Shown: positions 1 through 64,000 of the stretch, in pieces | How the letters are laid out: each line of letters opens with the position of its first letter | Numbering within the stretch: the stretch's first letter is position 1 | NCBI GenBank assembly: GCA_965230955.1 | Contig: OZ246404.1 | Span: 988,291-1,052,290 of the forward strand | Source of the DNA: an uncultured Candidatus Saccharibacteria bacterium | Lineage (GTDB): Bacteria; Patescibacteriota; CALEFQ01 | Direction of reading: 5' to 3' | Length of the DNA: 64,000 nucleotides | Made by a program: the position numbers and the translations under genes | Notes under the pieces: model-generated | What the model was told of the DNA's origin: nothing | The model's database searches: none | The model's input: the letters and a program-made list of their open reading frames with translations, nothing else

Positions 1-366
1 CATAATCACCTGGCCGGATGAATCCAACAAGGAAACCTTGAAAACCTCCGGCGTGGTTTGCACTATCTGCTTCAAGCGCTGATTGGCTCGATTATAATAA
101 TTCGTGTAATCAGGTGAATCTTTGACCGCGCCCAAAAGATCGGTAAAGGCAAAACCATTACTCGCGGTCGACTTAATCAGATCGCGATAACTGTTTAAAT
201 AAAGATTGACTTGCCCAGCACGTGATTCGGTAGCGGTTTCCAAATGCGACAAAATCAGCCGATCCAAAACTGTTTGGGTCTGACGAACTACGACAAAACC
301 GATCGCAACCGTCAAGCAAGCGAAGAAAACAAGGAAAGACCACAAAATTTTAGATCGGATTTTCAT
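1..366 (-). CDS. membrane sensor-like protein, N-terminal fragment (gene continues past window start)
   Basis: rc ATG at 364-366; translation MKIRSKILWSFLVFFACLTVAIGFVVVRQTQ... gives a signal-anchor TM helix followed by an extracytoplasmic domain; open to the window edge; same strand, 9 nt after the 376..564 ORF. Confidence 0.3.
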   Translation of the reverse strand, partial: MKIRSKILWSFLVFFACLTVAIGFVVVRQTQTVLDRLILSHLETATESRAGQVNLYLNSYRDLIKSTASNGFAFTDLLGAVKDSPDYTNYYNRANQRLKQIVQTTPEVFKVSLLDSSGQVIM

Positions 367-375
367 TAAATTTGA

Positions 376-564
376 TTATTCCAGTAAATCTAGCAACTTT
401 TGGGCGACACGCATATGACGGTCTTCATCATCACGAATAGCCGTAACTATAGCTCGAGTCTTCTCATCTTTGAGATCACGCAAGTAATCGCTATATAAAT
501 CGCGTGCCTGTTTTTCTAGCCAATAGAGGTCTTCGAACATTTTTGATAAAATTTTGTCAGCCAT
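376..564 (-). CDS. small hypothetical helical protein (62 aa)
   Basis: ORF in operon context, 8-nt overlap with the upstream sensor gene; DEDRHMR segment faintly ferritin/rubrerythrin-like; no confident family. Confidence 0.35.
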   Translation of the reverse strand: MADKILSKMFEDLYWLEKQARDLYSDYLRDLKDEKTRAIVTAIRDDEDRHMRVAQKLLDLLE

Positions 565-1945
565 TGTTGTTTTGCTTCAATTGTTCAAATTTTCCTTTAT
601 GCCCCTCACTTTCCGACACTAATTTCTGCAATAATTCACGAGCGATCGTTTTTTTCTCGGGCTTCAAAGAAGAGCGATCTATTTCAGTCAGGTAAGTACT
701 CCTGAACTTAGCAATCATTGATTCCTCCAGATCAACCGCTTGCTGAAATTTTTGTGACCAATCAGAACCATCATCCACGGGAGATCCGGCTGAGAGAGCT
801 TCTTGTTTTGAACCTCGTTGACGCTCTAATTCAGCCTTCAATTCCACCATCCGCAACTCCCGGCCGACCATCAGCTGATTGAATTTTTCCAAATTTTGGC
901 TTTTTTGCTCGATCAATTGATTAAGTTTGGCTGTCCGCTCTTCGTTTTGCCGCATAAGCGAAAGACTTTCCCGCAATTTATTTTCCTGCTCAAAAGAACG
1001 GGAAATTAATTGAGCCAATTCACCAAACTCGGTTCGGCTGCGCAACAGCGATTCCAGCGGATCGGCCCGATTTTTCTGGAGACTGGCAGAAATTTTACGC
1101 AAGGGACGATTGATCACGATAAACCAAGAAAATATCACTAAAAATAATATTAGGCCGGTGATGGTCGCAAAAAAATAGAGTTGCCGATCTTTAGCCTGAC
1201 TGACAATACTTAAAAAAGGATAAGTAATAGTCATCTCCAACTGCCGGACCACCGACTGATTAATTCCCAGCAGATCAATGCGAAAAGTCGCCTGGCCGGC
1301 ATTAATATCAAAAACAGGGGTGAAAAATATGCCAGGAGCTGGATCTACCAGATCGGCGGTTCCGCCACTCAAATCAGCAATACTACTAAGATATGAATCA
1401 TCCCACTGACGAGCCACGATCCAAAAACCTCTGGGTGCCGAAACCCGGTCAATATCGTCAGACGGCTGAATCGGCGCAGTCCTAACTTCCAAGAAGCCAC
1501 CGGCGGTATTTACATAGAAATGGTTAAAAAATTTACCCGCCACCAATTTTTCCTCCAGCGCGTTTTTTTCCGGGAACTGAGCCAAACCGGCCGCTTGTGA
1601 GTTTTCTGAGGAATAAACCAAATCCAATCCCGGCCGATAAACCCACGCGTAATCAATTTGATAAGTATCAAGCCCCGGCTCCAGATTATCACGCGCCCAA
1701 ACCGGATCGGCGCTAGATGCGAAACTGACCATCTCGTCCCAGCGGGAATAATCATCTCCCAACTGCCTTAACGCATCACCTTTCAAACTGATCGTCCGCT
1801 CGGCCAGCTTAATTTCTTCTTTGGTTTTGGCAATCAGCTGTTCGTTGACGGTAAGATCTTCTTGATATTCAAAAGAAATAATAGCGGCCGCGCTTAAAAC
1901 GATCACCGAAAATATTATGATAGGAATGAGAATATATAGCTTCAT
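557..1945 (-). CDS. membrane sensor protein (TM, extracytoplasmic Cache/CHASE-like domain, TM, cytoplasmic coiled coil) with no kinase or other output domain
   Basis: N-terminal TM helix, ~250-aa periplasmic domain, second TM (LILFLVIFSWFIVI), then a coiled coil ending KFNQLMVGRELRMVELKAELERQ; no H-box or ATPase motifs. Confidence 0.5.
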   Translation of the reverse strand: MKLYILIPIIIFSVIVLSAAAIISFEYQEDLTVNEQLIAKTKEEIKLAERTISLKGDALRQLGDDYSRWDEMVSFASSADPVWARDNLEPGLDTYQIDYAWVYRPGLDLVYSSENSQAAGLAQFPEKNALEEKLVAGKFFNHFYVNTAGGFLEVRTAPIQPSDDIDRVSAPRGFWIVARQWDDSYLSSIADLSGGTADLVDPAPGIFFTPVFDINAGQATFRIDLLGINQSVVRQLEMTITYPFLSIVSQAKDRQLYFFATITGLILFLVIFSWFIVINRPLRKISASLQKNRADPLESLLRSRTEFGELAQLISRSFEQENKLRESLSLMRQNEERTAKLNQLIEQKSQNLEKFNQLMVGRELRMVELKAELERQRGSKQEALSAGSPVDDGSDWSQKFQQAVDLEESMIAKFRSTYLTEIDRSSLKPEKKTIARELLQKLVSESEGHKGKFEQLKQNNNG

Positions 1946-1957
1946 AAATGACTAATG

Positions 1958-4222
1958 TTATTTTTGTTTAAGCCGCTCTATTTCTTTTTTTAGTTGCACC
2001 ATTCTTAATTCACGGTCAACCATCAGCCGATTGAATTTTTCCAGTTCAATCAATTGCTTTTTCATCTTTTCCTGAGTCGTTTTTAATTCGGTAATATCCA
2101 GCGATATACCGATAATTCCCTTCACCCGCCCCCGGTCGTCACGATAAGGAAGTTTGTCGGTATGAAACCATTTTAGGCCATCTGGTGTCGGCATCGATTC
2201 CAAAATATTGAGCTGTGGCCGGCCCGACTTGATCACTTGCTGATCGGCCAGCCAGTATTTCCCAGCCACTTCTTCGCCGTAAATCGACTTCAAATCCTTT
2301 CCTTCAAGCTGTTCACGCGATTTTTTTAGACTATCCGCCAGAGCTCGATTGACCCTGATGAAGCGATTATTAGAATCCTTATAAAAAACCAAGGCGGGAA
2401 TGGCGTCCAGGATCATACTGAGTTCTTGGCCCTGCTGATCCAGCAGCCGCCGGTTCAGAATCAAATCGGTGATATCTTGAAAAATTCCGGTCAATTTGAT
2501 TATTTTTCCGTTTTGTCTTTTGGCCTTGCCGATCGCCCGAACAAAAATTTTACGTCCTTTAGCGGTAATTAAGGACAACTCTAAATCAAAAGGCGTACCG
2601 TCTTTTATGGCGAGCTCAACCGCCCGGGTAATAATCGGCTTAGCTTCCGGCGCGTAAAAATTAATCCCATTCTCCGCCGTCGGTTTAAAGCTTTTGTCCA
2701 GTTCATGGATCTCATAAACTTCATCGGTCCAGTTTTGTCGGCCAGTCGCGACATCCAATTCCCAACCGCCAACCCGGGCAATCCGGCCGGCTTCGGCCAA
2801 TCTTTCTTTGGCCAACTTGATTTCTTCCTCCATTTTTTGCCGCTCGGTAATATCGCGGGCAACCGAGAGGATAACCGGCTGTCCTTCCCAATCGATAATT
2901 TTGCTGCTAAGCTCGGTCGGAATTTTATGGCCGTTTTTAGCGATATGAACCGTCCGAAAAATCGATGACCCCGTCTTTTTGAGCTCCGCTATTTTGCCCG
3001 GGACATTCTTGGCATATTCCGGAGAATCAATATCCTGCGGCTTCATTTTCATCAATTCATCTCGAGAGTAACCCAGCCGATGGCAAGCCGACTGATTCAC
3101 TTCGATGAAATTTCCTTCCGGACTATGGATAAACATCGCGTCTTGCGCCAAATTGAAAACATTCTGGAATTTTTTCCCCTCTTCGGCGCGTGAAATTTCC
3201 GCTTTCCGTTGCGCCGATATGTCACGCAGGGTGATAATTCGTCCCGCCAATTGATCGCCCAGCCGCAAGAACGGATTGACGGTGATCTGCAAATAGTAAT
3301 TCTGATATTGGATTTTGGCCTGATCGGTTTTTTCTTGCTGGTAAAAAGCCGGCGACAAGCCCAAGCGCCGGAGCCAAGTCTCGCCGTCACTGCCGAGCGG
3401 AATGAAATTCACTCCCAGAATCTTTTTGGCCGATTGGTTGATGGCGCTGATTCGATTTTGGGAATCCAGAATAATTTCACCGTCCGCCATCTGGGCAAAC
3501 AAAGTTTTTTCGGCAACCGGGATGATATCCAGCAATTGCCAGCGAAAAATCGCCCAACTGACCATAATGCCGGTAATCACAAACATGACCGGACCGAGAT
3601 CATAGGGGGGCCAGGGATTTAATTTGAAAACATAGAGCGCGTTGCCAATCAAAGGCACGCAACCCGCCACAATCAGTAACTGAGTCTGCCGATGTAACAG
3701 ACCCTTCGAGCGCTGACTGGTCCGGATCAGCCAGACCAGGCCGAGCAAAGTCAAAATATAACTGTAGCCGATATGGATCCAAATCCACCAGCCGTAAGTG
3801 TAAATAACCGGAGAACCGGCGACCGAGCTAATCGGAGTGATCTCAGACCACAGCCAGTGATGCCACTGATTGGTCGCCACCACCAGCAAAGTTACGGCGG
3901 GAATCAACCAGAAAAGCCACAAATTACTAGGCTTTAACCACTTATCGCGTCCGCTGAATCTCACGGCAAAAAAGAACCAGGCAACCGGCAGACTGACTAT
4001 CCCCAAATAACTGAATTGTGACCAGATGATCTTGGTATCAAGCCCGGCGACAAGCGATTCCCCTATCCCGGTAATTGACCACACGGCGCAAGCCAGCATC
4101 ATCACGGCAAACCAGCCGGCGCCAGCCACGGCTCGGCGACGGACGGCATAAATCGCCAGAAAAAACGAGATGGCTCCGGCCGCCCCCAACAAGCTGGCAT
4201 AAATCAAGTTCCCTAGTAGCAT
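1958..4222 (-). CDS. polytopic membrane PAS-domain sensor protein lacking a transmitter domain
   Basis: ~7 N-terminal TM helices, then at least 3 PAS/PAC-like modules; C-terminus KFNRLMVDRELRMVQLKKEIERLKQK matches the C-terminus of the 557..1945 protein; no HisKA/HATPase motifs. Confidence 0.6.
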   Translation of the reverse strand: MLLGNLIYASLLGAAGAISFFLAIYAVRRRAVAGAGWFAVMMLACAVWSITGIGESLVAGLDTKIIWSQFSYLGIVSLPVAWFFFAVRFSGRDKWLKPSNLWLFWLIPAVTLLVVATNQWHHWLWSEITPISSVAGSPVIYTYGWWIWIHIGYSYILTLLGLVWLIRTSQRSKGLLHRQTQLLIVAGCVPLIGNALYVFKLNPWPPYDLGPVMFVITGIMVSWAIFRWQLLDIIPVAEKTLFAQMADGEIILDSQNRISAINQSAKKILGVNFIPLGSDGETWLRRLGLSPAFYQQEKTDQAKIQYQNYYLQITVNPFLRLGDQLAGRIITLRDISAQRKAEISRAEEGKKFQNVFNLAQDAMFIHSPEGNFIEVNQSACHRLGYSRDELMKMKPQDIDSPEYAKNVPGKIAELKKTGSSIFRTVHIAKNGHKIPTELSSKIIDWEGQPVILSVARDITERQKMEEEIKLAKERLAEAGRIARVGGWELDVATGRQNWTDEVYEIHELDKSFKPTAENGINFYAPEAKPIITRAVELAIKDGTPFDLELSLITAKGRKIFVRAIGKAKRQNGKIIKLTGIFQDITDLILNRRLLDQQGQELSMILDAIPALVFYKDSNNRFIRVNRALADSLKKSREQLEGKDLKSIYGEEVAGKYWLADQQVIKSGRPQLNILESMPTPDGLKWFHTDKLPYRDDRGRVKGIIGISLDITELKTTQEKMKKQLIELEKFNRLMVDRELRMVQLKKEIERLKQK

Positions 4223-4299
4223 ATTTTATTTCTTTGGTTTCGGTTTTAACCTTATCGACAAAAACTCAGTAAAAACACTCAAGGAAAACATCACAAAAA

Positions 4300-4707
4300 T
4301 CAATTGGACAGCTTTTTATGAGCCAAAGTGATCAGATCCTTGAGCTGCCAATTGGATTTTATCAGAAAATCATAAACACCTTCGCGTGCGGCCTCGTCGG
4401 CTCGATCGGCGTCCGCCAAATTAGTCAGGACAACAACTTTTATTTTCCGACCCCAATCTTGCGCGCGCATTTGCCTGAGCATTGTCATACCATCCATTTC
4501 CGGCATCACAATATCCAGCAAAACCAAATCGGGCAGGTGCTGTTGCGCCAGAGTCAGTCCTTCACGGCCATTGTGAGCCAGCCAAACTTGAAAACCTTCT
4601 TTGGTGAATCTGTCTCCTAAAATACTCGAGATCGGGATTTCATCTTCGACGATCAGGATTTTTTTACCGGCAGAAACAGGTGTCAACAATTTATTAGTTT
4701 CGGTCAT
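4300..4707 (-). CDS. single-domain response regulator (CheY-like receiver)
   Basis: KKILIVEDE...LLDIVMPEMDG...VVLTN receiver motifs including the phospho-acceptor Asp; 135 aa with no output domain. Confidence 0.85.
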   Translation of the reverse strand: MTETNKLLTPVSAGKKILIVEDEIPISSILGDRFTKEGFQVWLAHNGREGLTLAQQHLPDLVLLDIVMPEMDGMTMLRQMRAQDWGRKIKVVVLTNLADADRADEAAREGVYDFLIKSNWQLKDLITLAHKKLSN

Positions 4708-4722
4708 ATGTGAAAATCCAGT

Positions 4723-7023
4723 TTAAAGACGCTTTTGACCAGACTGGCTCGGCACCGATGCTTGGCCGCGGAGCGGCCAAGAGACAAAAAACGTTGAACC
4801 TTGATTCTCTTTTGAGGTAAACCAAATTTTGCCACCGGTTCGATCTACCATTTTTTTGGTGATATACAAACCCAAACCCTGTCCGGCCGGATCCATTTTA
4901 ATGGCATTATGGCCTCGAAAAAGTTTCACAAACATATCATCTTGATCAGATATGGAAATTCCGCAGCCGGTATCCGAAACGCTCAGCACAATCCGGTGAT
5001 TGGCCGGAGACAAACGAACGGTTATTTTCCCGCGGGGAGAAGTGTATTTGACGGCATTGGATATCAAATTTTGCAATACATGATTGTAAACACTGGCATC
5101 GATCTTGATCTCGGGCAAAGCCGGATCATAAATTTTATTCACGCTTAGCGACTTTGCCGATAATGCTGGCTGAAACTGACGAATGATCTCATCTGTCAGT
5201 GCCGGCAATCGAACATTTTCCGGCTTGATCGCCATAGTGCCTAATTCCAAGCGAGAAACTTCCAGCAAAGAATTTATCAGTTTGGCCATGCGCTGGCTCC
5301 CCAGTACTATTTCTTTGAGGTAATTTTTCTGATCGGGGGAAAAATTTGATACATCCGCCGACAACATTTCACCGTACCAATTGAGTGCAGTCAGCGGTCC
5401 ACGCAACTGGTGTGAAGCCAATGAGACAAATTCCGTTTTGGCCAGGTCGATTTCCCTGTCCCGGGTCACATCTCGAAAGACGCCCACGCAACCCCAGACC
5501 TTTCCCGACTCGGAAAAAATAGGAGAAGCACCGCCGGCAATAGGCAGTCTCGTTCCGTCCCTTCTGATAATTATCAAATGATTCGCCAATGGCGTCGTCT
5601 TGTCACGCTTGATCGCCTGGATCATGAAATCTTCGGCCGAGCGATTGGAATTTTCACGGACAAACACCAAAACCTTTCGGTGCGGCTGGCCGATGGCTTC
5701 GGCGGCTGACCATCCCGTCAGTTCCGACATGACACGATTAAACAAAATTATCTTCCCTTTGGCGTCACAGGCCACCACTCCGTCGCTGATCGCGCCGATG
5801 ATCGCTTTTTCTTTGGCGTTTCTGATAGACTCCAGCGCTTGTTCCAGATTTCGGCGGTCGGTGGTGTCATGGAAAAAACCCATTAGATATGAATGCCCGG
5901 CAATTTCGATCTTGGTGGAATTTATATCCGCGTAAAAAACACTGCCGTTTTTTCGCCGGACCGGTAAATCCGGCGCCAGGTGAATTATTCCCTTCATCTG
6001 CCTTTTGAATGCAGATATCACCCGAGGCAGATCTTTTTTGGGATGAATATCATCAACAGTTAGATGGCTGATTTCTTTTGTAGTATAGCCCAGCATTCGG
6101 GATATGGTCTTGTTCCCCAGGTAGAATTTCCGGCTTCCGGGATCGACGACGATAATTCCATCTTGCGCCTTATCAAAAATGGTTCGAAAACGTTCCTCGG
6201 ATGCTTTCAAAGCGCTCTCGGCTAATTTTTGCTTGGTAATGTCGCGGACAGTGGCCAGCAGAAAAGTTTCTTTCTCGATTTTGACCCTGGACAACAAAAC
6301 ATCGGCCGGGAATTCCTGGCCATCGATTCTTTTATGCACCCACTCGAAAAAATTGGAGCCTTGACGCATCGCCTTGTTTATCATGGCCTTGGCCTTATCG
6401 GGCGAAGATTTACCATCCGGCTGAAACCGAGGGGACAATTTCCAGGGAGCATAAGACAAAAACTCGGCTTCGCTTTTTGCTTTGAATATTTTGAGAGTGG
6501 CAGGATTTCCCGCAGTAAAATTCCAACTGGGCGGTTCCAATGTCATGATGGCATCATGAGAAGCAAAATACAGACTTTGATACTTGTGCACACTGGATTG
6601 TTCTTCACGTTCGGCTTTCCTCAGATTGGTAATGTCTTCGATCGCCAGCAGAAGAATCCGCGGTTTGGCCGGCAGACGGGGAATGCGTCGAGCATTTAAT
6701 AACATGGTTTTAGTCCCAATCTCCTCAAAATCATGCTCAATCTCGTAATTATTGAAGACACTGCTCTTGGTAATGATGTTTTTCAGCAATTGCCGCAGTT
6801 TGGGAATGTCCCATTGCCGATTGCCCAAATCATAAATAAAACGTCCGACTGTCTCCCGCGGCTTAACCCGGAAGGTTTGATAGAAAGACTTGTTGGCTGA
6901 AATTACTTTTAGCTTGTCATCCAGTACGATCAAGGGTTCGCGCACCGTTTCCACAATACCCGAAGCATATTCAAGAGCTTCTACTATCGATCCTGCTATC
7001 TCTTTTTTATAATTAAATTTCAT
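4723..7023 (-). CDS. multi-PAS sensor histidine kinase
   Basis: PAS repeats; H-box EFVSLASHQLRGPLTALNWYGEMLS; HATPase_c N/G boxes (NLISNAVKYT, DTGCGI, GLGLYITKKMV). Confidence 0.85.
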   Translation of the reverse strand: MKFNYKKEIAGSIVEALEYASGIVETVREPLIVLDDKLKVISANKSFYQTFRVKPRETVGRFIYDLGNRQWDIPKLRQLLKNIITKSSVFNNYEIEHDFEEIGTKTMLLNARRIPRLPAKPRILLLAIEDITNLRKAEREEQSSVHKYQSLYFASHDAIMTLEPPSWNFTAGNPATLKIFKAKSEAEFLSYAPWKLSPRFQPDGKSSPDKAKAMINKAMRQGSNFFEWVHKRIDGQEFPADVLLSRVKIEKETFLLATVRDITKQKLAESALKASEERFRTIFDKAQDGIIVVDPGSRKFYLGNKTISRMLGYTTKEISHLTVDDIHPKKDLPRVISAFKRQMKGIIHLAPDLPVRRKNGSVFYADINSTKIEIAGHSYLMGFFHDTTDRRNLEQALESIRNAKEKAIIGAISDGVVACDAKGKIILFNRVMSELTGWSAAEAIGQPHRKVLVFVRENSNRSAEDFMIQAIKRDKTTPLANHLIIIRRDGTRLPIAGGASPIFSESGKVWGCVGVFRDVTRDREIDLAKTEFVSLASHQLRGPLTALNWYGEMLSADVSNFSPDQKNYLKEIVLGSQRMAKLINSLLEVSRLELGTMAIKPENVRLPALTDEIIRQFQPALSAKSLSVNKIYDPALPEIKIDASVYNHVLQNLISNAVKYTSPRGKITVRLSPANHRIVLSVSDTGCGISISDQDDMFVKLFRGHNAIKMDPAGQGLGLYITKKMVDRTGGKIWFTSKENQGSTFFVSWPLRGQASVPSQSGQKRL

Positions 7024-7062
7024 TTATAAAAAGTAAGCCGGTTAAACTACTGCCGTTGAAAA

Positions 7063-7446
7063 TTATTTATCGACTTTGTTATGGACTAGTTTCACCAAGT
7101 CCTTGAGCTGCCAATTAGCTTTGACGAGAAAATCATAAACTCCGCTAGCAGCGGCTTCCTGAACCGATTCCGCGTCGCTCAAATTGGTCAGAATCACCAC
7201 CGGAACGCGCCGGCCGAATTCTCCGCTGGCCCGAAGTTTTTGGAGCATCGTCAGGCCGTCCATTCGAGGCATGATAATATCAAGCAAAATCAAATCCGGC
7301 TGGATCTCCAAAGCCTTTTTTAATCCGAGCAAACCATCGGCGGCCTCGTGAATCCGAAAACCATCTGCCTCGAATTTTGTTTTCAGCGGGCCGATAATGG
7401 TTGCATCGTCCTCAATGATTAGAATCTGCTTTTGGTTTTTAGACAT
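7063..7446 (-). CDS. single-domain response regulator (receiver)
   Basis: ILIIEDD...LLDIIMPRMDG...ILTN; C-terminal ANWQLKDL shared with the two sibling receivers. Confidence 0.85.
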   Translation of the reverse strand: MSKNQKQILIIEDDATIIGPLKTKFEADGFRIHEAADGLLGLKKALEIQPDLILLDIIMPRMDGLTMLQKLRASGEFGRRVPVVILTNLSDAESVQEAAASGVYDFLVKANWQLKDLVKLVHNKVDK

Positions 7447-7576
7447 ATTTTTTTGATTAATACGCCTTTCTTTTGTTTGGATGCCGAGATTATTATAACA
7501 TAAACCAATTTATTGTAAAAGCGGTCCGCCGGCAGCGGATCGCTGATTGATTCCTGATTTTAGAACCTACTCCAGC

Positions 7577-7987
7577 TCATCTGCCTTTTAGTTTCTTTTT
7601 TACCAGAGCCACTATTTGCCACAACTGCCAATTGGACTTGATCAGAAAATCGTACACTCCTTCGCGGCCAGCTTCATCGGCCCGGTCCGCGTCAGCCAAA
7701 TTGGTCAGCATAATGACCGGGATTTTCTTACCCCAGGATTGCGAGCGCATCTTCCGCAACATAGTCATCCCATCCATTTCAGGCATCACAATGTCCAGCA
7801 AGATCAAATCGGGCTTTTTCTGCTCGGCCAAAGACAAACCTTCTTGGCCATTGCGAGCCGTCCAGACCGTAAAACCCTCTTTGGTCAAACGCTCCTGTAA
7901 AATATTACGCACCGGGATTTCGTCTTCTACCACTAAAATTGATTTTCGCGAGACTGAGGTTGCGGCAGCTGGTGTTGTTTGCAACAT
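7577..7987 (-). CDS. single-domain response regulator (receiver)
   Basis: ILVVEDE...LLDIVMPEMDG...MLTN; paralogous to 4300..4707. Confidence 0.85.
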   Translation of the reverse strand: MLQTTPAAATSVSRKSILVVEDEIPVRNILQERLTKEGFTVWTARNGQEGLSLAEQKKPDLILLDIVMPEMDGMTMLRKMRSQSWGKKIPVIMLTNLADADRADEAGREGVYDFLIKSNWQLWQIVALVKKKLKGR

Positions 7988-7991
7988 AAAT

Positions 7992-10900
7992 TTAATATTT
8001 TTTATTTCGTAGTGAATTTAGAGGTTTGCCCTCTTCCGCCTTCATTCCACTCAGCGGCCAAGTGACAAAAAACGTCGATCCTTGATTTTCTTTGGACCGG
8101 AACCAGATCCGTCCGCCGGTACTTTCCATAATTTGCTTGACTATATATAGGCCCAAACCCTGTCCGCTGGGATCAATTTTTGCCGCGTTGTCGGCCCGCC
8201 AGAGTTTATTGAAAACATCAGACTGCTGATCGGCCGGGATTCCGCAACCGGTATCGGCAACACTGAGCAAAAACTCACTGCCCTGTTTACTCAAACTGAG
8301 AGTTATTTTACCCCGTGCCGGTGTATATTTTATGGCGTTGGAAAGCAAGTTTTGCAAAATATGACGATAAATATCTGGATCCAGCTGAATCAATTCCAGC
8401 TTCGGATCGTAGTTTGTAGCCAGTTGGAGTGATTTATCCTTCAAGGACGGCCAGAAATCTTTGATGATTTCTTTCGTCAGTTCGGCCGGACTTATTCTTT
8501 TTGGTTTCACCGACACAGAACGCAGCTCCAAACGCGAAACATCCAACAATGAATCGATCAAACCCACCATCTGTTGGCTCCCCCTGATAATTTCGTTTAA
8601 CTGCGCCTTTTGGGCCGCGGTCAAATTGCTGGTGTCCTCCGACAGCATTTCACTATACCAGTTGAGAGCGGTCAGAGGCGTGCGCAATTGGTGCGAAGCC
8701 AGAGAGATAAACTCAGTTTTGGCTCTATCCGCCCGCGCCCGCTCCGTGATATCGCGCACATTGCATTGGATCACTTTCCGGGTATGATTCTCGGTGTAGA
8801 CATTGCAGACAAATTCGGTATTTATCTGCCGGCCATCCCTGGTCAGTAAGGGCAAATTATCGTAGCGGACATAGCCCTTTTTTTGCAGAATCTGGAAAGT
8901 CTTTTGCGCCAACTTTTTATCCTGGAAAAATCCCAGTTCCCAAAGCCTTTTCCCGACAAAATGTTTCTGGGGGTAACCCAGGATTGATTCTAGGTAAGGA
9001 TTGGCCTCCGTGATCAGTCCGGTATCGGCATTGAGCAATAAAACCCCGTCCTGCGCCGTTTCAAATAGCCGGCGATAGCGATTTTCGGTGATTTCGAGAT
9101 TTGTCAGGGTCTCTTTGATTTTGGTGATATCTCGAACGATCGCCCAAAACCCGACGATTTTCCCGCGAGCATCGCGCAGGACCCAAGTTCGCAGAGAAAC
9201 CGGCACCCGCGTTTTGTCCCGGCGAATATATTCCTTTTCGTAATAATCTGAAAATCCGCGACGCGCCACTTGCTCGCGCAAGATACGGCTCTCAATTTGA
9301 TGCCATTTGGGCGGAGTTAAATCATTGTAAGTCAGGCGGCGCAGTTCCGAGAGAGAATAACCGGTCAAGTCGCAAAAAGCCTGATTGGCTTCCGTAATTC
9401 GACCGGTCAGATCCACTGAAGCGATGCCATCCGCGCTCGATTGGTAGAGACTGCGATATTTCTCTTCCGATTTTTTCAGGATTTCGGTCATCTGCCTCAA
9501 AGAAGTAATATCGCGCGCCACTACCGTCGCCCCGACGATCTTTCCCGTTTGATCAAGCTGGGCGCAAATTGAAGTGGAAAAAGATTTTTTGGTTGAACCA
9601 AAAGGGATCTCGTATTCAACATTTCGGCTTCCGCCCCGGCGCAAAACGTTTTGCAGAACCGGATTGATAATCCTCCGTAAAGCCGGCGGGAAAACCTGTC
9701 TGATGGTTTTGCCCAAAAACTTGTCGGGCGGGGCAAATAAGCTTTTGGGATCTTGGGCGTAATATTTTACAAATCGCCCACGGCGATCCAGCACGAAGAT
9801 CAAATCCGGTATCGACTTAATCAACGCCTGTAATTCTCTCTCCGAACGAGCCACGGAACGCTGATCTTCTTCGTGACGATCAGTTTCAATCCGCAAAGAG
9901 ATGTGATCGGCCACCGAGCCGGAAAAAGCCTGCTCCTCCGGCGTCCAGTAATGAGACGCCCCGACAGACTCACAACAGATGATTCCGATCACCCGACCGT
10001 GCAAACGGATCGGAACATCCATCATGGAAATAATTTTCAGCGGCTTGAGATATCCCGAGGTAAATTCTTTGGTCCGCCGGTCATTTTGGGCGTCATCGGC
10101 CGCAATTACTCGGTTGGCCGCCAAGTGACGAAAATAAACCGGGTAATGACTGGCCAGCAGCCGAGTCCCGTGTTCATGCTTTTTCCGGCTGGAGACATAC
10201 TGATCGGCGCAATAGATGGCCTTGTTGTATTCGGTATAAAACCAAAGGCCAACTCGCTCCACGCCCAGCGCAACGGAAAATTTTTCCAGAATCCGAGCCA
10301 GATCTTCATCAAGGTGAGCAGTAAAAAATATCCGACCGATTTCCAACAATGATTTTTGAAAAAAAATTATTTTTCGCTGGCGCGCACGTTCTTTTTCAGC
10401 CAACGAATGACTAGCTGTGATATTATGCATCGTCACCTGATGTCCGACCAATTTCCCGGCATCAATCACCGGTCGAGCCAGTAAACGATAATATTGCCGC
10501 GTCCCGCGCTTGGAAATGGTTTCTATTTCTACTCCCTGATTTTTTCGCAACGACAAATATGTCCGCAGATAATTAGTGGCCTTAGCCTTGGAATCAGGCG
10601 GTAAATTAGAACCCCGAGTGATATTATGGCCGATCAATTCTTGGCGCTGATAACCGCTCTCACGCACGGCCACCTGGTTCACATCCACAACATTGCCTTT
10701 TAGATCTAAAATCACCACTGAATCAACCAAACCCTCAAATAATTTACGGTATTTATTTTCGCTAATTTTCAACTTTCGGGTGATCTCCAATTGCGAAGTG
10801 ACATCCGTCCCGGAACTGATAATAGCGTATATATTCCCCCGCGCGTCAATCAAGGGAGTATTGTACCAGCGAATAATTTTTTCCCGCTTCTGCTTGGTCA

Positions 10901-11213
10901 ATATAGCATTTTCATAATGGCGGACTGATTTTATTCTGCCGGACATAATCTGTCTAAATACTCGCTTGACGGCGGGAATATTTTGCCGCAGCAAAAAATG
11001 ATCGAACCAATTTTTCCCGATCATCTCCGCCCGGGTATAACCGATCATTTTTCTCCCGGCTCGATTGACCAAGACAACCCGTCCGAAACGATCCAAGATT
11101 AAAATAAAAACAGCTGTCAGGTCGAAGCTGTTTTGCATACGTTTTAACTCGGCCGGAGAAAAAAATAACTGGGCATCAGCGGAAGACTTTGATTTTGATT
11201 TTACTTTTGGCAT
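7992..11213 (-). CDS. large multi-PAS/GAF sensor histidine kinase
   Basis: Several PAS modules plus a GAF-like segment; H-box [25 protein letters not shown]; HATPase_c ([27 protein letters not shown]). Confidence 0.85.
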   Translation of the reverse strand: [1073 protein letters not shown]

Positions 11214-11246
11214 ATATATTTACACCCTATAGCTAAATATTAAAGC

Positions 11247-11278
11247 AAAAAACAGCCCCTGGCAAGGGGCTGTTTTTA
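11247..11278. terminator. bidirectional intrinsic terminator hairpin
   Basis: ACAGCCCCTGGCAAGGGGCTGT flanked by an A-run and a T-run, between rnc and the histidine-kinase gene. Confidence 0.6.
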
Positions 11279-11370
11279 TCGCAGAGATAGTGATGTTACG
11301 AGGCGCCAAAATAAATCAGAAATTTGAATCTCAAAATTCGAAACAAGTTCCAAACCATAAACCTAAATAT

Positions 11371-12216
11371 TTAAAAGTTTGTTTTTGAGATTTTGGGCTT
11401 AGGTATTGTTTCGGGTTTCGGATTTTGTGCTGCGGATTTTTTGTTGTCACCAGAAAGTGAAACCTCATCGGGACTCAGCCGAGATTCGATCTTTCCCCCG
11501 CCCAACAAATACAACAACGCCTGTTCCGCCGCGCGCTCGCTGGCTTCTTTTTTATTTTCTCCCTCGGCTTGAGCCAGCGGCTGGCTCAAAACGGTGACTT
11601 CCACGGTACATTTATAAGTATCGTGCTCCCCGCTCTCCGCCAGTTTGGTATAAACGGGATTCTCATTGTAACGTTGGTGCACCAGTTTTTGCAGGGCGCT
11701 TTTCGGATTGTCCTGACCGGCTCGGCGCATCGCTTCGTCCAAGCGAGATAAAATATGGCGTTCGATAAATTTCCGAGCCGCTCGCTCCCCGCGATCAACA
11801 AAGACCGCTCCGACAATCGCCTCTAAACTATCGGCGTAAATCTGGTCGCGCGAACGGACGGTGAAATGATAGGAAAAAGGATAATCAGAGTAACGCACGT
11901 ATTTGTCCAGACCGAGCTGACGAGCGATATCGGCTAAAACTTTGTTACTGGTCAGCTCACTGCGCAGGACGGTCAGATCTTCTTCCGAGGCATCCGGATA
12001 GAGCTTGAAAATGTTTTTACTGATATGGGCGCTGAGCAGTGAATCCCCCAAGAATTCCAAACGCTCATAGTGGCAATCGCCACTATGCTTCTTGGCACCG
12101 AAACAGGAGTAATGAGTCAGGGCCTGAGCCAATAGGTCTTTGTGCCGAAAGCGCAAGCGAAGCTTGCGCTCGAGATCTTTATAAACACTAGGCATATCTG
12201 AAAAATAAAAATTCAA
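11371..12216 (-). CDS. rnc: ribonuclease III
   Basis: RNase III signature ERLEFLGDSLL; C-terminal dsRBD followed by a Lys-rich tail. Confidence 0.85.
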   Translation of the reverse strand: MNFYFSDMPSVYKDLERKLRLRFRHKDLLAQALTHYSCFGAKKHSGDCHYERLEFLGDSLLSAHISKNIFKLYPDASEEDLTVLRSELTSNKVLADIARQLGLDKYVRYSDYPFSYHFTVRSRDQIYADSLEAIVGAVFVDRGERAARKFIERHILSRLDEAMRRAGQDNPKSALQKLVHQRYNENPVYTKLAESGEHDTYKCTVEVTVLSQPLAQAEGENKKEASERAAEQALLYLLGGGKIESRLSPDEVSLSGDNKKSAAQNPKPETIPKPKISKTNF

Positions 12217-12326
12217 AGCTTAAAATCTAAAAGAAATTTAAAGGCAAAAGTCAAAACAATATTTTAAACTTTAAGCTTTTAATTTCCTTTGAATTTTAAG
12301 CTTTAGATTTTAAATTTTGATCGCTA

Positions 12327-13085
12327 TCACAGCTTTACCTCCAGTAAGTCCTCCGCCACCGTGATTTCGCCGCTGAATTCTCCGGCTTCTTCTTTCAGAT
12401 TCCGGCCTGCGCAACTCGGTCCGATATGCGTCAGGATAACTTCTTTGGCCTCCGCTCCCTGGGCGATCGAAGCGATTTGCGCCGGAGTGAGGTGTCCGTC
12501 CGTCGGCCGGTCGCTGGGATTGTTGCATTCCATAATGTACAAGTCTACGCCCTTTCCTAATTCTGACAAGGCGGGACAGACTCCGCTGTCGCCCGTAAAA
12601 GCAAACGATTGGTTTTTGGCCGAGAAGCGATAGCCGAGGCACTTTAGATGATCGGAATGCGTCACCAAGCGAGCCATCACGCTTATTTTACCGAATTCAA
12701 TCAAACTATTGCCGATCTCATGTAACTCCACTTTGAAAGGCAGATTTTCCGCCGCTCCGGGAAACATAAGTCGCACCAATTCCCAAAAAGTGCGCGTGAG
12801 CCCTGCTGGGCCGAAAATATGGAGTGTCCGAGTGCGCGGCTGAGGGAAATTATACTTATACATCTGAATCAGAGGTATCAGATCGGCCAAGTGATCGGGA
12901 TGGAAATGAGTGAGAAACACCGCCTCAATCGTATCGAGGTTTGTTTCCACCTCGCGCGCTCGGCGCAAAGTGCCGCTGCCGGCATCAATCAAAAAATGAG
13001 TTCCCCAACCATCGCAGTCGATGGCAGTCGTGGAACGATCTGGTTGTTGGTGGCAGGTGCCGGTACCTAAGAATGTAATTTTCAT
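12327..13085 (-). CDS. MBL-fold metallo-hydrolase (RNase Z/ElaC-like)
   Basis: THFHPDHLADL HxHxDH motif in the usual N-terminal position; the tracked start at 13106 is a TTG inside a (GTCAAAA)n repeat, so the ATG at 13085 (MKITFLGTG) is preferred. Confidence 0.6.
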   Translation of the reverse strand: MKITFLGTGTCHQQPDRSTTAIDCDGWGTHFLIDAGSGTLRRAREVETNLDTIEAVFLTHFHPDHLADLIPLIQMYKYNFPQPRTRTLHIFGPAGLTRTFWELVRLMFPGAAENLPFKVELHEIGNSLIEFGKISVMARLVTHSDHLKCLGYRFSAKNQSFAFTGDSGVCPALSELGKGVDLYIMECNNPSDRPTDGHLTPAQIASIAQGAEAKEVILTHIGPSCAGRNLKEEAGEFSGEITVAEDLLEVKL

Positions 13086-13116
13086 AAGTAAAAAGTCAAA
13101 GGTCAAAAGTCAAAAG

Positions 13117-13752
13117 TTACTTTTTAAGGGTAATATTTGGGGCATTAACATACAACGGGACTATTGGCTCGGTAAAATCATGCGACTCTTTCAGTCTACC
13201 CTGTCCGATCCAGCTGATTAATTCAGCTCGCTGTTCACCTGACAAGGGACTAGCCAAAAAGTTTTTATTTTTAGCACCTAAGATAATTTTCTTTTCTTTG
13301 GAAATATACCCAAAAAATTCTTCACTTTTGACTTTTGACTTTTGATCTTTGACTTGTTCAACCGCGAACCGTACTTTCCCTTCACTTACCCGCTTCACAT
13401 ACACCAAATCTTTAATATTATCCAACACTACCGTATAAGGCGGCTTGAGATTTTTTTGATTGGCCTCGTAAATTTCAAAGGCCTCAATCGGCACGACGGG
13501 AATTTGCCACGCATAAGCCAGAGCATTGGCGGTGGCCGCTGCGATCCGCATGCCAGTGAAAGAACCCGGTCCGGTAACGCAAAAAATCGCGTCGGGTTGC
13601 CCGCGTCGCGCCAGGACTTTTTCAATCGCCGGCAGTAATTCTTTCGAAAGCTTAAAACCGGCCGCCCATTCGCGAGTAAAAATTATTTTAGAGTTATCGC
13701 CGTAAGCCACCAAGGTTTTTGAGGGCGAGGCGTCGATGATTAGATAAGGCAT
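13117..13752 (-). CDS. tsaB: tRNA threonylcarbamoyladenosine biosynthesis protein TsaB
   Basis: YeaZ/TsaB motif GPGSFTGMRIAAATANALA; size ~210 aa; contains a repeat-encoded KDQKSKVKSEE insertion. Confidence 0.75.
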   Translation of the reverse strand: MPYLIIDASPSKTLVAYGDNSKIIFTREWAAGFKLSKELLPAIEKVLARRGQPDAIFCVTGPGSFTGMRIAAATANALAYAWQIPVVPIEAFEIYEANQKNLKPPYTVVLDNIKDLVYVKRVSEGKVRFAVEQVKDQKSKVKSEEFFGYISKEKKIILGAKNKNFLASPLSGEQRAELISWIGQGRLKESHDFTEPIVPLYVNAPNITLKK

Positions 13753-13759
13753 GAAATTT

Positions 13760-13860
13760 TGTCTTTAGTCTTTGGTCTTTGGTCTTTAGTCGTTAGCCTC
13801 CGCAATTTTAACTGATGTTCTGGCGTCTAGCCAAAGACTAGAGACTAAAGACTAAAGACC
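13760..13860. repeat. (CAAAGAC)n inverted-repeat element
   Basis: GTCTTTAGTCTTTGGTCTTTGGTCTTTAGTC ... CTAGCCAAAGACTAGAGACTAAAGACTAAAGACC. Confidence 0.75.
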
Positions 13861-13934
13861 TCTATTTCCCTTCCCAAACTCCGTTTTTTATCTTATCATT
13901 AAGAAGCTAGGTTTTAAAGCATTTTCTGAATCTA

Positions 13935-14972
13935 ATGAAGAAACGTAACTGGTTTTTTTTGATTTTGACCCTGGTCGGTATCGGCCTATTTTATTTAATT
14001 GCGGAGCGAATCGGCTGGGATAAAATCCGCGAGGTGTTTTCGGTTTTTCATTGGTGGCAATTTGCCCTGCTGATCGGACTATATTTTGTCTCGATTTTTT
14101 TTATGTCTCTCTCCATGCGAATAATCTTGAAATCGCTGGGCTATCACCTACCGTTTGCCAGTCTCTTCGCCCTGACTAATATAAATCTGTCGGTCGGATA
14201 CCTGACTCCTTTCGCCTATCTCGGCGGGGAACCGGTCCAGGTTTATCTAATGTACAAACGTCACCAGATACCAATCGCCGCCGGCACCGCCAACGTCGTC
14301 CTGGAAAAAATCGGGCGACAGGTAGTTATGATGATTTTTATTTTAGTCGGCATGGCCTGGCTGGTTTTTAATCAAGCCTTGCATATTTATTATCGCATCG
14401 GTTTGCTGGCTCTGGTTGCCTTTATGGTTTTTGTACTCTGGGCCTACTTCGCCAAATCGATTTCCGGCGAAGGATTTTTTCGCTACATGCTCCGGCTGTT
14501 TCATCTGAATAAATGGAAACTACTGACTAGCCCCAAAGTCGCGCCGGTCATCGCCAATATCGACGAAAGGACATCCGATTTTCTCATCCACCACCAGAAG
14601 ACTTTTTGGATTTCACTAATTTTCGCCACCGCGGCTGAACTAATACCGCTTTTTCAAATGGCTTTCGCTCTCTGGTTTATGGGTCTGACCCCCAGCTTTG
14701 TCAGCATCTTGCTTTTGTTTATGTTCACGAATCTACTCACTCTGATTCCCACACCGGCTCAGTTGGGAACCTTTGAGATCAGCGGAGTTTCGGCTTTCGC
14801 CATCAAGGGCGCCACCGCCGGAGCCGGTTTGATTTTCAGCGTTTTTCTCCATGTCGTCAACATCATCAGTGTCCTGCCGGGGCTGTTTTTGGTCCCCCTT
14901 TATGGCATGACCATCAAAGAAGCGGTGTTTAATGGAGAGGATGTACAGAAAAAATTAAAAGCTAAAAGTTAA
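13935..14972 (+). CDS. polytopic membrane protein (UPF0104/flippase-like family candidate)
   Basis: ~8 predicted TM helices; architecture resembles the lysylphosphatidylglycerol-synthase-region/flippase-like family; weak. Confidence 0.35.
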   Translation: MKKRNWFFLILTLVGIGLFYLIAERIGWDKIREVFSVFHWWQFALLIGLYFVSIFFMSLSMRIILKSLGYHLPFASLFALTNINLSVGYLTPFAYLGGEPVQVYLMYKRHQIPIAAGTANVVLEKIGRQVVMMIFILVGMAWLVFNQALHIYYRIGLLALVAFMVFVLWAYFAKSISGEGFFRYMLRLFHLNKWKLLTSPKVAPVIANIDERTSDFLIHHQKTFWISLIFATAAELIPLFQMAFALWFMGLTPSFVSILLLFMFTNLLTLIPTPAQLGTFEISGVSAFAIKGATAGAGLIFSVFLHVVNIISVLPGLFLVPLYGMTIKEAVFNGEDVQKKLKAKS

Positions 14973-15039
14973 AAACAAAAAACAGTCTTAAAGGCAAAAA
15001 TTAAAATTTTTGATTTCAAGACTGTTTTTTTGAACTCTT

Positions 15040-16077
15040 TTAAACCCTCCTCAGTACCCAAATCCTGGCTTCTTCACCCAACAGATTGATATCTGTTTTT
15101 TGTTTTAGTTCAAAAGAGGAAGTGAATTTTTTCAGAGCAGATTCGAAACCGATAATGTCGCCGTTGAGCACAACCAAGCGCCCGCCTGTTTTTAAGACTC
15201 GGACGGCTTCGGCTAGAAAATCGGTGAAAAGATTTGGATCCTTCGCGAAAGTTTTGCCAAACGGCGGATTGGTGGCGATAACATCGACTGATTTATCGGG
15301 CAGTGACAATTTTTGAGCTTCACCCACCGCCAGTTCGATGTTTTTTCTGTCAGCGGAATTGGCCTGAGCGGTCTCGACCACATTGGCATCGCGATCGAAG
15401 CCGAGAATTTTTTGCGCCGGCCCGGTCAACGAACGTTCCATCAAAATAGTCCCGGAGCCGCAAAAAGGATCAACGAAGACATCGGTCTCGCGCGGTGACG
15501 ACAGCTGGACCAGAGCGTAGGCAACCGTCGGCTTGAGCGCGCCGGGCAACTCGATTTCTTTATACTGGCGATTACTGAAAGATTTGTTGGACAAACGCAG
15601 GCTCAAAATCAACTCACCGCTTTTGAATAAACGGACATCAAATTCTATTTTGGCCCGGCCGTGAGTTGCTTTCCATTTGTTGAACTTCAAGGCGATCGTA
15701 CGCGAAACTACTTTGTCCAAATCAATGCGCCTAAAATTGAAACGGCCATAAACATGGGTAAAAACCTGAAAAGTCGTATGCTTGGGCTTGCTGTAAAGCT
15801 GGGCGTGGTATTTTAAGCCGTACTCAAATGAGGCATACTGCATTTTTTCCTCCAAAGTACTGAGCGTCGAGCGGCTCCGAGTAAAACCGGTTTCATTTAT
15901 CAGTACATAGAAAATGTCTTCGATCGAACGCAGGTCCAAAAGCCGGCGAGGATGGCCGTTATAATCAATGAAAATAAAGCCGCGCTCCTGACGCAAAATG
16001 ACAAAATCCTTAAGTTTTTCCTTAATCTCGGCTTCGGCGATACTGTTTAAGCCTTTGATACAAGTGAGCATTAACAT
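15040..16077 (-). CDS. THUMP-domain class I SAM-dependent RNA (m2G-type) methyltransferase
   Basis: N-terminal THUMP-like region; SAM motif I DPFCGSGTIL and motif IV ATNPPFG. Confidence 0.7.
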   Translation of the reverse strand: MLMLTCIKGLNSIAEAEIKEKLKDFVILRQERGFIFIDYNGHPRRLLDLRSIEDIFYVLINETGFTRSRSTLSTLEEKMQYASFEYGLKYHAQLYSKPKHTTFQVFTHVYGRFNFRRIDLDKVVSRTIALKFNKWKATHGRAKIEFDVRLFKSGELILSLRLSNKSFSNRQYKEIELPGALKPTVAYALVQLSSPRETDVFVDPFCGSGTILMERSLTGPAQKILGFDRDANVVETAQANSADRKNIELAVGEAQKLSLPDKSVDVIATNPPFGKTFAKDPNLFTDFLAEAVRVLKTGGRLVVLNGDIIGFESALKKFTSSFELKQKTDINLLGEEARIWVLRRV

Positions 16078-16238
16078 ATGAAGCTCCGCGGGTCAAAGCC
16101 CGCATTATTCGTCAACAGAATTTCGCGGAGCGAAATCCTGCCGAAGCCCCGCCCTAAACGGGGCGAAGGAGGATAGCTGAACTTTACACTAAGGAAAGAA
16201 GCTGGTAAAGTAAAAACGTTATTAATCAATCAAAACAT

Positions 16239-16667
16239 ATGAAAAAGATCCTTGGATTATCCTTAGCTTTAGTCCTGCTCCTGAGCTCTTTTTGTCTAAT
16301 TTCCTGCACAAAAACCGAGCCCCTGGCCACTGTCAGCGAGCCCTTGCAAGAAATCCTCGGCGCCGAGGATCAAATAACCGTGGAACTCAACTACGGCGAT
16401 CAAAAAGAAACCGGACTTTACCCGGCCGAATATACTTCCGGCTTAACCGCTTTTGACGCTTTGACCCAAGTGGCGGAAGACGCAGGTTTCGCTGTCGTTG
16501 CCTCTGATTCCGAATACGGGAAATACATTCAGGCGATCAATGACGTCAAGGAAGACGGAAAAAATTTCTGGCTTTTCTCGGTGAACGGCGAAATGGCCCA
16601 GCAGTCGGCCGATACCACCATACTCAATCCCGGCGACAGCGTGACTTTTAACTTTGGCTCAATGTAA
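16239..16667 (+). CDS. DUF4430-like lipoprotein (transcobalamin-beta-domain-like ligand binding)
   Basis: Lipoprotein signal peptide with lipobox LISC; ~110-aa domain ending DSVTFNF typical of DUF4430. Confidence 0.55.
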   Translation: MKKILGLSLALVLLLSSFCLISCTKTEPLATVSEPLQEILGAEDQITVELNYGDQKETGLYPAEYTSGLTAFDALTQVAEDAGFAVVASDSEYGKYIQAINDVKEDGKNFWLFSVNGEMAQQSADTTILNPGDSVTFNFGSM

Positions 16668-16698
16668 TCAAATCGGCTCGGAAAAATAATCAACAATT

Positions 16699-17268
16699 AT
16701 GACTCAGACTACTCTCATAAAACTTATCCTGGCCGGATCCTTGATCGCTTTTGGCATTGTCGGGCGCCTTTTACTCCAAGACTGGCCAAACATCGAAACC
16801 ATCACGGCCACCGCGCTGATTGCCGGAGCCTTACTCGGCTGGCGCTGGGGCGCGGCGATCGCGCTAATCGTGATCGCGGCCAGCGATATCTTCATCGGCA
16901 ATAATTCCATCATGATTTTTACCTGGTCCGCTTTTGCCTTGATCGGCGCCGGTGGCTGGTTGCTCCATAAAAAAGCTGCTTTTTCCCCGAAATTTACCCT
17001 CCAAATGACCGGGCTGGGACTTGGCGCGGCGGTTTTCTTCTATCTTTTTACCAATTTCGGCGTCTGGCTTCTTTTCCCGATGTATCCGCACACTTGGGCC
17101 GGCCTAGTCGCGTGTTATGTGGCCGCTATCCCCTTCTTCCGATTTTCGATCGCCAGCGCGCTGATTACCGTCCCGATCGCGACGATTGGTTTTACCTTTT
17201 TGCAAAAAACTTTGACAGAGCGATTGAACGTGTCGGCGAAAAAACATTCGGCGGTAATAACGAAATAA
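16699..17268 (+). CDS. small polytopic membrane protein (ECF-transporter S-component-like)
   Basis: 5-6 TM helices, ~190 aa, immediately downstream of the DUF4430 gene, a pairing often seen with ECF S components. Confidence 0.4.
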   Translation: MTQTTLIKLILAGSLIAFGIVGRLLLQDWPNIETITATALIAGALLGWRWGAAIALIVIAASDIFIGNNSIMIFTWSAFALIGAGGWLLHKKAAFSPKFTLQMTGLGLGAAVFFYLFTNFGVWLLFPMYPHTWAGLVACYVAAIPFFRFSIASALITVPIATIGFTFLQKTLTERLNVSAKKHSAVITK

Positions 17269-17352
17269 AATCATAAACAGGGCGAGCGCCGCTCGCCCCT
17301 ACAAACTTGTTCTTAAATCTTAATATCTTAATATTCTTAATATCTTTTTAAG

Positions 17353-17787
17353 ATGTTTCCCTTCATCATTCCCGTCATCCCCTTGATCGTTTTCGTCATC
17401 GCGCAGGGGACAAAATTTTTGACCAAATCATTTAGCGGCTTCAGCTGGCGAAATGTTTCCGCCTATGGCGGAATGCCATCTTCCCATACGGCGATTACCG
17501 TCTCGATGGCTACACTGGCCGGACTGGTGGCCGGATTCAACTCCATTCCTTTTATGATCAGTGTCGTGCTGGCGGTCATTATCATCCGCGACGCCATGGG
17601 ATTTCGCATGAACTTGAGCGAGCAAGGCAAGGTTTTGAACATGCTGGTGAAAGAAGTGGACGGCCTGGATCGAAAAAAATACCCCAACCTGGGAGAACGG
17701 CTGGGACACACCGGCTGGGAAGTTTTTGTCGGCGCCCTGGTCGGCATCGGCGCAACATATTTGCTGTATTTGTGGCTGGTGGTTTGA
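17353..17787 (+). CDS. divergent PAP2 family membrane protein (DUF212)
   Basis: GGMPSSHTA motif diagnostic of the acid phosphatase/vanadium haloperoxidase-related DUF212 family. Confidence 0.7.
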   Translation: MFPFIIPVIPLIVFVIAQGTKFLTKSFSGFSWRNVSAYGGMPSSHTAITVSMATLAGLVAGFNSIPFMISVVLAVIIIRDAMGFRMNLSEQGKVLNMLVKEVDGLDRKKYPNLGERLGHTGWEVFVGALVGIGATYLLYLWLVV

Positions 17788-17805
17788 TGATAATCCCCAA
17801 CCAAT

Positions 17806-17838
17806 AAGAGCGGCGGCCTTAAGACCGCCGCTCTTTTA
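17806..17838 (+). terminator. hairpin with GGCCTTAAGACC core (PAP2 terminator and IS-associated palindrome)
   Basis: AAGAGCGGCGGCCTTAAGACCGCCGCTCTTTTAT; same loop core as the hairpins at 17929 and 18390. Confidence 0.5.
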
Positions 17839-17839
17839 T

Positions 17840-17928
17840 CGATGACGTTTCCGTTGCCGTTCAATATAGTTCCGCACCCGATCGATATGTTTTTCGGAAA
17901 TAGAAAATGCTGAAACTAATCCAAAACC
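17840..17928 (-). repeat. solo partial copy of the IS right end (tnpA 3' fragment plus hairpin)
   Basis: rc translation ...VSAFSISEKHIDRVRNYIERQRKRHR* is homologous to the tnpA C-terminus ...FTVSESQVNKVKNYINRQKNHHKK; followed by hairpin 17806-17838. Confidence 0.5.
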
Positions 17929-18419
17929 CAAAACAGGGGTGGCCTTAAGACCACCCCTGTTTTTTGTGATGATTTTTTTGTCGATTAATATAGTTTTTTA
18001 CTTTATTCACCTGCGATTCTGAAACCGTGAAGGCACTATATCCTCGTTGCCAATATAAAGAACATTTGGGATATAAAATCTTAACTTGATATGAAGCGTA
18101 ACCTTTGATTGCACTGACCGCGGCAGTTACACTAATTACTGACGGTATTATAAGTAACAGGTGGATATGATCTTCGGTATTGTTACAAGCGATAACTACA
18201 ATGCCTAATTATTTGGCTTTTTCCTCAACCAGCTTTTTTATCCCTCTCTCAATTTCCAGGTTCATCAACGGGAGACGATATTTCACTGTCCATACCAAAT
18301 GGTAATATAGCCGACAAATAGATCTAGACATAAAAAACCTCCATTTGGAGGGTTTTTTGATTATGATAAAATTATGATTATTCGTCATTGTGAGATGCGG
18401 CCTTAAGGCCGCATCTCAC
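17929..18419 (-). mobile_element. IS200/IS605-like element (tnpA only) bounded by GGCCTTAAGRCC subterminal hairpins
   Basis: Hairpins at 17929-17964 and 18390-18419 flank tnpA; a terminator-like hairpin at 18333-18358 abuts the tnpA start, as in IS200. Confidence 0.5.
17945..18331 (-). pseudogene. tnpA: IS200/IS605-family Y1 (HuH) transposase TnpA interrupted by one in-frame TAA (18209-18211)
   Basis: Conceptual translation MSRSICRLYYHLVWTVKYRLPLMNLEIERGIKKLVEEKAK*LGIVVIACNNTEDHIHLLLIIPSVISVTAAVSAIKGYASYQVKILYPKCSLYWQRGYSAFTVSESQVNKVKNYINRQKNHHKKQGWS; family hallmarks YHxVWxxKYR, HIHLL, KGxSS and RGY. Confidence 0.65.
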
Positions 18420-19738
18420 AGACGCATCTGCATGTGGGATCGCACCGCCGCCCGATCATCCCACGGAATCCGTTTCCCCGCCGGCCCCATGATCACGGTC
18501 TCACAGCCTTTGCCGGTAATCAAAACAATATCGCCTGCTTGCGCTTCGCTGAGAGCTTTTTTTATCGCCTGTTCCCGGTCGAGGATCCGCCAGGCGTTTT
18601 TGTTTTCTTCTTTGCCCGCCTGAAGCGCGCCGGCAAAAACGTCGTCGATGATTTTCTGGGGCGATTCGTCATACGGATCTTCATTGGTCACAATCACCAG
18701 GTCGGCCAGTCGGCCGGCAGTCATTCCCAGTTTGGGGCGTTTTTGTTTGTCGCGTCCACCGCCTTGCGAGCCGAGAATGGACCAGAGTTTCCCTTTGACA
18801 AAAGGTTTGACCGCTTTTAAAGCATTGTCCAAGCCGTTGGGTGTATGGGCATAGTCAACGATCACCGTGAAAGGTTTCTTGATATCGATAATTTCCATCC
18901 GACCGGCCGGCGGTACAACCCGGGCCAGCGCGGTGGATATTGTTTCCAGATCAATCTTTTGGGTGTAGGCAACCGCAATAGCGGCCAGCGTGTTATAGAC
19001 ATTGAATCGGCCAACCAGCGGAGTGCGAATCTCTATCTTGTTCCTGGTATCGCCAGACAATGTCTGAAGTAAAAAAGTTGTTCCGTCGGGAGTGAGCCTG
19101 ATATCCGTCGCCCATAATTGCTGTTTCCCTTTTCCGGCCGGTTTATCTAGGGTATAGACCAAGTCATTATCCACCCGGAAAGACAAAAAATAATCCGCCG
19201 CCGGGTCATCCCCATTGATCACGGAAAATTTTTCATGGCCAATTTTGGCTGAGCCGGCGACGCTTTTAAATAATTTTCCTTTGGCTTTTTTGTAATTCTC
19301 AAATGAGCCATGCGATTCGATATGTTCCGGCGTCAGATTGGTGAAAACCGCCACGTCATAATTGATGCCTACCTGTCGGTGCTGTTTTATTCCTTCCGAA
19401 GTGGTTTCGATGATCGCGTAATCACACTTCGCCCGCACCAGCCGGCGCAAAAATTTCTGCAGTTTGAATCGACCCTGCATCCCCTGTTTGGTCGTGTTGG
19501 GCCATTCTTTTTCGCCAATTTTAAAATTAATCGTGGTCGACATGCCGACTTTGTGTCCGGCTTGCTCCAAAATTTTGGCCAGCAAGTTGCAAGTGGTCGT
19601 CTTGCCATCAGTGCCGGTGACACCAATCACCGTCAGCTGTTCCGAGGGGAAACCATAAACTAGCGTAGCCAAAGAAGCCAAGCACCAGTGGTAGGCGGAG
19701 AGCAGCCAGGGAGGGATAGATTTTTTGATGGAGGACAT
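18416..19738 (-). CDS. Mur ligase family protein (MurE-like UDP-N-acetylmuramoyl-tripeptide ligase)
   Basis: Mur ligase ATP-binding motif GVTGTDGKTTT; central and C-terminal Mur ligase domains; exact substrate is not determinable. Confidence 0.7.
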   Translation of the reverse strand: MSSIKKSIPPWLLSAYHWCLASLATLVYGFPSEQLTVIGVTGTDGKTTTCNLLAKILEQAGHKVGMSTTINFKIGEKEWPNTTKQGMQGRFKLQKFLRRLVRAKCDYAIIETTSEGIKQHRQVGINYDVAVFTNLTPEHIESHGSFENYKKAKGKLFKSVAGSAKIGHEKFSVINGDDPAADYFLSFRVDNDLVYTLDKPAGKGKQQLWATDIRLTPDGTTFLLQTLSGDTRNKIEIRTPLVGRFNVYNTLAAIAVAYTQKIDLETISTALARVVPPAGRMEIIDIKKPFTVIVDYAHTPNGLDNALKAVKPFVKGKLWSILGSQGGGRDKQKRPKLGMTAGRLADLVIVTNEDPYDESPQKIIDDVFAGALQAGKEENKNAWRILDREQAIKKALSEAQAGDIVLITGKGCETVIMGPAGKRIPWDDRAAVRSHMQMRL

Positions 19739-19746
19739 AGAGAAAT

Positions 19747-19823
19747 AAGTAACAGGTAACAGATAACAGGTAACAAATTGGAAGAAATATATTTATTAAC
19801 TGTTACTTGTTCCTTGTTACTTT
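19747..19823. repeat. (GTAACAR)n inverted-repeat element
   Basis: Arms of 7-bp tandem units GTAACAG/GTAACAA in inverted orientation around an AT-rich spacer; supplies the last codons (KVTRNK) and stop of the FemAB gene. Confidence 0.8.
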
Positions 19824-20807
19824 CATCGCCATCTTCATCGCCTGATACCAAAACAGCCGGTAAACAATATCATAAGCACCAATGTAATCGACTCTTTGGC
19901 CGCCAAAACCTTCCTTATACCTAGTAATTCCCGACCAGGGATGATCAACGACTCCCGCGGGCGCTACGCCGTACAAATCATATTTGCGGCAACCGTTATG
20001 CTTCGCCGCTTGCATCGCCCGCCACTGGAGCAAGTGCGGCGCCATAAGATTGCGCTCTTCATTGCCGGAAACTCCGTGCATATAAGTAGCGGTCTCGCGA
20101 TAAAATGAAACCAGAATGGCCGCCAAAACTTTCTGCCGGTACTCGGCGATAAAAAGTTTGGCATATCCGGCCGGGCCGAGAATCTTCAGCAGCGACTGAT
20201 AATAACCTTTTTCGTGAATGTGAAATTTATCCCGCCGGGCGGTAATTTCTGCCAAGCGATAAAATTCATCCAGATCATCGGCGGCAATCGATTCACGCAC
20301 CGTCACGCCTTTCTTTTCCGCCAATCTTATATTATAGCGCCACTTGGACTTCATCTGGGCCAACACATTGTCCTCGGCCGGCGCCAAATCAACCATAATG
20401 GTATTACGCGGCTGGATTTCTTTCGGCGCTTTAACCGCACCCAATTCTTTGAGCCAACTCTTGTCTGCGCTGTCCGCTATCAACGAATCAAACCGGAAAA
20501 ATAAACAGTTTTCTTTCCGTCCTATCTCTTTGATATTTTCCAGTAATTTTGCGTTTTGCGTTTTGCGTTTTACGTTTTGTATGAACCTCGGCGCATACAA
20601 GTACCATCTATTCCCAGGCATGTCATATTTCAACACCGTCGCCGCCGCCGTCAGCTCTTCTCCCTCAATTATACCCAGCCGCCAGATTTTGAATCCGGCC
20701 GCTTGCTGAAATTCGCCCCATTCCCAAGTTTGAAACAAAGAACCGTCTGGCTGACGGCTGATAAAATTATTTAGCAGTTGCCGATCTTTTATCTCGATTA
20801 CAGGCAT
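19803..20807 (-). CDS. FemAB-family peptidoglycan interpeptide-bridge aminoacyltransferase
   Basis: ~330 aa; N-terminus FQTWEWGEFQQAAGF and overall length typical of FemX/FemAB; adjacent to the Mur ligase gene. Confidence 0.5.
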   Translation of the reverse strand: MPVIEIKDRQLLNNFISRQPDGSLFQTWEWGEFQQAAGFKIWRLGIIEGEELTAAATVLKYDMPGNRWYLYAPRFIQNVKRKTQNAKLLENIKEIGRKENCLFFRFDSLIADSADKSWLKELGAVKAPKEIQPRNTIMVDLAPAEDNVLAQMKSKWRYNIRLAEKKGVTVRESIAADDLDEFYRLAEITARRDKFHIHEKGYYQSLLKILGPAGYAKLFIAEYRQKVLAAILVSFYRETATYMHGVSGNEERNLMAPHLLQWRAMQAAKHNGCRKYDLYGVAPAGVVDHPWSGITRYKEGFGGQRVDYIGAYDIVYRLFWYQAMKMAMKVTRNK

Positions 20808-20808
20808 A

Positions 20809-21369
20809 TTAATTCTTTAAAGCCGCTTTGATCTGTTCGGCGGTGGTCAAGGATGCTTTGACGGAGCTTAGCTTCTCCCGCGCCTCGCTATCAGAATAAC
20901 CGAGATTGCGGAGCGCCGCCACGGCTTCTTCGGAGGTTTTGATGCGGGCGATATTTCCTTTTCCGGAGACCGGACCGACCTTGCTTTGCAGTTCCAGAAT
21001 CAAGCGATCGGCGGTTTTGGAGCCGATGCCGGAAATTTTGGTGAAGAAATGTTTTTCGCCGCGGGCAATGGCCGCTCGGACATCTTCCGGTCCGCCGGCA
21101 TCGAGAATCCCCAATCCGGCCTTGGGACCGATTCCGCTGACCGAGATCAGCATCTCAAACATCTCCAGCTCGGCCATAGTTTTGAAACCGTAAAGCTCCT
21201 GGGCATCTTCCCGCAGATGAGTATGTATAAACAATTCCACCGGATCACCCTCATTTAAACCCAGCTGAAAATTTTTGGCGACAAATACTTTGTAGCCGAT
21301 ATTGCCGGTATTAACCACCAAAAATTTATCATTGGCGGCTTTAATTGTGCCCTTTAGGTATGCGATCAT
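20809..21369 (-). CDS. ruvA: Holliday junction DNA helicase RuvA
   Basis: MIAYLKG N-terminus with OB domain; HhH motifs GIGPKAGLGIL and GIGSKTADRLI; C-terminal domain III. Confidence 0.85.
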   Translation of the reverse strand: MIAYLKGTIKAANDKFLVVNTGNIGYKVFVAKNFQLGLNEGDPVELFIHTHLREDAQELYGFKTMAELEMFEMLISVSGIGPKAGLGILDAGGPEDVRAAIARGEKHFFTKISGIGSKTADRLILELQSKVGPVSGKGNIARIKTSEEAVAALRNLGYSDSEAREKLSSVKASLTTAEQIKAALKN

Positions 21370-21404
21370 ATATTTTCATTATAATGAAAAAAGCCGCCTT
21401 TGGC

Positions 21405-21434
21405 AATAAAAAAGGCACCTGCAAATAGGTGCCT
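21405..21434 (-). terminator. intrinsic terminator
   Basis: GGCACCTGCAAATAGGTGCC hairpin with a U-run on the minus strand, downstream of the 21450..21848 gene. Confidence 0.5.
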
Positions 21435-21449
21435 CGCGCGGCGAATAAA

Positions 21450-21848
21450 TCAATCGCCGGAGTCGACCGAGACGAAGATGAAATCTTGGGGATCATGAAC
21501 ATTTTGCCCCAGGATTCTGTGGTTACCCTCAAGGTACTGCAAACGAAATCTCTTTTTTGCCTGATCGAGCACGTGGAATGGATAAAAGTTTATGCCCGCC
21601 GGCAAAAGCACCAGCTCAAAATCGAGTTGCGGATTGACCTCGGCGGCGGTACAATGCCCGAAACCATAGGGACGAATCCACTCGGAAATCAGGCGAATCA
21701 TTACACGCAGACTGGCCTGCCTGGTCAATCTCTGATAATTTTCCACAGCTTCTAACTGCGATACAAAAAGGAACGGCGGGGTACTTTCGATCATAAACAT
21801 GCCCCCCTTTTTCACGGCAAACCAGCGATATCTTTTTTTTGCCATACC
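21450..21848 (-). CDS. hypothetical protein (~132 aa)
   Basis: AAGGAGG RBS 6 nt before ATG GGT ATG at 21848; the longer tracked ORF up to 21962 has no RBS and overlaps the uvrB promoter. Confidence 0.35.
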   Translation of the reverse strand, partial: GMAKKRYRWFAVKKGGMFMIESTPPFLFVSQLEAVENYQRLTRQASLRVMIRLISEWIRPYGFGHCTAAEVNPQLDFELVLLPAGINFYPFHVLDQAKKRFRLQYLEGNHRILGQNVHDPQDFIFVSVDSGD

Positions 21849-21981
21849 CATTTCCTCCTTTCGGTATAGCGCCCTGTGTTTGAACCAGATTAGCAGATTG
21901 TGAAAATTTGTCAACCGGATACCGGCGTAAATCAGAGCCGCTCTTGAGTCTGATTGAAGCACACGCTATACTGAGAACACC

Positions 21982-23952
21982 ATGAAATTCAAACTCGTCT
22001 CCAATTTCTCCCCCACCGGCGACCAACCCCAGGCGATCAAGCAGTTGACCGCCGGTTTTGAACAAGGAAAAAAATTCCAAACATTGCTCGGCGTTACCGG
22101 CTCCGGCAAGACTTTTACTATGGCCAATATCATCGCTACTCTGCAGAAGCCGACTTTGATCCTGGCGCACAACAAAACCCTGGCGGCGCAACTGGCCGGC
22201 GAATTCCGAGAGTTTTTCCCAAAAAACTCGGTCAACTATTTCGTCAGCTATTATGATTATTATCAGCCGGAATCCTACGTCCCTCAGCGCGATTTATATA
22301 TCGCCAAAGAAGCGACGATCAATGACGAAATCGATCGTCTGCGCCATCAGGCCACCGCTTCCCTGCTCACCCGCAACGACGTGATCATCGTCGCTTCGGT
22401 CAGCTGTATTTACGGCTTGGGCCGGCGAGAGGAATACGAGAAGGAAAAATTAGTTCTGCAGGCGGGACAAAAGATCGAGCGCCAGAAATTACTGAAAAAC
22501 TTGGTTGAGATTCGCTATACCCGCAACGATATTGATTTTCACCGCGGGACATTTCGCGTCAAAGGAGATGTGATCGATATTTTCCCGAGCTATGAAAATG
22601 AAAATATCGTTAAGCTGGAGATGTTCGGACCGGAAATCGAGAAAATAACGATCGTTGATTTTCTGACCGGGAAAAAGAAAGAGGTCGCGCCGTCAATCAC
22701 CATTTTCCCCAATACCCACTACGTCATGCCGCCGGCACAGCTCCCCGGCGTCATCACGGCCATTCGCCAAGACCTGAAAGAACGCCTGGCGGAATTAAAA
22801 GCAAAAAATAAGCTGGTGGAAGCGCAACGGCTCGAACAGCGCACCCGATATGATTTGGAATTGCTCGAGCACACCGGGTTTGTTTCCGGTATCGAAAATT
22901 ATTCCCGTTATCTGGACGGACGGAGTCCCGGCCAGCCGCCGGAAGTTTTACTGGATTATTTTCCCAATGATTTTTTTCTGATCGTGGACGAATCGCACAT
23001 TACTGTCCCTCAGATAGAAGGCATGTACTGGGGCGATAAATCACGTAAAGAAACGCTGGTTGATTTCGGTTTCCGCTTGCCTTCGGCCAAGGATAACCGG
23101 CCGCTAAAATTCAGTGAATTCGAACAACATTATAATCAAGTGCTTTTCACTTCCGCGACCCCTAAAACCTACGAACTGCAGAAATCAAAAGGCGCCGTCG
23201 TCGAACAACTGGTTCGCCCGACGGGATTACTTGATCCGACCATCGAGATCAAACCGACTAAAAATCAAGTCGATGACCTGATCGGACAGATCAAACAAAG
23301 GGTGGCGGAAAAACAGCGGGTACTCGTGACCACGCTGACAAAAAGGATGGCGGAAGACCTGACAAAATACTTGCAAGATTCAAATATCAAAGTCCAATAC
23401 ATCCACGCCGACGTCGATACCATGGAACGGCTGGAAATTTTGCGCGATCTGCGTACCGGCGCCTATGACGTCCTGGTCGGAATCAATTTGTTACGTGAAG
23501 GGCTGGACTTGCCCGAAGTGTCATTGGTTGCTATCCTGGACGCAGACAAAGAAGGATTCTTGCGCTCCGATACCGCTTTGATCCAGGTCATGGGCCGGGC
23601 CGCCCGACATCTCGACGGACACGTGATTATGTATGCCGACCAGCAGACCGGCTCGATGAAACGCGCGATCAACGAGACTCTGCGCCGGCGGAAAATCCAG
23701 GAAGCTTACAACAAAAAACACGGCATTACTCCGCGCAGTATTCAGAAAGCGATCCGCGACGACCGTCTGGCCGGTCAGAAACGTCCGGAAGAAAAGAAAT
23801 TCGCTGTGGCCGATATCCCGGCCGACGAGATCGACCGCGCGATCAAGATGCTGGAGCAGAAAATGGAACTGTCGGCGAAGAATCTGGAATTTGAGCAGGC
23901 GGCGTATTTTCGCGACCAGGTTGCGGACTTGCGCCAAGAACGAAAGAAATAA
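21982..23952 (+). CDS. uvrB: excinuclease ABC subunit B
   Basis: Walker A GVTGSGKT; UvrB helicase motifs; C-terminal UVR domain ([14 protein letters not shown]). Confidence 0.95.
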
Positions 23953-23954
23953 AA

Positions 23955-24009
23955 CCGTCTTTAGTCATTAGTCTTTGGTCTTTGGCTAAAGACTAATGAC
24001 CAAAGACCC
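23955..24009. repeat. (CAAAGAC)n palindromic element
   Basis: Between uvrB and truB. Confidence 0.7.
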
Positions 24010-24018
24010 TTATATAAT

Positions 24019-24954
24019 ATGCTCGGCTTCATCAATCTCAACAAGCCCGCCGGCATCACCTCGCACGGCGCGGCAGAAAAAGTGAAAAAAATCACCGGCA
24101 TGCACCGCGTCGGCCACGCCGGCACGCTCGATCCTTTCGCGACCGGAGTGTTGGTCGTGGCCCTCGGCAAAGCCACCAAACTGGTGGAGTATTTACGCAA
24201 AGATGATAAAGAATACGAAGCCGTGATCTGCCTGGGCGCCACCAGCGATACTTACGACGGCACCGGCCAGATGACGGAAACTCCCCCGCCGGTCCCGGTC
24301 CCCAGCGGCGCCCAGATCAATTCTCTGCTCCAGCAATTTACCGGCGAGATCACGCAACAGCCGCCGAAATTTTCAGCGATAAAAATTCACGGCACGCCGG
24401 CGTATAAACTGGCTCGGGCGGGTGAAGAAGTGGAGTTGGCGCCCCGACAGATCACCATCCATTCGATCAAACTGACCGAATACCGCTCGCCGTTGGTGAC
24501 AATAAAAGTTCATTGCTCCGCCGGAACCTATATTCGTTCCCTGGCTTATGATATCGGACAGCGCTTGAAAACCGGTGCCTATCTCGCCGCCCTGCATCGC
24601 ACCCAAGCCGGCATATTTTCGATCAAAGATTCGGTGGATCTGGCGGCGCTAACCACCGACAACTGGAAAAACTATCTTCTCCCCCCTATGACCGGTATCG
24701 CTCATTTCGCCAGTTACGAAACAACCGACGAAGAGGCCGACCGCCTGAAACGCGGACTGAAAGTCAAACCGCCAATACCGCTCGGCCCAGGCAACATCGC
24801 CCTGATGTCGCCGACCAAGGAACTGCTCGGCATCGGCGAATATGATTCCGCGGAAGGACTGCTCCGCCCCACCAAAGTAATCGCCGAATCAGAGGTCAAA
24901 AAATCCGAAATCCAAAATCAGAAATCCGAAACAAATCCAAAATCAGAAATCTAA
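24019..24954 (+). CDS. truB: tRNA pseudouridine(55) synthase TruB
   Basis: HAGTLDPFATGVLVVALGKATKL catalytic-Asp motif; PUA-like C-terminus plus a repeat-derived KSE-rich tail. Confidence 0.85.
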   Translation: MLGFINLNKPAGITSHGAAEKVKKITGMHRVGHAGTLDPFATGVLVVALGKATKLVEYLRKDDKEYEAVICLGATSDTYDGTGQMTETPPPVPVPSGAQINSLLQQFTGEITQQPPKFSAIKIHGTPAYKLARAGEEVELAPRQITIHSIKLTEYRSPLVTIKVHCSAGTYIRSLAYDIGQRLKTGAYLAALHRTQAGIFSIKDSVDLAALTTDNWKNYLLPPMTGIAHFASYETTDEEADRLKRGLKVKPPIPLGPGNIALMSPTKELLGIGEYDSAEGLLRPTKVIAESEVKKSEIQNQKSETNPKSEI

Positions 24955-25112
24955 ATATCAAAAAAACGTGTCTCAATATTTGGAATTTTGACTTGTTTCG
25001 TGATTCGAATTTATGGTTGTTCTGTTGACTTCTCTCCTCTTTATGCTAAACTCTTAATATTCTTAATATCTTAGTATTCTTAATATCTTAATCCTCTTAA
25101 TATCTTACCCAG

Positions 25113-25382
25113 ATGCCTATCAAGAAGTCCCCTCGTAAATTTGTCCGCAAGACCGAACGCCGCACGGCCTATAATTTACGCGTCAAAAAACAGATCAAAA
25201 AACTGGTCAAAGACGCGCGCCAACTGATTGCCGACGGTAAAGCCAAGGAAGCCGAAACCGCTATCGCTAAGGCGTCCCAGGGCTTGGACAAGGCGACCCA
25301 GAAAAACGTGATTCACCGCAACAAAGCCGCTCGACTCAAGCACCGTTTACACGAAGCCAAGAAGAAAATAGTAAAAAAATAG
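25113..25382 (+). CDS. rpsT: 30S ribosomal protein S20
   Basis: 89-aa basic helical protein; RKxERRxxxNxxxK pattern typical of bS20. Confidence 0.85.
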   Translation: MPIKKSPRKFVRKTERRTAYNLRVKKQIKKLVKDARQLIADGKAKEAETAIAKASQGLDKATQKNVIHRNKAARLKHRLHEAKKKIVKK

Positions 25383-25392
25383 TTCAACGATA

Positions 25393-25420
25393 AAAAAACG
25401 CGCTCAATGGCGCGTTTTTT
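25393..25420 (+). terminator. intrinsic terminator of rpsT
   Basis: AAAAAACGCGCTCAATGGCGCGTTTTTT. Confidence 0.7.
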
Positions 25421-25757
25421 AGTGCGGTAATTTTATCTATCCCGATACTATTTTAATATTTTTTCAAAAATAAAACCCCTTTTCTCCGGCAAAAAGGGGT
25501 TTAACACACCAGGTAGCTCCAGGAGAGTCGGCTGGTCAGTGCTACCCAATACGACAAGTTGTTACCTACGCTGCACTCCTCACAGCATCAGTAGACAGAA
25601 CAACTTGGAAAAACCTGCTTCAAATACCTTAGGGATGGCCCTTTCTGAATCGCTGTCTTCGATTCAGGCGGCATTCGCAGAACGCTCTATCGACACCAGG
25701 GTGGCTCCATGTAGAAGACCTACCCTAGATTCCTTAACGCGTCATTATACACTACCA

Positions 25758-25824
25758 GTCAAATTTGTCAAGTCAAACAAAATAAGTCAAAAGTGAATTA
25801 TGGAAACTTTTGACTTTTGACTTA
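25758..25824. repeat. (GTCAAAA)n inverted-repeat hairpin downstream of holA
   Basis: AGTCAAAAGTGAATTATGGAAACTTTTGACTTTTGACT. Confidence 0.7.
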
Positions 25825-25825
25825 G

Positions 25826-26776
25826 TTATCTACTCACCCCCACCACCAGCAAATCCAGAGCCGTGCGCGGATCGATTTTGCCCGTTTTCATCGCCAAATC
25901 AGCGTTGACTAATTTGTCATAGACTTGGGTGACTTTTTTCATGGTGAAATGGCGCGCTTGATTCAGTGTCTTGCCAATGACATATGGATGCAGTCCTAGC
26001 TCACGCTTCATCTCTTCCGCCGACATTCCCCGCTCGCGCAAAGGCACCACTTGAGCCAGATTGCGAAACTGGTAAGCAATCATTGTCAGCAAGTATTGCT
26101 CGTTTTTGCCCAACGCCAAATTTTCATGCAACAGCTTCAGCGCTCCCCGACAATCTCCCTGGCCAATAGCATCCACCAGATGAAAAATATTTTCGTCAAA
26201 ATTGGATTTGACCAGCAATTCAACATCGCCGACACTGATCTCGCGACCCCGGCAGTAAGCCAACAATTTATCCAGTTCACAGCTGACCCGCCACAAATCC
26301 GTGCCGGTAAAAGCGGCCAGCTTCTCCGCCGCACCGGGATCTATTTTTCCGCCGCGACGCTTGATTTCCGATTTGATCCAACCGGCCAGCTCGTAGGGAG
26401 ACAAAGCGGCAAATTCTTTAGTCTGCGCTAACTTTTTCAGACTTTTAAATGATTTCAGTCTCTTGTCGACCGGCTGGTATTCAAAGAAAACTATATCGGT
26501 CGAAGATGGAACTTTCTTTTGCGTGATGGCGGTCAAAACCGATTCTTGGGTTTTCGCGTCGCTTTCGGCCAGTAAATTCTTGACGACAATCAAACGGGTC
26601 GGCGCCAGGAAAGGCATCGCTCCGATAACCTTATTGAAGTCCGCCAGTTTTTTTTCACTCATATCTAAATTCACCAGATTTAAACCGGCTTTATCCGCCG
26701 ATTTGAATTTGGTAACAATCTCATTAAGTTTTTGGCGCGAACTAAAGGTGTCCGCGCCAAATAGAAATTGAATCAT
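25826..26776 (-). CDS. holA: DNA polymerase III delta subunit
   Basis: ~316 aa; N-terminal MIQFLFGADTF...RLIVVKN clamp-loader delta-like pattern. Confidence 0.6.
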   Translation of the reverse strand: MIQFLFGADTFSSRQKLNEIVTKFKSADKAGLNLVNLDMSEKKLADFNKVIGAMPFLAPTRLIVVKNLLAESDAKTQESVLTAITQKKVPSSTDIVFFEYQPVDKRLKSFKSLKKLAQTKEFAALSPYELAGWIKSEIKRRGGKIDPGAAEKLAAFTGTDLWRVSCELDKLLAYCRGREISVGDVELLVKSNFDENIFHLVDAIGQGDCRGALKLLHENLALGKNEQYLLTMIAYQFRNLAQVVPLRERGMSAEEMKRELGLHPYVIGKTLNQARHFTMKKVTQVYDKLVNADLAMKTGKIDPRTALDLLVVGVSR

Positions 26777-27153
26777 GTAGTTTCCTCTGCCCGACCATAA
26801 TCGTCGGCCAGTCTTTGGATATCAGCTTCGTCGTAAACTCCGAAATGGAGTTCCAGGATTTGCACCGGGGTCTCGATCGCTTCGAGGCGATGAGTGTCTT
26901 CAACTCCGATCCAAATCATTTCACCGGGAATCAAACGCCGCGCGTGGCCATCGAGAGTCACCATAGGATTCCCGGTCAGTACCACCCAGAGCTCCGCGCG
27001 ATGTAAATGCCGCTGTAAACTGAGTTTTTGACCGGCCTTGATCTGGAGTGTCTTGAGACAAACCGGATCAGCGTATCTGACCCAGCTTCCCCAGGGTCGC
27101 TTCTCTGATGACTTGATTCCGAACTGACCCAACAAAGCTTTTAAGGCTGACAT
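26773..27153 (-). CDS. cupin-domain protein (mannose-6-phosphate isomerase-like cupin)
   Basis: Cupin motifs G(x)5HxH-like (LQRHLHRAELWVVLTG) and PGEMIWIGVEDTHRLE. Confidence 0.55.
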   Translation of the reverse strand: MSALKALLGQFGIKSSEKRPWGSWVRYADPVCLKTLQIKAGQKLSLQRHLHRAELWVVLTGNPMVTLDGHARRLIPGEMIWIGVEDTHRLEAIETPVQILELHFGVYDEADIQRLADDYGRAEETT

Positions 27154-27225
27154 AACATCCCTCCTTGTTCTTGATTCCTCCCGGAATCGCTTCGAAAGTT
27201 CTTCTCTCGGTTGTTTTCTTTACTG

Positions 27226-27362
27226 TTCTCTTAATATCTTAAGTCTTACATCTTATACCTTAATATCTTTACATCGCCAGCAAAAACATCTCAAGTCTTA
27301 TATCTTACTTCTTATATCTTACATCTTATAATCTTAATACTCTTAATATCTTAATCTCTTAT
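27226..27362. repeat. (TCTTAATA)n-type tandem array
   Basis: Largest of four such arrays (also at 17309-17351, 25051-25107 and 45236-45292); overlaps the polA stop. Confidence 0.75.
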
Positions 27363-30175
27363 TTCATTGCTCCCCAATTCTCCCCGATCTGCGCATTTAC
27401 CTTCAGAGGAACCGACAATTTCGCCGCCTGCTCCATGGCGTTAGTACATTTTTTCACCACTTCAGTTACTTTGTCTTCTTTCACTTCCAACAATAATTCG
27501 TCATGGACTTGCAATAGCATCCGCGCCTGCCGGCCGTATTCGGTCAAACATTTCGCCACCGCGATCATCGCCAACTTGACAATATCCGAAGCCGTGCCCT
27601 GGATCGGCATATTTATCGCCATACGCTCGGCACTCCCCCGCACGGCGAACTGGGAAGAATTTATTTCCGGCAAATTGCGCCGCCGGCCGAAAAGTGTTTC
27701 CACATAACCGTGCTGTTTGGCGAAAGCCGCCATTTCTTTCATATATTCCTGAACCAGCGGATGTTTGGCGAAATAACGCTCAATGTATTCCTTGGCCTGA
27801 TTCCGCTCCACTTTCAGCGTCTGCGACAGACCGTGGGCGCTCATTCCATACACGATACCAAAATTGACTACTTTGGCAATACGGCGGTCGTTTTTCTCCA
27901 CTTGCGCGAGCGGCTTATTAAAAATCCGGGCCGCCACGGCCGAATGAATATCTTCCCCTTTTCGGAAAGCTTCCTGCAAACCGGGATCGCGGGTGAAATG
28001 AGCTAGCACTCGCAAATCGATCTGGGAGTAATCGAGCGAAATCAATCGGTAGCCAGGCGCGGCGATGAAGGCCCGGCGGATTTTTTGTCCTTCCTCGGAC
28101 TTAATCGGGATGTTTTGAAGATTGGGATTGGATGAAGATAGTCGACCGGTGGCGGTGACGGTCTGATTAAAACTGGTATGCAGACGTCCGGTTTTTTTGT
28201 TGACCAAGCGCGGCAAGGCGTCGAGATAAGTATTTTTTAATTTGGATAATTCCCGATGAATAAAAATCTTATCGACAATTTCGTGCCGACTGCGCAATTT
28301 TTCCAATTCCGAAGCGGCGGTGGAATAGCCGGTTTTCGTTTTCTTGATATCGGCCGTGCCGAGATTCAGCTTGTCGAAAATAATCTTCCGGAGCTGGAGC
28401 GGCGAACCGATGTTGAATTCCTCGCCGGCCAATTTATATATGCTCTGTTCGGCCGTTTTAATGCGATCTTCGAATTCATGGGCCGTCTTAATCAAAATAT
28501 CGCTGTCCAGGCGCACGCCGGCCCGCTCCATTTCGACCAGAATTTCAACCAGCGGCAATTCTATTTTTCGGTAAAGATCGGCTACATTCCACAGCCGGCC
28601 ATCAGCCTGCCGATAGGCGCAAAAAGTTTTGGCTTTCAGCTGGAGCTCGGCCAGCGCCTGTAATTTATTTTTCAAAATTTTGATCAAACGTCCGGTCACT
28701 TCCGCGTCCGCACCGGAATATTCGGCGGCTTTTTGAAGCGGAACTTGGCCAAAACCCAATTGCGTTTTACCTTTGCCGATCAAGGTTTCGATCGGTATCA
28801 TCTCCACGCCCAGCTCGGCAAAAGCCAGCTGGCTTAAATTATGGGCGCGGGTGCCCGGATCAAGCAGATAGGAAATAATCATCGAATCGTCCGCCAAACC
28901 CCGGACCGCCAGGCCGATATTGGCCAGCACCGAGATATCGTATTTGGTATTGTGTCCGCCCTTCGCGATTCGCCCATCGGCCAGAATAGGCTTCAGCCGG
29001 GACCAAACCGTATCGTCGAATGGGACGACATAGTACGCCTGGCCCTCTTCCCAGGAAAAAGAAATCCCGCACAATATTCCGGTCACTTGATCTAGCCGAT
29101 CGGTCTCCGTGTCAAAGACAAAACTTTTCTGTTGCTTCAGCTTCGCTAAAAACTCCGCGAAAGTTTTGGCGTCATTTACCAAAATACATTCCCGTTTGAT
29201 CACCTGTTTTTTTTCGGCAGGTATTTTCAGAACCGGAGGACGCTGTCCCCCCATAGCTCCCGATGCCGCATCGGGAGCGGCGGGGGGCAAATTTTTCAGC
29301 AGGCTCTGAAATTGCAATTGCTGAAATAAATCCACCACTTTCGCCCGATCGTAATTGCGCAAATAGCAATCATCTAATTTCAATTTTATTTCCGGCACAT
29401 CCCGCACCACTCGCGCCAGTTTCTGACTCTGATATGAATCCTGTTCATGATCTATAAGTTTTTGTTTTAATGTACTTTTGACTTTTGATTTTTGACTTTT
29501 GGCTTCTGTATATATTTTCTCCAACGTCCCATATTTCTGCAAAAGCTCGGTCGCCGTCTTCGGCCCAATCCCTTTTACTCCCGGAATATTATCCGAAGCA
29601 TCGCCGGCCAGCGCTTTGTAATCGACCAGCTGCTCCGGTTTTAGCCCATAGCGCTCTTTCACTCCGGCCGTATCATACAGCACGGTGTCGGTCATTCCTT
29701 TTCGGAGCGTAAAAACTTTGGTCTGGCGATCAACCAATTGCAGAGTGTCCATATCACCGGTGACGATTATCGTAGCGGCGCCATCGTCGTATTTTTCATG
29801 CTGGTCGCTCAAGGTCGCCAAAACATCATCGGCTTCAAAGCCGGTTTTTTCATAAATCGGGATATTTAGCGCGCGGACAACTTCCTTAACGCGCGGAATC
29901 TGCCGGTATAGTTCATCCGGGGCCTTTACGCGCTGAGCTTTGTATTCCTTATATATTTTGTCGCGCCAGGTCCCGCCGGGTAGATCAAACGTGACGGCCG
30001 CGTATTCGGGGTGGATTTTGGCCAAGGCTTTGAGCAAAATCATGGTAAAGCCAAAAACCGCGTTGACCACTTCCCCGTCCTTGGTGCGTAAGGTCGGCGG
30101 CAAAGCGTGAAAAGCGCGATGGATCAAAGCATGGCCGTCGACGATCATCAAAATTTTACCGGATTTTTTGGGCAT
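27359..30175 (-). CDS. polA: DNA polymerase I
   Basis: 5'-3' exonuclease N-terminus, 3'-5' exo region and polymerase motifs (DYSQIDLRVLAH, QVHDELLLE). Confidence 0.95.
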   Translation of the reverse strand: MPKKSGKILMIVDGHALIHRAFHALPPTLRTKDGEVVNAVFGFTMILLKALAKIHPEYAAVTFDLPGGTWRDKIYKEYKAQRVKAPDELYRQIPRVKEVVRALNIPIYEKTGFEADDVLATLSDQHEKYDDGAATIIVTGDMDTLQLVDRQTKVFTLRKGMTDTVLYDTAGVKERYGLKPEQLVDYKALAGDASDNIPGVKGIGPKTATELLQKYGTLEKIYTEAKSQKSKVKSTLKQKLIDHEQDSYQSQKLARVVRDVPEIKLKLDDCYLRNYDRAKVVDLFQQLQFQSLLKNLPPAAPDAASGAMGGQRPPVLKIPAEKKQVIKRECILVNDAKTFAEFLAKLKQQKSFVFDTETDRLDQVTGILCGISFSWEEGQAYYVVPFDDTVWSRLKPILADGRIAKGGHNTKYDISVLANIGLAVRGLADDSMIISYLLDPGTRAHNLSQLAFAELGVEMIPIETLIGKGKTQLGFGQVPLQKAAEYSGADAEVTGRLIKILKNKLQALAELQLKAKTFCAYRQADGRLWNVADLYRKIELPLVEILVEMERAGVRLDSDILIKTAHEFEDRIKTAEQSIYKLAGEEFNIGSPLQLRKIIFDKLNLGTADIKKTKTGYSTAASELEKLRSRHEIVDKIFIHRELSKLKNTYLDALPRLVNKKTGRLHTSFNQTVTATGRLSSSNPNLQNIPIKSEEGQKIRRAFIAAPGYRLISLDYSQIDLRVLAHFTRDPGLQEAFRKGEDIHSAVAARIFNKPLAQVEKNDRRIAKVVNFGIVYGMSAHGLSQTLKVERNQAKEYIERYFAKHPLVQEYMKEMAAFAKQHGYVETLFGRRRNLPEINSSQFAVRGSAERMAINMPIQGTASDIVKLAMIAVAKCLTEYGRQARMLLQVHDELLLEVKEDKVTEVVKKCTNAMEQAAKLSVPLKVNAQIGENWGAMK

Positions 30176-30455
30176 ATATGCATTTTAACACGAACACCCG
30201 AATTGTAAAAAACATATCACACTTGATTAATTTCAGCTGGGGGTCTGGGGGGCATTCAGGAGCCATAATAGAAATTACCGAGTAAACTTCAATGATGGCG
30301 ACTTTATACCCCCGAGCCTTTTTGCCTGCCTGCCGGCAGGCAGGGTGACTTTTTGGTTACAAAAAGTAACTACGCCCTAGCGTAACTCTTATAAACTAAA
30401 GCAGCGAGGCTAAAAAGTCCTCACTGCTTAGAAATATCAGATACTAGCGATATTT

Positions 30456-33248
30456 TTACGGAGTCGTATTGGCTTTTTTCGGAGTCGCGGTGGCCGTCGG
30501 GGTCGGGATCGGCGTCACTCTGGGAGTGGCGGACGGAACCGGCGTCTCGGGCTGATCCAACTCGGTCCCGGTCGGGACCGGACGCCCGGACTCTACCGGC
30601 TCGGTCTGTTTGGGAATCTCTTGTTCCACGGTGGTCGGCTTTTTGCCTTCCAGTTCATCTATCTTGCTTTGGATACTCTTATTACCCGGATTTAGCTCCA
30701 GGACTTTCTTGAACATTTCCAAGGCTTTGTCTTTTTCGTTGCGTTGCAGGTATATCAGCCCCATGCTATAGAGCGCATTGGAATATTTATCGTTGTTTTC
30801 CAGAATTCTTTGGAAGATCTTTTCGGCCTCATCGTATTTTTTGTCGTTGTAGAGAATCCGGCCCATCTCGTAGGCGGCGTCGATATTATCTGGCGCCAGC
30901 AACAGCGCAATCTGCATTTCTTTGAGCGCGCCGGCGCGGTCGCCTTTTTTGTCCAAGGTCTGCGCCAACGAGAGATGAGCATCGAAATAATTTTGTTTCA
31001 ATTCAATGCCGCGATTGAATTTTTCGATCGCCAAATTGAGCAATTGCTCCGCTTCACCGGTCTTTTCCGGAGAGATGGTCGCATTTTTGTCCGCTTCACC
31101 TTTTTCTTGGGCCTGTTTCAGGGCTTGCTCCGCTTCGAGGATTACATGATCGCTCTTGATGACATAGGCTTTGCCCTGCATCACGACCGGAATGGGATTA
31201 TTCGGATCCAGTTCAATCGCCTTGTTGTATGAATCGATGATCCATTCATCCGCCCCGCGCACATAGAGGCCAGCGTTTTGGTAAATCGAAGCCAGGAATT
31301 CCCAACTGGCGACATTGCTGGGCTCGACCGTCTGGGCGGTTCGAGCGGCATCGATACCGAGTTTGACGGCGTTGCTGACATAGTTGATGTCAGGAGTTTC
31401 TTTGACGGCTTCCTTGTTCGCCTGGGCCATGAAAGTCTGAGCGGCGCCGCGGTGGTAAACCGCGCGGGATTTATTCAGAGTGGCGGCGGCGACAAAATCA
31501 TTCAGTGCGCCTTCCAAATCTTCGCCTTTGGCCAGTTTTTCCTGGCCGCTACGGTAATTAATATCCGCCAAATACATCTTGCCGACAAAATAGAAAGCGA
31601 CAATACCACCGATCAGTACGACCAGGAAGATGAAAGAAGTGATCAAAGCGACTTGCGGCGAATTGGCGAAGGACCAGCGTTTTTCCTTGGCGGCAGATTC
31701 CGAAGTTTTCAGATTAAGGATGGCCGCGATCGTGAACGCCATCAAAATCCACCAGAGAAAACTGAGCGTGGTATTGAAAAAGTAGAAAAAGCTGATGACG
31801 GTCAGACCCACCCAGGCGGAAAAAGGAGCCAGGAGCAGCGCCCATTTGTTTTCATCTTTTTCCCGCATCAATTGTTTGATCGCTTCCCAGACAGTCAGCA
31901 CCATGATCAAAGCCAGCAAGCCGGTGCCAATGACACCGATAGTGGCCAGGGAGTTGAAAAATTGGGTGCCGGCTTTGTCGAATCTCATACTCCAGAGAAT
32001 GGTGTCGTTGAATTGAACCGGGCGGTATTGGGTGAAATCCTGGAAAAATGTTTCCGGACCACTACCGAGCAGAGGTTTTTGCCCTATCGTGGCTCGATCG
32101 ATATCCCAAGAAATCGGACGGCCGAGAGAAAGCTCAGTCGGTAAATTGAGCTTGAAGAGGCCGGCGGTCGGGATCAGCAGAAAAGCGACGCCGAGCGCCA
32201 AGAAAACCAGCGGTAGCCAAGCCACGGCTTTCTTTTCTTTCATTTGCGGCATCCGCGTCACCACGATCGCGAAAATCATGATCATGGACGCAATCAGAGT
32301 AATCCAGCCGATCGAAATGGAAAGCAAGAAAAGAATGACGACGCCGAGAATCGAGGCAACGACACAGATAATTTTCCAAATTTTGTTTTCCCGCAAAGCC
32401 AGAACCACAATCGCGCCCGCACCCGCCGCCAGGAAAATCGACAGCATGGTGATCGACCCGCCCACTAAATTGAAAGCCGGGGTTTTGGCGAATTCCCAGG
32501 GCCAGATAAATACGCCCAGGATCTGAAGCAGGCTGGTCACCGCGACAATCAGGTAGCCGACAACGAAAGTGCGCAGGTATTCCTGCAGAGCCGTGAGCGA
32601 TTTGACGTTATTGAGCGCCACAAAAAACAAAATAACCAGCGCGGCAATTTCCACGAAACCGCCGTTGAAACGACCGTAAAAACCGAAGAAACTGGAAAAC
32701 ATATCCAGTGAAAAAAGCGTCGACGCCAAATAAAGAGCGAGGTAAACCAAAATAGGAATGGTCACCAGTGTTTTGGCCAGCGTCACTTGCTTGGCAATGA
32801 TAATTTTTACCAGCCAGAGCAGGAAAGCCACCACCGCCAGAATATAGAGCGCCGTCTGCTTGCTCAATTCAAAAGCTTCAAAGGTCAGCGGCGTGAAAAG
32901 CAGAGGGATGATCAGAAGAGCGAGATGCAAACAGACTTTGATTCCGCGATCGCACCAATTGGTTTTGGGAGAATCAGCGGGATCTGGCGGGTTTGCTTTT
33001 TCCGAGCGAATGACCTTTGGCGCTTCCGGTCTCGGACTTGATTCCTGATTATCTTTCTTTTTGAACCAGGCGAAAAAATCCGCCTTGTTTTTATCTTTTT
33101 TGTTTTCGGCAGAAGGCGCGACCGGGGTATCGACCACCGGTGATTTGTCGGCCACCATATCCATGGAACCTTTGGGTCGATTGGAAACCGTCGCATCGCC
33201 GACGCGAACTTTGACCGATTCGCCTTCGGAATTGAGTCTTTTGGCCAT
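30456..33248 (-). CDS. Wzy_C/O-antigen-ligase-like (PglL/WaaL-type) polytopic membrane protein with C-terminal TPR repeats
   Basis: Low-complexity N-terminus, ~12 TM helices with an LLGSGPETFFQDF periplasmic loop (GxGxxxF, Wzy_C-like), then at least 6 TPR repeats and a Pro/Thr-rich tail. Confidence 0.5.
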   Translation of the reverse strand: MAKRLNSEGESVKVRVGDATVSNRPKGSMDMVADKSPVVDTPVAPSAENKKDKNKADFFAWFKKKDNQESSPRPEAPKVIRSEKANPPDPADSPKTNWCDRGIKVCLHLALLIIPLLFTPLTFEAFELSKQTALYILAVVAFLLWLVKIIIAKQVTLAKTLVTIPILVYLALYLASTLFSLDMFSSFFGFYGRFNGGFVEIAALVILFFVALNNVKSLTALQEYLRTFVVGYLIVAVTSLLQILGVFIWPWEFAKTPAFNLVGGSITMLSIFLAAGAGAIVVLALRENKIWKIICVVASILGVVILFLLSISIGWITLIASMIMIFAIVVTRMPQMKEKKAVAWLPLVFLALGVAFLLIPTAGLFKLNLPTELSLGRPISWDIDRATIGQKPLLGSGPETFFQDFTQYRPVQFNDTILWSMRFDKAGTQFFNSLATIGVIGTGLLALIMVLTVWEAIKQLMREKDENKWALLLAPFSAWVGLTVISFFYFFNTTLSFLWWILMAFTIAAILNLKTSESAAKEKRWSFANSPQVALITSFIFLVVLIGGIVAFYFVGKMYLADINYRSGQEKLAKGEDLEGALNDFVAAATLNKSRAVYHRGAAQTFMAQANKEAVKETPDINYVSNAVKLGIDAARTAQTVEPSNVASWEFLASIYQNAGLYVRGADEWIIDSYNKAIELDPNNPIPVVMQGKAYVIKSDHVILEAEQALKQAQEKGEADKNATISPEKTGEAEQLLNLAIEKFNRGIELKQNYFDAHLSLAQTLDKKGDRAGALKEMQIALLLAPDNIDAAYEMGRILYNDKKYDEAEKIFQRILENNDKYSNALYSMGLIYLQRNEKDKALEMFKKVLELNPGNKSIQSKIDELEGKKPTTVEQEIPKQTEPVESGRPVPTGTELDQPETPVPSATPRVTPIPTPTATATPKKANTTP

Positions 33249-33434
33249 ATTTGTGTGTTATTTTTAGACAAACATAAAACTTGGTCTTTGAATATAATAG
33301 CACATTATTGCAGTAAAGAACAAATCGATGCTTCCTATCTCGAAATATTCGCTCTTGACAATATTGTAAAAATAAGGTAATACTGCGCTATAACGTGCTC
33401 TTTGAAAAAATTCCATCATGATAGGAGGTCATTG

Positions 33435-35117
33435 ATGAAAAAGGAAAATATAGGGATAATTCTTAGTTTGATGTTTCTGATTGTAGCAATCTTGGCCCCT
33501 CCCTACATATGCGTCGATGATGCTATAATCACCGCTCGTTACGCCCTTAACTGGGTAAACGGGCACGGTCTTGTTTCTCGGCCGGGAGACCCTCGAGTGG
33601 AAGGGTTCTCCAATCCAACTTTGATATTAGCTACTGCCCTGTTCGCCAAAATTATGGGAGTGCAAACAATCTGGAACTGTATGAAAAGCATGCTGGTGAT
33701 CAACTTGATAGCCGCCGGACTAACACTTTGGTTGATTAGTCGGTGGGGACTGCGCGAAAAGCGTTCCTATTGGTGGCTTCCCGCGCTGGCGCTGATAATT
33801 TTTCCACCCTTCTTTCTGGAAACCAAAAACGGCATGGAAACAGCTCTGTACATGTTCTTCCTCACAGCGCTGGTGATGTGCCTGACCCGGCGTTTCTACC
33901 GCACAGCCGTCATCTGCGCCATCGCTCTGTCGTGGTCACGACCGGAAGGTGTAATCATTTCCGGACTGATCTGGCTGAGCGCCCTGGTTCCGATTGTGCG
34001 TCAATCCGGCTGGGCCTGTTATCGGCGCTGGAGCCTCATGATCCTACTGGGTATATTGTCTCTGTTTGCCTGGCGGGTCATGTACTTTCATCAGGGCATC
34101 ATAACAAGCATTTATGATCTCTTTCCGATCACCGTTCAAGCCAAAAGTCATACCGGCAATATCTGGAACACCGCTACTTTTGGGCTGGCCTACTTGTGGC
34201 AAGGCTTGATTCTATCCCCGATCTTGGGCCTATTGCTCTTGTTTACCGGGAGAAGAATCATCCGAGAAAAATCCTGGATTGAAGCGGTAGCGATATCAGC
34301 CCAACTGGCTTTTATCACCGGTGTCGGCGGAGACCTCCACTACTTCGGCCCATATCGTTTTCTGATGCCGATCTTCCCCTTTCTCTTCCGCTCTATTTCC
34401 CTGGACTGGATAGAGCTGAAAAAGCCCGCTCTCCGACGCGCTGTCTGTGGCTTGTGCTTGCTGACTGCCTTCACCCCATTTAGGCACAATGACCAACCGG
34501 AAATAAAAATTGGTTGGTGCGATCAAATAGAGTGGCTCCTCTATGAACCGGTGGAAACAATAGTTTGGTTTTTGTACTACCCCTTGGGGACACAGCAACA
34601 TCCGGAATTATTCATCGGCGAGGCACTGACCGAACTGGTCAAGCCGGAATACCGAGCGACCGTTACCGTGACTTGCAATCAAGCCGGCGCGTTTGCCACG
34701 ACCTGCCCCGGGAAATTTATCGATATTTTCGGGCTAGTATCACCGGAATACTCCTCTCTCCCATTCGGGCCGGAAAAAGAAGCCTACTGGCTCAAACATC
34801 CGACCGACATATTGGTGAATTTCGCCAGGAAAGACAAACAAGGCAATACTAGCGACTACCACTTTGTTAGAACCGAGGGACTAACAAAATTGGGATACTT
34901 CCCCGTCTGCCAAATCCAAATTCGATACTGCGACATAAACATAAGAAAAAAATTTATTGGAAGCGACATCGTCTATTTCCTGTGCTTCATCCGCGATCCG
35001 GCCATCATTGATTTTGACAAACTTCGGGAAAAAACAAAGTACCAAGTCTGGACAAATCACGATGACGAAACCGGAGTCATCAAGAAGGTTGTTCCGGTGA
35101 TTGAATTTCTGGAATAG
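33435..35117 (+). CDS. GT-C fold membrane glycosyltransferase (PMT/ArnT-like)
   Basis: AGGAGG RBS 5 nt before the ATG at 33435; first extracytoplasmic loop VDDAIITARYALNWV resembles the GT39/GT83 DD/DE...RYA catalytic loop; ~11 TM helices plus a C-terminal soluble domain. Confidence 0.45.
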   Translation: MKKENIGIILSLMFLIVAILAPPYICVDDAIITARYALNWVNGHGLVSRPGDPRVEGFSNPTLILATALFAKIMGVQTIWNCMKSMLVINLIAAGLTLWLISRWGLREKRSYWWLPALALIIFPPFFLETKNGMETALYMFFLTALVMCLTRRFYRTAVICAIALSWSRPEGVIISGLIWLSALVPIVRQSGWACYRRWSLMILLGILSLFAWRVMYFHQGIITSIYDLFPITVQAKSHTGNIWNTATFGLAYLWQGLILSPILGLLLLFTGRRIIREKSWIEAVAISAQLAFITGVGGDLHYFGPYRFLMPIFPFLFRSISLDWIELKKPALRRAVCGLCLLTAFTPFRHNDQPEIKIGWCDQIEWLLYEPVETIVWFLYYPLGTQQHPELFIGEALTELVKPEYRATVTVTCNQAGAFATTCPGKFIDIFGLVSPEYSSLPFGPEKEAYWLKHPTDILVNFARKDKQGNTSDYHFVRTEGLTKLGYFPVCQIQIRYCDINIRKKFIGSDIVYFLCFIRDPAIIDFDKLREKTKYQVWTNHDDETGVIKKVVPVIEFLE

Positions 35118-35150
35118 CCTGTGACTACAGCCTCTCTCCTAAACCGTTTC

Positions 35151-35185
35151 CCCGCGATTGAAAATTATCAATCGCGGGTTTTTAT
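35151..35185 (+). terminator. intrinsic terminator
   Basis: CCCGCGATTGAAAATTATCAATCGCGGG followed by a T-run. Confidence 0.6.
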
Positions 35186-35189
35186 TTTT

Positions 35190-35330
35190 CAAGTAACAGG
35201 TATCAGGTAACAAGTATCAGGGAACAAGTAACAAAAAACAACCATTACTCTTAATTTTGCTCATATGTAATGGCTGTTATTCCAATTTGTTCCCTGTTAC
35301 CTGATACCTGTTACTTGTTAATTGATCACC
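35190..35330. repeat. (GTAACAR)n/(GTATCAG)n inverted-repeat element
   Basis: ~45-bp arms around a 50-bp spacer carrying its own CCATTAC/GTAATGG hairpin; lies between convergent gene ends. Confidence 0.8.
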
Positions 35331-38300
35331 AGCCAGTTCACCGGCAAATCGACCGGAGCCGGTTTCCCGTCGTTAGTCGAAATCACAAATCCCTGCCCCG
35401 CCCGTTTCTCTTTTACTTTTACGCCGGTATTGGCGTCATTGGAACTTTCGATCGTCAGGAAAATTCGGCTCGCCGCCGTCACGGAATTATTCGGGACGAA
35501 AATTTCCGACTTGTTGCCGGGGAGTGTCACACTACCAATCGCTTTATTTTCGCCTTCTTGGATTTCGATATCGCCGGCCGTGACTTTCTGGAAGACGGCT
35601 TCACCGAGACTGTCGATATGCCAAGTGGCGTTATTCGACCAAAGTGAAGAAGCTTTGAGCGTGCCGGCGATATCAATATCTCCGCCAATGGTAACTTTAC
35701 CGGTAATACCCAGATCGCCGACGACTTGTCCGGCCTGGAGCGCACCACTTTGACCGGTGCCGGCAGTCAGAGTTTCCAATTGTTTTTTGATATTGGTAAT
35801 CTCTTCGTTCATATCCACGATGGCCGCTTCTTGTTCCTTGGCCGATTGAATCAGCGGAGTGACCAAATTTCCATAAGAAACCGTTTCGGGCCGGCCCTGG
35901 GCGTCATAGCTGACATACGCCGGATTGACTTGTTGGACTTCTTCGGCGATCAGACCTTCCTGCTTGGCGCCGGGATATTTTTTGTATTCAAATGATACCG
36001 GGCGTAATTGATACAGCCAGGCGATATTATTTATATTTTTCACATTGTTCTTGTAGCGCAGGGAAGAAGAAACATAACCGATTGTACCGGCATTATCGAC
36101 ATACAGATCGCGATTGGTCACGCCTACCGTATCGCTGTAAGTCCCGACGGAATTAATAGAATCTACCGTCGCCCCGGCATCGATGTATAGGCCGTATTCG
36201 ATATAGTCTTCCGGATCGAGCCAAGCGACATAATCCGTCCCGCTATTACTGGCTTCATCCACCGCGATCGAAAGTCCCATATCATTACCGGCCGCCGCCG
36301 CATTCACGTCAATCGAGACTCCGTAATCCGCTGCGGCTCCGCCGGTAGTGACCAAGAAAGTACCGCCCGTATTCCCCAACGCCGCGCCGGTCGCCAATCC
36401 CACAACGCCGATATTGTAGCCAAGGCTGGTTTGGTCTACCAACCCGCCGATACCATTGAAATGAACGGTGCTATTGTAAGTGATATTGCCCCCCTGTGTT
36501 CCCACAACGCCATAGAGATCACTATTGCTATAGGAATCCCCGGCGGTTCCCCCCACCCAGCCGTTAACACCGGCGATAAAATTCGTCCCGGAATCTGTCG
36601 TCACCGTCCCTTGATTATAGAAACCAACATTGAGGACATCCATCCCGGCAGTGACATCTTTTAGTGTATAGCCATCTTTGTTGCCCAAAATAAATTTACC
36701 GGCATGATTTTCGGCATAGACGCCATTATAATCAAGTGACGCATCTAATCCGAGATAACCGGACATACCCAAAGCTTCATCAGTATCATACGTAGTATGC
36801 ACTGAAGCCGTCAGCATAGCAGCTTTAACCCCGATAGTTGATTTACCATCATTAGCAGTCCCGGGATTTCCTTGTACGCCTATTTTGTTACCGGTCACTG
36901 CCGACAATACGTCGAAATAACCACCCCAATTTGATCCTGACCCACTTTCAGCTGATCCATAGATAGCAACATTTTGGTTAGTATTATTACTGGCCCGGCC
37001 ATACACACCGGTATTATATCCCGCCGCCCCGGCACCGTTGGAATTTCCGGTTATGCCGGCGATAGTATCGGCAGTCGCCAGAGTACTGGAATTGACCGCG
37101 TAAAGAGCGGACTGATAATCACCGGCATTATAAGTAGATAGAAAATCAAATTGTGCGCCGTATTGTAAATTACTCGCATGGTCATACAAATCCAGCTTAT
37201 AAGAAGGCGTCGTATCACCGATTCCAACATAGCCACCATCAAAGATACCGGCATAATTAGCCGTGCCACCCGAGGCTGTAGCATAAACAGCCGTATTACT
37301 GGTTCCGGCACCAGTAACTGAACTGTAAACACCATATTTGGTACCAGAAGCCCCCGTTTCAGAAATATTGATTCCCCGACCACTCGCACTGGCATCAGCA
37401 ATATTCATGCCATAGGCAGCATTGGCAGCAACACCAAATCCGCCGCGAGTAGCTCGTAAGTAGCCATCAGTGGTCTCGGCTGTGCCCACCCCTAGTCCAC
37501 CGGTCACATACGCATCACCCGAAACATATAATGGATAAGTGGCGTTATGAGCAATATTGACTCCAATATATCTAAAATCAGCGTCGCGGTCAGTATATAT
37601 AGTCGCCACGCCCCCCATGAACAAAGTATTAACGATATTCACATTACCACTGTCGAAATACCCGGCCCAGTTGGTCGTCCCGCCGGAAGCGGTGCCGTAG
37701 ATTCCATAATTTGTGGCATTCCCCGTGCCCGAACCATATACACCATAACTGGCGACAGAAGAGCGACTGGTCGCTCCATAAACACCATACTGGGTCGCCG
37801 CCCGATCAATTGAGGCATAAAGGCCATAATTAACTGTCGCCGAGCCCGGAACCGAAAGATAAATACCATAATTAGTCCCGGTCGCGCCGGTTTGTTCGAT
37901 ATTGATTCCGCGCCCGTCGGCACTGGCCTCGGCCACATTTATACCATAAGCGGCATTAGCGGCCACGCCAATCCCGGCTCGGCTCGCCCGCAAGTAACCA
38001 TCAGTAGCTTCAGCGGTGCCGACACCAAGCCCGCCGACAATAAAAGCATCGCCATCGGCATAAATTGATTGGGTCGTCCCGCCGATCACATATAGGCCGT
38101 ATTCGGCATTGGCTCCCGCCTGGAAAAATCCGGCATAATCGGTACCGGCGGCACCCGTGACATTAAAACGCCCGCCGTAATTGCTCCCCGTGGCGCCGGA
38201 AGACACACCGTAAACACCGTAGTTTTCCGTGCCGGTATTCGATGCTGTTCCGTAGACTCCATAATTATCCGTCGCAGCGGCTCCGGCGACGGAGAAATAT

Positions 38301-41300
38301 CCGCCGTAATTTGTACCGGCCGCTCCGGTGATCACTGACGCCAGGATGCCGTAATCATCTCCGCTACCGCCGGCATTGAGCTCGAAATATCCGCCGTAGT
38401 TGGCGTCAGTATTGCCGGCATTATCGATGTAGCCAAAAACACCGTAGTCGCTACTGTCGCCGGCCACCCCGATGATACTGAAATACCCGCCATAGTTACC
38501 TGAAACTGACGTGCCGGGATCGTTCAATAACGCATAGACGCCATAATCATTCAATGTTCCTCCGCCATCGACAGTAAATCGACCGCCCGAATTTGAATTC
38601 GCTCCTTGCGCCGCCCCCGCCACTCCGACCGATTCATCCCCGCCGTTTGGCAAAGCCACGTTTCCATAAATACCATAGGCGGTGAGACTTTGTCCGTTGG
38701 CGTTAAAAGTATTCGTCGCGTAGATCGAGTAATTGATAGAGGCTTCAAAAGCACCGGTACCACTGAAAGAATTATAGAAACCGTATTGACTGACTTCATG
38801 TGATCCGGAAACCGTTGTCGCCATATACATACCGCGCGCGCCATTGACCGTCGCTCCCAAGGTCGCTTCTCCGTGAAAAGCTTCGTTGTAATTGGTCGCC
38901 CCGCTCGCCGAAGCGTAAATAGCATAATTATTATAAGTATTGGTCGATCCGTCCGCCACGGAATAAATCCCATACGCCGTCGGGACAGCAGTGCCATCGG
39001 CACCGGTAGTTCTATTTCGAACATACAAACCAGTCGTCGTCGCCGTGGCTCCACTCGCGACACTTCCGCCGAAAGAATCGTAAATTCCGTATTGAGTCAA
39101 TCCGTTATTAATTCCATCGTTGGAAGTGGTACTGAAATAATAGCCTTGGACATCACCCAATGTCGCCGACAGCGCGGCGCTTCCGTGGAAAGCTTCATTA
39201 ATTCCGGCGGTACTCCCGGAAACAGTCGTGTGAATCCCGTAATTAGCCGTACCGTTGCCGCTGACTGTAAATTGCCCGCCATAATTATATACGGCATTCG
39301 CCACCACGGCGTTAACACCGTAATTAGTCGACTCACCGGCAACTGCGTTTGAAATATTTAAATACACGCCATTGTTCACCGTCGATGCGCCGGTCAAACT
39401 GATATAATTACCGTAAATTGTACCCGTCGCCCCGGTCATCGCCGTGTAGACGCCGTAACCGTTGTTCGACGCGTTGGCGATATTGAGCGAGCGTCCCGCC
39501 GTCGGCGTCGTGCCGATACTCATGATCCCGGAAGCGACCGAAACATTGTTAGAGTAAGTAGAATTTGGATAGAGGTAATCGCTCCCGACATCGTCCAGCC
39601 ACAAACCGGTTCCGCCGGAAGCCAGCGAGATCAAAGCGTCTATCACGCCTCGATCCGCCGCTCCAAACGCCGCTTCAAACGCCGCGGTGTTGTCGGTCAG
39701 GGCAAACGGAATCGCGGTCGTGATTAGCGCGTCTTGGAAATATATTTTGTCGGTGGAAAGTAATGTTATGTCATTCGTCGCTCCGGTGGAGCCGATAGTC
39801 AGTCCCGCCGTGGCGGTGATATTTGTCCCGACGCCGGTGATATTTTGTGAACCCATGGTCAAGGCGGCGTTGGTAATATCGAGACCGTTTTCCGCGTCAA
39901 CATTGCCGGTGAAATTCGCCGTGCCGTCAACGTACAATTCATCGCTCGTCGCTCCGCTGGCGATATAGACGCCGTATGTCGTACCGGAGAAATATCCGCC
40001 GTAATTTGTCGTCGCGCCGCTCGCCGTCGAATACAAACCGTAGTTCGTCGTCGACGCGCCCGTCGCTTCCAGGTACCCGCCATAATTGGCGTCACCTGTT
40101 CCGGTCACGCTCAGCACTCCGCCGTAATTAGTACCGGTGCCGGCATTATTGTTTCGAACTCTTATGCCCCAATCCACTCCCGCTGTACCGGTTCCAATAC
40201 TGACATCTAATCCGGTATTTGTATCACTTCCACTTCCGTCAGTCAGAAAAACAGTGGCTCCGTAATTATTACCACCGCCGGCTGTAGAAATACCCAAGAT
40301 AGCTCCATAATCATCGCCAGCATTACCGACCTGGACGCGTCCGTAAATTCCGACATCACTGCCGGCGCCGCCCGTCCCAACATCAAAGTAACCGGCATAA
40401 TTAGACGTAGCTCCAGTGGCCACTATATATGATCCGTAATTAGTGGTAGCTGCGCCGGACACGCTCACTTCCATGCCATAATTTGTCGTCGACGCGCCGG
40501 TGGCTGAAATATATTGACCATGAATTGTACCAGTCGCTCCGGTCATTGCCGTGTAGACGCCGTAACCGTTGTTCGACGCGTTGGCGATATTGAGCGAGCG
40601 TCCCGCCGTCGGCGTCGTGCCGATACTCATGATCCCGGAAGCGACCGAAACATTGTTAGAGTAAGTAGAATTTGGATAGAGGTAATCGCTCCCGACATCG
40701 TCCAGCCACAAACCGGTTCCGCCGGAAGCCAGCGAGATCAAAGCGTCTATCACGCCTCGATCCGCCGCTCCAAACGCCGCTTCAAACGCCGCGGTGTTGT
40801 CGGTCAGGGCAAACGGAATCGCGGTCGTGATTAGCGCGTCTTGGAAATATATTTTGTCGGTGGAAAGTAATGTTATGTCATTCGTCGCTCCGGTGGAGCC
40901 GATAGTCAGTCCCGCCGTGGCGGTGATATTTGTCCCGACGCCGGTGATATTTTGTGAACCCATGGTCAAGGCGGCGTTGGTAATATCGAGACCGTTTTCC
41001 GCGTCAACATTGCCGGTGAAATTCGCCGTGCCGTCAACGTACAATTCATCGCTCGTCGCTCCGCTGGCGATATAGACGCCGTATGTCGTACCGGAGAAAT
41101 ATCCGCCGTAATTTGTCGTCGCGCCGCTCGCCGTCGAATACAAACCGTAGTTCGTCGTCGACGCGCCACTGACTGAAATATAATTTCCATAAATAGTTCC
41201 GACCGTCCCGGTCATCGCCGTATAGACACCGTAACCGTTGTCGGCCGCGTTGGCGATATTGAGAGAGCGAGCACTGCTCGGCGCCACGCCGATTCCCACC

Positions 41301-42619
41301 ACCCCGCCGTTGGCATAAATATTTCCGCCGGTAAATTCCCAGCGGTCATCGGTGGTATAAGTGACTGATCCGGTCGCATCATTGGAGGCATACATATTGA
41401 GGATCGCATTGGTCGCCGCGCCGGCCGAGCCCTCACCGATCCGCACCGTGTTTAAATTTTCATCAACGGAAAAAGGCGCGACCAAACTATTCGCGCCGAT
41501 AGCAAAATCATCGGTCAGGGTATAGGGATGAATAATTATCCCCGTTTGCTCCCAGAGAAAAGGCTGATAAGAAATATCCGTGCCGTCGGACATCAAAACG
41601 GTATTGGCTAATCCGGCGCCGAGCCGGGTCGTGGTATTGGCGGCATTGCGGTAAATAATATCGCCGCGGGTTGTCATCGGATCCAGGAAACCGGAACTTT
41701 GGTTTTGCCAAGTGACATTGCCGCTGCCGTCGGTAATCAAAATCTGATTATTCGATCCCCGGGTGGTGGGAAAAGTATACGACGTCACACCAGTGCCAAA
41801 AGTGACTGCCCCAATCAAGTTTGTCGTATTGGAAACCGAAAGCGTGCTGGATAAATCAGTCGCGCCGGTCACGCCCAGGGTTGAAGACAAGGTAGCCGCT
41901 CCGGTCACGATGAGAGTGGAAGATAACGTGGTCGCGCCGGTAACGCCCAAAGTGGAGTCGAATGAAACCGCCCCGCTGACATGTAATCTCCCGTTCGGGA
42001 TCGAGACATCTTGCGATACCCCGGCTTTGGGATGTAAATTTCCGCTGCTATCTTCCCACATCCCGGCCGCCGGTATCGCCGTAGTATTTAAATAATTTAG
42101 CGCGTCGAGAATACCTCTTTCCGCCACCGGGAAAGAATCAATATTCGTATCAGTCAACGAGCCCGGCACGCCATAGACTCTTTCGGTATTCAGCGAATAA
42201 CCAACTCCGCCGATCCGACGCCGAGGCGACATTTCACCGTCGCCATTTACTTCGATCCCCAGATAATATACTCCGCTGTTGAAATCCAGATTGATCGCAT
42301 TGAGTGAGCCGAGATTAACATTGAAAACTCCGTCTTCCACCGTCACTTTGTTTCCGCCGATGTGATTCTCCGACCACATGGCTACCCCGCCTGAAGAAAC
42401 GTTGTAAATCCGAAAATTCATGTCATATACCCCATCGGTAACATTGGTACCGTCGGGATTGGTCAGCCGCCCCTGGAAATTAAACTCTTTAACATAGCCG
42501 GCGCGGACGTTTACCGGGGTATCAAAAAAGCCTACCAGTGAAAAAATCACCGCCAGAATAGCTAAAACTAGGGCTATAACGCCAAAAACTTGGCTTTTTG
42601 CCTTTTTTGTTTGAGCCAT
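35318..42619 (-). CDS. giant (2433 aa) membrane-anchored Thr/Ser/Gly/Asn/Tyr-rich surface protein with C-terminal tail-fibre-type intramolecular chaperone (peptidase S74) domain
   Basis: N-terminal signal-anchor helix; long NYGGYF/GATGT-type low-complexity beta repeats; C-terminus SSSLRYKNNVKNI...WLYQLRPVSFEYK...GLIAEEVQQVNPAYV matches the endosialidase/tail-fibre auto-cleaving chaperone domain. Confidence 0.7.
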   Translation of the reverse strand: MAQTKKAKSQVFGVIALVLAILAVIFSLVGFFDTPVNVRAGYVKEFNFQGRLTNPDGTNVTDGVYDMNFRIYNVSSGGVAMWSENHIGGNKVTVEDGVFNVNLGSLNAINLDFNSGVYYLGIEVNGDGEMSPRRRIGGVGYSLNTERVYGVPGSLTDTNIDSFPVAERGILDALNYLNTTAIPAAGMWEDSSGNLHPKAGVSQDVSIPNGRLHVSGAVSFDSTLGVTGATTLSSTLIVTGAATLSSTLGVTGATDLSSTLSVSNTTNLIGAVTFGTGVTSYTFPTTRGSNNQILITDGSGNVTWQNQSSGFLDPMTTRGDIIYRNAANTTTRLGAGLANTVLMSDGTDISYQPFLWEQTGIIIHPYTLTDDFAIGANSLVAPFSVDENLNTVRIGEGSAGAATNAILNMYASNDATGSVTYTTDDRWEFTGGNIYANGGVVGIGVAPSSARSLNIANAADNGYGVYTAMTGTVGTIYGNYISVSGASTTNYGLYSTASGATTNYGGYFSGTTYGVYIASGATSDELYVDGTANFTGNVDAENGLDITNAALTMGSQNITGVGTNITATAGLTIGSTGATNDITLLSTDKIYFQDALITTAIPFALTDNTAAFEAAFGAADRGVIDALISLASGGTGLWLDDVGSDYLYPNSTYSNNVSVASGIMSIGTTPTAGRSLNIANASNNGYGVYTAMTGATGTIHGQYISATGASTTNYGMEVSVSGAATTNYGSYIVATGATSNYAGYFDVGTGGAGSDVGIYGRVQVGNAGDDYGAILGISTAGGGNNYGATVFLTDGSGSDTNTGLDVSIGTGTAGVDWGIRVRNNNAGTGTNYGGVLSVTGTGDANYGGYLEATGASTTNYGLYSTASGATTNYGGYFSGTTYGVYIASGATSDELYVDGTANFTGNVDAENGLDITNAALTMGSQNITGVGTNITATAGLTIGSTGATNDITLLSTDKIYFQDALITTAIPFALTDNTAAFEAAFGAADRGVIDALISLASGGTGLWLDDVGSDYLYPNSTYSNNVSVASGIMSIGTTPTAGRSLNIANASNNGYGVYTAMTGATGTIYGNYISLTGASTVNNGVYLNISNAVAGESTNYGVNAVVANAVYNYGGQFTVSGNGTANYGIHTTVSGSTAGINEAFHGSAALSATLGDVQGYYFSTTSNDGINNGLTQYGIYDSFGGSVASGATATTTGLYVRNRTTGADGTAVPTAYGIYSVADGSTNTYNNYAIYASASGATNYNEAFHGEATLGATVNGARGMYMATTVSGSHEVSQYGFYNSFSGTGAFEASINYSIYATNTFNANGQSLTAYGIYGNVALPNGGDESVGVAGAAQGANSNSGGRFTVDGGGTLNDYGVYALLNDPGTSVSGNYGGYFSIIGVAGDSSDYGVFGYIDNAGNTDANYGGYFELNAGGSGDDYGILASVITGAAGTNYGGYFSVAGAAATDNYGVYGTASNTGTENYGVYGVSSGATGSNYGGRFNVTGAAGTDYAGFFQAGANAEYGLYVIGGTTQSIYADGDAFIVGGLGVGTAEATDGYLRASRAGIGVAANAAYGINVAEASADGRGINIEQTGATGTNYGIYLSVPGSATVNYGLYASIDRAATQYGVYGATSRSSVASYGVYGSGTGNATNYGIYGTASGGTTNWAGYFDSGNVNIVNTLFMGGVATIYTDRDADFRYIGVNIAHNATYPLYVSGDAYVTGGLGVGTAETTDGYLRATRGGFGVAANAAYGMNIADASASGRGINISETGASGTKYGVYSSVTGAGTSNTAVYATASGGTANYAGIFDGGYVGIGDTTPSYKLDLYDHASNLQYGAQFDFLSTYNAGDYQSALYAVNSSTLATADTIAGITGNSNGAGAAGYNTGVYGRASNNTNQNVAIYGSAESGSGSNWGGYFDVLSAVTGNKIGVQGNPGTANDGKSTIGVKAAMLTASVHTTYDTDEALGMSGYLGLDASLDYNGVYAENHAGKFILGNKDGYTLKDVTAGMDVLNVGFYNQGTVTTDSGTNFIAGVNGWVGGTAGDSYSNSDLYGVVGTQGGNITYNSTVHFNGIGGLVDQTSLGYNIGVVGLATGAALGNTGGTFLVTTGGAAADYGVSIDVNAAAAGNDMGLSIAVDEASNSGTDYVAWLDPEDYIEYGLYIDAGATVDSINSVGTYSDTVGVTNRDLYVDNAGTIGYVSSSLRYKNNVKNINNIAWLYQLRPVSFEYKKYPGAKQEGLIAEEVQQVNPAYVSYDAQGRPETVSYGNLVTPLIQSAKEQEAAIVDMNEEITNIKKQLETLTAGTGQSGALQAGQVVGDLGITGKVTIGGDIDIAGTLKASSLWSNNATWHIDSLGEAVFQKVTAGDIEIQEGENKAIGSVTLPGNKSEIFVPNNSVTAASRIFLTIESSNDANTGVKVKEKRAGQGFVISTNDGKPAPVDLPVNWLVIN
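39441..40060. repeat. perfect 620-bp direct repeat, copy 1 (inside the giant gene)
   Basis: Identical to 40548..41167 (offset 1107 bp); the tracked ORFs 39687..39968 and 40794..41075 are identical 93-aa products. Confidence 0.9.
40548..41167. repeat. perfect 620-bp direct repeat, copy 2
   Basis: See copy 1; flanks diverge at 39434/40541 and 40061/41168. Confidence 0.9.
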
Positions 42620-42679
42620 AATCTAAATATAGGCATATTACCAGGGCTCTTGCACCCGATAATCCACTTAATATTATAT

Positions 42680-42711
42680 CAAAAAACCGCCCAGATGAAA
42701 AGGGGGGCGGA
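42680..42711 (-). terminator. intrinsic terminator after the 774-aa gene
   Basis: CCGCCCAGATGAAAAGGGGGGCGG with a U-run on the minus strand. Confidence 0.5.
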
Positions 42712-42724
42712 GGTGTGGACAACA

Positions 42725-42800
42725 ATCAAGTAACAAGTATCAGGTAACAAATTGGAAAAACAACAATTTTGTTACTTGTTCCCTGTTACTTGTTACCTGG
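42725..42800. repeat. (GTAACAR)n inverted-repeat element
   Basis: Between the 774-aa gene and the giant gene. Confidence 0.8.
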
Positions 42801-42801
42801 T

Positions 42802-45126
42802 TTAAGAATCCGGGCCGCTTAAATCCTCTAAATTACGGTCTTTCTTCTCCTCCACTTTTTTGATCGTTTCCTGCATACCGGGAGTTTCAGGAGGAGGCGG
42901 CGGCGCAGCGTTTGGGGATGTCGGGGCATAGGGTAGCCCGGTGGCAGGATCCAGCGGAACATTGAAACGCACTACCCCATCGCGCTTAACGTTGAAATCT
43001 TCACCGCGATAGCGATTGAATCCTTTTTCAATTTTGGAAGGGAAAGCATACTGCTCGCGATCAACCGTCAGACGATAAGTTTCCGGCCCGACCAAGAAAC
43101 CAAATCGTCCGTGGCGATCGGTCACTTGCGTTTCCAGTAAATCATTGTACCGTCGATTAAATAATCTGACGACCGCCAGTCCCACCGGTTTCCCGGTCTT
43201 GGCATCATAAACCATGCCCCAGGGCTTGCTCTTTTGACCCTGAACGACCCGTCCGAAAAATATAAATAAAACGATATGAAGAATAAGGAAGATCATAGTA
43301 TAAATTGACGGGCTGATCCAAAGACACACCGCCGCGATAACCGGGCCGAGTATGGCCAAGATCAAATTGACCCGACGATGCAAGTAACGCAAGACCACAT
43401 TGCGATTGGTCATCGCCATATCTTGCTTGAGCATCGGATCTAAAGGCACGCTGACGGTAATAACAGTTTTACCGGAAGCGATTTCAATCGGCTCGCCGAA
43501 ATAAAGATCGTCATAGCCGGCATCGTGAGTTTTGCCCCGCATTTTTAGCGAGGGGAAGGCGAAGTTCGGCTTGGTGACCGTGATGCGGAATTTTCCTTCC
43601 TTGGTCAAAAAGGTAAATCGTCCCTGGCGATCAGTCACGCGAGTGCTGACCAATTTTCCCGTCTGCGCATCAAGCAAGCGTACCAGCGCCAGATCAACCG
43701 GAACTTTGGAAAGCGCATTATACACCACGCCCCAACAACGGCGGCGCCGTCCGGCAAAGAAGAGAAAAGGCTCGGTAAAAAGATACCAGAAAGACAGCAG
43801 GGCGGTACCGACATTGGCCATACCAGCCGCGGTCAGCAAGTTGGCGATCGCCAAAGCGGTCAGACCGGGAACGACAACCGACTGATTGATCAATTGAGTA
43901 ACCGGATTTTCTCTGAATAATTCGATATCCCGGAGCAAATCTCGCAGGGCGGTAATTATCAGTTCCGGAATCGTCAGGGGCGGATTCACCGGCGGGACAT
44001 CAATTCCCGGAATGGTGATCGTGGCCGGCAACGATAAATCGGTCGAAATATTATTACAGTTTCGCGCCATCACGTTATAAACATAAGTCTGGCCGGCCAC
44101 CAAACCATAGTGCGCCCGGCTTAACGCCGTCGACCAGTAAGAAGCGCCGCTGACCGATCCGTCGGGCTGTAAAAAAGCGCCGTTGACCAAAACCGCAAAT
44201 TCCGTCCCGGCCGGATTGCCGTTGGCCGCGATGGAAATTGTCGCCGTATATGTTCCGTCATCGGCGGCGACATAAGAGACACCGGGCTGACCCGGGACGT
44301 TCGCCAACGTACACCGCGTCAAGGTCGCCTCGGCGTTTTCTACGCCGCAAATATTTCGCTGTTTGGAATGCCAGGTATAAGCGGTGTTAAAATTTAATCC
44401 CGTGTCGCGCCAGCTGTTATCCCCGCTCTGCCAACCGGATTCGTTTACAACGCCGCGCCGGAAAAAATATCCGCTCAGCTCTATGCTATGCCGCGGAAAA
44501 ATCGGGACGGAGAGATCCATGTAATCCACTCCCGGACTGGCAAAAAGTCCCCGCGTTCCGACCAGAGTACAGCCGGAAGCAAAGCCGGAAGGGATACTGT
44601 TTCCGAAAGGATTAAAAGCCAAAACTTGTTCGGTGTATTTTTGGTTTTCATCCAGTCCGGTTTGGGTAATGGAGCTGATATTGGCTTGATTGACCACCTC
44701 AACGACGGTAGCCGAATCATCTTCCAGCAGGAAACCTTCTTCATCGGCCGACCGATCGGTAAAATTCCATTTTATAGCAGACGCGGACAAGCCTTCCGGT
44801 ATCCCGATTTCCGGCTTATTCGGCGGTTTGAAATAGAGATAACCGGCTTTGACGATATAATTGGGCGAGGTAAATTTTCCCGTGACAAAATAATTCAGCG
44901 CCTCATCGACCGAAAAATCTCCGGAATCAAGCTGACCGCCCGATTCATCGATATCTTCAACTTTCATCCGGTAATTCGGACTGGAATAACCGACGGCACC
45001 GGCTCGATCATTACTCCAAACAAAACCCAGGCTGACCGAAAGCAGGCAAATTAAAAAACCAATGCGCCACCAGCGGGCGAATGGATTTTTAATTCGCACC
45101 AGATTGTTTTTTTTATTTACCAACAC
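42802..45126 (-). CDS. membrane protein with two carboxypeptidase-regulatory-like (prealbumin-fold) domains and a Pro-rich C-terminus
   Basis: GTG start; N-terminal signal/TM; large extracytoplasmic domain; two repeats of GxVYxAxTGKPVxLAxVRL...TQVTDRxGRFxFL...YxxTVxKxxYAFPS, each following TM helices; PPPPPETP tail. Confidence 0.5.
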   Translation of the reverse strand: MLVNKKNNLVRIKNPFARWWRIGFLICLLSVSLGFVWSNDRAGAVGYSSPNYRMKVEDIDESGGQLDSGDFSVDEALNYFVTGKFTSPNYIVKAGYLYFKPPNKPEIGIPEGLSASAIKWNFTDRSADEEGFLLEDDSATVVEVVNQANISSITQTGLDENQKYTEQVLAFNPFGNSIPSGFASGCTLVGTRGLFASPGVDYMDLSVPIFPRHSIELSGYFFRRGVVNESGWQSGDNSWRDTGLNFNTAYTWHSKQRNICGVENAEATLTRCTLANVPGQPGVSYVAADDGTYTATISIAANGNPAGTEFAVLVNGAFLQPDGSVSGASYWSTALSRAHYGLVAGQTYVYNVMARNCNNISTDLSLPATITIPGIDVPPVNPPLTIPELIITALRDLLRDIELFRENPVTQLINQSVVVPGLTALAIANLLTAAGMANVGTALLSFWYLFTEPFLFFAGRRRRCWGVVYNALSKVPVDLALVRLLDAQTGKLVSTRVTDRQGRFTFLTKEGKFRITVTKPNFAFPSLKMRGKTHDAGYDDLYFGEPIEIASGKTVITVSVPLDPMLKQDMAMTNRNVVLRYLHRRVNLILAILGPVIAAVCLWISPSIYTMIFLILHIVLFIFFGRVVQGQKSKPWGMVYDAKTGKPVGLAVVRLFNRRYNDLLETQVTDRHGRFGFLVGPETYRLTVDREQYAFPSKIEKGFNRYRGEDFNVKRDGVVRFNVPLDPATGLPYAPTSPNAAPPPPPETPGMQETIKKVEEKKDRNLEDLSGPDS

Positions 45127-45272
45127 AAGAAAACGGATTTTATTCTCCGAACTCTAGCCTATTCATTATAACACGATTTTTGAAACTTGGCGATAAAACA
45201 GGGCGGCCACGCGGGGCCGCCCCTACTTCTATCTATTATCTTAAATCTTAATATCTTAACGTCTTAATTTTC

Positions 45273-45710
45273 TTAATATCTTATCTCTATCTCTCTCGTA
45301 TCGGCGTCGATAAACTTGAATCGCACCCAAATGCATTTTTCCGGCAAAATATCCGCGACCCGCTCGGCCCACTCAATGAACACGACCCCGGACGGATCCG
45401 CCAGCACTTCTTCCCACCCCAGCGCCAATATTTCGGCCGAACTTTTCACGCGATAAACATCAAGATGATAAATATTTTTGACTTTTGACTTTTGACTTTT
45501 GACTTTATATACCGCTTCCACCAAAAATGTCGGACTGGTTATTGCCTGCTCCACTCCCAATCCTCGCGCCAAACCTTTGATAAAAGTTGTTTTGCCGCCG
45601 CCCAAATCACCGCTCAAACACACGACTTCTCCGCCTTTTAGCCGCCGGGACAGCCATTCCCCCGCGGCTTCGGTTTCTCCGGCATTTTTAGTAATCAGCT
45701 TTTTGATCAT
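45273..45710 (-). CDS. tsaE: tRNA threonylcarbamoyladenosine biosynthesis ATPase TsaE
   Basis: P-loop GDLGGGKTTFIKGLARGLG; YHLDVYR motif; contains a repeat-encoded KVKSQKSKVKN insertion. Confidence 0.8.
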   Translation of the reverse strand: MIKKLITKNAGETEAAGEWLSRRLKGGEVVCLSGDLGGGKTTFIKGLARGLGVEQAITSPTFLVEAVYKVKSQKSKVKNIYHLDVYRVKSSAEILALGWEEVLADPSGVVFIEWAERVADILPEKCIWVRFKFIDADTREIEIRY

Positions 45711-45713
45711 AGT

Positions 45714-46562
45714 CTAAAATTTTCCCAGCCAGATAATTACCAGACTGAGCACAATCAAATAAATCGAAAAAACGTATAGCTTTTGTCGGCGCAAAAATTT
45801 TAACAGCCAGTAAATAGCCAGCCAGCCGGAAAAAGCCGCGACGAGAAAACCGACGATCAAAGACAGCAAATCATTGTTCGTGATTGAACTGCTTTGCAGT
45901 TCAATCAGTCCCAATCCTCCGGCCGCCAGTATCACGGGCGCCGAAAGCAGGAAGGAAAACCGAGCCGCGCCTTCACGGCTCAAGCCGGAGAAAACTCCCC
46001 CACTGATCGTCAGGCCGGATCGCGACAAACCCGGCAGTATCGCCAGGGCCTGCAAAACGCCGATTCCAAACGCTCCCATCCAGCCCGGTAAAATCGGACG
46101 CTCGCCCCGGGAACCGCGAGCGGCACGCCAGCGCAAAAACAATTCCACCGCGGCGAGCAAAACCGCCGTGATAAGGAAAAACATAGTGACGAACAACAGA
46201 CTATCGAAAACTTTGGCCAGCTGTTCCTGGAAAAGATAGCCGATCACCAGAGCCGGAACTGTGCCCAGCGCCAGCAGGCCGAATAATTTGGCGTCTCGGC
46301 GATCGATTTTTTCCCGTTGGGCCGGAGAAAAAACCCCGGCGATCGCTCGTCCGATAACGATCAAAATCCGCCGCCACTCGTTCCAGAAATAAATCAACAC
46401 CGCCAGCAAGGTCCCCAGATGCAAAATCGTATCAAAAGCAATCGAAGGCGAATCCCAGCCCAAAAGCTTTGGTACCGCCACCAAATGGCCGGAACTGGAT
46501 ACGGGAATGAATTCAGTCAGGCCCTGGACCAGACCGAGAATGATAGCTTGGAATAGAAGCAT
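45714..46562 (-). CDS. uppP: undecaprenyl-diphosphatase
   Basis: BacA/UppP N-terminal motif LGLVQGLTEFIPVSSSGHL; 8 TM helices. Confidence 0.85.
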   Translation of the reverse strand: MLLFQAIILGLVQGLTEFIPVSSSGHLVAVPKLLGWDSPSIAFDTILHLGTLLAVLIYFWNEWRRILIVIGRAIAGVFSPAQREKIDRRDAKLFGLLALGTVPALVIGYLFQEQLAKVFDSLLFVTMFFLITAVLLAAVELFLRWRAARGSRGERPILPGWMGAFGIGVLQALAILPGLSRSGLTISGGVFSGLSREGAARFSFLLSAPVILAAGGLGLIELQSSSITNNDLLSLIVGFLVAAFSGWLAIYWLLKFLRRQKLYVFSIYLIVLSLVIIWLGKF

Positions 46563-46571
46563 AAATAAAAA

Positions 46572-46646
46572 TTAACAGGTAACAAGTAACAGGTAACAAA
46601 TTTGGAAGTATCCTTTTTGTTACCTGTTACCTGTTCCTTGTAACTT
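46572..46646. repeat. (GTAACAR)n inverted-repeat element
   Basis: In the divergent uppP / DHH-gene intergenic region. Confidence 0.8.
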
Positions 46647-46720
46647 ATTCTATCATATCTTTTCCCCATTGACACCATTTTTGCCATTGCGTATGATGAG
46701 GGGACGTTTAAATTTCCTCC

Positions 46721-47860
46721 ATGGTACTGAGCGAAGAACAACAAATAAAAGATCTGGTGGCGCGGGCAAAAAATATTTTAGTTATAACCAAACGCGATCC
46801 CTCGGGTGATTCCGTCGGCAGTATGTTGGCGCTGTATTTGATTTTGAAAAAACTGGATAAAAACGCCACGGTCGTGGCCCACGGCACTCCCAATATACTC
46901 TATAATTTTTTGCCGAATTTCCAACACATTACTTCCGAATTATCCAGCACGCGCGACTTTGTTATTTCTCTGAATATTTCCAATACCCAGGTCGGCGAAT
47001 TCAGTTATCGCATCGAGGGCGAGCAATTGAAAATTTACATTCAGCCCCAACAAGGCTCTTTTGATCCCAAAGATGTCACTTCCGCTCTCGCCAAACCCAA
47101 ATACGATTTGGTACTGGCGCTTAATTGTCCGGATTTCGCCTATATGGGCAAGCTCTACGAAGAAAACTCCGATTTTTTCTACGAAACTCCGGTGATCAAT
47201 ATTGACCACCGCGCCAACAATGAAAACTACGGCAATATCAATTTAATCGACCTGACCGCAACTTCCACCGCCGAGATTTTGTATCGCCTGGCGCGGGAAT
47301 GGGGCGACAATCTGATCGACGCCGATATCGCCACCTGCTTACTGACCGGAATTATCGCCGATACCAATAGTTTCCAAAATGAGCGCACCACTCCCCAGGC
47401 TTTTCAAGTCGCCTCGGAACTGATTGCCGCCGGCGCCGATCAGCAGACAATCGTTCAGCGGCTCTATCGCACCAAGACTCTGGCCACTTTGAAATTATGG
47501 GGAAGGCTATTGGCTCGGATCCAATACGACGCCGACCACCGCCTGGTTTGGACCCTGGCCGATGTCCCGGATTTCACCAAGACCGGCGCCAAACCGGCCG
47601 ACCTGGAAGGCATTGCGGAAGAATTGATCGCCAATTCGCCCGATGCGGAAGTTATTTTGATTTTGGCTCGTCTCGCCCCAAAAAAAATCCGCGGAATAAT
47701 CTATACGACCAACAGCGTGAGCGCCGCTAAACTGGCCGGTCTATTTAACGGTAGCGGACACGAACGGCTGGCGTCATTCGACCTCGAGCGCGATGATCTG
47801 CTGACCGCGGAAAAAGAAGTCATCGAGACAATCAAGAAAAACCAGACCAAGAAACCCTGA
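46721..47860 (+). CDS. DHH-family phosphoesterase (NrnA-like nanoRNase/pAp phosphatase)
   Basis: DHH-domain motifs (RDPSGDSVGS, NIDHR); DHHA1-like C-terminus with GSGHERLASF (GGGH-type). Confidence 0.6.
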   Translation: MVLSEEQQIKDLVARAKNILVITKRDPSGDSVGSMLALYLILKKLDKNATVVAHGTPNILYNFLPNFQHITSELSSTRDFVISLNISNTQVGEFSYRIEGEQLKIYIQPQQGSFDPKDVTSALAKPKYDLVLALNCPDFAYMGKLYEENSDFFYETPVINIDHRANNENYGNINLIDLTATSTAEILYRLAREWGDNLIDADIATCLLTGIIADTNSFQNERTTPQAFQVASELIAAGADQQTIVQRLYRTKTLATLKLWGRLLARIQYDADHRLVWTLADVPDFTKTGAKPADLEGIAEELIANSPDAEVILILARLAPKKIRGIIYTTNSVSAAKLAGLFNGSGHERLASFDLERDDLLTAEKEVIETIKKNQTKKP

Positions 47861-47930
47861 AGCCGTTTGGCTCTGCCAATCGGGGCCGGGATATGCTATA
47901 ATATTAGCGTTAAACGCTAATTTTTATTTT

Positions 47931-49613
47931 ATGGCCAATACCGACGTAAACTTAGAAAAGGCTTTGAAACAAGCCTCCAAATCAAAATCCGTCCAGCATT
48001 CTTTGCAATCGATCAATCGCGACATGGAAGAACGGGCGGTGGAACGCAAGGCTCAAAACAGCCAGATGCACTATTTTAATCTGCACCAATTTCCGCTCAA
48101 TCCGGAAGTGGTCAGTTTAATCCCAAAAGAAACTGCGGCGGCCACCAAGGCCGTGATTTTCAGCAAGCAAAATCGAAAATTGAAAATCGGAACCACCGAC
48201 CCGACCAGTAAAGAATTACCCTCACTGCTCCAAGCGCTCCACGACCAAGAATACTCGGCGGAAATTTATTTGGTTTCCGACAGCAGTCTCAAAGACGGAC
48301 TGGACGCCTACCAGCGCGCCCGGACGCCGCAAGCGCGCGAAAAGAAAATAAAAATCGAACTGACCAAAGAAGAGCTTTCGTCTTTCAGAAAAGATATTAA
48401 AAACCTGGAAGAGCTGGAAACGAAAATCCAAAAGATGCCGATGACCAAAGTGCTCGATGTCATCGTAGCCGGCGCGGTGCAAAGCGACGCCTCGGATATC
48501 CACCTGGAGCCGGAGGAAAAACAAACCAAACTCCGTTACCGCATTGACGGCGTGCTCCAGGATGTCGCTTACCTGCCGAAAGAAGCCCATAAGCCGATTG
48601 TCAGCCGCATCAAGCTCCTCTCGGAATTAAAACTGAATGTGGTTGAAGTCCCGCAAGACGGACGGTTTACCGTCACTATCGGCGAACGGAAAATAGACGT
48701 TCGTACTTCGATTCTTCCTTCCGGCTACGGCGAAACTGTTGTCTTACGCTTGCTGGGCATCGGAGCCATGAGCCTGAATATAAATGACTTGGGGTTTGCC
48801 CCGCGCGATTACGATAAAATCAAAACCGAGCTCGATAAACCGAACGGTATGATTCTGACCACCGGTCCCACCGGCTCCGGAAAAACAACTTCGCTCTATG
48901 CTTTTCTCAATCACGTCAACAATCAAAAAATAAAAATCATCACCCTGGAAAATCCGATCGAGTATCGACTCTCGGGCATATCACAGACTCAAGTGGAAAA
49001 AGATAAGGGTTATGATTTCGCCACCGGCTTGAAATCGATTTTACGCCAAGATCCCGATGTCGTCATGGTGGGAGAAATCCGGGATTTGGAAACCGCCGAA
49101 ACGGCGCTCAACGCCGCGCTGACCGGACATTTGGTTTTCTCCACTTTGCACACCAATGATGCCGCCGGCGTCATCCCCCGCTTGATTGATATGGGAGTCC
49201 GGCCATTCATTATCGCGCCGGCCATCAATGCCGTGATCGCCCAGCGCTTAGTCCGGAAATTATGCACCGCCTGCCGCGAAGAGTACAAACCGGACGAAAA
49301 GACCATGCAACAATTGCATCGGATGTTCGACCTGCCCGGCACCACTGTCACTCTGCCGGTCATCGATAAATTGTTCCGACCCCATCAAGGCGGCTGTGAT
49401 GCCTGTCACGGCACTGGCTACAAGGGACGAATCGGCATTTATGAATTGTTTAAAATTGACCGCGAGATGGAAAAACTGGTTATGTCCGCCGCCACCACCG
49501 CCGAGATCTTCGAAGAAGCGGTCAAGACCGGCATGACTACGATGGCTCAAGACGGAATCTATAAATCAATCGAAGGTATCACTGATATTGACGAGGTGGA
49601 TCGGGTAACCTAG
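47931..49613 (+). CDS. pilB: type IV pilus/type II secretion assembly ATPase (PilB/GspE family)
   Basis: N-terminal GspII_E_N-like domain; Walker A TGPTGSGKTTSLYAF; Asp and His boxes (VGEIRDLETAETALNAALTGHLVFSTLHTND); C-terminal CxxC...CxGxG zinc motif. Confidence 0.85.
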   Translation: MANTDVNLEKALKQASKSKSVQHSLQSINRDMEERAVERKAQNSQMHYFNLHQFPLNPEVVSLIPKETAAATKAVIFSKQNRKLKIGTTDPTSKELPSLLQALHDQEYSAEIYLVSDSSLKDGLDAYQRARTPQAREKKIKIELTKEELSSFRKDIKNLEELETKIQKMPMTKVLDVIVAGAVQSDASDIHLEPEEKQTKLRYRIDGVLQDVAYLPKEAHKPIVSRIKLLSELKLNVVEVPQDGRFTVTIGERKIDVRTSILPSGYGETVVLRLLGIGAMSLNINDLGFAPRDYDKIKTELDKPNGMILTTGPTGSGKTTSLYAFLNHVNNQKIKIITLENPIEYRLSGISQTQVEKDKGYDFATGLKSILRQDPDVVMVGEIRDLETAETALNAALTGHLVFSTLHTNDAAGVIPRLIDMGVRPFIIAPAINAVIAQRLVRKLCTACREEYKPDEKTMQQLHRMFDLPGTTVTLPVIDKLFRPHQGGCDACHGTGYKGRIGIYELFKIDREMEKLVMSAATTAEIFEEAVKTGMTTMAQDGIYKSIEGITDIDEVDRVT

Positions 49614-49722
49614 GAGCAAGTAACAGGTAATAGCTAACAGGTAACAAATAAGGAAATAAATAAGAACAAGCTCGAAAAGGGCTTGTTTTTGTTACTTGTT
49701 CCCTGTTACTTGTTATTTGTCA
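49614..49722. repeat. (GTAACAR)n inverted-repeat element with nested terminator
   Basis: Between convergent pilB and the TPR gene; supplies the C-terminal codons (NNK) and stop of the TPR gene. Confidence 0.8.
49664..49691 (+). terminator. intrinsic terminator of pilB, nested in the spacer of a GTAACAR inverted-repeat element
   Basis: AACAAGCTCGAAAAGGGCTTGTT followed by TTTT. Confidence 0.6.
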
Positions 49723-51166
49723 TTTGCTCTCTCGCCCACTCGGCAATCTGTCCTTCAAAATCCCGGTCAATCGCTTTTTCGAAATCGGCTTGATCATCAT
49801 TGATCAAACCGCGGACAAAATACGCCAGCGGTTCCAGGCTGTCACGGCTGATAACCTGGTCGATCAAATTCTGAGCGGCCTCGGTCTCCCCCGCCAAATA
49901 ATAGCCCAGAGCGGCCAAGGCGTGAGTATGATTGGTCTGCCAGGAACGATCGATGGCCAAGGCGATTTCAGAAGCAGAACGAGCCTGATCCGATTTTTTC
50001 CCCAGTAAATAAACCAATGCTTCCCCGCCGGAAATGTCCCGCGGATCAATTTTATAAGCCGCCCGCAATTGTTTCTCGGCTTCGGAATAATTTTTCTGTT
50101 GAATCAAAAGACGAGCATAGTCCAAATAAACTTGGTGTTGGCGGTAGCCGAGATCAAGCGCTTTGCGATAAAGCTCGATGGCTTTTTCGGTTTGCCCCAG
50201 CCCTTGCTCCGCTTTGGCTTGAAGATAAGCGATCTGGCCGTAAGTCGGATCGGTTTTTGCCGCTTGAGTCAAAGATTCCTTGGCTGCGGAAAAATCATTC
50301 AGTTCGATTTCGGAAAATCCCTGGAGCACCCAGGCATCGCGATAATCCGGCACAATTAACAACGCCGCTTGCGCCAGTTGTCGAGCCACTTCGTTTTCTC
50401 CGACTTCGGCCAGGATCCAGCCGCGGATAATTTTCTGATAAGCCTCGACAGCGATCGTCCCTTCGGTTTGGCCGGTTTTATCCAATAACTCATTGATTCG
50501 GGCCTGCAACTGTTTCGCGCCGGCGCTAAAAGCGCCGTCATGACGCAAACTTTCCTCGACCCACTCCATCGCTGCTGCGGGATCTTTCTCTAGAGTAATT
50601 AAAGCTAAATAATAATATCCGGCTTGATTGGTAGGATCAGCGGCAATCGCTTGCCGTAAGATTTCTTCGGCCGGCGCTGATTTTCCCTGTCGGAAATAGC
50701 CTAGACCAAGCAGGCGCAACCCGCTGGGATCTTGGCGATCGCGGTCCCGGGCTTTTTCCAGGGCGCCGACCGCCAGATCGGTCCGTCGAGCCGAAAGCGC
50801 CACTTGCCCCAGCATCAACCAGGCTTCTTTATTACGCGACCGCAATTTCGTAGCCGACGTCAGCTCTTCAATCGCTTGATCATAATTGCGTTTGCGCTGT
50901 AGAATTTCCGCTCTCTTCAAATAGGCGCTATAGGCAATATTGCCGTCCAGATCTTTCAAAGACAAGGCGTAGGCGTATTCCTGCATGGCCGCCGAGTAAG
51001 CTCCCTCGCCCACCAATTTATCCCCGCGATCGACATAAATAGAGGCGATATCGTCAAAAACCCCGCTCAATTTCAAAACCAAAAAAGCGACCAAGAGAAT
51101 CGCCACTATCACGCCGACAAACACCAGCCAGCGGGGCAATTTGATTTTTTTAGGTAGCAGACTCAT
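49706..51166 (-). CDS. TPR-repeat protein with N-terminal membrane anchor
   Basis: One TM helix followed by at least 8 TPR-like repeats. Confidence 0.65.
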   Translation of the reverse strand: MSLLPKKIKLPRWLVFVGVIVAILLVAFLVLKLSGVFDDIASIYVDRGDKLVGEGAYSAAMQEYAYALSLKDLDGNIAYSAYLKRAEILQRKRNYDQAIEELTSATKLRSRNKEAWLMLGQVALSARRTDLAVGALEKARDRDRQDPSGLRLLGLGYFRQGKSAPAEEILRQAIAADPTNQAGYYYLALITLEKDPAAAMEWVEESLRHDGAFSAGAKQLQARINELLDKTGQTEGTIAVEAYQKIIRGWILAEVGENEVARQLAQAALLIVPDYRDAWVLQGFSEIELNDFSAAKESLTQAAKTDPTYGQIAYLQAKAEQGLGQTEKAIELYRKALDLGYRQHQVYLDYARLLIQQKNYSEAEKQLRAAYKIDPRDISGGEALVYLLGKKSDQARSASEIALAIDRSWQTNHTHALAALGYYLAGETEAAQNLIDQVISRDSLEPLAYFVRGLINDDQADFEKAIDRDFEGQIAEWAREQMTNNK

Positions 51167-51269
51167 ACCAGATCATCTTAGCGAACTGGAAAATAAATAC
51201 AATAGTTCCGCGCTTGACGATTATTTTTTATCCTGCTAAGACAATAGCGGAAGCAAGGAGGAAAACACT

Positions 51270-51659
51270 ATGCCCGCTAAAACCGACCGGATCAGTAATC
51301 AAGTATTAAATGAATTCCAAAGCTCGGTTGATACTTATCTGGACACATTACAAGACCCTCCCACTAAACAAGAAGTGGAGACAGTCTGGAACGAGCTGCA
51401 ACGCCTGATCAAAGAGTTTCCGCCAGAAGAATTCGGCCCAGATGCTGAATACCTGGAGTACCTGAAAAAAAGCGCTAAAAGTCTTTTTCGTTTTCCCCGC
51501 GGCCGAAGTTCGGCGCCAGCTTTCTATCAGATGCTGGCGGGAATTCTGAAAAGCATTTCCTACAACAGCACGATGATCATGCCCCGGGAGGAAGCGGACG
51601 ACCTCCCTTTACTTTGCTATCTGGTGATGGCCTCTCGGCTCTGTGTGATATTGCTTTAA
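51270..51659 (+). CDS. hypothetical protein (129 aa)
   Basis: AAGGAGG RBS 7 nt upstream; own terminator at 51673-51704; no recognisable family. Confidence 0.4.
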   Translation: MPAKTDRISNQVLNEFQSSVDTYLDTLQDPPTKQEVETVWNELQRLIKEFPPEEFGPDAEYLEYLKKSAKSLFRFPRGRSSAPAFYQMLAGILKSISYNSTMIMPREEADDLPLLCYLVMASRLCVILL

Positions 51660-51672
51660 AGAAGAATCTTAA

Positions 51673-51704
51673 CCGCCGAATGCTTCCTCGGCGGTCTTTT
51701 TTTT
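51673..51704 (+). terminator. intrinsic terminator (CCGCCGAAT...CGGCGG family)
   Basis: CCGCCGAATGCTTCCTCGGCGG followed by TCTTTTTTTT. Confidence 0.6.
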
Positions 51705-51776
51705 AAAAAAACTGGGGCACTTTAGTTTCTTAATTTAAATTTGTTTTGGATTTTGATTTTTAAGCTTTAGATTTTC

Positions 51777-52814
51777 CTACACATGAAGCCCGGGCAAAGC
51801 TTCGAGATGTTTCCATTCCCATTTACTATTTTTATGCTTTCTTTGCATGAAATACGCCGCGGCGCCGATCATGGCCGCGTTATCGACGCAATATTCAAAT
51901 TTTGGCTGATAGTATTTTACCGACGGAAACCGCCGGCCGATGTCATTTTGTAATGTCTCCCGCAATAATCTATTGGCGGCGACGCCGCCGGCCAAAACAA
52001 ACGATTTGATTTTATACTGCGCGATCGCCCGTAAGCTCTTGGACACCAAAACATCGACGGCTGCTTGTTGAAAAGAAGCGCAGAGATCATTGACTTGCTT
52101 GGCGCTCAAATTTTTCTTCTTTTCCAAATCGCGCACCTGATAAATTACGGAAGTTTTCAATCCGGAAAAACTGAAATCGTAGCCGGGCCGATCGATTAAC
52201 GCTCTGGGAAAATTAAAAGCCTCGGCCTTTCCCGTCTCGGCTCGTCGCGAAACTATCGGCCCGCCGGGATAGCCAAGTTTTAATAAATTGGCAACCTTAT
52301 CAAACGCTTCCCCCGCCGCGTCATCCAAGGTGCCGCCCAAGCGAGTGAAATGCAAATGATCTTTCATTAGCAATAATTCCGAATGCCCGCCGGAAACCAC
52401 CAGCGCGATCAAGGGAAATTTTATCGTCTCGGCCGGCAGGCCCAGCCAGTTGGCGTAGATATGCCCGACAATGTGGTTGACCGGGATCAGAGGTTTTTTG
52501 AGCGCGAGACTGAGAGACTTGGCGGTAGTCACCCCCACCAGTAAGGCCGGTAACAAACCGGCGCCTTCGACCACAGCCAGCGAGTCGATTTTTGACCAAG
52601 GCATCCGCGCTTTCTCCCGCGCCGCTTCCACTACCGGAATAATCTTTTCGATATGCGCCCGCGCCGCCACTTCCGGCACCACTCCCCCATAACGAGAATG
52701 CAGATCGATTTGCGACGCCACCACATTGGACAAAACAATACCGCCGTCGCGCACGACGGCCACTGAAGTTTCGTCACAAGATGTTTCGATAGCCAAGATG
52801 TTCATCAGTAGCAT
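51777..52814 (-). CDS. tsaD: tRNA N6-adenosine threonylcarbamoyltransferase TsaD
   Basis: MNILAIETSCDETSVAVV N-terminus; Kae1/YgjD HxxGH region (IVGHIYANWL) and GGVAANxxLR C-terminal motif. Confidence 0.9.
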   Translation of the reverse strand: MLLMNILAIETSCDETSVAVVRDGGIVLSNVVASQIDLHSRYGGVVPEVAARAHIEKIIPVVEAAREKARMPWSKIDSLAVVEGAGLLPALLVGVTTAKSLSLALKKPLIPVNHIVGHIYANWLGLPAETIKFPLIALVVSGGHSELLLMKDHLHFTRLGGTLDDAAGEAFDKVANLLKLGYPGGPIVSRRAETGKAEAFNFPRALIDRPGYDFSFSGLKTSVIYQVRDLEKKKNLSAKQVNDLCASFQQAAVDVLVSKSLRAIAQYKIKSFVLAGGVAANRLLRETLQNDIGRRFPSVKYYQPKFEYCVDNAAMIGAAAYFMQRKHKNSKWEWKHLEALPGLHV

Positions 52815-52867
52815 TTTAAGCGTTGTAAATCTCTCTGTCCACTAATCTTAATAAACCCTCAAGATAA

Positions 52868-52895
52868 TTGACGGGGAAGAATTGTGTGATAAGAT
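52868..52895 (+). promoter_or_regulatory. sigma70-type promoter with extended -10 (TTGACG-16-TGaTAAGAT) for the intergenic small RNA
   Basis: Read directly from the sequence; no + strand CDS lies downstream. Confidence 0.35.
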
Positions 52896-52901
52896 GACTC
52901 T

Positions 52902-53146
52902 ATCATTGCTTGTTCTGGCCAAGCCAGCAGGAGATGTATCGGTGTGTACAACCGGTACATTGCTCAGATCACGGCTAACCTCCAACTGATCGGAATTTCT
53001 AGGAGTCACTATGTGGGTCAACGACTGCAGGGGTCGCACCCACTCAAAGACTAACTATGTCCAGCGTCCTGCCGCCGGATCAAATTACTCCTAGACAACT
53101 TTAAGCCCAATGCCAAACTTTAGACCGATCAGCTGGAGGTTTTTTC
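52902..53146 (+). ncRNA. candidate structured small RNA (unclassified)
   Basis: A ~17-bp long-range helix (52977-52993 with 53125-53142) encloses nested helices (52999-53006 with 53087-53094; 53013-18 with 53038-43) and ends in a U-run; promoter upstream; no ORF. Confidence 0.35.
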
Positions 53147-53151
53147 ATACC

Positions 53152-53186
53152 AAAAATGCCCGCGATTGGCTGGGCATTTTATTTTT
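53152..53186. terminator. bidirectional intrinsic terminator
   Basis: AAAATGCCCGCGATTGGCTGGGCATTTT flanked by A/T runs; terminates the minus-strand gene 53194..54123. Confidence 0.55.
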
Positions 53187-53193
53187 GGCGTTA

Positions 53194-54123
53194 CTATTTC
53201 TGAGAAACCATGGGCGTTTGCTTCGGAGGCGGTGTCGGCGACTGATTTTGGGCGCGCCTTTTTTTGACCACGAAGTAAATTTTCCCGCCCGCCGCGGCGA
53301 TCATCAAACTCAGACCAATATAGAAAAAAGTGGTGTGAAAAGCCGAAATTTCTCCGATATTTCTCTCGACCGTCTGGATCACGGCAACAATAAAGATGTC
53401 CATGAACAAATTCGCCCCCTCCGTCACAATGCTCGGTAAAAACTCGGTCACAAACTGATGAGCGATATTATATGAGGCAAAACCGGGGAAACTGGCTATG
53501 AGCAGAACCAATCCCGGACTGAACAATTTTCCCCAGCCGCAACTGAAATAAATCAACCCCAAGAGAACAACCAAAGAAACAGTCAAGCTGATACCGAACC
53601 AGGTTTGCATCTGCTGATGAGTCTCGTCGGAATAAATCTGAAAAGATTGAAGTCCCTCATCCAAATATTTGGTGTAATCAACTCCGCGCAACATGGTAAA
53701 AATGGCGCTGGTTCCCCCTTCATAAAAGGGAACGGCGATATCCTGCAGCATTTTAGTTTTCAGTTGTTCGGGCGAGGATGTCAGAATTTCGCTTTCCGGA
53801 AAAAAAGATTTTAAAATTTTGGCAATGGGCCGCTCTTCCGTCGGCTCGGCCGGAGATTCCTGCTCCGCTTTCGCGGCCAATTCATTTTTGTACTCGGCAA
53901 TCAGATTCTGAATATTCCCCTCGGCCTTGGAAAGAGATTTTTCGATGGCCACGGTAATAACTTCGACCGCCCGCTCGCGATCGGTCAATTGCATGACATT
54001 GTAAAGCGCCAGGGTGGATGAAAAAACCAGCACGAACAAAATGCCCACAACCCACTTGGCATCGATAAACCACAGCGGCCGATCTTTCCGGCCGGCTGAG
54101 AAATATTTCCAGAATTTGCTCAT
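53194..54123 (-). CDS. hypothetical membrane protein (309 aa)
   Basis: N-terminal TM helix, soluble coiled segment, ~5 C-terminal TM helices, Pro-rich tail; no recognisable family. Confidence 0.4.
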   Translation of the reverse strand: MSKFWKYFSAGRKDRPLWFIDAKWVVGILFVLVFSSTLALYNVMQLTDRERAVEVITVAIEKSLSKAEGNIQNLIAEYKNELAAKAEQESPAEPTEERPIAKILKSFFPESEILTSSPEQLKTKMLQDIAVPFYEGGTSAIFTMLRGVDYTKYLDEGLQSFQIYSDETHQQMQTWFGISLTVSLVVLLGLIYFSCGWGKLFSPGLVLLIASFPGFASYNIAHQFVTEFLPSIVTEGANLFMDIFIVAVIQTVERNIGEISAFHTTFFYIGLSLMIAAAGGKIYFVVKKRRAQNQSPTPPPKQTPMVSQK

Positions 54124-54272
54124 AGTTTTTTGTTTAAATAATATTTATATTAATTATAGCAATTTCTATCTCCGGGTGCAAAACCGACAAAAGACGTTCC
54201 GGGATCATTTATTTGGATCTTTATTTCCCACGCCGAAATGATATACTTAAATAAAACGTTAACACAAAAAAT

Positions 54273-56306
54273 ATGCCCATAAGCAATCGAGCCTTATCGA
54301 TCGCGGGAATCGTATGTTTTTTGATATTTTTTTTCCTCTTTCCCTTAGTACGAGCCGACGAGGAGCCGGTTACCCAGCCCCATGTTGTCCGAGTGGGTAT
54401 TTATGACAATAAACCTAAAATCTATCGCGATGATGACGGTCAAGTAAAAGGATTTTTCGCCGACATCTTGAATTATACCGCCGCCCAAGAAGGTTGGAAA
54501 ATAGACTATATCGACGGCACTTGGGATGAAGGCTTGGAGCGTCTGAAAAATAATGAAATCGATATCATGGTCGATGTCGCCTTGTCGGAAGAACGACAGC
54601 AAGTCTATGATTTTAACAATGAAACAGCTCTCTTTGCTTGGGGAGTCATCTATACCCGCCCGGGAGTGAAAATCGAAAAAATCAACGACCTGGAAGGAAA
54701 AAACATTGCTGTGATGAAAAGCGGCATTCTTTTTACCGGACCCTGGGGTATCGAAAATCTTTTGAATTCTTTTCAGATCAAATCCAATTACACGGATGTC
54801 AAAGTCTATGGTGATGTTTTTAAATTATTAGACCAAGGCGAGGCGGATGCGGGAGTAGTCAATACCTTTTACGGATTCGCCAATCAAAAAGATTATAAAG
54901 TAGTTCGAACCAATATCGTCTTTAATCCCAGCGAACTGCGCTTCGCCTTAACTAAAAACGCCCCGGCTAACCCGTACTTGATAGAAAAATTGGATGCTAA
55001 TCTTCAAAAGCAGAAAGCGGACAACAACAGCGCCTACCAAAAGAATATGCAAGCTTTCCTGACTGAAATGGAAGCATCGCAAGAAGTGGAAGTCTTTCCG
55101 GTCTGGGCTCAAATGACGCTAATCATCAGCGGAATCGGTATCGCGGCATTGCTGGTGATTTATTTTATCGCATTGCGCTATCGAGTAAAACTGGAAAAAA
55201 CAGTCCGAGCCAGAACGGCGGAATTGAAAAGATCGGAAGAAAAATATCGCACGACAATCGAGCGCGCCAATGACGGCGTGGCTATTATCCAAGATCAAAT
55301 AATAAAATACGGCAACGCGGCTCTGGCCAGTATCAGAGGCGAACCGCTGGAAAAAATCATCGGGCAAAACTTCACAAAATTTGTGGATAAAGAATCCTTG
55401 CCGAAAGTGGTTGATTTCTATAAACGACGCCTGCGCAATGAAAAAATACCGACTGAGTATGAAACGGTTTTAAGAAACGTGGCCGGCGACAAAATCTATG
55501 TCGAAGTGAATACCGGCCTGGCCGATTATGAGGGCCGGCTGGCTGATGTCGTTATGGTCCACGATATCACCGAGCGTAAAAAATCAGAGGCCAAAGTCAA
55601 AGAACTTAACGAGCTCCGCAAAAAATTCGTCCAAATCGTTTCGCATCAGCTTCGAACCCCCCTAACCTCCATTCGTTGGAATACCGAAGCCTTGCTCAGC
55701 GGCGATATGGGAAAAATGGAGCCGGCCCAGGAACAAATATTGCGCTCGACCAACCGCGCCGAAGCGACTGTTATAAATCGCCTGGGAGATCTCCTGACGG
55801 TGATGGAAATCGAAGAAGGCCGGGAGAATCTGTCCAAAGAAACGGCCTCGATTGAAAGCCTGTGGGGTTCGGTGATCAAAGACGTGAAAAAGAAATGCCA
55901 GGCCAAAAACCTTCGGTTTATCTATCATTCACCGGATAAATTATTACCCAAAGTATCAATCGACTTGGAAAAAATGAGAGTGGTTTTCTGGCAGTTGATG
56001 AGTAATGCCCTGGATTATACTCGGCCGGGAGGAAAAATAGAGACAAGATTTATCAACCGGCGCGGCCGAATACGCTTTGAAGTCTCGGATAACGGTATCG
56101 GTATTCCGGAAGTGGAACAACCGCGAATTTTTGAGAAATTTTTCCGAGCCAGCAACGCAGCCGCGATGGAGACAGATCGTTCGGGCATCGGATTGTCAAT
56201 TGCAAAATTCTACATCGAAGAACACGGCGGAAAAATTGGCTTCTCGAGCGAAGAAAGCAAAGGCAGTACTTTTTGGTTTGAAATTCCCGCAAGTTCCGGA
56301 GATTAA
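54273..56306 (+). CDS. sensor histidine kinase with periplasmic solute-binding (SBP_bac_3-like) domain and PAS domain
   Basis: Signal peptide/TM; family-3 SBP-like domain; TM; PAS; H-box KFVQIVSHQLRTPLTSIRW; HATPase_c (DNGIGI, GIGLSIAKFYIEEHGG). Confidence 0.8.
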   Translation: MPISNRALSIAGIVCFLIFFFLFPLVRADEEPVTQPHVVRVGIYDNKPKIYRDDDGQVKGFFADILNYTAAQEGWKIDYIDGTWDEGLERLKNNEIDIMVDVALSEERQQVYDFNNETALFAWGVIYTRPGVKIEKINDLEGKNIAVMKSGILFTGPWGIENLLNSFQIKSNYTDVKVYGDVFKLLDQGEADAGVVNTFYGFANQKDYKVVRTNIVFNPSELRFALTKNAPANPYLIEKLDANLQKQKADNNSAYQKNMQAFLTEMEASQEVEVFPVWAQMTLIISGIGIAALLVIYFIALRYRVKLEKTVRARTAELKRSEEKYRTTIERANDGVAIIQDQIIKYGNAALASIRGEPLEKIIGQNFTKFVDKESLPKVVDFYKRRLRNEKIPTEYETVLRNVAGDKIYVEVNTGLADYEGRLADVVMVHDITERKKSEAKVKELNELRKKFVQIVSHQLRTPLTSIRWNTEALLSGDMGKMEPAQEQILRSTNRAEATVINRLGDLLTVMEIEEGRENLSKETASIESLWGSVIKDVKKKCQAKNLRFIYHSPDKLLPKVSIDLEKMRVVFWQLMSNALDYTRPGGKIETRFINRRGRIRFEVSDNGIGIPEVEQPRIFEKFFRASNAAAMETDRSGIGLSIAKFYIEEHGGKIGFSSEESKGSTFWFEIPASSGD

Positions 56307-56388
56307 AATTTATTTTTTGCCCAAACGCCGGCGATGCTTACCGGCGTTTTTTTGCCCAAAAGCCCGAAAATTATGGTAAAATAAAGAT

Positions 56389-59325
56389 ATGATTCAAATT
56401 TTAGAATTATTGCTATTTATCGGCCTTTTTTATTTTTACGGCTCGGTTCCCTTTGCCTTGATTTTTACATATTTCACCAGACGAAGAGATCTCAGGGAAT
56501 TCGGGACAGGAAATATCGGCGTGGCGAACGCCTTCGCGGCCGGCGGAATGATCGCCGGAATCGGCGCCGTGATAGGCGAAATTTCCAAAGCGGCTCTGCC
56601 AATCGCCGCCAGTTATCTGTTTTTTCAGGATAATCCCTGGGTAACAGTAATCCTGGTTTTGGCCGCTATCTTTGGCACCACCTTTTCCCTTTTCCTAAAA
56701 GGAAAAGGTGGACTCGGCAACACCATTTTCATGTGGTGTATTTTAATTTTGGTGCCGATTCCGGCGATTTTGGCCGGCACCTTGAGTTTTTTGGTTTCTA
56801 TTTTGATTCGGAAAAGTTATCCGGCCACTATTTTTACCAGGATGGTCATACTGCCGACGGCGTTATATTTTTTGACTTTTGACTGGCCCGTGACCGGACT
56901 CGCTCTCGCTTCCGGACTTGTTTTCACCCTGCGCTACAAAAAGGAAAAAGACGATTTTACCGCCCAGAATATGGGAAAAAAGATAAAGGCCTTCTTTTCC
57001 CGGAATAAATACCTGCTCCCGCTTCAAAAAGTCAGAAATTCTAATCTGTTGGGCGGTAAAGCCGGCAACCTGCGGTGGCTCAGCAAGTTCGGCTGGCGCA
57101 TACCGACCACTTACATCGTGCCGGCCCAAGTCCTGGCCAACGCCCTGGCCGATGAAAAAATTTCCGTCGCGCTAAAAGAAGAAATCATCAAAACGCTTGC
57201 CAATGGAAAAAAATACGCTGTGCGCTCTTCCGCCAATGTCGAAGATTTTTCGGAGCATTCTTTCGCCGGACAATTTCAAACCGATTTGAACGTGAAAAAG
57301 GAAAACATCTACTCCAGCCTGCTGGCGGTCCGGCAATCCGCCCGGCAAGAAAACGTCAAAATGTACCAGCAACAAGTTGCGCGGGAAACACCGGAAATAA
57401 AAATGAACGTCATCATCCAAGAAATGATCACGCCGATTTATTCGGGAGTGATTTTCACTCGGAGCCCCATAACCGGCCTGGATGAAGTATTGATTGAAAC
57501 CGTCCCGGGAACAGCCGCCAAGCTGGTGCAGGGACAAGCCACGCCCCAGAGCTGGATATATAAATGGGGACAATTCACGGAAAAGCCGGCACATCCGGAA
57601 TTCGACAACCAGGAAAAAATCATCGCCCGTCTGGCGCAGGATTGTAAAGTGATTGAAAGACAATATCGCGCCCCGGTTGATATCGAATGGGCTTATGACG
57701 GTCGGGATCTATATTGGATTCAATTACGGCCGATCACCGCCATCAAAGGAATAAATATTTATTCCAATAAGATATCGCGGGAATTCTTGCCCGGTTTAAT
57801 CAAGCCCTTGGTCTGGTCAATCAATATTCCGTTGGTCAACGGCGGATGGAAAAATCTGTTTATGGAAATACTCGGCGCCGATGCCAAAAATATTGAAGTG
57901 GCGGATTTGGCCAAATCATTTTACCACCGGGCTTATTTCAATATGGGTATTGTCGGCGATCTGCTGGAACTTTTCGGCATGCGCCGCGAGACCCTCGAAT
58001 TGCTGCTGGGTTTGGAAAAAACCGGCCGCCAAAAACCGAAATTTATCCCGGGTTTTCGAATTGTCAGATATTTGCCGAGCGGCCTGCGGTTTTTCATATC
58101 TACTTTCAGCGGCTATCGCCGAAAAATCGATCGATTAATCCAGTTCGCTCAAAACAAATATACCGAATATCGATTTACCGCGCCGGGAAGATTATCGGAA
58201 ACCGAGATCGTGGCCAAGATAGAAGAGGCCCTGGCTCTCAATGAAAAACTGGTTTATTTCAATATTTTGACTCCCCTGCTCATGTCTTTTCGCATGAACA
58301 GTTTGCGAAATTATTTGGCCGACCAAAATGTTTCGGAAGACGATCTGGCCGATTATTTCCGGAAAGACCCGGATACCGATCCGGCATGGCATTTGGCGGT
58401 ATTGCACCAGGAATACCAAAGGTGGCGAAAAACCAATCCCCAAACCTCGCCCCCGATGCTGGAAGCTTTTTTAGCGAACTCGCCGGAACAAGCGACCTTT
58501 CGCCGGTTATTTGGAAACTTTATCGAAAAATTCGGACATATCGGCCAAAGTAATAATGATTTTTCTCTACCGACTTGGAAAGAAAATCCCGAAATTGTTT
58601 GGGATATGATCAGAAACTATCGCCCGCCGCGGGCGAAAAAAAATTCGGCGGAAAATAAAATCGAAAAAATTTCCGAGAAATATCTTTTTCGCAACGCGGA
58701 TCTGGGCCGAATCATGAAACAACGGGTAAGTTTTTACTACACCAAGTGTTATTTCCTTTTCCGCCCGTATTTTTTGGAACTGGGACGCTTACTCGGCGAA
58801 CGACAAGCCCTGGAGAAGCCCGATGATATTTTTTTCCTGACTTATCCGGAAATAAAAGAAATAGTCTCGGGCAGAAAAAGCGATCTGGCAAAAATCGCGA
58901 CCCGACGCAGTAACTATCAAACCGATTCCGAAATTACCGCCCAAATACCGGAAACTATTTTCGGCGATAACCCGCCGGTTTTGACCAAACCAGTCAGTCA
59001 AAAGACTTATTCCGGCTTACCGGCTTCCAAAGGATACTATGAGGGGCGGATCAGAAAAGTCGCTTCTTGGGCTGATCAAAAGAAAATCCAGCCCGGTGAA
59101 GTTGTCGTTCTGGGTCACACCGACGTCGGCCTGAACATGATCTGCACTCGAGGCAAAGCCTTGGTCACTTCCAGCGGCGGCATCCTTTCTCACTGCGCGA
59201 TCATCGCCCGAGAGTATCGCATCCCGGCGGTGGTCTCCGTCAAAGAGGCCGATCAGCTCGCCGATGGTCAAATGGTGGCCGTTGACGGAAATTTGGGGAA
59301 AATAGAAGTATTGACCCAAAAGTAA
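56389..59325 (+). CDS. fusion protein: PlsY-like acyl-phosphate:glycerol-3-phosphate acyltransferase membrane domain plus PEP-synthase-like dikinase module (PPDK_N ATP-grasp plus phosphohistidine swivel domain)
   Basis: N-terminal ~200 aa with PlsY motifs (RRRDLREFGTGNIGVANAF resembling GSGNPGATNV; FLKGKGGLGNT); middle LLGGKAGNLRWLSKFGWRIPTTYIV resembles the PPDK_N start; C-terminal GGILSHCAIIAREYRIPAVV is a PEP-utilising mobile domain with catalytic His; no TIM-barrel PEP-binding domain. Confidence 0.6.
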   Translation: MIQILELLLFIGLFYFYGSVPFALIFTYFTRRRDLREFGTGNIGVANAFAAGGMIAGIGAVIGEISKAALPIAASYLFFQDNPWVTVILVLAAIFGTTFSLFLKGKGGLGNTIFMWCILILVPIPAILAGTLSFLVSILIRKSYPATIFTRMVILPTALYFLTFDWPVTGLALASGLVFTLRYKKEKDDFTAQNMGKKIKAFFSRNKYLLPLQKVRNSNLLGGKAGNLRWLSKFGWRIPTTYIVPAQVLANALADEKISVALKEEIIKTLANGKKYAVRSSANVEDFSEHSFAGQFQTDLNVKKENIYSSLLAVRQSARQENVKMYQQQVARETPEIKMNVIIQEMITPIYSGVIFTRSPITGLDEVLIETVPGTAAKLVQGQATPQSWIYKWGQFTEKPAHPEFDNQEKIIARLAQDCKVIERQYRAPVDIEWAYDGRDLYWIQLRPITAIKGINIYSNKISREFLPGLIKPLVWSINIPLVNGGWKNLFMEILGADAKNIEVADLAKSFYHRAYFNMGIVGDLLELFGMRRETLELLLGLEKTGRQKPKFIPGFRIVRYLPSGLRFFISTFSGYRRKIDRLIQFAQNKYTEYRFTAPGRLSETEIVAKIEEALALNEKLVYFNILTPLLMSFRMNSLRNYLADQNVSEDDLADYFRKDPDTDPAWHLAVLHQEYQRWRKTNPQTSPPMLEAFLANSPEQATFRRLFGNFIEKFGHIGQSNNDFSLPTWKENPEIVWDMIRNYRPPRAKKNSAENKIEKISEKYLFRNADLGRIMKQRVSFYYTKCYFLFRPYFLELGRLLGERQALEKPDDIFFLTYPEIKEIVSGRKSDLAKIATRRSNYQTDSEITAQIPETIFGDNPPVLTKPVSQKTYSGLPASKGYYEGRIRKVASWADQKKIQPGEVVVLGHTDVGLNMICTRGKALVTSSGGILSHCAIIAREYRIPAVVSVKEADQLADGQMVAVDGNLGKIEVLTQK

Positions 59326-59335
59326 TATTGGCCAA

Positions 59336-59380
59336 AGAAAAACCGCCCGCCCGCCGAATCGGCGGGTGGGCGGTTTTTTT
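59336..59380. terminator. bidirectional intrinsic terminator (CCGCCGAATCGGCGG family)
   Basis: AAAAACCGCCCGCCCGCCGAATCGGCGGGTGGGCGGTTTTTTT between convergent genes. Confidence 0.7.
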
Positions 59381-59389
59381 GACAATAAA

Positions 59390-60619
59390 TTATTCGGCCG
59401 AGGGAGACGCTTCGATCCGTTCTTTTATGGCCCGAATGACAATCGGATCATCCCCCCAGGCACCGAGATTGATAACCTCCACGCCGGCAGGAATGTTCGC
59501 TTCATGAACCAAGGTGGGTATATCGTACTGGCTGTGCATGGAATCGGCGCTGATCGCCGAGGCAAAGAAGAAGATTTTTTTCACTCCCTGGTTGATTAAT
59601 TGCTCAACTTTTTCTTTAGGTTTCGGCTCTTTGAAATCCATCCAAGCCTGGCTCAGATTTTCCGGCAAATACCCATCCGCTTCAAAGAGCTTAATAATCT
59701 CTTCGCGAAAACTGGTTTCCTGCTCGGTTTCCGTCGGCCATTCAACATCCCATTCGTCCGGTTGTCCGTGACCGACCAACAAGACCGCGATTTTATCCTT
59801 GGGCGTATCGCCTCGATTGGCATTTACCCGAGAAACAAACATACTGCGCAAAGTTTCCGAGTTCCAGAGCGGCTGAACATAGACTATTTCAACTTGATAT
59901 TTATCAAGCTCCAGCTCTTTTATCTGTTTGACTCCTTCGGCCGTGTGATTGGAATTGGTCAAGAATACTTCGCTCACGATAATCTTACTGGCCCCTTCAT
60001 TGAGAGCTTGAATAACCGCCGCGTCCGGCCGAGGCTCATCATCAAGAAAACTCAAATAAAATTTCGTCGTTTGATCACCGTCGGCTCGATAAGCTTCTTC
60101 CAGACTTTTAATCATATTTTTGTGACCCTGCCGGTGATTACTCTGCCCCACTTTTACATAATGGTCCCGCAACTGGTAGAAAAATATCGGCCGAACCAAG
60201 AATGGTATAAAAGATATTTTTTGCTCATCAAATTCATTGAATTGGTTTATCCAGCCGATCGGATTATAGTTTTCCGGCTCGCCGTGAGTAAAATAAACAA
60301 CCGCCGTATGCCCGTCACCGGGATCGCTGGGAGACCGGGTCAAAGTCGGGACGGCTCGATTATCAACGGTGTTCAAAATAATCTGCGTCATCGTAGCGTA
60401 CCCGCCGATGAAAAAGACCGCAACCAGAATAATAACCAAAGCCAGCCATTTACCCCGAAACCCGGTAACCACGAGAAAAACACAGGCCAGGGCGGAAATC
60501 AGAAAAAAAGACAGATAAACGGCCATTTGATTGATCGGGCAAGACATGTATCTGACCAGTAAATATCCGGCGACAAATGCCAGGGCGATGACTGACAGCC
60601 AAAGAATGATTTTTTTCAT
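59390..60619 (-). CDS. membrane-anchored class II chelatase-like protein (ferrochelatase/CbiX-like fold)
   Basis: Three N-terminal TM helices, then a two-lobed ~330-aa domain with VVYFTHGEP and LLVGHGQPDEWD resembling ferrochelatase N- and C-lobe motifs, including a conserved His. Confidence 0.45.
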   Translation of the reverse strand: MKKIILWLSVIALAFVAGYLLVRYMSCPINQMAVYLSFFLISALACVFLVVTGFRGKWLALVIILVAVFFIGGYATMTQIILNTVDNRAVPTLTRSPSDPGDGHTAVVYFTHGEPENYNPIGWINQFNEFDEQKISFIPFLVRPIFFYQLRDHYVKVGQSNHRQGHKNMIKSLEEAYRADGDQTTKFYLSFLDDEPRPDAAVIQALNEGASKIIVSEVFLTNSNHTAEGVKQIKELELDKYQVEIVYVQPLWNSETLRSMFVSRVNANRGDTPKDKIAVLLVGHGQPDEWDVEWPTETEQETSFREEIIKLFEADGYLPENLSQAWMDFKEPKPKEKVEQLINQGVKKIFFFASAISADSMHSQYDIPTLVHEANIPAGVEVINLGAWGDDPIVIRAIKERIEASPSAE

Positions 60620-60768
60620 TTGTTTTTGTTAATTTATATCTGTCTATTGTAGCAAATACAATCTTTTTTATCTAATTCGAACAAAAAAAGAAACCGACAA
60701 AAAATATTACTTGACCGGAACCGACCCCGCTTGTATGTTATGTTCATAGATAAGAACCGCTAAAATAT

Positions 60769-62109
60769 ATGAAATACCCTTACTACGCGCTAGATTTTGG
60801 CACGACCAACTCATCGATCGCCCTCTGCGAAAGCAAAACCAGGCATCGTCTCCTGGAAATCGACCCCGGAACCAAAATACCTCACACCGTGAGGTCTCTT
60901 TTTTGTATAGAAAAGAGCGGCGCCACGTCAATCGGTGAAGAGGCGATCAAGCGCTATACCCACGCCGTCGCCACTATCCCACTGGACGTTAAGCAAAAGA
61001 TGAAATTGGCGCTCAGTGTCGACGACGGCGGTTTTGTCAAAACGGCTAATTTCCGCGACGCCCTGGCCGAATACAAAGGCTTTGATGTGCCGGCGCGACT
61101 TTTCCAATCGCCCAAAATGCTGCTCCGCTACATCGGAGCGGCCACGGCGGTCTTCGGACAAAAATATACGGTGCAGGATGTGGCCTATGGTTTTTTAAAG
61201 GAAGTAAAAAATAAAGCCGATGCCATCGCGGGTAAAAAAATTGACCGACTGTTTTGTAGCCGACCGATTCGGTTTGCCGAGGAAGATTTCCAGGAAAAAT
61301 ACGCCACCAAAAACCTGGCCGATGTTCTGCGCCGGCTCGGTTTTAGCGAAGTCAAATATGCGTTCGAACCGGTCGCCGCGGCGGAAGGTTTTATTCGGGG
61401 ACTGACAAAAAGCGAGCGCATCCTGGTCTTCGACTGCGGAGGCGGCACGACCGATATCTCCGTCATCGAAGCCGGCGCCGGGCAAAAGAAAATTTTGGCT
61501 AATATCGGCGTGCCGAAGGCCGGAAATAATTTCAACGAAGATATTTTCTATAACCGATTTGCGCGAGAGCTCGGACAAGGCACCACCTACGGCCGTAAAG
61601 AGCTGCTTATTTCCGACTCTTTCTTCCAGTCGGTCAGTCACTGGCTGCCGCAGTTTGAGACCTCGCGTGAAAAAGTGCTGGAAATTCTTTATGATATTCT
61701 CAAAACCGCCCAATCTCCGGAAAAAATACAGAAGCTGATCATCACCATCGAAAAAAGTCTCAACTGGGAAATGTTTGAGGAAATCGAAACAAAAAAGAAA
61801 ATTTTGTCACGCATCGATGAAGTAACACTGGATTACAACAATTGGGGCGTAGATATCCATTCGTCTCTGACGCGCCCGGCCCTTGAAGCCTATATCCGCT
61901 CAACCGTCCGAGAACTCCTGGCCGGCATCGATACCGCCTTGCGTTCGGCCAAACTGAACGCCTCGGATATCGACCACGTGCTTCGCGTCGGCGGGTCCTC
62001 TCTCGTTCCTCTGGTTTCTCACTCGCTGGAAAAAAAATTCGGCAAAAATAAGATCGTCTCCCAAGCCATATTCACTGACGTCATTAACGGCTTGATGCTG
62101 CAAGATTGA
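60769..62109 (+). CDS. Hsp70-family ATPase, nucleotide-binding domain only (no substrate-binding domain)
   Basis: Hsp70 phosphate-1 motif YALDFGTTNSSIAL, connect-1/phosphate-2 LVFDCGGGTTDISVIEAG, adenosine motif LRVGGSSLVPLV; 446 aa total. Confidence 0.6.
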   Translation: MKYPYYALDFGTTNSSIALCESKTRHRLLEIDPGTKIPHTVRSLFCIEKSGATSIGEEAIKRYTHAVATIPLDVKQKMKLALSVDDGGFVKTANFRDALAEYKGFDVPARLFQSPKMLLRYIGAATAVFGQKYTVQDVAYGFLKEVKNKADAIAGKKIDRLFCSRPIRFAEEDFQEKYATKNLADVLRRLGFSEVKYAFEPVAAAEGFIRGLTKSERILVFDCGGGTTDISVIEAGAGQKKILANIGVPKAGNNFNEDIFYNRFARELGQGTTYGRKELLISDSFFQSVSHWLPQFETSREKVLEILYDILKTAQSPEKIQKLIITIEKSLNWEMFEEIETKKKILSRIDEVTLDYNNWGVDIHSSLTRPALEAYIRSTVRELLAGIDTALRSAKLNASDIDHVLRVGGSSLVPLVSHSLEKKFGKNKIVSQAIFTDVINGLMLQD

Positions 62110-62119
62110 TCTCGGGAAT

Positions 62120-62146
62120 AAAAAAACCCGCCGAATCGGCGGGACG
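62120..62146 (-). terminator. intrinsic terminator downstream of tRNA-Glu (CCGCCGAATCGGCGG family)
   Basis: CCCGCCGAATCGGCGGG preceded by AAAAAAA on the + strand, giving a U-run on the minus strand. Confidence 0.55.
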
Positions 62147-62264
62147 GTTGTCTATTTCCAATTTAGATTTGGAAATTTATTTGATATTTGAGCTTTAAAA
62201 TTTTTAGCTTTCCCCACACTCAAGACGATTTCGAATTATGAACACGGCTTGAGTGTGGGGGTCT

Positions 62265-62341
62265 GGTACCGCTACCGGGATTTGAACCCGGGTTTTCAGG
62301 ATGAAAACCTGATGTCCTGGACCAGGCTAGACGATAGCGGC
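62265..62341 (-). tRNA. tRNA-Glu (anticodon UUC), CCA-encoded
   Basis: rc GCCGCUAUCGUCUAGCCUGGUCCAGGACAUCAGGUUUUCAUCCUGAAAACCCGGGUUCAAAUCCCGGUAGCGGUACCA; cloverleaf folds; D-arm UCGUCUAG..AGGACA typical of tRNA-Glu; anticodon loop UUUUCAU. Confidence 0.85.
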
Positions 62342-62443
62342 AGGAAAATCATTGCCGATTGTAACATGGCCTCCGCCAGGAGTCAATTATCGACAAGTAT
62401 TCTGGAAATGCTATAATTAAATCAATAATCTTAACCTAGATTT

Positions 62444-62734
62444 ATGGACAATTCATCTCTCCAAAACAACCCCCGCTATGCCGACGCTAAAAAACGCGTC
62501 AATGAAATTAGGGAATTTTATCAACACCTCTGGACCTATATCGGGATCAATGTGGTGCTGTTTCTGATCAACCTAATCACCTCCCCTGGTGCCTGGTGGT
62601 TTTACTGGGTCACTGTTTTCTGGGGTATTGGCGTTATTATGCACGCTGTCACTACTTTCGGCACAAATCGCTTCATGAGCAAAGACTGGGAAGAACGAAA
62701 AATCAAAGAAATGCTCGATAAAGAAAAAAAGTAG
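62444..62734 (+). CDS. small 2TM-domain membrane protein
   Basis: 96 aa; two adjacent TM helices (WTYIGINVVLFLINLI / WWFYWVTVFWGIGVIMH) resembling the 2TM family. Confidence 0.45.
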   Translation: MDNSSLQNNPRYADAKKRVNEIREFYQHLWTYIGINVVLFLINLITSPGAWWFYWVTVFWGIGVIMHAVTTFGTNRFMSKDWEERKIKEMLDKEKK

Positions 62735-62743
62735 ATCAAATCC

Positions 62744-62775
62744 AATCCCCTGGCCTCCGGCCGGGGGATTTTGTT
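62744..62775 (+). terminator. intrinsic terminator
   Basis: AATCCCCTGGCCTCCGGCCGGGGGATTTTGTTT. Confidence 0.6.
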
Positions 62776-63010
62776 TAGGCACGAATTAATAATCATTCCA
62801 ACCATAAAATATTACTGTTTTTGATATATTCACCCGACAATCAGGCCAGTGCGACCCTACCATCACAGCCACAATAAAGGCTCTATTAAGCACCACCAAC
62901 CTTGAAGCGCAAATGTGTTAGTTTTTTTTGACAAAAACTGGTGTTTTTACTTGCATTAGTAATAATTTTTTGCTAATTTGGGCTAAAATTCACTAAATTT
63001 ATATCCTGCC

Positions 63011-63472
63011 ATGACTAATTTTATTACTAAAGATGGCTTCACCAAATTACAGGCCCAACTGGAATACTTAAAGAAAGTTAAGCGTTATGCCGTAGCCGAA
63101 GCGATCGAAGACGCCCGGGAAGTTTCCGGTGAGCTTAATGATAATCCCGAAATGGAAATAGCTCGGCGCGCCCAAGACGAAGTCGAGCAAGAAATTGCCG
63201 AGCTGGAATCATCCCTAGACAACGCTCAGGTAATCACCAAAGCCCCGGGATCAATGAAGGCGGTTCGGGTCGGCTCAGTCGTCAAGGTACGCTCCCCCGA
63301 TGGCGAATGGCAGTTTACCATTGTTGGCTCACGCGAAGCCGATCCAAAACTGGGCAGAATTTCTCATATTTCCCCCATCGGACAGGCTTTACTTAATCGC
63401 CAGATCGGAGAAAAAGTAAAAGTGAAATTGCCAGACGGCCAGGCCGAATACGAAATCTGCGCCGTCCAGTAA
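63011..63472 (+). CDS. greA: transcription elongation factor GreA
   Basis: N-terminal coiled coil (MTNFITKDGFTKLQAQLEYLK...) plus C-terminal FKBP-like domain (ISPIGQALLNRQIGEKVKVKLPDG). Confidence 0.85.
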   Translation: MTNFITKDGFTKLQAQLEYLKKVKRYAVAEAIEDAREVSGELNDNPEMEIARRAQDEVEQEIAELESSLDNAQVITKAPGSMKAVRVGSVVKVRSPDGEWQFTIVGSREADPKLGRISHISPIGQALLNRQIGEKVKVKLPDGQAEYEICAVQ

Positions 63473-63741
63473 ATATAAATCGAGCCGCGGCGGCTTCATG
63501 CCGCGCGGCGAGAACTAAGGAAAGGGGAGGCAGCCCCGCCTAGCGGGGCGTCGGAAGGGGAAAACCCTTCTGGGGTTTTCCCCTCCGAGTAATTTGAGTT
63601 TAGACGGATCTTCACAATCCGTTTTTAAACCCCGCCGTCCTCGGCCGTAAAACGCCGGGCGAGGCGGGGTTTTTGAGTTGATGATCTATATAAAAAGAGC
63701 TTGTGGAAACACAAGCTCTTGTCTTATTTCTTGATTTTCTT

Positions 63742-64000
63742 TCAGAGCGTGAAGGCGATTGATCCGGCCAGCCCCCATTCCCTGGCTCCAATGGCAGCAA
63801 TGTTACCCGGTCCGGAATAACCATACCAGTAATTCAGTTTGAATTTGAGGTATTGGTTAGGCAGAATTAAGCATCCTGCCGTCCAGCGATCTCGGCTCTG
63901 GAGGGAAATATCTTGGCCAAAATCGGTTTCCAGCATATCGTACTGCACAAGCAGTTTCAATTTCTTTCCAACTTGCTGGGACATGATACAGTAAGCCGAC
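63742..64000 (-). CDS. hypothetical protein, C-terminal fragment (ORF open to window end)
   Basis: Reading frame continues upstream of the Met at 63984 to the window edge; ends ...GSIAFTL*. Confidence 0.2.
   Translation of the reverse strand, partial: SAYCIMSQQVGKKLKLLVQYDMLETDFGQDISLQSRDRWTAGCLILPNQYLKFKLNYWYGYSGPGNIAAIGAREWGLAGSIAFTL

What the first reader, a model, noticed from the sequence alone, without database searches (positions are those of the whole stretch)
35318..42619. 2433-aa membrane-anchored low-complexity giant protein ending in a tail-fibre intramolecular-chaperone (peptidase S74) domain
The C-terminal ~110 aa (SSSLRYKNNVKNINNIAWLYQLRPVSFEYKKYPGAKQEGLIAEEVQQVNPAYVSYDAQGRPETVSYGNLVTPLIQ) carries the Ser-containing SDxRxK-like motif and the GLIAxEV signature of the auto-cleaving chaperone found at the C-termini of phage tail spikes and fibres. 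In those proteins the domain drives trimeric beta-helix folding and is then released. Here it caps about 2200 aa of NYGGY/GATG-type repeats anchored by an N-terminal TM helix. A cellular, envelope-anchored tail-fibre-like fibre suggests adhesion to host or partner cells.
Basis: partly seen in the sequence, partly recalled or inferred. Interest (0 to 1): 0.7.

Follow-up and report, generated by a model that had tools for sequence, protein, structure and literature searches.

The report
Phage-like surface fibre of a CPR bacterium
A tiny symbiotic-type (Patescibacteria) bacterium encodes, at a fixed chromosomal locus, a 2,433-residue secreted fibre built like a phage tail fibre, with a self-cleaving folding domain near its end, and it is probably used to grip other cells.

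Summary
The ORF (35318-42619, minus strand, 2,433 aa) is real. The S74 call is correct: PF13884 scores 32.4 bits (cut-off 22) at aa 2185-2236, Ser2185 and Lys2190 are conserved, and the model has pLDDT 94-98 and matches MyRF and phage chaperone structures.

1. The S74 domain is not terminal. A coiled coil and a 140-aa tailspike-type beta-sandwich (PF24146, K1-lyase_C-like) follow it.
2. The N-terminal hydrophobic segment aligns with cleavable AxA signal peptides of homologues. It is more likely a Sec signal peptide than a membrane anchor.
3. After it comes a ~120-aa domain homologous to the N-domain of Bdellovibrio MAT (mosaic adhesive trimer) fibres.

The gene is cellular, not prophage. It lies in a syntenic block (PilB-DHH-UppP-CarboxypepD_reg protein-fibre-TPR-PolA-HolA-TruB-UvrB) shared with other Patescibacteria.

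Orthologues at the same locus keep the N-domain and the terminal beta-sandwich. In place of S74 they carry the unrelated phi29-gp12-type (Peptidase_G2) auto-chaperone, and their shaft is almost unalignable with this one.

Best reading: a MAT-like trimeric adhesive fibre whose C-terminal cassette nucleates folding and is cut off at Ser2185. This is a new variant of a known kind, of moderate interest.

The parts
35318..42619 (-). Whole ORF, 2,433 aa plus stop: giant fibre protein
   Evidence: ORF list and translation. Full-length relatives with the same end domains are P0169 (2,454 aa), L003 (3,025 aa), P0172 (1,619 aa) and P0174 (2,023 aa).
42500..42619 (-). aa 1-40: basic n-region (KKAK), 22-aa hydrophobic core, V-R-A|G. 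Probably a Sec signal peptide, possibly a signal anchor
   Evidence: The top Kyte-Doolittle windows are all at aa 10-14. The segment aligns with the AxA|A sites of homologues and a lipobox in P0094. No signal-peptide predictor was available.
42140..42499 (-). aa 41-160: conserved beta-rich N-domain, related to the Bdellovibrio MAT N-domain (proposed cell-proximal attachment domain)
   Evidence: NCBIfam NF053851 Bdello_MAT_N scores 28.6 bits on the isolated domain against a subfamily cut-off of 60. Ten of 11 family members hit it, best E 3e-12. Alignment A1 has invariant W, E, G, F, LG and PR. The domain is 71-85% identical in close orthologues.
41765..42007 (-). aa 205-285: ~11-residue 'TLGVTGATTLSSTL' repeats (beta-helix-type fibre repeats)
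   Evidence: This is the part shared at 55-80% identity with hundreds of fibre-like proteins, many of which carry PF13884.
36170..41764 (-). aa 286-2150: G/A/T/S/N/Y-rich shaft with NYGGY-type 13-14-aa repeats and four 'VGIG..P....L' capping-loop-like motifs. No family match
   Evidence: Composition and motifs. No Pfam or PHROG hit for three 500-aa slices, and no PDB hit for the whole protein. The 300 aa before the chaperone are only ~21-25% identical to orthologues.
39416..41167 (-). Recent segmental duplication: aa 485-699 (40523-41167) equals aa 854-1068 (39416-40060), 1,107 nt apart
   Evidence: 215 aa are identical, with 3 nt differences in 645 nt.
35750..36067 (-). aa 2185-2290: S74 intramolecular chaperone / self-cleaving domain, including its terminal long helix (aa 2249-2289)
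   Evidence: PF13884 at 32.4 and 37.4 bits. AF2 pLDDT is 94-98. Foldseek top hits are MyRF ICA 7DC3 (prob 1.0, TMt 0.62), then 3GUD and 3GW6. PHROG tail-fibre families match with their profile ends.
36050..36067 (-). Codons for S2185-S-L-R-Y-K2190: predicted Ser-Lys catalytic dyad. Predicted cut between S2184 and S2185
   Evidence: S2185 is invariant and K2190 is present in at least 90% of the 43-sequence alignment A2. The motif aligns with SDERLK of 8JOV and SDRRIK of 6F45. The cut position is inferred from Bd3182, where the structure ends at A781 and the catalytic residue is S782.
35321..35740 (-). aa 2294-2433: terminal beta-sandwich of the tailspike / tail-fibre C-terminal type, ending NWLVIN
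   Evidence: PF24146 at 31.7 bits against 27. There are 85 representative relatives, usually at the extreme C-terminus. The AF2 model has pLDDT 85.6. Foldseek hits are Pam1 tailspike 7EEA, K64-1 depolymerase 9K4A, R2-pyocin fibre 6CT8/6CL6, K1 lyase 7W1C/D and Sf6 tailspike.
42802..45126 (-). Upstream same-strand neighbour, 774 aa: multi-TM protein with two CarboxypepD_reg domains. Conserved partner gene (candidate anchor or assembly factor)
   Evidence: Pfam. It is adjacent to the fibre gene in L003 (80% identity), L019 and L020. A functional link is inference only.

Best explanation
The ORF encodes a secreted, probably homotrimeric, phage-tail-fibre-like surface fibre of a Patescibacteria (CPR) bacterium. 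It belongs to the same architectural class as the Bdellovibrio MAT (mosaic adhesive trimer) fibres.

Proposed mechanism:
1. The chain is exported through Sec by the N-terminal signal sequence (inferred).
2. The conserved MAT_N-like domain (aa 41-160) holds the base at the cell surface (inferred by analogy with MAT).
3. About 2,000 aa of Gly/Ala/Thr/Ser/Asn/Tyr-rich repeats form the shaft and the variable distal region (inferred).
4. Folding and trimer registration start at the C-terminal cassette. This cassette is the S74 intramolecular chaperone (aa 2185-2290, identity shown) plus its coiled coil and a tailspike-type beta-sandwich (aa 2294-2433, identity shown).
5. The Ser2185/Lys2190 dyad then cuts the chain before Ser2185. 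This frees a 249-aa fragment and exposes the variable region upstream as the working tip (inferred from phage endosialidase, T5 pb1 and Bd3182).

The fibre's job is most likely contact with or recognition of a host or partner cell surface glycan (inferred from organism, architecture and locus).
For: S74 identity:
- Pfam is above its cut-off.
- Ser is invariant and Lys nearly invariant.
- The motif aligns to the SDxxxK of solved phage fibres.
- The high-confidence model matches ICA/IMC structures.
- PHROG tail-fibre profiles match with their C-terminal ends.

MAT-like architecture:
- The N-domain hits Bdello_MAT_N in 10 of 11 family members.
- The profile of the C-terminal relatives hits the five Bdellovibrio MAT crystal structures.
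- The MAT paper describes signal peptide, ~130-aa N-domain, trimeric fibre, then S74 or other tips, with self-cleavage shown for Bd3182.

Cellular core gene:
- Housekeeping neighbours flank it.
- The same gene order is found in L019 and L020, and the upstream CarboxypepD_reg neighbour is also adjacent in L003.
- UvrB relatives are all Patescibacteria.

The cassette is an assembly module:
- Orthologues at the same locus carry the unrelated phi29 gp12-type Peptidase_G2 auto-chaperone at exactly this position. Profile A4 hits 6QZ9, 3SUC and 3GQH, and the conserved D aligns to residue 1 of the released fragment. PF11962 scores 27.7 bits.
- The termini are 71-85% identical across orthologues, while the 300 aa before the chaperone are about 21-25% identical. 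That is the pattern expected if the variable part is the exposed tip.
Against: - No cleavage, trimerisation or localisation data exist.
- The residue after the nucleophile is Ser, not the usual Asp. This is shared with a subfamily (P0122-P0127), and I do not know whether it affects catalysis.
- The domain after the chaperone resembles domains that are part of mature tailspikes and fibres. It is well conserved, which could instead mean that it is the functional tip and that cleavage does not happen or does not release it.
- The shaft has no detectable family or structure match, so its trimeric beta-helical nature is assumed.
- The match to Bdello_MAT_N is far below that model's cut-off (28.6 against 60 bits).
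- The signal-peptide call rests on alignment, not on a predictor.
Confidence: 0.65

Rival explanations
1. The S74 domain acts only as an in-line trimerisation module, either uncleaved or cleaved but retained. The terminal tailspike-type beta-sandwich is then the true distal receptor-binding tip, or a transient cap, of the fibre.
For: - The terminal domain matches the distal C-terminal beta-sandwiches of the Pam1 tailspike, the R2-pyocin fibre, K1 lyase and the Sf6 tailspike.
- In K1 lyase this domain forms a trimer-locking dome.
- It is conserved at 73-74% among close orthologues and recurs after chaperone modules in many proteins.
- Asp is replaced by Ser next to the nucleophile.
Against: - Ser2185 and Lys2190 are conserved.
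- The same SS..K subfamily occurs in proteins that end right after the chaperone helix (P0122-P0127).
- Two or three unrelated self-cleaving chaperone types occupy the same slot in orthologues. That is hard to explain if cleavage were irrelevant.
- A conserved tip beside a hypervariable shaft is the opposite of what is usual for receptor-binding proteins.
Confidence: 0.2
2. The gene is a phage or prophage tail-fibre gene, or a recent phage insertion, rather than a cellular surface protein.
For: - S74, Peptidase_G2 and K1-lyase_C are typical phage tail-fibre or tailspike modules.
- One S74 relative (P0127) carries a phage tail-collar domain.
Against: - No phage genes were found among the 20 largest neighbouring ORFs.
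- The gene lies between UppP/CarboxypepD_reg and TPR/PolA in the same order in three other genomes.
- It has a Sec-type N-terminus and a MAT_N-like cell-side domain.
- There is no marked GC anomaly.
Confidence: 0.03
3. The ORF length or architecture is an assembly artefact of a repetitive region, such as collapsed or chimeric repeats.
For: - A 645-nt block is duplicated with only 3 differences.
- Short-read Logan contigs break inside the gene.
- The exact protein is not in the protein collection.
Against: - The frame stays open over 7.3 kb.
- Both end domains and the overall plan are reproduced in independent assemblies with different lengths (1,637-3,025 aa).
- Repeat copy number may be uncertain, but the architecture is not.
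Confidence: 0.07

Closest known systems
Bdellovibrio bacteriovorus MAT (mosaic adhesive trimer) fibres, S74 subgroup, e.g. Bd3182 (Caulton et al. 2024, PMC10769870)
   Same: - It is a cellular, not phage, protein.
- It has an N-terminal export signal followed by a conserved ~120-130-aa beta-rich N-domain, which is homologous at a low score.
- A long repetitive fibre follows, with VGIG..P...L loop motifs.
- There is an S74 self-cleaving chaperone near the C-terminus.
- Family members are mosaic, with swapped C-terminal modules.
- A type IV pilus gene lies nearby.
   Different: - It is 2.4 times longer than typical MATs (~1,000 aa).
- The host is a Patescibacteria bacterium, not a predatory proteobacterium.
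- Only one copy was found, at a fixed syntenic locus in this window, against 21 paralogues in Bdellovibrio.
- S74 is followed by an extra tailspike-type beta-sandwich.
- Orthologues use a Peptidase_G2 chaperone, which is not reported for MATs.
- The N-domain scores 28.6 bits against the NCBIfam cut-off of 60.
Phage tail fibres and spikes with a C-terminal intramolecular chaperone (K1F endosialidase 3GW6, GA-1 3GUD, T5 pb1 4UW8; Pfam PF13884 / MEROPS S74)
   Same: - The HMM match, the Ser-x4-Lys dyad, the predicted fold and the long terminal helix all agree.
- The PHROG tail-fibre profiles align with their C-terminal ends.
   Different: - This protein is not part of a virion.
- The domain is not terminal.
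- The motif is SS rather than SD.
- The fibre has a Sec signal and a cell-side base domain instead of a virion-attachment domain.
Eukaryotic MyRF ICA domain (7DC3)
   Same: - It is the best structural match to the model.
- Like this protein, MyRF has the S74/ICA domain in the interior of the chain, with further domains after it.
   Different: - In MyRF the downstream part is the membrane anchor, and cleavage frees the N-terminal trimer.
- Here the export or attachment end is N-terminal, and cleavage would free the C-terminal piece.
phi29 gp12 pre-neck appendage auto-chaperone (Peptidase_G2, PF11962; 3GQH, 3SUC, 6QZ9)
   Same: It occupies exactly the same slot in the orthologous fibres of sister genomes (P0169, L003, P0176), between the shaft and the conserved terminal beta-sandwich.
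   Different: It is not present in the window's protein. It is an unrelated fold and mechanism. It is relevant only as evidence that the slot is an exchangeable auto-chaperone position.
C-terminal beta-sandwich of phage tailspikes and fibres (K1 lyase PF24146, Pam1 tailspike, R2 pyocin fibre foot, Sf6 tailspike)
   Same: The terminal 140 aa give a Pfam hit above the cut-off, and the predicted fold matches these domains.
   Different: In those proteins the domain belongs to the mature protein, directly after the beta-helix. Here it lies downstream of a self-cleavage site.

Membership tests
Peptidase S74 / intramolecular chaperone (PF13884) | Sequence match to the family HMM above the curated threshold | tested here: met
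   The whole protein scores 32.4 bits (cut-off 22), aa 2185-2236, profile positions 1-57 of 58. The isolated segment scores 37.4 bits.
Peptidase S74 / intramolecular chaperone (PF13884) | Catalytic Ser and Lys five residues apart (S-D-x-x-x-K) | tested here: met
   S2185 is invariant and K2190 is present in at least 90% of A2. The motif aligns with SDERLK and SDRRIK of solved fibres. The Asp is replaced by Ser, as in the subfamily P0122-P0127.
Peptidase S74 / intramolecular chaperone (PF13884) | IMC fold: small beta domain plus a long C-terminal helix that forms the trimeric coiled coil | tested here: met
   The monomer AF2 model has pLDDT 94-98 over aa ~2175-2285, with a helix at aa 2249-2289. 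Foldseek gives 7DC3 at prob 1.0, then 3GUD and 3GW6. The trimer itself was not modelled.
Peptidase S74 / intramolecular chaperone (PF13884) | Location at the extreme C-terminus of a trimeric beta-helical fibre | tested here: not met
   All 41 S74 relatives match only up to the equivalent of aa ~2262-2296, and most of them end within a few residues of that point. This protein continues for another ~140 aa. The same non-terminal arrangement recurs in P0172, P0174, P0175, P0177, P0202 and P0211.
Peptidase S74 / intramolecular chaperone (PF13884) | Autoproteolytic release of the chaperone after trimer folding | not testable with these tools
   This needs expression of wild type against S2185A or K2190A, or proteomics.
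MAT (mosaic adhesive trimer) fibre family of Bdellovibrio (NCBIfam NF053851 N-domain) | Signal peptide immediately followed by the conserved ~130-aa beta-rich N-domain | tested here: inconclusive
   The N-domain hits NF053851 at 22.5-28.6 bits against a cut-off of 60. Ten of 11 relatives hit it, best E 3e-12. This shows homology at superfamily level but not membership of the Bdellovibrio subfamily. The signal peptide is inferred from alignment.
MAT (mosaic adhesive trimer) fibre family of Bdellovibrio (NCBIfam NF053851 N-domain) | Long fibre with a variable, exchangeable C-terminal module (S74 or other) | tested here: met
   S74 is present here. Orthologues at the same locus carry Peptidase_G2, and more distant relatives (P0171, P0173) carry a third module type. 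The profile of the relatives hits the MAT crystal structures 8OND, 8OML, 8OJN, 8OL4 and 8ON4.
MAT (mosaic adhesive trimer) fibre family of Bdellovibrio (NCBIfam NF053851 N-domain) | Homotrimeric fibre displayed on the cell surface and involved in cell-cell recognition | not testable with these tools
   No multimer prediction or experiment was available.
K1-lyase_C (PF24146) tailspike C-terminal beta-sandwich | HMM match above the threshold and a beta-sandwich fold | tested here: met
   The isolated tail scores 31.7 bits against 27. The hit was not reported when the whole protein was scanned. The AF2 model has pLDDT 85.6 and is all-beta. Foldseek hits 7EEA, 9K4A, 6CT8, 7W1C/D and 4URR with prob 0.95-1.0 but E values of only 2.6e-3 to 0.14.

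The most novel reading that the evidence does not exclude
In a lineage of Patescibacteria, a single-copy, syntenic giant surface fibre is built from phage parts. Its C-terminal cassette is a general, exchangeable unit: any self-cleaving auto-chaperone (S74, phi29-type G2 or a third type) plus a conserved tailspike beta-sandwich. The released or retained fragment would act as a transient cap or lectin that controls when the hypervariable tip becomes adhesive. This would be a regulated host-recognition device of episymbionts, with no described counterpart in phage or Bdellovibrio fibres.
Probability: 0.25. Interest if true: 0.75.

Novelty: new variant of a known kind. Interest (0 to 1): 0.55.

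Why it matters
How ultrasmall Patescibacteria find and hold their host cells is largely unknown beyond type IV pili.

- **A concrete candidate.** This is a phage-derived, MAT-like fibre at a conserved locus next to pilB. It has conserved ends and a hypervariable shaft and tip, so it is a testable candidate for host recognition.
- **Wider reach of the MAT principle.** The Bdellovibrio MAT design would extend to a very different, monoderm-like episymbiont lineage.
- **Interchangeable chaperones.** Within orthologous genes, unrelated self-cleaving chaperones (S74 and Peptidase_G2) are interchangeable, and a further conserved domain can sit behind the cleavage site. This bears on how such fibres fold and mature.
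- **Practical caveat.** Cellular S74 proteins are already routinely annotated as 'tail fiber domain-containing protein', so the bare S74 observation is not new.

Tried and rejected
1. An exact look-up of the giant protein and of PolA found nothing on record. Logan contigs break inside the gene.
2. Single-sequence searches of PDB sequences with the C-terminal 400 aa, the tail and the whole protein gave no hits. Only profiles (A2, A4) reached solved structures.
3. The whole-protein Pfam scan missed the PF24146 tail domain. It appeared only when the tail was scanned alone.
5. From the large PAS/GAF histidine kinases I first guessed the organism was not CPR (after). The UvrB search showed that all named relatives are Patescibacteria, so I dropped that guess.
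6. The first structure model left the tail at pLDDT below 50 because only one homologue covered it. I re-modelled it with 30 tail-domain sequences.
7. Shaft slices returned no hits in Pfam (one 500-aa slice plus the N-terminal 480 aa) or in PHROGs (three 500-aa slices).
8. I considered and rejected the prophage reading, because synteny and the lack of phage genes argue against it.
9. Literature searches for Patescibacteria together with tail fibre or intramolecular chaperone found no paper describing such fibres. The library is limited, so this is weak evidence of absence.
Full report
**1. Observation**

The minus-strand ORF 35318..42619 is real and uninterrupted: 2,433 codons with an ATG start. 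Its composition is extreme: G 15.7, A 11.5, T 11.1, S 8.4, N 8.3, Y 6.7 %, with no Cys. NYG-type motifs recur, locally every 13-14 residues.

A 215-aa block (aa 485-699) is repeated exactly at aa 854-1068. The two 645-nt copies differ at only 3 positions, so this is a recent segmental duplication, and the copy number could be assembly-sensitive. The only strongly hydrophobic stretch is aa ~11-32.

**2. The S74 domain**

- Pfam PF13884 matches aa 2185-2236 at 32.4 bits (cut-off 22). The isolated segment scores 37.4 bits.
- In a 43-sequence alignment of relatives, S2185 is invariant and K2190 nearly so, together with the GLIAEE motif.
- A profile of that alignment aligns the SSSlRYK consensus onto SDERLK of 8JOV and SDRRIK of 6F45. 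The nucleophile is therefore S2185 and the base K2190, and the usual Asp is replaced by S2186.
- The closest relatives (P0122-P0127) share the SS/SSI...K form, and their sequences end just after the helix. One of them carries a phage tail-collar domain.
- An AlphaFold2 model of aa 2141-2433 has pLDDT 94-98 over aa ~2175-2285, with a 40-residue terminal helix.
- Foldseek puts the MyRF ICA domain first (7DC3, prob 1.0, TMt 0.62), followed by the phage chaperones 3GUD and 3GW6.
- PHROG tail-fibre families match with the ends of their profiles.

The S74 call stands.

**3.

All S74 relatives stop at the equivalent of aa ~2275-2296. This protein goes on for 140 aa.

- That tail, scanned alone, hits PF24146 (K1-lyase_C) at 31.7 bits against 27.
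- A search of 1.84 billion representatives found 85 relatives. In about half of them the domain is at the extreme C-terminus, ending ...(D/N)WLIIN.
- With 30 of these sequences the domain models as an all-beta structure at pLDDT 85.6.
- The model matches the C-terminal beta-sandwiches of the cyanophage Pam1 tailspike, a Klebsiella K64-1 depolymerase, the R2-pyocin fibre, K1 lyase and the Sf6 tailspike.
- In K1 lyase this sandwich forms a trimeric dome that locks the subunits together (PMC8822698).

**4. The N-terminus**

Residues ~41-160 form a conserved domain with invariant W, E, G, F, LG and PR. It is found in proteins from Saccharibacteria, Uhrbacteria, other Patescibacteria, Anaerolineae, Dehalococcoidia and others.

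It hits NCBIfam NF053851 'Bdello_MAT_N' at 28.6 bits. Ten of 11 family members hit that model, best E 3e-12, but all are below the subfamily cut-off of 60.

In the alignment, the homologues' AxA|A signal-peptidase sites (a lipobox in one case) line up with V-R-A|G of this protein. The hydrophobic segment is therefore more likely a cleaved Sec signal peptide than a permanent anchor. I could not run a signal-peptide predictor.

**5. Genomic setting**

The neighbours are housekeeping genes: UvrB, TruB, HolA, PolA, UppP, a DHH protein, a PilB-type ATPase, TPR proteins and TsaD. No phage genes were seen.

UvrB's named relatives are all Patescibacteria, Kerfeldbacteria or Parcubacteria at 60-72% identity. 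The source contig is 1.14 Mb.

The order TPR-PilB-DHH-UppP-TsaE-CarboxypepD_reg protein-FIBRE-(TPR)-PolA-HolA-TruB-UvrB is the same in a Patescibacteria genome (GCA_042571345.1, L019). The order as far as PolA is also seen in a second assembly (L020), and L003 keeps the upstream neighbour at 80% identity. The fibre is therefore a vertically kept chromosomal gene, not a prophage gene. Only one copy of the N-domain and tail domain occurs in the window.

**6. Orthologue comparison**

- The orthologues at this locus are 1,637, 2,454 and 3,025 aa long.
- Against the closest relatives (P0168-P0170; P0169 sits at this locus) the first 200 aa are 71-85% identical and the last 140 aa are 73-74% identical. 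The more distant locus orthologue P0176 drops to 36% and 44%.
- The 300 aa before the chaperone are only ~21-25% identical across all four.
- In place of S74 they carry a module whose profile hits the phi29 gp12 pre-neck appendage (6QZ9, 3SUC) and its released auto-chaperone fragment 3GQH. The invariant Asp aligns to residue 1 of that fragment. PF11962 Peptidase_G2 scores 27.7 bits against 25.
- More distant family members carry S74 (P0172, P0174, P0175, P0177, P0202, P0211) or a third variant (P0171, P0173). In every case the same terminal sandwich follows.

The slot between the shaft and the terminal sandwich is therefore an exchangeable auto-chaperone position.

**7. Mechanism**

Shown:
- domain identities;
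- the Ser/Lys dyad;
- chromosomal synteny;
- mosaicism among orthologues.

Inferred from the phage and Bdellovibrio precedents (PMC10769870, where Bd3182 cleaves at S782 and the mature tip ends at A781):
- Sec export;
- attachment at the base through the MAT_N-like domain;
- trimer nucleation at the C-terminal cassette;
- cleavage between S2184 and S2185, releasing a 249-aa fragment;
- exposure of the variable upstream region as the adhesive tip.

The main rival is that the terminal sandwich is itself the tip or a retained cap. The conservation pattern, and the use of unrelated self-cleaving modules in the same slot, favour removal or cap behaviour over a fixed tip. Only an experiment can decide.

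**8. Comparison and novelty**

The closest known system is the MAT family. The differences are:
- the host lineage (a CPR episymbiont-type bacterium);
- size;
- a single syntenic locus;
- a non-terminal S74 followed by a tailspike sandwich;
- exchange of S74 with Peptidase_G2.

NCBI already names a relative 'tail fiber domain-containing protein [Patescibacteria group bacterium]', and the MAT paper notes that other bacteria may have such fibres. I found no paper describing them in Patescibacteria.

Verdict: the finding is real and the S74 interpretation is right. The 'membrane-anchored' and 'ending in' parts need correction. It is a new variant of a known kind, of moderate interest.

Noticed in passing
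window 42802-45126 (-): A 774-aa multi-TM protein with an FN3-like N-terminal region and two CarboxypepD_reg domains lies directly upstream on the same strand. It is adjacent to the fibre gene in L003 (80% identity), L019 and L020. It is a candidate anchor or assembly partner for the fibre.
   Followed up: partly
window 33402-35117 (+): A 571-aa multipass membrane protein with a 'CVDDAIITARY' motif near the first loop has no Pfam or NCBIfam hit. It sits between the fibre and the TPR gene, where L019 has nothing. It could be a GT-C-like glycosyltransferase acting on the Ser/Thr-rich fibre, but this is pure speculation.
   Followed up: no
window 1958-11213 (-) and 54273-56306 (+): There are four large sensor histidine kinases. 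Three carry multiple PAS domains (754-1,073 aa; one also has a GAF domain and one a HisKA_7TM region), and the fourth (677 aa) has an SBP_bac_3 sensor domain. The genome's source contig is only ~1.1 Mb and its relatives are Patescibacteria. This is an unusually rich signalling repertoire for a CPR genome.
   Followed up: no
window 56389-59325 (+): A 978-aa ORF combines a PlsY-type glycerol-3-phosphate acyltransferase domain with PPDK_N and PEP-utilizer mobile domains. This is an unusual fusion.
   Followed up: no
window 39416-40060 and 40523-41167 (-): A 645-nt segment inside the fibre gene is duplicated 1,107 nt away with only 3 nucleotide differences. This is either a very recent duplication or a place where the assembly may mis-count repeats.
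   Followed up: partly
proteins P0186, P0211, P0188: Relatives with the same terminal beta-sandwich begin with a cytoplasmic-type DNA-binding domain (MerR/excisionase-like HTH, or Phage_int_SAM). The HTH examples (P0186, P0211) continue with a hydrophobic segment, a long fibre, a chaperone and the tail domain. This is an odd inside-outside architecture.
   Followed up: no
loci L011 and L017 (Patescibacteria, Uhrbacteria): Other CPR genomes encode proteins with the same MAT_N-like N-domain that exceed 3,480 aa and run off the fetched locus. Giant fibres of this class therefore seem common in CPR.
   Followed up: no
window 59390-60619 (-): A ferrochelatase/CbiX-like gene is present in a presumed CPR genome, a group that usually lacks tetrapyrrole metabolism.
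   Followed up: no

What the first reader, a model, noticed from the sequence alone, without database searches (positions are those of the whole stretch)
39441..41167. Perfect 620-bp tandem duplication (period 1107 bp) inside the giant surface-protein gene
Positions 39441-40060 and 40548-41167 are identical base for base. The flanks diverge immediately at 39434/40541 and 40061/41168. At protein level this is a 206-aa identical block within a ~369-aa repeat unit present in about 2.5 copies. Perfect identity over 620 bp inside a longer divergent repeat implies very recent duplication or gene conversion. It is a substrate for RecA-mediated copy-number variation of the fibre length, akin to contingency loci. 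It is also a classic site for assembly collapse or expansion, so the real copy number may differ.
Basis: seen in the sequence. Interest (0 to 1): 0.6.

Follow-up and report, generated by a model that had tools for sequence, protein, structure and literature searches.

The report
Recent module duplication in giant fibre gene
A 620-base stretch really is present twice, letter for letter, inside a 7.3-kb gene for a giant cell-surface fibre of an uncultured small-genome bacterium; it is a very recent copy of one building block of a gene that evolves by shuffling such blocks, which is an ordinary way for surface proteins to change.

Summary
Window 39441-40060 and 40548-41167 are identical over 620 nt, offset 1107 nt (3 x 369, in frame). 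Both lie in one gene (35318-42619, minus strand, 2433 aa).

It is not a tandem 369-aa unit in 2.5 copies. The 487-nt spacer has no counterpart after copy 2 beyond generic repeat similarity (about 35% aa). The third partial copy is a roughly 130-nt border motif lying 669 nt away.

One border is abrupt and sits on a 14-nt motif found only three times in the window. The other grades into 75% identity, with synonymous-only changes in the first 9 codons. This marks a recombination tract, not identity kept by selection.

Syntenic orthologues carry this module once, at the same nucleotide divergence as housekeeping genes. The second copy is therefore recent and lineage-specific.

An independent k=31 assembly of run SRR10083296 breaks exactly 30 nt inside each outer end of the repeat, so the repeat has two contexts in raw reads. 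Copy number (2 or more) is untested.

The gene has a membrane anchor, a weakly MAT-like N-domain, an S74 chaperone domain and a mosaic middle that varies even between close relatives. Verdict: real and ordinary in kind. Copy-number variation is plausible but not shown.

The parts
35318..42619 (-). Giant fibre gene, 2433 aa. Gly/Ala/Thr/Ser/Asn-rich, no Cys, no LPXTG, 26 N[YWF][GA] motifs.
   Evidence: ORF list; translation; composition and motifs. The exact protein is on record from NCBI on a 1,136,458-bp contig.
40548..41167 (-). Copy 1 of the exact 620-nt repeat (aa 485-690). Its upstream context (M0 motif plus NYG units) matches that of the single module in orthologue P0001.
39441..40060 (-). 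Copy 2 of the exact 620-nt repeat (aa 854-1059).
40061..40547 (-). 487-nt spacer between the copies (aa 691-853): a diverged tail of the border motif, then an NYG/DYG repeat run. It has no specific counterpart after copy 2 or in the orthologues (at most 0.5 identity in 60-aa windows).
39380..39440 (-). Graded flank of copy 2, matching 40487-40547 after copy 1. Ungapped identity is 75%. The first 9 codons (AMTGATGTI) differ only synonymously. This is older paralogous sequence, so the tract border here is a recombination breakpoint inside the 'M' border motif.
41137..41269 (-). M0, the third and older copy of the border motif (SLNIANA..NGYGVYTAMTG..GTIYGNYIS). It is about 80% identical in nucleotides to the M parts at 40476-40600 and 39361-39493 and lies just upstream (gene sense) of copy 1.
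41154..41167 (-). 14-nt motif GGCGCGTCGACGAC (codes GASTT) at the 5' edge (gene sense) of copy 1. The same motif is at 40047-40060 (5' edge of copy 2) and at 40485-40498 (start of the spacer's NYG run). These are the only three occurrences in the window.
42524..42589 (-). N-terminal hydrophobic segment (aa 11-32), a signal anchor or signal peptide.
   Evidence: The strongest hydropathy peak of the protein. Conserved in the orthologues.
42305..42493 (-). Conserved N-terminal domain core (aa 43-105) with a weak match to NCBIfam Bdello_MAT_N.
   Evidence: 27 bits against a cut-off of 60; all 6 orthologues hit; conservation 53-85%
35912..36067 (-). Peptidase_S74 intramolecular chaperone/autoprotease domain (aa 2185-2236), starting at S2185-SLRY-K2190.
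   Evidence: 32-36 bits, cut-off 22; motif
35369..35548 (-). Conserved C-terminal K1-lyase_C-like domain (aa 2358-2417), 78-83% identical in the orthologues.

Best explanation
The repeat is the trace of one very recent, lineage-specific, non-reciprocal recombination event. That event copied one roughly 215-aa shaft module of a giant modular surface-fibre gene to a second place 487 nt further along the same gene.

Both junctions lie in short motifs that recur at module borders. One is a 14-nt GGCGCGTCGACGAC (GASTT) motif on the gene-5' side. The other is the roughly 130-nt 'M' motif on the gene-3' side, where the tract ends inside older paralogous sequence. The event most likely added a module rather than overwriting one, making the fibre 369 aa longer.

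The gene belongs to a family of membrane-anchored, probably trimeric, phage-fibre-like proteins. The family has conserved ends, and its middle is reshuffled module by module between related genomes. The new 620-nt direct repeat is in frame (offset 1107 = 3 x 369). It is therefore a substrate for homologous unequal crossing-over that would add or remove 369-aa units.

What is shown and what is inferred:
- Shown: the identity, the border pattern, single copy in the orthologues, two contexts in raw reads, and the mosaic nature of the family.
- Inferred: the mechanism of copying, that a module was added rather than replaced, trimeric fibre structure, and future copy-number change.
For: 1. There are 0 differences in 620 nt, including all synonymous sites, against 15 in 61 nt in the adjoining flank (Fisher p about 7e-15 with 13/61). 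The 95% upper bound on divergence between the copies is 0.48%.
2. The first 9 flank codons differ only synonymously. That flank is therefore older sequence under purifying selection, and the border is a breakpoint.
3. The other border coincides with a 14-nt motif present only three times in the window, at both copy starts and at the start of the spacer's repeat run.
4. Positional orthologues sit in the same gene neighbourhood (BacA-TsaE-CarboxypepD_reg-giant gene-TPR-PolA-HolA). They carry this module once: P0001 78% aa, P0002 69%, P0004 49%. Both of our copies map to the same single segment in them.
5. The module's nucleotide identity to the orthologues (73.5-77.8%) equals that of housekeeping genes (72-77%). 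The module is old and vertically inherited, and only the second copy is new.
6. Logan k=31 contigs of run SRR10083296 are 100% identical to the window. They stop at 41138 and start at 39470, exactly k-1 = 30 nt inside the two outer ends. I predicted the second from the first. Logan uses k=31 with every 31-mer unique per accession (PMC12424806).
7. Module duplication and turnover recur in the family. L008 has a 622-nt internal repeat at 82.6% bounded by NYG/NWAGYF motifs. L036 has a 309-nt x 3.5 tandem array at 89%. L002 and L008 are 96.8% identical in the flanks, yet their giant genes are 2454 and 3026 aa with rearranged middles.
8. RuvA is encoded in the window, so at least part of the homologous-recombination machinery is present.
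Against: - No reads could be mapped. Copy number and population heterogeneity are untested.
- The spacer and repeat contigs of the k=31 assembly could not be fetched, so the block-spacer-block cycle was not seen directly there.
- The nearest orthologues are distant (housekeeping proteins 65-87% aa identical). 'Single copy in relatives' therefore dates the event only loosely. It cannot exclude an older two-module state later homogenised.
- No outgroup shows the empty target site, so insertion cannot be separated from replacement.
- The fibre structure is inferred from domains only. An AlphaFold2 monomer model of the module failed (pLDDT 38.5).
Confidence: 0.78

Rival explanations
1. There was an old pair of paralogous modules at these two positions, and one has been overwritten by the other. 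This would be pure gene conversion (concerted evolution), with no change in fibre length.
For: - The gene-3' border lies inside older homologous sequence at 75% identity with synonymous-only changes, as expected for the end of a conversion tract.
- The protein contains other weakly related modules, e.g. aa 279-467 at 29% to the block.
- P0004 has a long DYG/NYG run directly before its block, like spacer plus copy 2 here.
Against: - The gene-5' flank has no homology beyond the 14-nt motif (44% nt identity). A homology-driven conversion would have had almost nothing to start from on that side.
- Three orthologues have only one module of this type.
- The other internal paralogues are about 25-40% aa identical, too far apart for ordinary homologous conversion.
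Confidence: 0.2
2. It is an assembly artefact: a single-copy block traversed twice, or a chimera of two strains or two loci.
For: - A 620-nt exact repeat exceeds short-read and k-mer lengths and is a classic site of mis-resolution.
- The spacer and block contigs of the independent assembly could not be inspected.
- The read technology behind the window is unknown.
Against: - Both outer ends are branch points in an independent k=31 graph of SRR10083296, at exactly k-1 nt. The block therefore has two left and two right neighbours in reads.
- The spacer can be flanked by the block on both sides only in a molecule with at least two copies.
- The record is a 1.14-Mb contig from NCBI.
- The structure keeps a 2433-aa reading frame intact.
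Confidence: 0.07
3. It is a simple head-to-tail tandem duplication of an 1107-nt unit, whose other 487 nt later diverged.
For: The offset of 1107 nt is in frame. The flank on one side keeps some similarity for about 120 nt.
Against: - The 487-nt spacer against the 487 nt after copy 2 is at background nucleotide identity and 35-37% aa, like any NYG region.
- Zero changes in 620 nt cannot coexist with saturation next door under one duplication date.
Confidence: 0.02
4. It is part of a programmed diversification system, such as a diversity-generating retroelement template/variable pair, an invertible or cassette system, or a contingency locus.
For: The gene is a hypervariable surface protein. Small-genome uncultured bacteria are known (from my own knowledge) to be rich in retroelement-based diversification.
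Against: - The copies are identical, with no adenine-specific differences, and both are coding parts of the same gene.
- No reverse transcriptase, invertase or integrase was found among the window's ORFs of 150 aa or more that were scanned.
- There is no simple-sequence tract in the gene.
Confidence: 0.02

Closest known systems
Trimeric adhesin fibres with repeated stalk/neck modules that vary in number between strains (e.g. Bartonella BadA/Vomp, Moraxella UspA; from my own knowledge, not tested here)
   Same: A long surface fibre built from repeated modules. Intragenic recombination between similar modules changes the number and order of modules in frame. Relatives differ mainly in the middle of the gene.
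   Different: No autotransporter anchor domain was found. The protein is anchored by an N-terminal hydrophobic segment and ends in S74 and K1-lyase_C-like domains of phage-fibre type.
Gram-positive surface proteins with identical long tandem repeats (alpha C/Rib of group B streptococci, SasG/Aap; from my own knowledge)
   Same: DNA-identical repeats of hundreds of bases sit inside a surface-protein gene. They are in frame and are known substrates for repeat gain and loss.
   Different: Those are contiguous arrays of many identical units and carry LPXTG anchors. Here there are only two copies, separated by a 487-nt unique spacer, and no LPXTG.
Bdellovibrio MAT (mosaic adhesive trimer) fibre superfamily (PMC10769870)
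   Same: A signal or anchor segment is followed by a conserved beta-rich N-domain. The fibres are long and phage-like, and end either in an S74 chaperone-protease or in another tip. The architecture is mosaic, and the bacteria attach to other bacteria. All six N-termini tested hit NCBIfam Bdello_MAT_N. S74 is present with an S-x4-K motif.
   Different: The N-domain match is far below the curated cut-off (27 against 60 bits). This protein is 2-3 times longer and has NYG-type repeats. It has a further conserved domain after S74. It occurs as one hypervariable gene at a fixed chromosomal locus rather than as a 21-member paralogue set. The host is an uncultured small-genome bacterium, and relatives of the N-domain are in Saccharibacteria MAGs.
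Phage tail fibres and tailspikes with C-terminal intramolecular chaperone domains
   Same: Peptidase_S74 domain. PHROG hits to a long tail fibre distal subunit. Orthologues carry a Peptidase_G2-type domain instead (weak precomputed Pfam hit for P0002). Modules are exchanged in mosaic fashion.
   Different: The gene sits in a conserved chromosomal neighbourhood of housekeeping genes in several genomes, with no phage genes around it.

Membership tests
Recent intragenic segmental duplication / gene-conversion tract | Copies identical at synonymous as well as non-synonymous sites | tested here: met
   0 differences in 620 nt (206 codons)
Recent intragenic segmental duplication / gene-conversion tract | Sharp step in divergence at the tract border | tested here: met
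   0/620 against 15/61 mismatches in the next 61 nt. The other border drops to 44% identity at once.
Recent intragenic segmental duplication / gene-conversion tract | Single copy in outgroup orthologues | tested here: met
   P0001, P0002 and P0004 have one module each. L001-L003 are syntenic. The outgroups are distant, however.
Recent intragenic segmental duplication / gene-conversion tract | Both copies present in one molecule (spanning reads, twofold depth) | not testable with these tools
   Only indirect evidence: k=31 contigs of SRR10083296 end exactly 30 nt inside both outer ends.
Head-to-tail tandem repeat array | Similarity extends over the whole period, with copies contiguous | tested here: not met
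   Only 620 (683 at 98%) of 1107 nt are shared. Spacer against the post-copy-2 region is 35-37% aa identical.
Contingency locus (simple-sequence phase variation) | Short-unit repeat tract whose length changes switch the reading frame or a promoter | tested here: not met
   Tandem Repeats Finder shows no such tract in the gene. The offset of 1107 is in frame.
Diversity-generating retroelement target | Template/variable repeat pair differing at adenines, with a reverse transcriptase nearby | tested here: not met
   The copies are identical. No reverse transcriptase among the scanned ORFs of the window.
MAT fibre superfamily (Bdellovibrio) | Conserved N-terminal domain of about 130 aa after the signal peptide (NCBIfam NF053851) | tested here: inconclusive
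   The hit appears in all 6 orthologous N-termini (best E 4.5e-8). It scores 22-27 bits for this protein against a curated cut-off of 60, and covers only profile positions 14-74 of 162.
MAT fibre superfamily (Bdellovibrio) | C-terminal S74 chaperone-protease with a Ser/Lys motif, or an alternative tip | tested here: met
   PF13884 scores 32-36 bits (cut-off 22). S2185-SLRY-K2190 is present. Orthologues P0001, P0002, P0007 and the L008 protein show no similarity to this S74 stretch; P0002 carries a weak precomputed Pfam Peptidase_G2 hit instead.
MAT fibre superfamily (Bdellovibrio) | Intertwined trimeric beta-helix/prism fibre | not testable with these tools
   The monomer AlphaFold2 model of the module has pLDDT 38.5. 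No PDB relative by sequence.
LPXTG-anchored repeat proteins | C-terminal LPXTG sorting signal | tested here: not met
   No LP.TG in the protein; the C-terminus is ...WLVIN.

The most novel reading that the evidence does not exclude
The giant gene is the attachment fibre of an episymbiotic small-genome bacterium. It is remotely related to the prey-recognition MAT fibres of Bdellovibrio. It sits at a fixed chromosomal locus, and its shaft and tip modules are duplicated, swapped and lost so fast that genomes 97% identical in the flanks differ by hundreds of residues. On this reading the perfect 620-nt repeat is a snapshot of that process in action, and fibre length or module content sets which hosts can be reached.
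Probability: 0.3. Interest if true: 0.6.

Novelty: new member of a known kind. Interest (0 to 1): 0.3.

Why it matters
The repeat itself is a routine signature of how repetitive surface-protein genes evolve. Its practical value is as a flag: the true module number of this gene needs long reads.

The setting is of more interest. This is a single, syntenic, hypervariable fibre gene with phage-type chaperone domains and a faint link to Bdellovibrio MAT fibres, in a lineage whose N-domain relatives are Saccharibacteria. If such fibres mediate attachment to host bacteria, module duplication like this one would be a concrete mechanism for changing reach or specificity. The locus would then be a good marker for strain-level host adaptation.

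Tried and rejected
- **Word-index protein search.** The block gave no hit. The N-terminus gave only three weak hits, although closer relatives exist. The full HMMER search found them.
- **Genome collection scan with aa 380-1100.** No relative found.
- **JGI metagenome scan with a block alignment.** One weak locus only, so no same-species genomes were available to compare copy number.
- **Look-up of the full protein's contig.** Not on record in that index, though the protein is in the collection from NCBI.
The exact-sequence table returned nothing for the spacer and block fragments, nor for the two control fragments (the 494-aa and 1383-aa partial products) that are on record as called genes in Logan contigs, so it could not answer the question.
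- **Predicted one-copy variant (2064 aa).** Not in the collection. This is uninformative, since the cluster has one member.
- **AlphaFold2 of the module with a 3-sequence alignment.** pLDDT 38.5, unusable, so no fold search was run.
- **Pfam and PDB searches of the module.** Nothing.
- **Rfam on the window.** Only a tRNA.
- **Paper search for SRR10083296.** Nothing.
- **Considered and rejected:** identity maintained by selection (synonymous sites are identical too), a retroelement or invertase system, and a contingency locus. See the rival explanations.
Full report
**1. The observation**

Window 39441-40060 and 40548-41167 are identical base for base, and this is the maximal exact match. blastn extends the pair to 39380-40060 / 40487-41167 at 98.1% over 683 nt. 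No other long near-perfect repeat exists in the 64-kb window. Apart from one 32-nt site, these are the only sequences repeated at 31 nt or more. In-frame self-identity elsewhere in the gene averages 28% (sd 0.7%), so chance is excluded.

Both copies lie in one ORF, 35318-42619 on the minus strand, 2433 aa. The offset of 1107 nt equals 369 codons.

**2. Anatomy, in gene orientation**

- The DNA-identical tract covers aa 485-690 and 854-1059.
- The protein is identical for 215 aa (485-699 and 854-1068). The next nine codons (AMTGATGTI) differ at three synonymous sites only.
- Beyond that, ungapped identity on this gene-3' side is 75% over the first 61 nt and 47% over the next 60, then background.
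- On the gene-5' side identity drops at once to 44%. That edge falls exactly on a 14-nt motif, GGCGCGTCGACGAC (coding GASTT). The motif occurs only three times in the window: at the start of each copy and at 40485-40498, where the spacer's repeat run begins.
- The graded side belongs to a roughly 130-nt border motif that I call M (SLNIANA..NGYGVYTAMTG..GTIYGNYIS). It is present three times, at 41137-41269, 40476-40600 and 39361-39493, and the oldest copy is about 80% identical to the other two.
- The layout is therefore M0 - block - M1 - spacer - block - M2.

The 163-aa spacer (691-853) and the 163 aa after copy 2 (1060-1222) are only 35-37% identical. That is no better than either is to other NYG-repeat regions of the same protein. 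This is therefore not a head-to-tail duplication of a 369-aa unit, and the '2.5 copies' are not there. The extra partial copy is M0, spaced 669 nt away.

**3. Age and nature of the event**

Zero differences in 620 nt, synonymous sites included, gives a 95% upper bound of 0.48% on divergence between the copies. The adjoining flank has 15 mismatches in 61 nt (Fisher p about 7e-15). Identity maintained by selection on the protein is excluded, because silent sites are identical too. A single old duplication is excluded by the step in divergence.

The tract is thus the product of a recent non-reciprocal recombination. One end lies inside older paralogous sequence (M). The other lies at a short motif shared by repeat units.

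**4. Is it real?**

I could not map reads, but an independent check was possible. The neighbouring 774-aa protein is on record in a Logan contig of run SRR10083296. That contig is 100% identical to window 45505-41138. It ends 30 nt inside copy 1, whose outer edge is 41167.

Logan assembles at k=31 with every 31-mer unique per accession (PMC12424806). A contig that meets a repeated node should therefore stop k-1 = 30 nt into it. From this I predicted that the contig on the far side would start at 39470, giving a partial product aa 1051-2433. Exactly that product is on record, on a 21-kb contig, and the 14,153 nt of it that were fetched are 100% identical to window 39470-25318. The same contigs occur in 4 and 3 runs respectively.

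Both outer ends of the repeat are therefore branch points in the read graph, so the block has two left and two right neighbours in raw data. A spacer with the block on both sides requires a molecule with at least two copies.

The window's gene product is also on record from NCBI on a 1,136,458-bp contig. I put the chance of an artefact at about 7%.

The number of units (2, or more) remains untested. Variants in unit number create no new k-mers, so they are invisible in k-mer graphs.

**5. Relatives**

A full HMMER search of 1.84 billion representatives found only 19 proteins with a block-like segment. The best are P0001 (78% aa over the block), P0002 (69%) and P0004 (49%). Each carries the module once.

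The contigs of P0001, P0007 and P0002 have the same gene neighbourhood as the window: BacA, TsaE, a CarboxypepD_reg protein, the giant gene, a TPR protein, PolA, HolA. Their housekeeping proteins are 65-87% identical to ours. They are positional orthologues from related but distinct lineages.

The block's nucleotide identity to them (73.5% and 77.8%) matches that of the housekeeping genes (72-77%). The module is therefore old and vertically inherited, and only its second copy is new.

A sliding comparison shows a mosaic gene:
- aa 1-240 and 2281-2433 are conserved in all orthologues.
- aa 331-450 are shared only with P0007 and L008.
- The block is shared with P0001, P0002 and (more weakly) P0004.
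- aa 1771-1890 are shared only with L008.
- The S74 region is shared only with P0004.
- The spacer is shared with none.

Both of our copies map to the same single segment of P0001 and P0002.

**6. Module turnover is a family habit**

- L008 (3026 aa) has its own 622-nt internal repeat at 82.6%. It is a different 207-aa module, again bounded by NYG/NWAGYF motifs.
- L036 has a 309-nt x 3.5 tandem array at 89%.
- L002 and L008 are 96.8% identical over the 3.1 kb that span the upstream gene and the first 1.8 kb of the giant gene, and 90% identical at its 3' end. Their middles are rearranged and the proteins are 2454 and 3026 aa.

This is comparative evidence that length and module content of this gene change quickly. 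No variant of the particular repeat studied here was found: the predicted one-copy protein is absent and the 90% cluster has one member.

**7. What the gene is**

- It has one strong hydrophobic segment at aa 11-32, no Cys and no LPXTG.
- Its conserved N-domain hits NCBIfam Bdello_MAT_N in all six orthologues tested, but far below the curated cut-off (27 against 60 bits).
- It has 26 N[YWF][GA] motifs.
- It has a Peptidase_S74 intramolecular chaperone domain above Pfam's threshold, starting at S2185-SLRY-K2190.
- It has a conserved K1-lyase_C-like end.
- PHROGs gives tail-fibre-type hits at the C-terminal part.
- The orthologues P0001, P0002, P0007 and the L008 protein show no similarity to our S74 region. 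For P0002 the precomputed Pfam record lists a weak Peptidase_G2 hit instead.

S74 domains are trimerisation chaperones of phage fibres and of the Bdellovibrio MAT fibres (PMC10769870). A trimeric surface fibre is therefore the likely product, but that is inference. The AlphaFold2 monomer model of the module was unusable (pLDDT 38.5). Neither Pfam nor the PDB has a relative of the module.

The N-domain has 28 relatives in the species-representative genome set. Nearly all are Candidatus Saccharibacteria / Saccharimonadales MAGs at 33-52% identity, and the closest is an unnamed MAG at 85%. Together with the 1.14-Mb contig, this suggests a small-genome, possibly episymbiotic bacterium. The taxonomy was not established.

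**8. Mechanism and consequences**

The best-supported reading is that one module was copied to a second site by recombination at border motifs. A one-ended homologous invasion in M, resolved at the 14-nt motif, would produce exactly this pattern of one graded and one abrupt border. Template switching between the motifs during replication would do so as well.

Addition of a module is favoured over overwriting an older one, for two reasons. The relatives have one copy, and the gene-5' flank offers almost no homology for conversion. The empty site was not seen, however, so I give replacement 20%.

RuvA is encoded in the window. No reverse transcriptase or site-specific recombinase was found in the scanned ORFs.

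A 620-nt perfect direct repeat 487 nt apart is, from general knowledge of bacterial recombination, an efficient substrate for unequal crossing-over. Any such event here would add or remove 369 aa in frame. This is plausible and untested. It is length variation, not the on/off switching of contingency loci, and no simple-sequence tract is present.

**9. Verdict**

The description as a tandem 369-aa unit in 2.5 copies is wrong. The contingency-locus analogy does not hold.

In kind it is a familiar phenomenon, a fresh intragenic module duplication in a repetitive surface-fibre gene, so interest is low to moderate. The hypervariable, syntenic, MAT-like fibre locus that hosts it is the more interesting lead.

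Noticed in passing
window 35185-35330, 42715-42805, 46565-46645, 49625-49715, 19736-19823: A family of intergenic elements built from a 7/14-nt unit (TCAGGTAACAAGTA: 13 matches with up to 2 mismatches, 0.13 expected). The units are arranged as inverted arrays that fold into long hairpins (z-scores -4.6 to -10.6). Two of them bracket the giant gene, one just upstream of its start and one just downstream of its stop. They may be terminators or a REP-like element; there is no Rfam match.
   Followed up: partly
L002 10001-17365 versus L008 1258-10338: Two related genomes are 96.8% identical over 3.1 kb spanning the upstream gene and the start of the giant gene, and 90% identical at its 3' end. Their middles are rearranged and the proteins are 2454 and 3026 aa, so the locus is hypervariable between close relatives.
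   Followed up: partly
window 35912-36067; P0001, P0002, P0007 C-terminal regions: The chaperone module before the conserved C-terminal domain is swapped between orthologues. Peptidase_S74 is present here and in P0004. P0001, P0002, P0007 and the L008 protein have an unrelated segment at that position; for P0002 the precomputed Pfam record lists a weak Peptidase_G2 hit.
   Followed up: partly
window 42305-42493 (aa 43-105); loci L008-L035: The conserved N-terminal domain gives weak but consistent hits to the Bdellovibrio MAT fibre N-domain model. It has relatives in 28 species-representative genomes, nearly all Saccharibacteria/Saccharimonadales MAGs, mostly in proteins of 500-1000 aa.
   Followed up: partly
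L008 ORF positions 4408-5029 and 6742-7363; L036 4739-5833: Other family members have their own internal module repeats: a 622-nt pair at 82.6% in L008 and a 309-nt x 3.5 tandem array at 89% in L036.
   Followed up: partly
window 4345-5442 versus 7625-8723: Two neighbouring PAS-domain histidine kinase genes (4723-7023 and 7992-11213, minus strand) share a 1.1-kb stretch at 65% nucleotide identity, an older paralogous duplication. The window is unusually rich in sensor kinases for a 1.1-Mb genome.
   Followed up: no
window about 45481-45506: A short 7-nt tandem repeat (ACTTTTG, about 3.7 copies) lies in the TsaE/BacA region, and the Logan contig L006 ends there.
   Followed up: no

What the first reader, a model, noticed from the sequence alone, without database searches (positions are those of the whole stretch)
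42802..45126. Membrane protein with two TM-tethered carboxypeptidase-regulatory-like domains upstream of the giant gene
The protein reads signal anchor, ~400-aa extracytoplasmic domain, TM helices, CarbopepD_reg-like domain (VVYNALSKVPVDLALVRLLDAQTGKLVSTRVTDRQGRFTFL...FAFPS), further TM helices, a second copy (MVYDAKTGKPVGLAVVRLFNRRYNDLLETQVTDRHGRFGFL...YAFPS) and a poly-Pro tail. Prealbumin-fold domains positioned on cytoplasmic loops between TM segments are unusual. Its position as the first gene of the giant-protein transcription unit suggests an anchor or export partner.
Basis: partly seen in the sequence, partly recalled or inferred. Interest (0 to 1): 0.5.

Follow-up and report, generated by a model that had tools for sequence, protein, structure and literature searches.

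The report
Membrane anchor protein beside giant fibre
This gene encodes a surface protein of an ultra-small (CPR/Patescibacteria) bacterium whose conserved tail crosses the membrane three times and probably places two small beta-sandwich domains inside the cell. It belongs to a previously undescribed, widely conserved gene cluster that also encodes giant, phage-like surface fibres, so it is a good candidate for the part that holds those fibres on the cell.

Summary
ORF 42802..45126 (-) encodes a 774-aa protein with this order: signal peptide, about 370 aa outside the cell, hydrophobic stretch, CarboxypepD_reg domain, TM hairpin, second CarboxypepD_reg domain, Pro-rich tail.

- **Ectodomain:** a 60-aa 'S-x-N-Y' segment followed by three FnIII domains.
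- **C-terminal module:** the last ~370 aa form a conserved module found at the C-terminus of at least 2,400 protein clusters, with all named hits in Patescibacteria. It occurs on proteins up to 3,858 aa and on pilin-like proteins.
- **Topology:** flanking charges across the family (13.3 K/R on the domain side, 1.0 on the other) put both beta-sandwiches in the cytoplasm. Coevolution adds only weak support, and the second hydrophobic helix is unresolved.
- **Gene cluster:** related genomes carry D (Wzy_C-TPR), A (small secreted), B (WxLIP-like), X, then C (giant fibre with a MAT-like N-domain).
  - 56% of X genes have C downstream, and 59% of C genes have X upstream.
  - All 37 testable X–C clusters carry the A-type segment, either as a separate gene or, as here, fused to X.
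- **Transcription:** X and the giant gene are probably transcribed separately. The 182-bp spacer holds a terminator-like hairpin and a promoter-like site.

Best reading: X is a load-bearing membrane base or adaptor of a CPR surface-fibre apparatus. An export role has no support. No publication describing the module or cluster was found.

The parts
44995..45126 (-). Signal peptide, aa 1-44 (basic N-tail, hydrophobic core aa 20-38, AGA|V cleavage-type site)
   Evidence: Hydrophobicity peak at aa 20-38. An A-x-A type site is conserved in orthologues just before G-[YLF]-S-S (sequences, read by eye). Cleavage itself is inferred.
44806..44994 (-). A-type 'S-x-N-Y' segment, aa 45-107, at the mature N-terminus
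   Evidence: The HMM of neighbour family A matches X aa 21-107 (E 1e-6). It is unstructured in AF2 (pLDDT 30-46). It is present as a separate A gene or fused to X in 37 of 37 X–C clusters.
44002..44805 (-). Three tandem fibronectin-III-like domains, aa ~108-375, with four conserved Cys
   Evidence: AF2 pLDDT above 90. Foldseek against fibronectin FnIII fragments gives E 7e-14. Pfam fn3 is only weak.
43879..43974 (-). Juxtamembrane helix with the acidic [DN]-N-P-x-V-[EQ] motif, aa 385-416
   Evidence: AF2 helices 386-405 and 408-433. Columns 406-411 are acidic across the family.
43816..43878 (-). h1, transmembrane helix, aa 417-437 (P420 98% conserved)
   Evidence: No charged residues across the family. 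<H> 0.62. DCA pairs 414-605 and 421-602 at one end, and 436-591 and 433-594 at the other.
43753..43803 (-). h2, second membrane-embedded helix, aa 442-458 (F-T-[QE]-P motif, P453 invariant); span status unresolved
   Evidence: DCA pairs 452-617, 433-445 and 445-627.
43432..43749 (-). Basic cluster RRRR (aa 460-463), then W-G and CarboxypepD_reg domain 1 (aa 465-565)
43249..43371 (-). TM hairpin: TM4 aa 586-604, S-P-S turn (P606 96% conserved), TM5 aa 608-626
   Evidence: Hydrophobicity peak 2.49. AF2 pLDDT above 90. Strong antiparallel DCA pairs 602-611, 594-617 and 598-610.
42946..43221 (-). Second basic stretch, then W-G and CarboxypepD_reg domain 2 (aa 636-727)
   Evidence: Pfam best stretch at aa 637-694. 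hhalign of unit 1 against unit 2 gives E 2e-28. AF2.
42805..42945 (-). Pro-rich linker and conserved C-terminal peptide (..KK.R.L.[DE]LSGPDS-COOH), aa 728-774
   Evidence: Tails of orthologues P0001-P0009. Other subfamilies end in ..SIFG..NIFG or ..KFG.
45165..45223 (-). Intrinsic-terminator-like hairpin (45200..45223), then a promoter-like site (45165..45193), upstream of X
   Evidence: These are consensus matches only.
42620..42801 (-). X-giant spacer: 73-nt hairpin (42727..42799), GC stem plus T6 (42681..42710), promoter-like site with TG-extended -10 (42673..42701)
   Evidence: RNA fold -58.4 kcal/mol, z -4.9.
35318..42619 (-). Downstream partner gene: 2,433-aa fibre protein. It has an N-terminal signal anchor, a conserved ~130-aa beta-rich domain (nt 42095..42619) and a C-terminal Peptidase_S74 domain (nt 35912..36067).
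   Evidence: Pfam S74 32.4 bits against a cut-off of 22. Weak NCBIfam Bdello_MAT_N match. Only the N-terminal ~150 aa are shared with the giants of other loci.
30456..33248 (-). Cluster-associated membrane protein D: ~12 TM segments (weak Wzy_C match) plus TPR repeats
   Evidence: Homologues occur in 18 related loci.

Best explanation
X is a polytopic envelope protein of a Patescibacteria bacterium.

**Outside the cell (shown):**
- After a signal peptide comes a ~60-aa S-x-N-Y segment. It is homologous to the N-terminus of a small secreted protein, 'A', that is a separate gene in most relatives.
- Three FnIII domains and a juxtamembrane helix follow.

**C-terminal module (shown):**
- The last ~370 aa form a conserved module: helix h1, a second membrane-embedded helix h2, a basic cluster, a transthyretin-like beta-sandwich, a tight TM hairpin, a second basic cluster and beta-sandwich, a Pro-rich linker and a conserved terminal peptide.

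**Topology (inferred from the charge distribution):**
- h1 crosses the membrane once and h2 does not. Both beta-sandwiches and the tail are therefore cytoplasmic, lying flat against the inner face of the membrane.

**Gene cluster (shown):**
- X belongs to a conserved cluster: D (Wzy_C-TPR), A, B (WxLIP-like, membrane-anchored), X, then C.
- C is a giant fibre. The giants share only their N-terminal signal anchor and a ~130-aa beta-rich domain. Here the fibre ends in an S74 trimerisation chaperone domain.

**Mechanism (inferred):**
- X is the membrane base or adaptor of this fibre apparatus.
- Its ectodomain, through the A-type segment, pairs with the fibre's conserved N-terminal domain or with its partners.
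- Three membrane helices and two folded cytoplasmic beta-sandwiches act as a rivet that resists being pulled out of the membrane.
- The terminal peptide offers a cytoplasmic docking site.
For: **ORF and domains:**

**Module family:**
- 2,412 representatives at E<=1e-30.
- The module is C-terminal on proteins of 300-3,858 aa with varied ectodomains (fn3, Cys repeats, Hint, prepilin).

**Topology:**
- Mean K+R over 325 sequences is 4.88 after h2, 4.18 before TM4 and 4.21 after TM5.
- It is 0.82 in the N-flank of h1 (which has D+E 2.04) and 0.22 in the TM4-TM5 turn.
- DCA pairs 414-605, 421-602 and 414-601 place the N-end of h1 beside the TM4/5 turn. Pairs 436-591, 433-594 and 434-628 place its C-end on the domain side.
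- The ectodomain has four conserved Cys and the module has none.
- The tails are disordered and end in conserved peptides.

**Cluster:**
- A is present in 57 of 70 loci, B in 50 of 70, and C in 38 of 68.
- In the reverse direction, X lies upstream of 27 of 46 C genes.
- A–B and B–X gaps have medians of 5 and -1 bp.
- The A-type segment is separate (34) or fused to X (3, including this window) in 37 of 37 clusters.
- B is fused to X in 5 representatives.
- The B profile hits the solved structure EfmWxLIP1 at E 1.5e-5.
- The giants share only their N-terminal ~150 aa.
- The Bdellovibrio MAT paper states that the surface partner of the conserved fibre N-domain is unknown (PMC10769870).
Against: - No direct evidence exists for contact between X and the fibre.
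- 44% of X genes lack a C neighbour, and pilin-type module proteins sit in unrelated contexts.
- X and C appear to have separate promoters.
- Every close structural relative of the beta-sandwich is extracytoplasmic.
- h2 is hydrophobic enough to span the membrane (<H> 0.58). DCA shows an antiparallel h1-h2 ladder (433-445, 428-456), which is what a hairpin would give.
- An averaged near/far DCA test did not separate the two topologies (bootstrap 17 of 30).
- The AF2 coordinates could not be inspected.
- The rivet function is pure inference.
Confidence: 0.5

Rival explanations
1. All-outside topology. h1 and h2 form a full TM hairpin, so the ectodomain, both beta-sandwiches and the tail are all extracytoplasmic. 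The sandwiches would then act as a wall-proximal stalk or cell-wall-binding unit, with two helical hairpins as the anchor.
For: - The structural neighbours of the domain are all secreted, surface or lumenal proteins: carboxypeptidase D, SdrD B, CnaB, SlaB and NOMO.
- h2 has <H> 0.58.
- DCA shows an h1-h2 ladder (437-442, 433-445, 432-451, 428-456).
- Pro-rich and coiled-coil tails also occur in Gram-positive wall-spanning regions (general knowledge).
Against: - It would put about 14 K/R per protein on the outside and about 0.2 in the two cytoplasmic turns. That is an extreme violation of the positive-inside rule, conserved over 325 sequences.
- DCA pairs 414-605, 421-602, 436-591 and 445-627 do not fit it.
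- The h1-h2 break in AF2 is a single residue, whereas the true hairpin has a 3-residue S-P-S turn.
Confidence: 0.15
2. Independent adhesin. X is simply one of many CPR surface proteins that use a generic C-terminal anchor module. It lies next to the giant gene because surface-protein genes cluster, and it has no physical partnership with the fibre.
For: - The module occurs on thousands of proteins, including giants themselves and pilin-like proteins in unrelated neighbourhoods.
- X–C spacers are long and carry their own promoter-like and terminator-like signals.
- No protein fuses the C N-domain with the module.
Against: - Adjacency holds in both directions at 56-59%, across several CPR classes and independent metagenomes.
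- Gene order D-A-B-X-C is fixed.
- The giants conserve only their N-terminal domain, as expected of a docking element.
- The A-type segment is present in 37 of 37 clusters and is fused to X exactly where gene A is missing.
Confidence: 0.25
3. Assembly platform. A, B and X form a monoderm analogue of a chaperone-usher or secretion system. B would be a two-Ig-domain chaperone, A a subunit, and X the membrane platform that polymerises or exports A and the fibre.
For: - A, B and X form a tightly coupled operon.
- B is related to WxLIP, a two-Ig-domain protein that binds its partner by strand insertion (PMC10599100).
- The A-type segment does not fold on its own.
- Conserved polar residues lie inside the membrane: Q/E452, H/Q617 and N429.
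Against: - There are only three to four helices per chain.
- No channel-like or ATPase domain is present.
- Residue 452 is mostly Gln, so it is not a conserved protonation site.
- A, B, X and C all carry ordinary Sec-type signals.
- The window lineage has lost B yet keeps X and C.
Confidence: 0.1

Closest known systems
WxL / Csc cell-surface protein clusters of Firmicutes: small WxL protein, large WxL protein and WxLIP (DUF916-DUF3324-TM helix)
   Same: Both are operons of several Sec-exported surface proteins: a small secreted protein, a large protein with variable N-terminal binding domains, and a two-Ig-domain protein with a C-terminal TM helix. Neighbour family B is a detectable WxLIP homologue (profile against PDB EfmWxLIP1, E 1.5e-5; Pfam WxLIP_PGBD E 1.3e-3).
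   Different: - No WxL domain was detected in A or X.
- The large protein is held by a polytopic membrane module, not by a peptidoglycan-binding WxL domain.
- The cluster also includes a giant fibre and a Wzy_C-TPR protein.
- This window lacks B altogether.
Bdellovibrio MAT (mosaic adhesive trimer) fibres and phage S74 tail fibres (PMC10769870)
   Same: The downstream gene has the MAT layout: signal sequence, conserved ~130-aa beta-rich N-domain, long variable fibre, and a C-terminal S74 chaperone/protease domain. The conserved N-domain is presumed to dock on a cell-surface element.
   Different: - The MAT_N match is weak (22.5 bits against a cut-off of 60).
- The host is a monoderm-like CPR cell.
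- In Bdellovibrio the docking partner is unknown, and no X-like gene is reported there.
- X itself is not a MAT protein.
C-terminal anchoring of Gram-positive adhesins (LPXTG/sortase signal: hydrophobic stretch plus basic tail)
   Same: A variable N-terminal ectodomain is followed by a constant C-terminal hydrophobic stretch and an Arg/Lys cluster.
   Different: - No LPXTG motif lies before h1 (sequence read directly).
- About 315 further residues follow the basic cluster, including two folded domains and a TM hairpin.
- Anchoring would therefore be to the membrane, not covalent to the cell wall.
TM-tethered CarboxypepD_reg / transthyretin-like domains such as NikL-type ECF subunits and NOMO
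   Different: In those proteins the domain faces the periplasm or lumen. Here the charge rule puts two copies on the cytoplasmic face, between and after TM helices.
Mycoplasma gliding and attachment adhesins (P1, Gli349), which have TM anchors and Pro-rich cytoplasmic tails (recalled from general knowledge, not tested)
   Same: A large surface adhesin in a wall-poor, host-dependent bacterium, with a Pro-rich cytoplasmic tail thought to contact internal partners.
   Different: No sequence or fold relationship was tested or is expected. This is an analogy only.

Membership tests
CarboxypepD_reg (Pfam PF13620) domain | Whole-protein score above Pfam's gathering score | tested here: met
   55.1 bits against 32.3, E 9.9e-15, two stretches.
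CarboxypepD_reg (Pfam PF13620) domain | Transthyretin-like seven-stranded beta-sandwich fold | tested here: met
Fibronectin type III domains (ectodomain) | FnIII beta-sandwich fold in tandem | tested here: met
   Foldseek E 7e-14 to 1e-11 against fibronectin, titin and contactin FnIII tandems. Model pLDDT above 90.
Fibronectin type III domains (ectodomain) | Pfam fn3 sequence score above the gathering score | tested here: not met
   13.2-15.8 bits against 25.
WxL / Csc cell-surface cluster | A WxLIP (DUF916-DUF3324-TM helix) gene in the cluster | tested here: not met
   No B-type ORF occurs anywhere in the 64-kb window. In 50 of 70 related loci a B gene is present, and its profile hits EfmWxLIP1 at E 1.5e-5.
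WxL / Csc cell-surface cluster | Proteins carrying a WxL domain | tested here: not met
   Pfam found no WxL family in X or in two A proteins. The A profile has no PDB hit.
MAT / S74 trimeric fibre (the downstream gene, not X) | C-terminal Peptidase_S74 chaperone domain | tested here: met
   32.4 bits against 22, at aa 2185-2236. The Ser-x4-Lys motif reads SSLRYK (by eye).
MAT / S74 trimeric fibre (the downstream gene, not X) | Conserved ~130-aa beta-rich N-domain after the signal sequence (NCBIfam Bdello_MAT_N) | tested here: inconclusive
   22.5 bits against a cut-off of 60, E 7.9e-5. A conserved N-domain is shared by 46 related giants.
Type IV (pre)pilin-like proteins | N-terminal G|F-T-L-x-E cleavage/methylation motif | tested here: not met
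   Absent from X. By contrast, 23 of 153 module-bearing relatives match a strict pilin pattern, and several more appear to by eye.
Sortase-anchored (LPXTG) surface proteins | LPXTG motif directly before a C-terminal hydrophobic stretch and a short basic tail that ends the protein | tested here: not met
   There is no LPXTG motif before aa 417, and 311 residues follow the basic cluster (sequence).
CPR C-terminal 'h1-h2-CPD-hairpin-CPD' module family (defined here) | Full-length match to the 317-position module profile, located at the C-terminus | tested here: met
   X aa 406-754 covers profile positions 1-313. There are 2,412 representatives at E<=1e-30.
CPR D-A-B-X-C surface-fibre cluster (defined here) | A C-family giant gene at +1/+2, and an A-type segment present | tested here: met
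   The window has C at +1 and the A-type segment fused to X. B is absent.

The most novel reading that the evidence does not exclude
The module is a trans-membrane coupling device specific to CPR bacteria. It would physically link host-binding fibres, adhesins and pilin-like proteins on the outside to a cytoplasmic partner, through two cytoplasmic transthyretin-like domains and a conserved terminal peptide.

On this reading, D-A-B-X-C is a previously unknown monoderm fibre-assembly and anchoring machine. B would act as a chaperone-like protein, the A-type segment as a strand-donating adaptor, X as the base and C as the exchangeable host-recognition fibre. X-type proteins would then be the long-sought 'surface element' that holds MAT-like fibres on the cell.
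Probability: 0.2. Interest if true: 0.85.

Novelty: new variant of a known kind. Interest (0 to 1): 0.6.

Why it matters
CPR/Patescibacteria are mostly obligate episymbionts, and how they recognise and hold on to host cells is largely unknown beyond type IV pili.

- **Candidate attachment apparatus.** This work defines a large, unannotated membrane-anchor module. It also defines a conserved five-gene cluster that joins the module to giant fibres of phage-tail-fibre type. That makes it a concrete candidate for the host-attachment apparatus of a major CPR clade.
- **An open question becomes testable.** The Bdellovibrio MAT study left open what the conserved N-terminal domain of such fibres binds on the cell (PMC10769870). 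X, A and B are now candidates.
- **An unusual domain location.** If the topology is confirmed, this would be an unusual case of transthyretin-like/CarboxypepD_reg domains working on the cytoplasmic face of a membrane.

Tried and rejected
1. **Homologue search with the ectodomain alone.** The third homologous-protein search returned nothing, despite known orthologues. That search was wasted.
3. **Topology reporters from natural variants.**
   - C-terminal extensions beyond the module carry no TM segment or known domain, only disordered tails.
   - An apparent member without a signal peptide (P0118) proved to be the C-terminal fragment of a protein of about 2,300 aa, split by a 100-N scaffold gap.
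4. **Averaged DCA test.** A near-versus-far depth score did not separate the two h1 orientations (17 of 30 bootstraps). Only individual top-ranked pairs are informative, so DCA counts as weak evidence.
5. **Hypothesis that h1/h2 is a duplicate of the TM4/TM5 hairpin.** hhalign aligns only the basic cluster, W-G and beta-sandwich, not the hydrophobic parts.
6. **Search for A and B genes in the window.** None were found, apart from the A-type segment inside X.
7. **PDB profile searches for A and for the fibre N-domain.** No hits.
8. **Literature searches for the module or the CPR cluster.** Nothing was found.
9. **Rfam and tRNA scans.** Nothing relevant lies near the locus.
10. **Proton-relay or stator-like idea for E452/H617.** Rejected, because position 452 is Gln in 69% of members.
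Full report
**1. Observation**

The ORF is exactly as reported: 42802..45126 on the minus strand, 774 aa, GTG start.

- Pfam CarboxypepD_reg scores above its gathering threshold (55.1 against 32.3 bits, E 1e-14), in two stretches.
- Hydrophobic segments lie at aa 20-38, 417-458 and 586-626.
- An AF2 model of aa 385-774, built on 32 diverse homologues, has mean pLDDT 83.5. It shows helices 386-405, 408-433, 435-457, 574-604 and 608-628, and two beta-sandwiches with pLDDT above 90.
- The two 'basic cluster, W-G, beta-sandwich' units are internal duplicates (hhalign E 2e-28). The alignment does not extend into the hydrophobic segments.

**2. Ectodomain**

- By the A-x-A rule and conservation among orthologues, the signal peptide probably ends at AGA|V (aa 44/45). 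This is read from the sequence and is an inference.
- An AF2 model of aa 37-411 (10 orthologues, pLDDT 80) leaves aa 37-101 unstructured (pLDDT 30-46).
- It folds aa ~108-375 into three beta-sandwich domains. These match tandem FnIII fragments of fibronectin, titin and contactins (Foldseek E 7e-14).
- Four Cys are conserved in the ectodomain. None is conserved in the module.

**3. The C-terminal module is a large family**

- Homologues are Patescibacteria proteins: Uhrbacteria, Magasanikbacteria, Buchananbacteria, Falkowbacteria, Andersenbacteria and Nomurabacteria.
- Only the last ~320 aa are shared. The N-terminal parts vary: fn3, Cys-rich DUF4215 repeats, Hint, Big-like domains, and a prepilin N-terminus in 23 of 153 proteins by a strict pattern, with several more by eye.
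- A 317-position profile finds 7,573, 4,423 and 2,412 cluster representatives at E<=1e-3, 1e-10 and 1e-30 among 1.84 billion proteins. The module sits at the C-terminus of proteins up to 3,858 aa.
- Pfam and NCBIfam recognise only the generic beta-sandwich.
- Literature searches found no description of it.

**4. Topology**

Charges across 325 module sequences:

| Region | Mean K+R | Note |
|---|---|---|
| N-flank of h1 | 0.82 | D+E 2.04, so acidic |
| Stretch 417-458 | 0 | uncharged |
| After h2 | 4.88 | |
| Before TM4 | 4.18 | |
| TM4-TM5 turn (S-P-S, P606 96% conserved) | 0.22 | |
| After TM5 | 4.21 | |

- That gives 13.3 positive charges on the side of the beta-sandwiches and 1.0 on the other side. 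By the positive-inside rule, the sandwiches are cytoplasmic.
- The N-terminal parts carry Sec signal peptides, prepilin leaders and conserved cysteines, so they are outside. The stretch 417-458 must therefore cross the membrane an odd number of times.
- h1 (aa 417-437) is a good TM helix.
- h2 (aa 442-458) carries an invariant Pro453, Gln/Glu452 and the highest hydrophobic moment of the four segments. It is best read as a re-entrant or half-buried helix in the inner leaflet.

My mean-field DCA (325 sequences, Neff 281) gave these results:

- It recovers the TM4/TM5 hairpin strongly (602-611, 594-617, 598-610).
- It gives 414-605, 421-602 and 414-601 at one end of h1, and 436-591, 433-594 and 434-628 at the other. 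This is as expected if h1 spans from the outer side to the domain side.
- It gives 452-617 as a mid-membrane polar contact.
- It also gives an h1-h2 antiparallel ladder (433-445, 428-456).
- An averaged depth test did not discriminate between the two orientations.

I therefore treat DCA as weak support and the charge rule as the main argument. I estimate about 0.8 probability that the sandwiches are cytoplasmic.

- An apparent relative without a signal peptide, which could have tested this, is a fragment of a gene split by a scaffold gap.
- Tails after the second sandwich are disordered and Pro/Glu/Lys-rich, with no TM segment. They often end in a conserved peptide..LEDLSGPDS in the window's subfamily, and ..SIFG..NIFG or ..KFG in others.

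**5. Genomic context**

Close orthologues keep the window's order: TsaD, TPR, PilB, DHH, BacA, TsaE, X, giant.

In 78 loci from species-representative genomes (195 relatives found in total, all apparently CPR), gene maps and clustering of neighbours reveal a conserved cluster:

| Gene | Description | Usual position relative to X |
|---|---|---|
| A | ~247 aa, secreted | -2 |
| B | ~311 aa, signal peptide, C-terminal TM helix and Lys tail | -1 |
| X | module-bearing protein | 0 |
| C | median 1,422 aa, up to 3,218 aa | +1 or +2 |
| D | ~765-aa TPR membrane protein | often nearby |

- Where enough sequence was available, A is present in 57 of 70 loci, B in 50 of 70 and C in 38 of 68.
- In the reverse test, metagenome contigs were found using the C N-domain. 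Of 46 C genes with at least 3.5 kb upstream, 27 have X within two genes, 28 have B and 29 have A.
- The window's giant gene belongs to family C. The giants share only their first ~150 aa, a signal anchor plus a beta-rich domain with Y-Q-G-K-L and T-P-R-K-R motifs.
- That domain weakly matches NCBIfam Bdello_MAT_N.
- The window's giant also has a C-terminal Peptidase_S74 domain.
- B is a WxLIP homologue (profile against PDB EfmWxLIP1, E 1.5e-5; weak Pfam WxLIP_PGBD match; background in PMC10599100).
- A and the C N-domain have no PDB match by sequence.

**6. How the window differs**

- It has no A or B gene.
- X aa 21-107 matches the N-terminal S-x-N-Y region of A (E 1e-6).
- Among 37 X–C clusters with a complete X and enough upstream sequence, the A-type segment is a separate gene in 34 and is fused to X in 3: the window and its two orthologous loci. 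That is 37 of 37 in total, and the two forms are mutually exclusive.
- B is fused to X in five cluster representatives.
- These fusions and the tight A–B–X spacing (median gaps 5 and -1 bp) argue for a physical complex.

**7. Transcription**

- Upstream of X lie a strong terminator-like hairpin and then a promoter-like site.
- The 182-bp X–giant spacer folds strongly (z -4.9). It has a 73-nt hairpin after the stop codon and a GC stem followed by T6, overlapping a promoter-like site with a TG-extended -10.
- X–C spacers are long in all loci (median 146 bp).
- Adjacency is therefore conserved, but co-transcription is doubtful.

**8. Interpretation**

*Shown:*
- a real, conserved, polytopic protein;
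- a large CPR-specific anchor module;
- a conserved D-A-B-X-C cluster;
- complementary fusion or separation of the A segment.

*Inferred:*
- the sandwiches are cytoplasmic;
- X contacts the fibre base;
- X has a mechanical 'rivet' role and a cytoplasmic docking peptide.

The Bdellovibrio MAT study notes that the conserved fibre N-domain must bind an unidentified surface element (PMC10769870). X, A and B are candidates for that role in CPR.

The rival readings are an all-outside topology, an independent adhesin, and an assembly platform. They are weighed in the rival explanations section.

**9. Comparison with known systems**

- The cluster resembles Firmicute WxL/Csc clusters through B and the overall layout. 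It resembles MAT or phage S74 fibres through C.
- No WxL domain is present, and the anchoring is to the membrane.
- The h1-h2-sandwich-hairpin-sandwich module has no described counterpart.
- I rate it a new variant of known kinds of surface-adhesin systems, with moderate to high interest.

Noticed in passing
window 35318-42619 (-): The giant fibre gene contains an internal duplication with a 1,107-bp period. Segments 39402-39701 and 40509-40808 are 98% identical. Its S74 catalytic motif reads SSLRYK. This looks like recent repeat expansion within the fibre shaft.
   Followed up: partly
window 30456-33248 (-): A 930-aa protein with about 12 TM segments, a weak Wzy_C (O-antigen ligase) match (E 0.006) and C-terminal TPR repeats. 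Homologous TPR genes of about 765 aa recur beside the A-B-X-C cluster. It may be an O-oligosaccharyltransferase or ligase acting on the fibre.
   Followed up: partly
window 33402-35117 (+): A 571-aa multi-TM ORF on the opposite strand, between the giant gene and the TPR gene. It has no Pfam match. Its shape resembles a GT-C type glycosyltransferase, but this was not tested.
   Followed up: no
window 42620-42801 (-): The X–giant spacer is highly structured (-58.4 kcal/mol, z -4.9). A 73-nt imperfect hairpin made of GTAACAAGTAAC-type repeats lies directly after the X stop codon. A GC stem plus T6 follows, overlapping a promoter-like site. It could be a terminator or a regulatory element for the giant gene.
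   Followed up: partly
L010 and L011 (loci of P0110 and P0149); window 45714-46562: Pilin-type module proteins sit next to genes for undecaprenyl-phosphate handling (PAP2, BacA/UppP, a DedA/VTT-family protein) and YceG. The window's X is two genes from BacA. This may be coincidence or an envelope-biogenesis link.
   Followed up: no
L025 (Falkowbacteria contig CAVZGV010000003.1): Three tandem genes of 980+, 2,552 and 2,287 aa each end in the module. Here the anchor is fused directly to giant proteins rather than encoded beside them.
   Followed up: no
L005, L006, L007 upstream regions: Arrays of six to eight small T4SS_pilin (PF18895) genes and a solute-binding protein lie a few kb upstream of the A-B-X cluster in Magasanikbacteria-type contigs.
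   Followed up: no
Genome contigs record titles; L091: Many contigs that clearly belong to CPR genomes are titled 'uncultured Gammaproteobacteria bacterium'. These look like placeholder names. Several 'short' family members are fragments of giant genes broken by scaffold gaps, for example P0118.
   Followed up: partly
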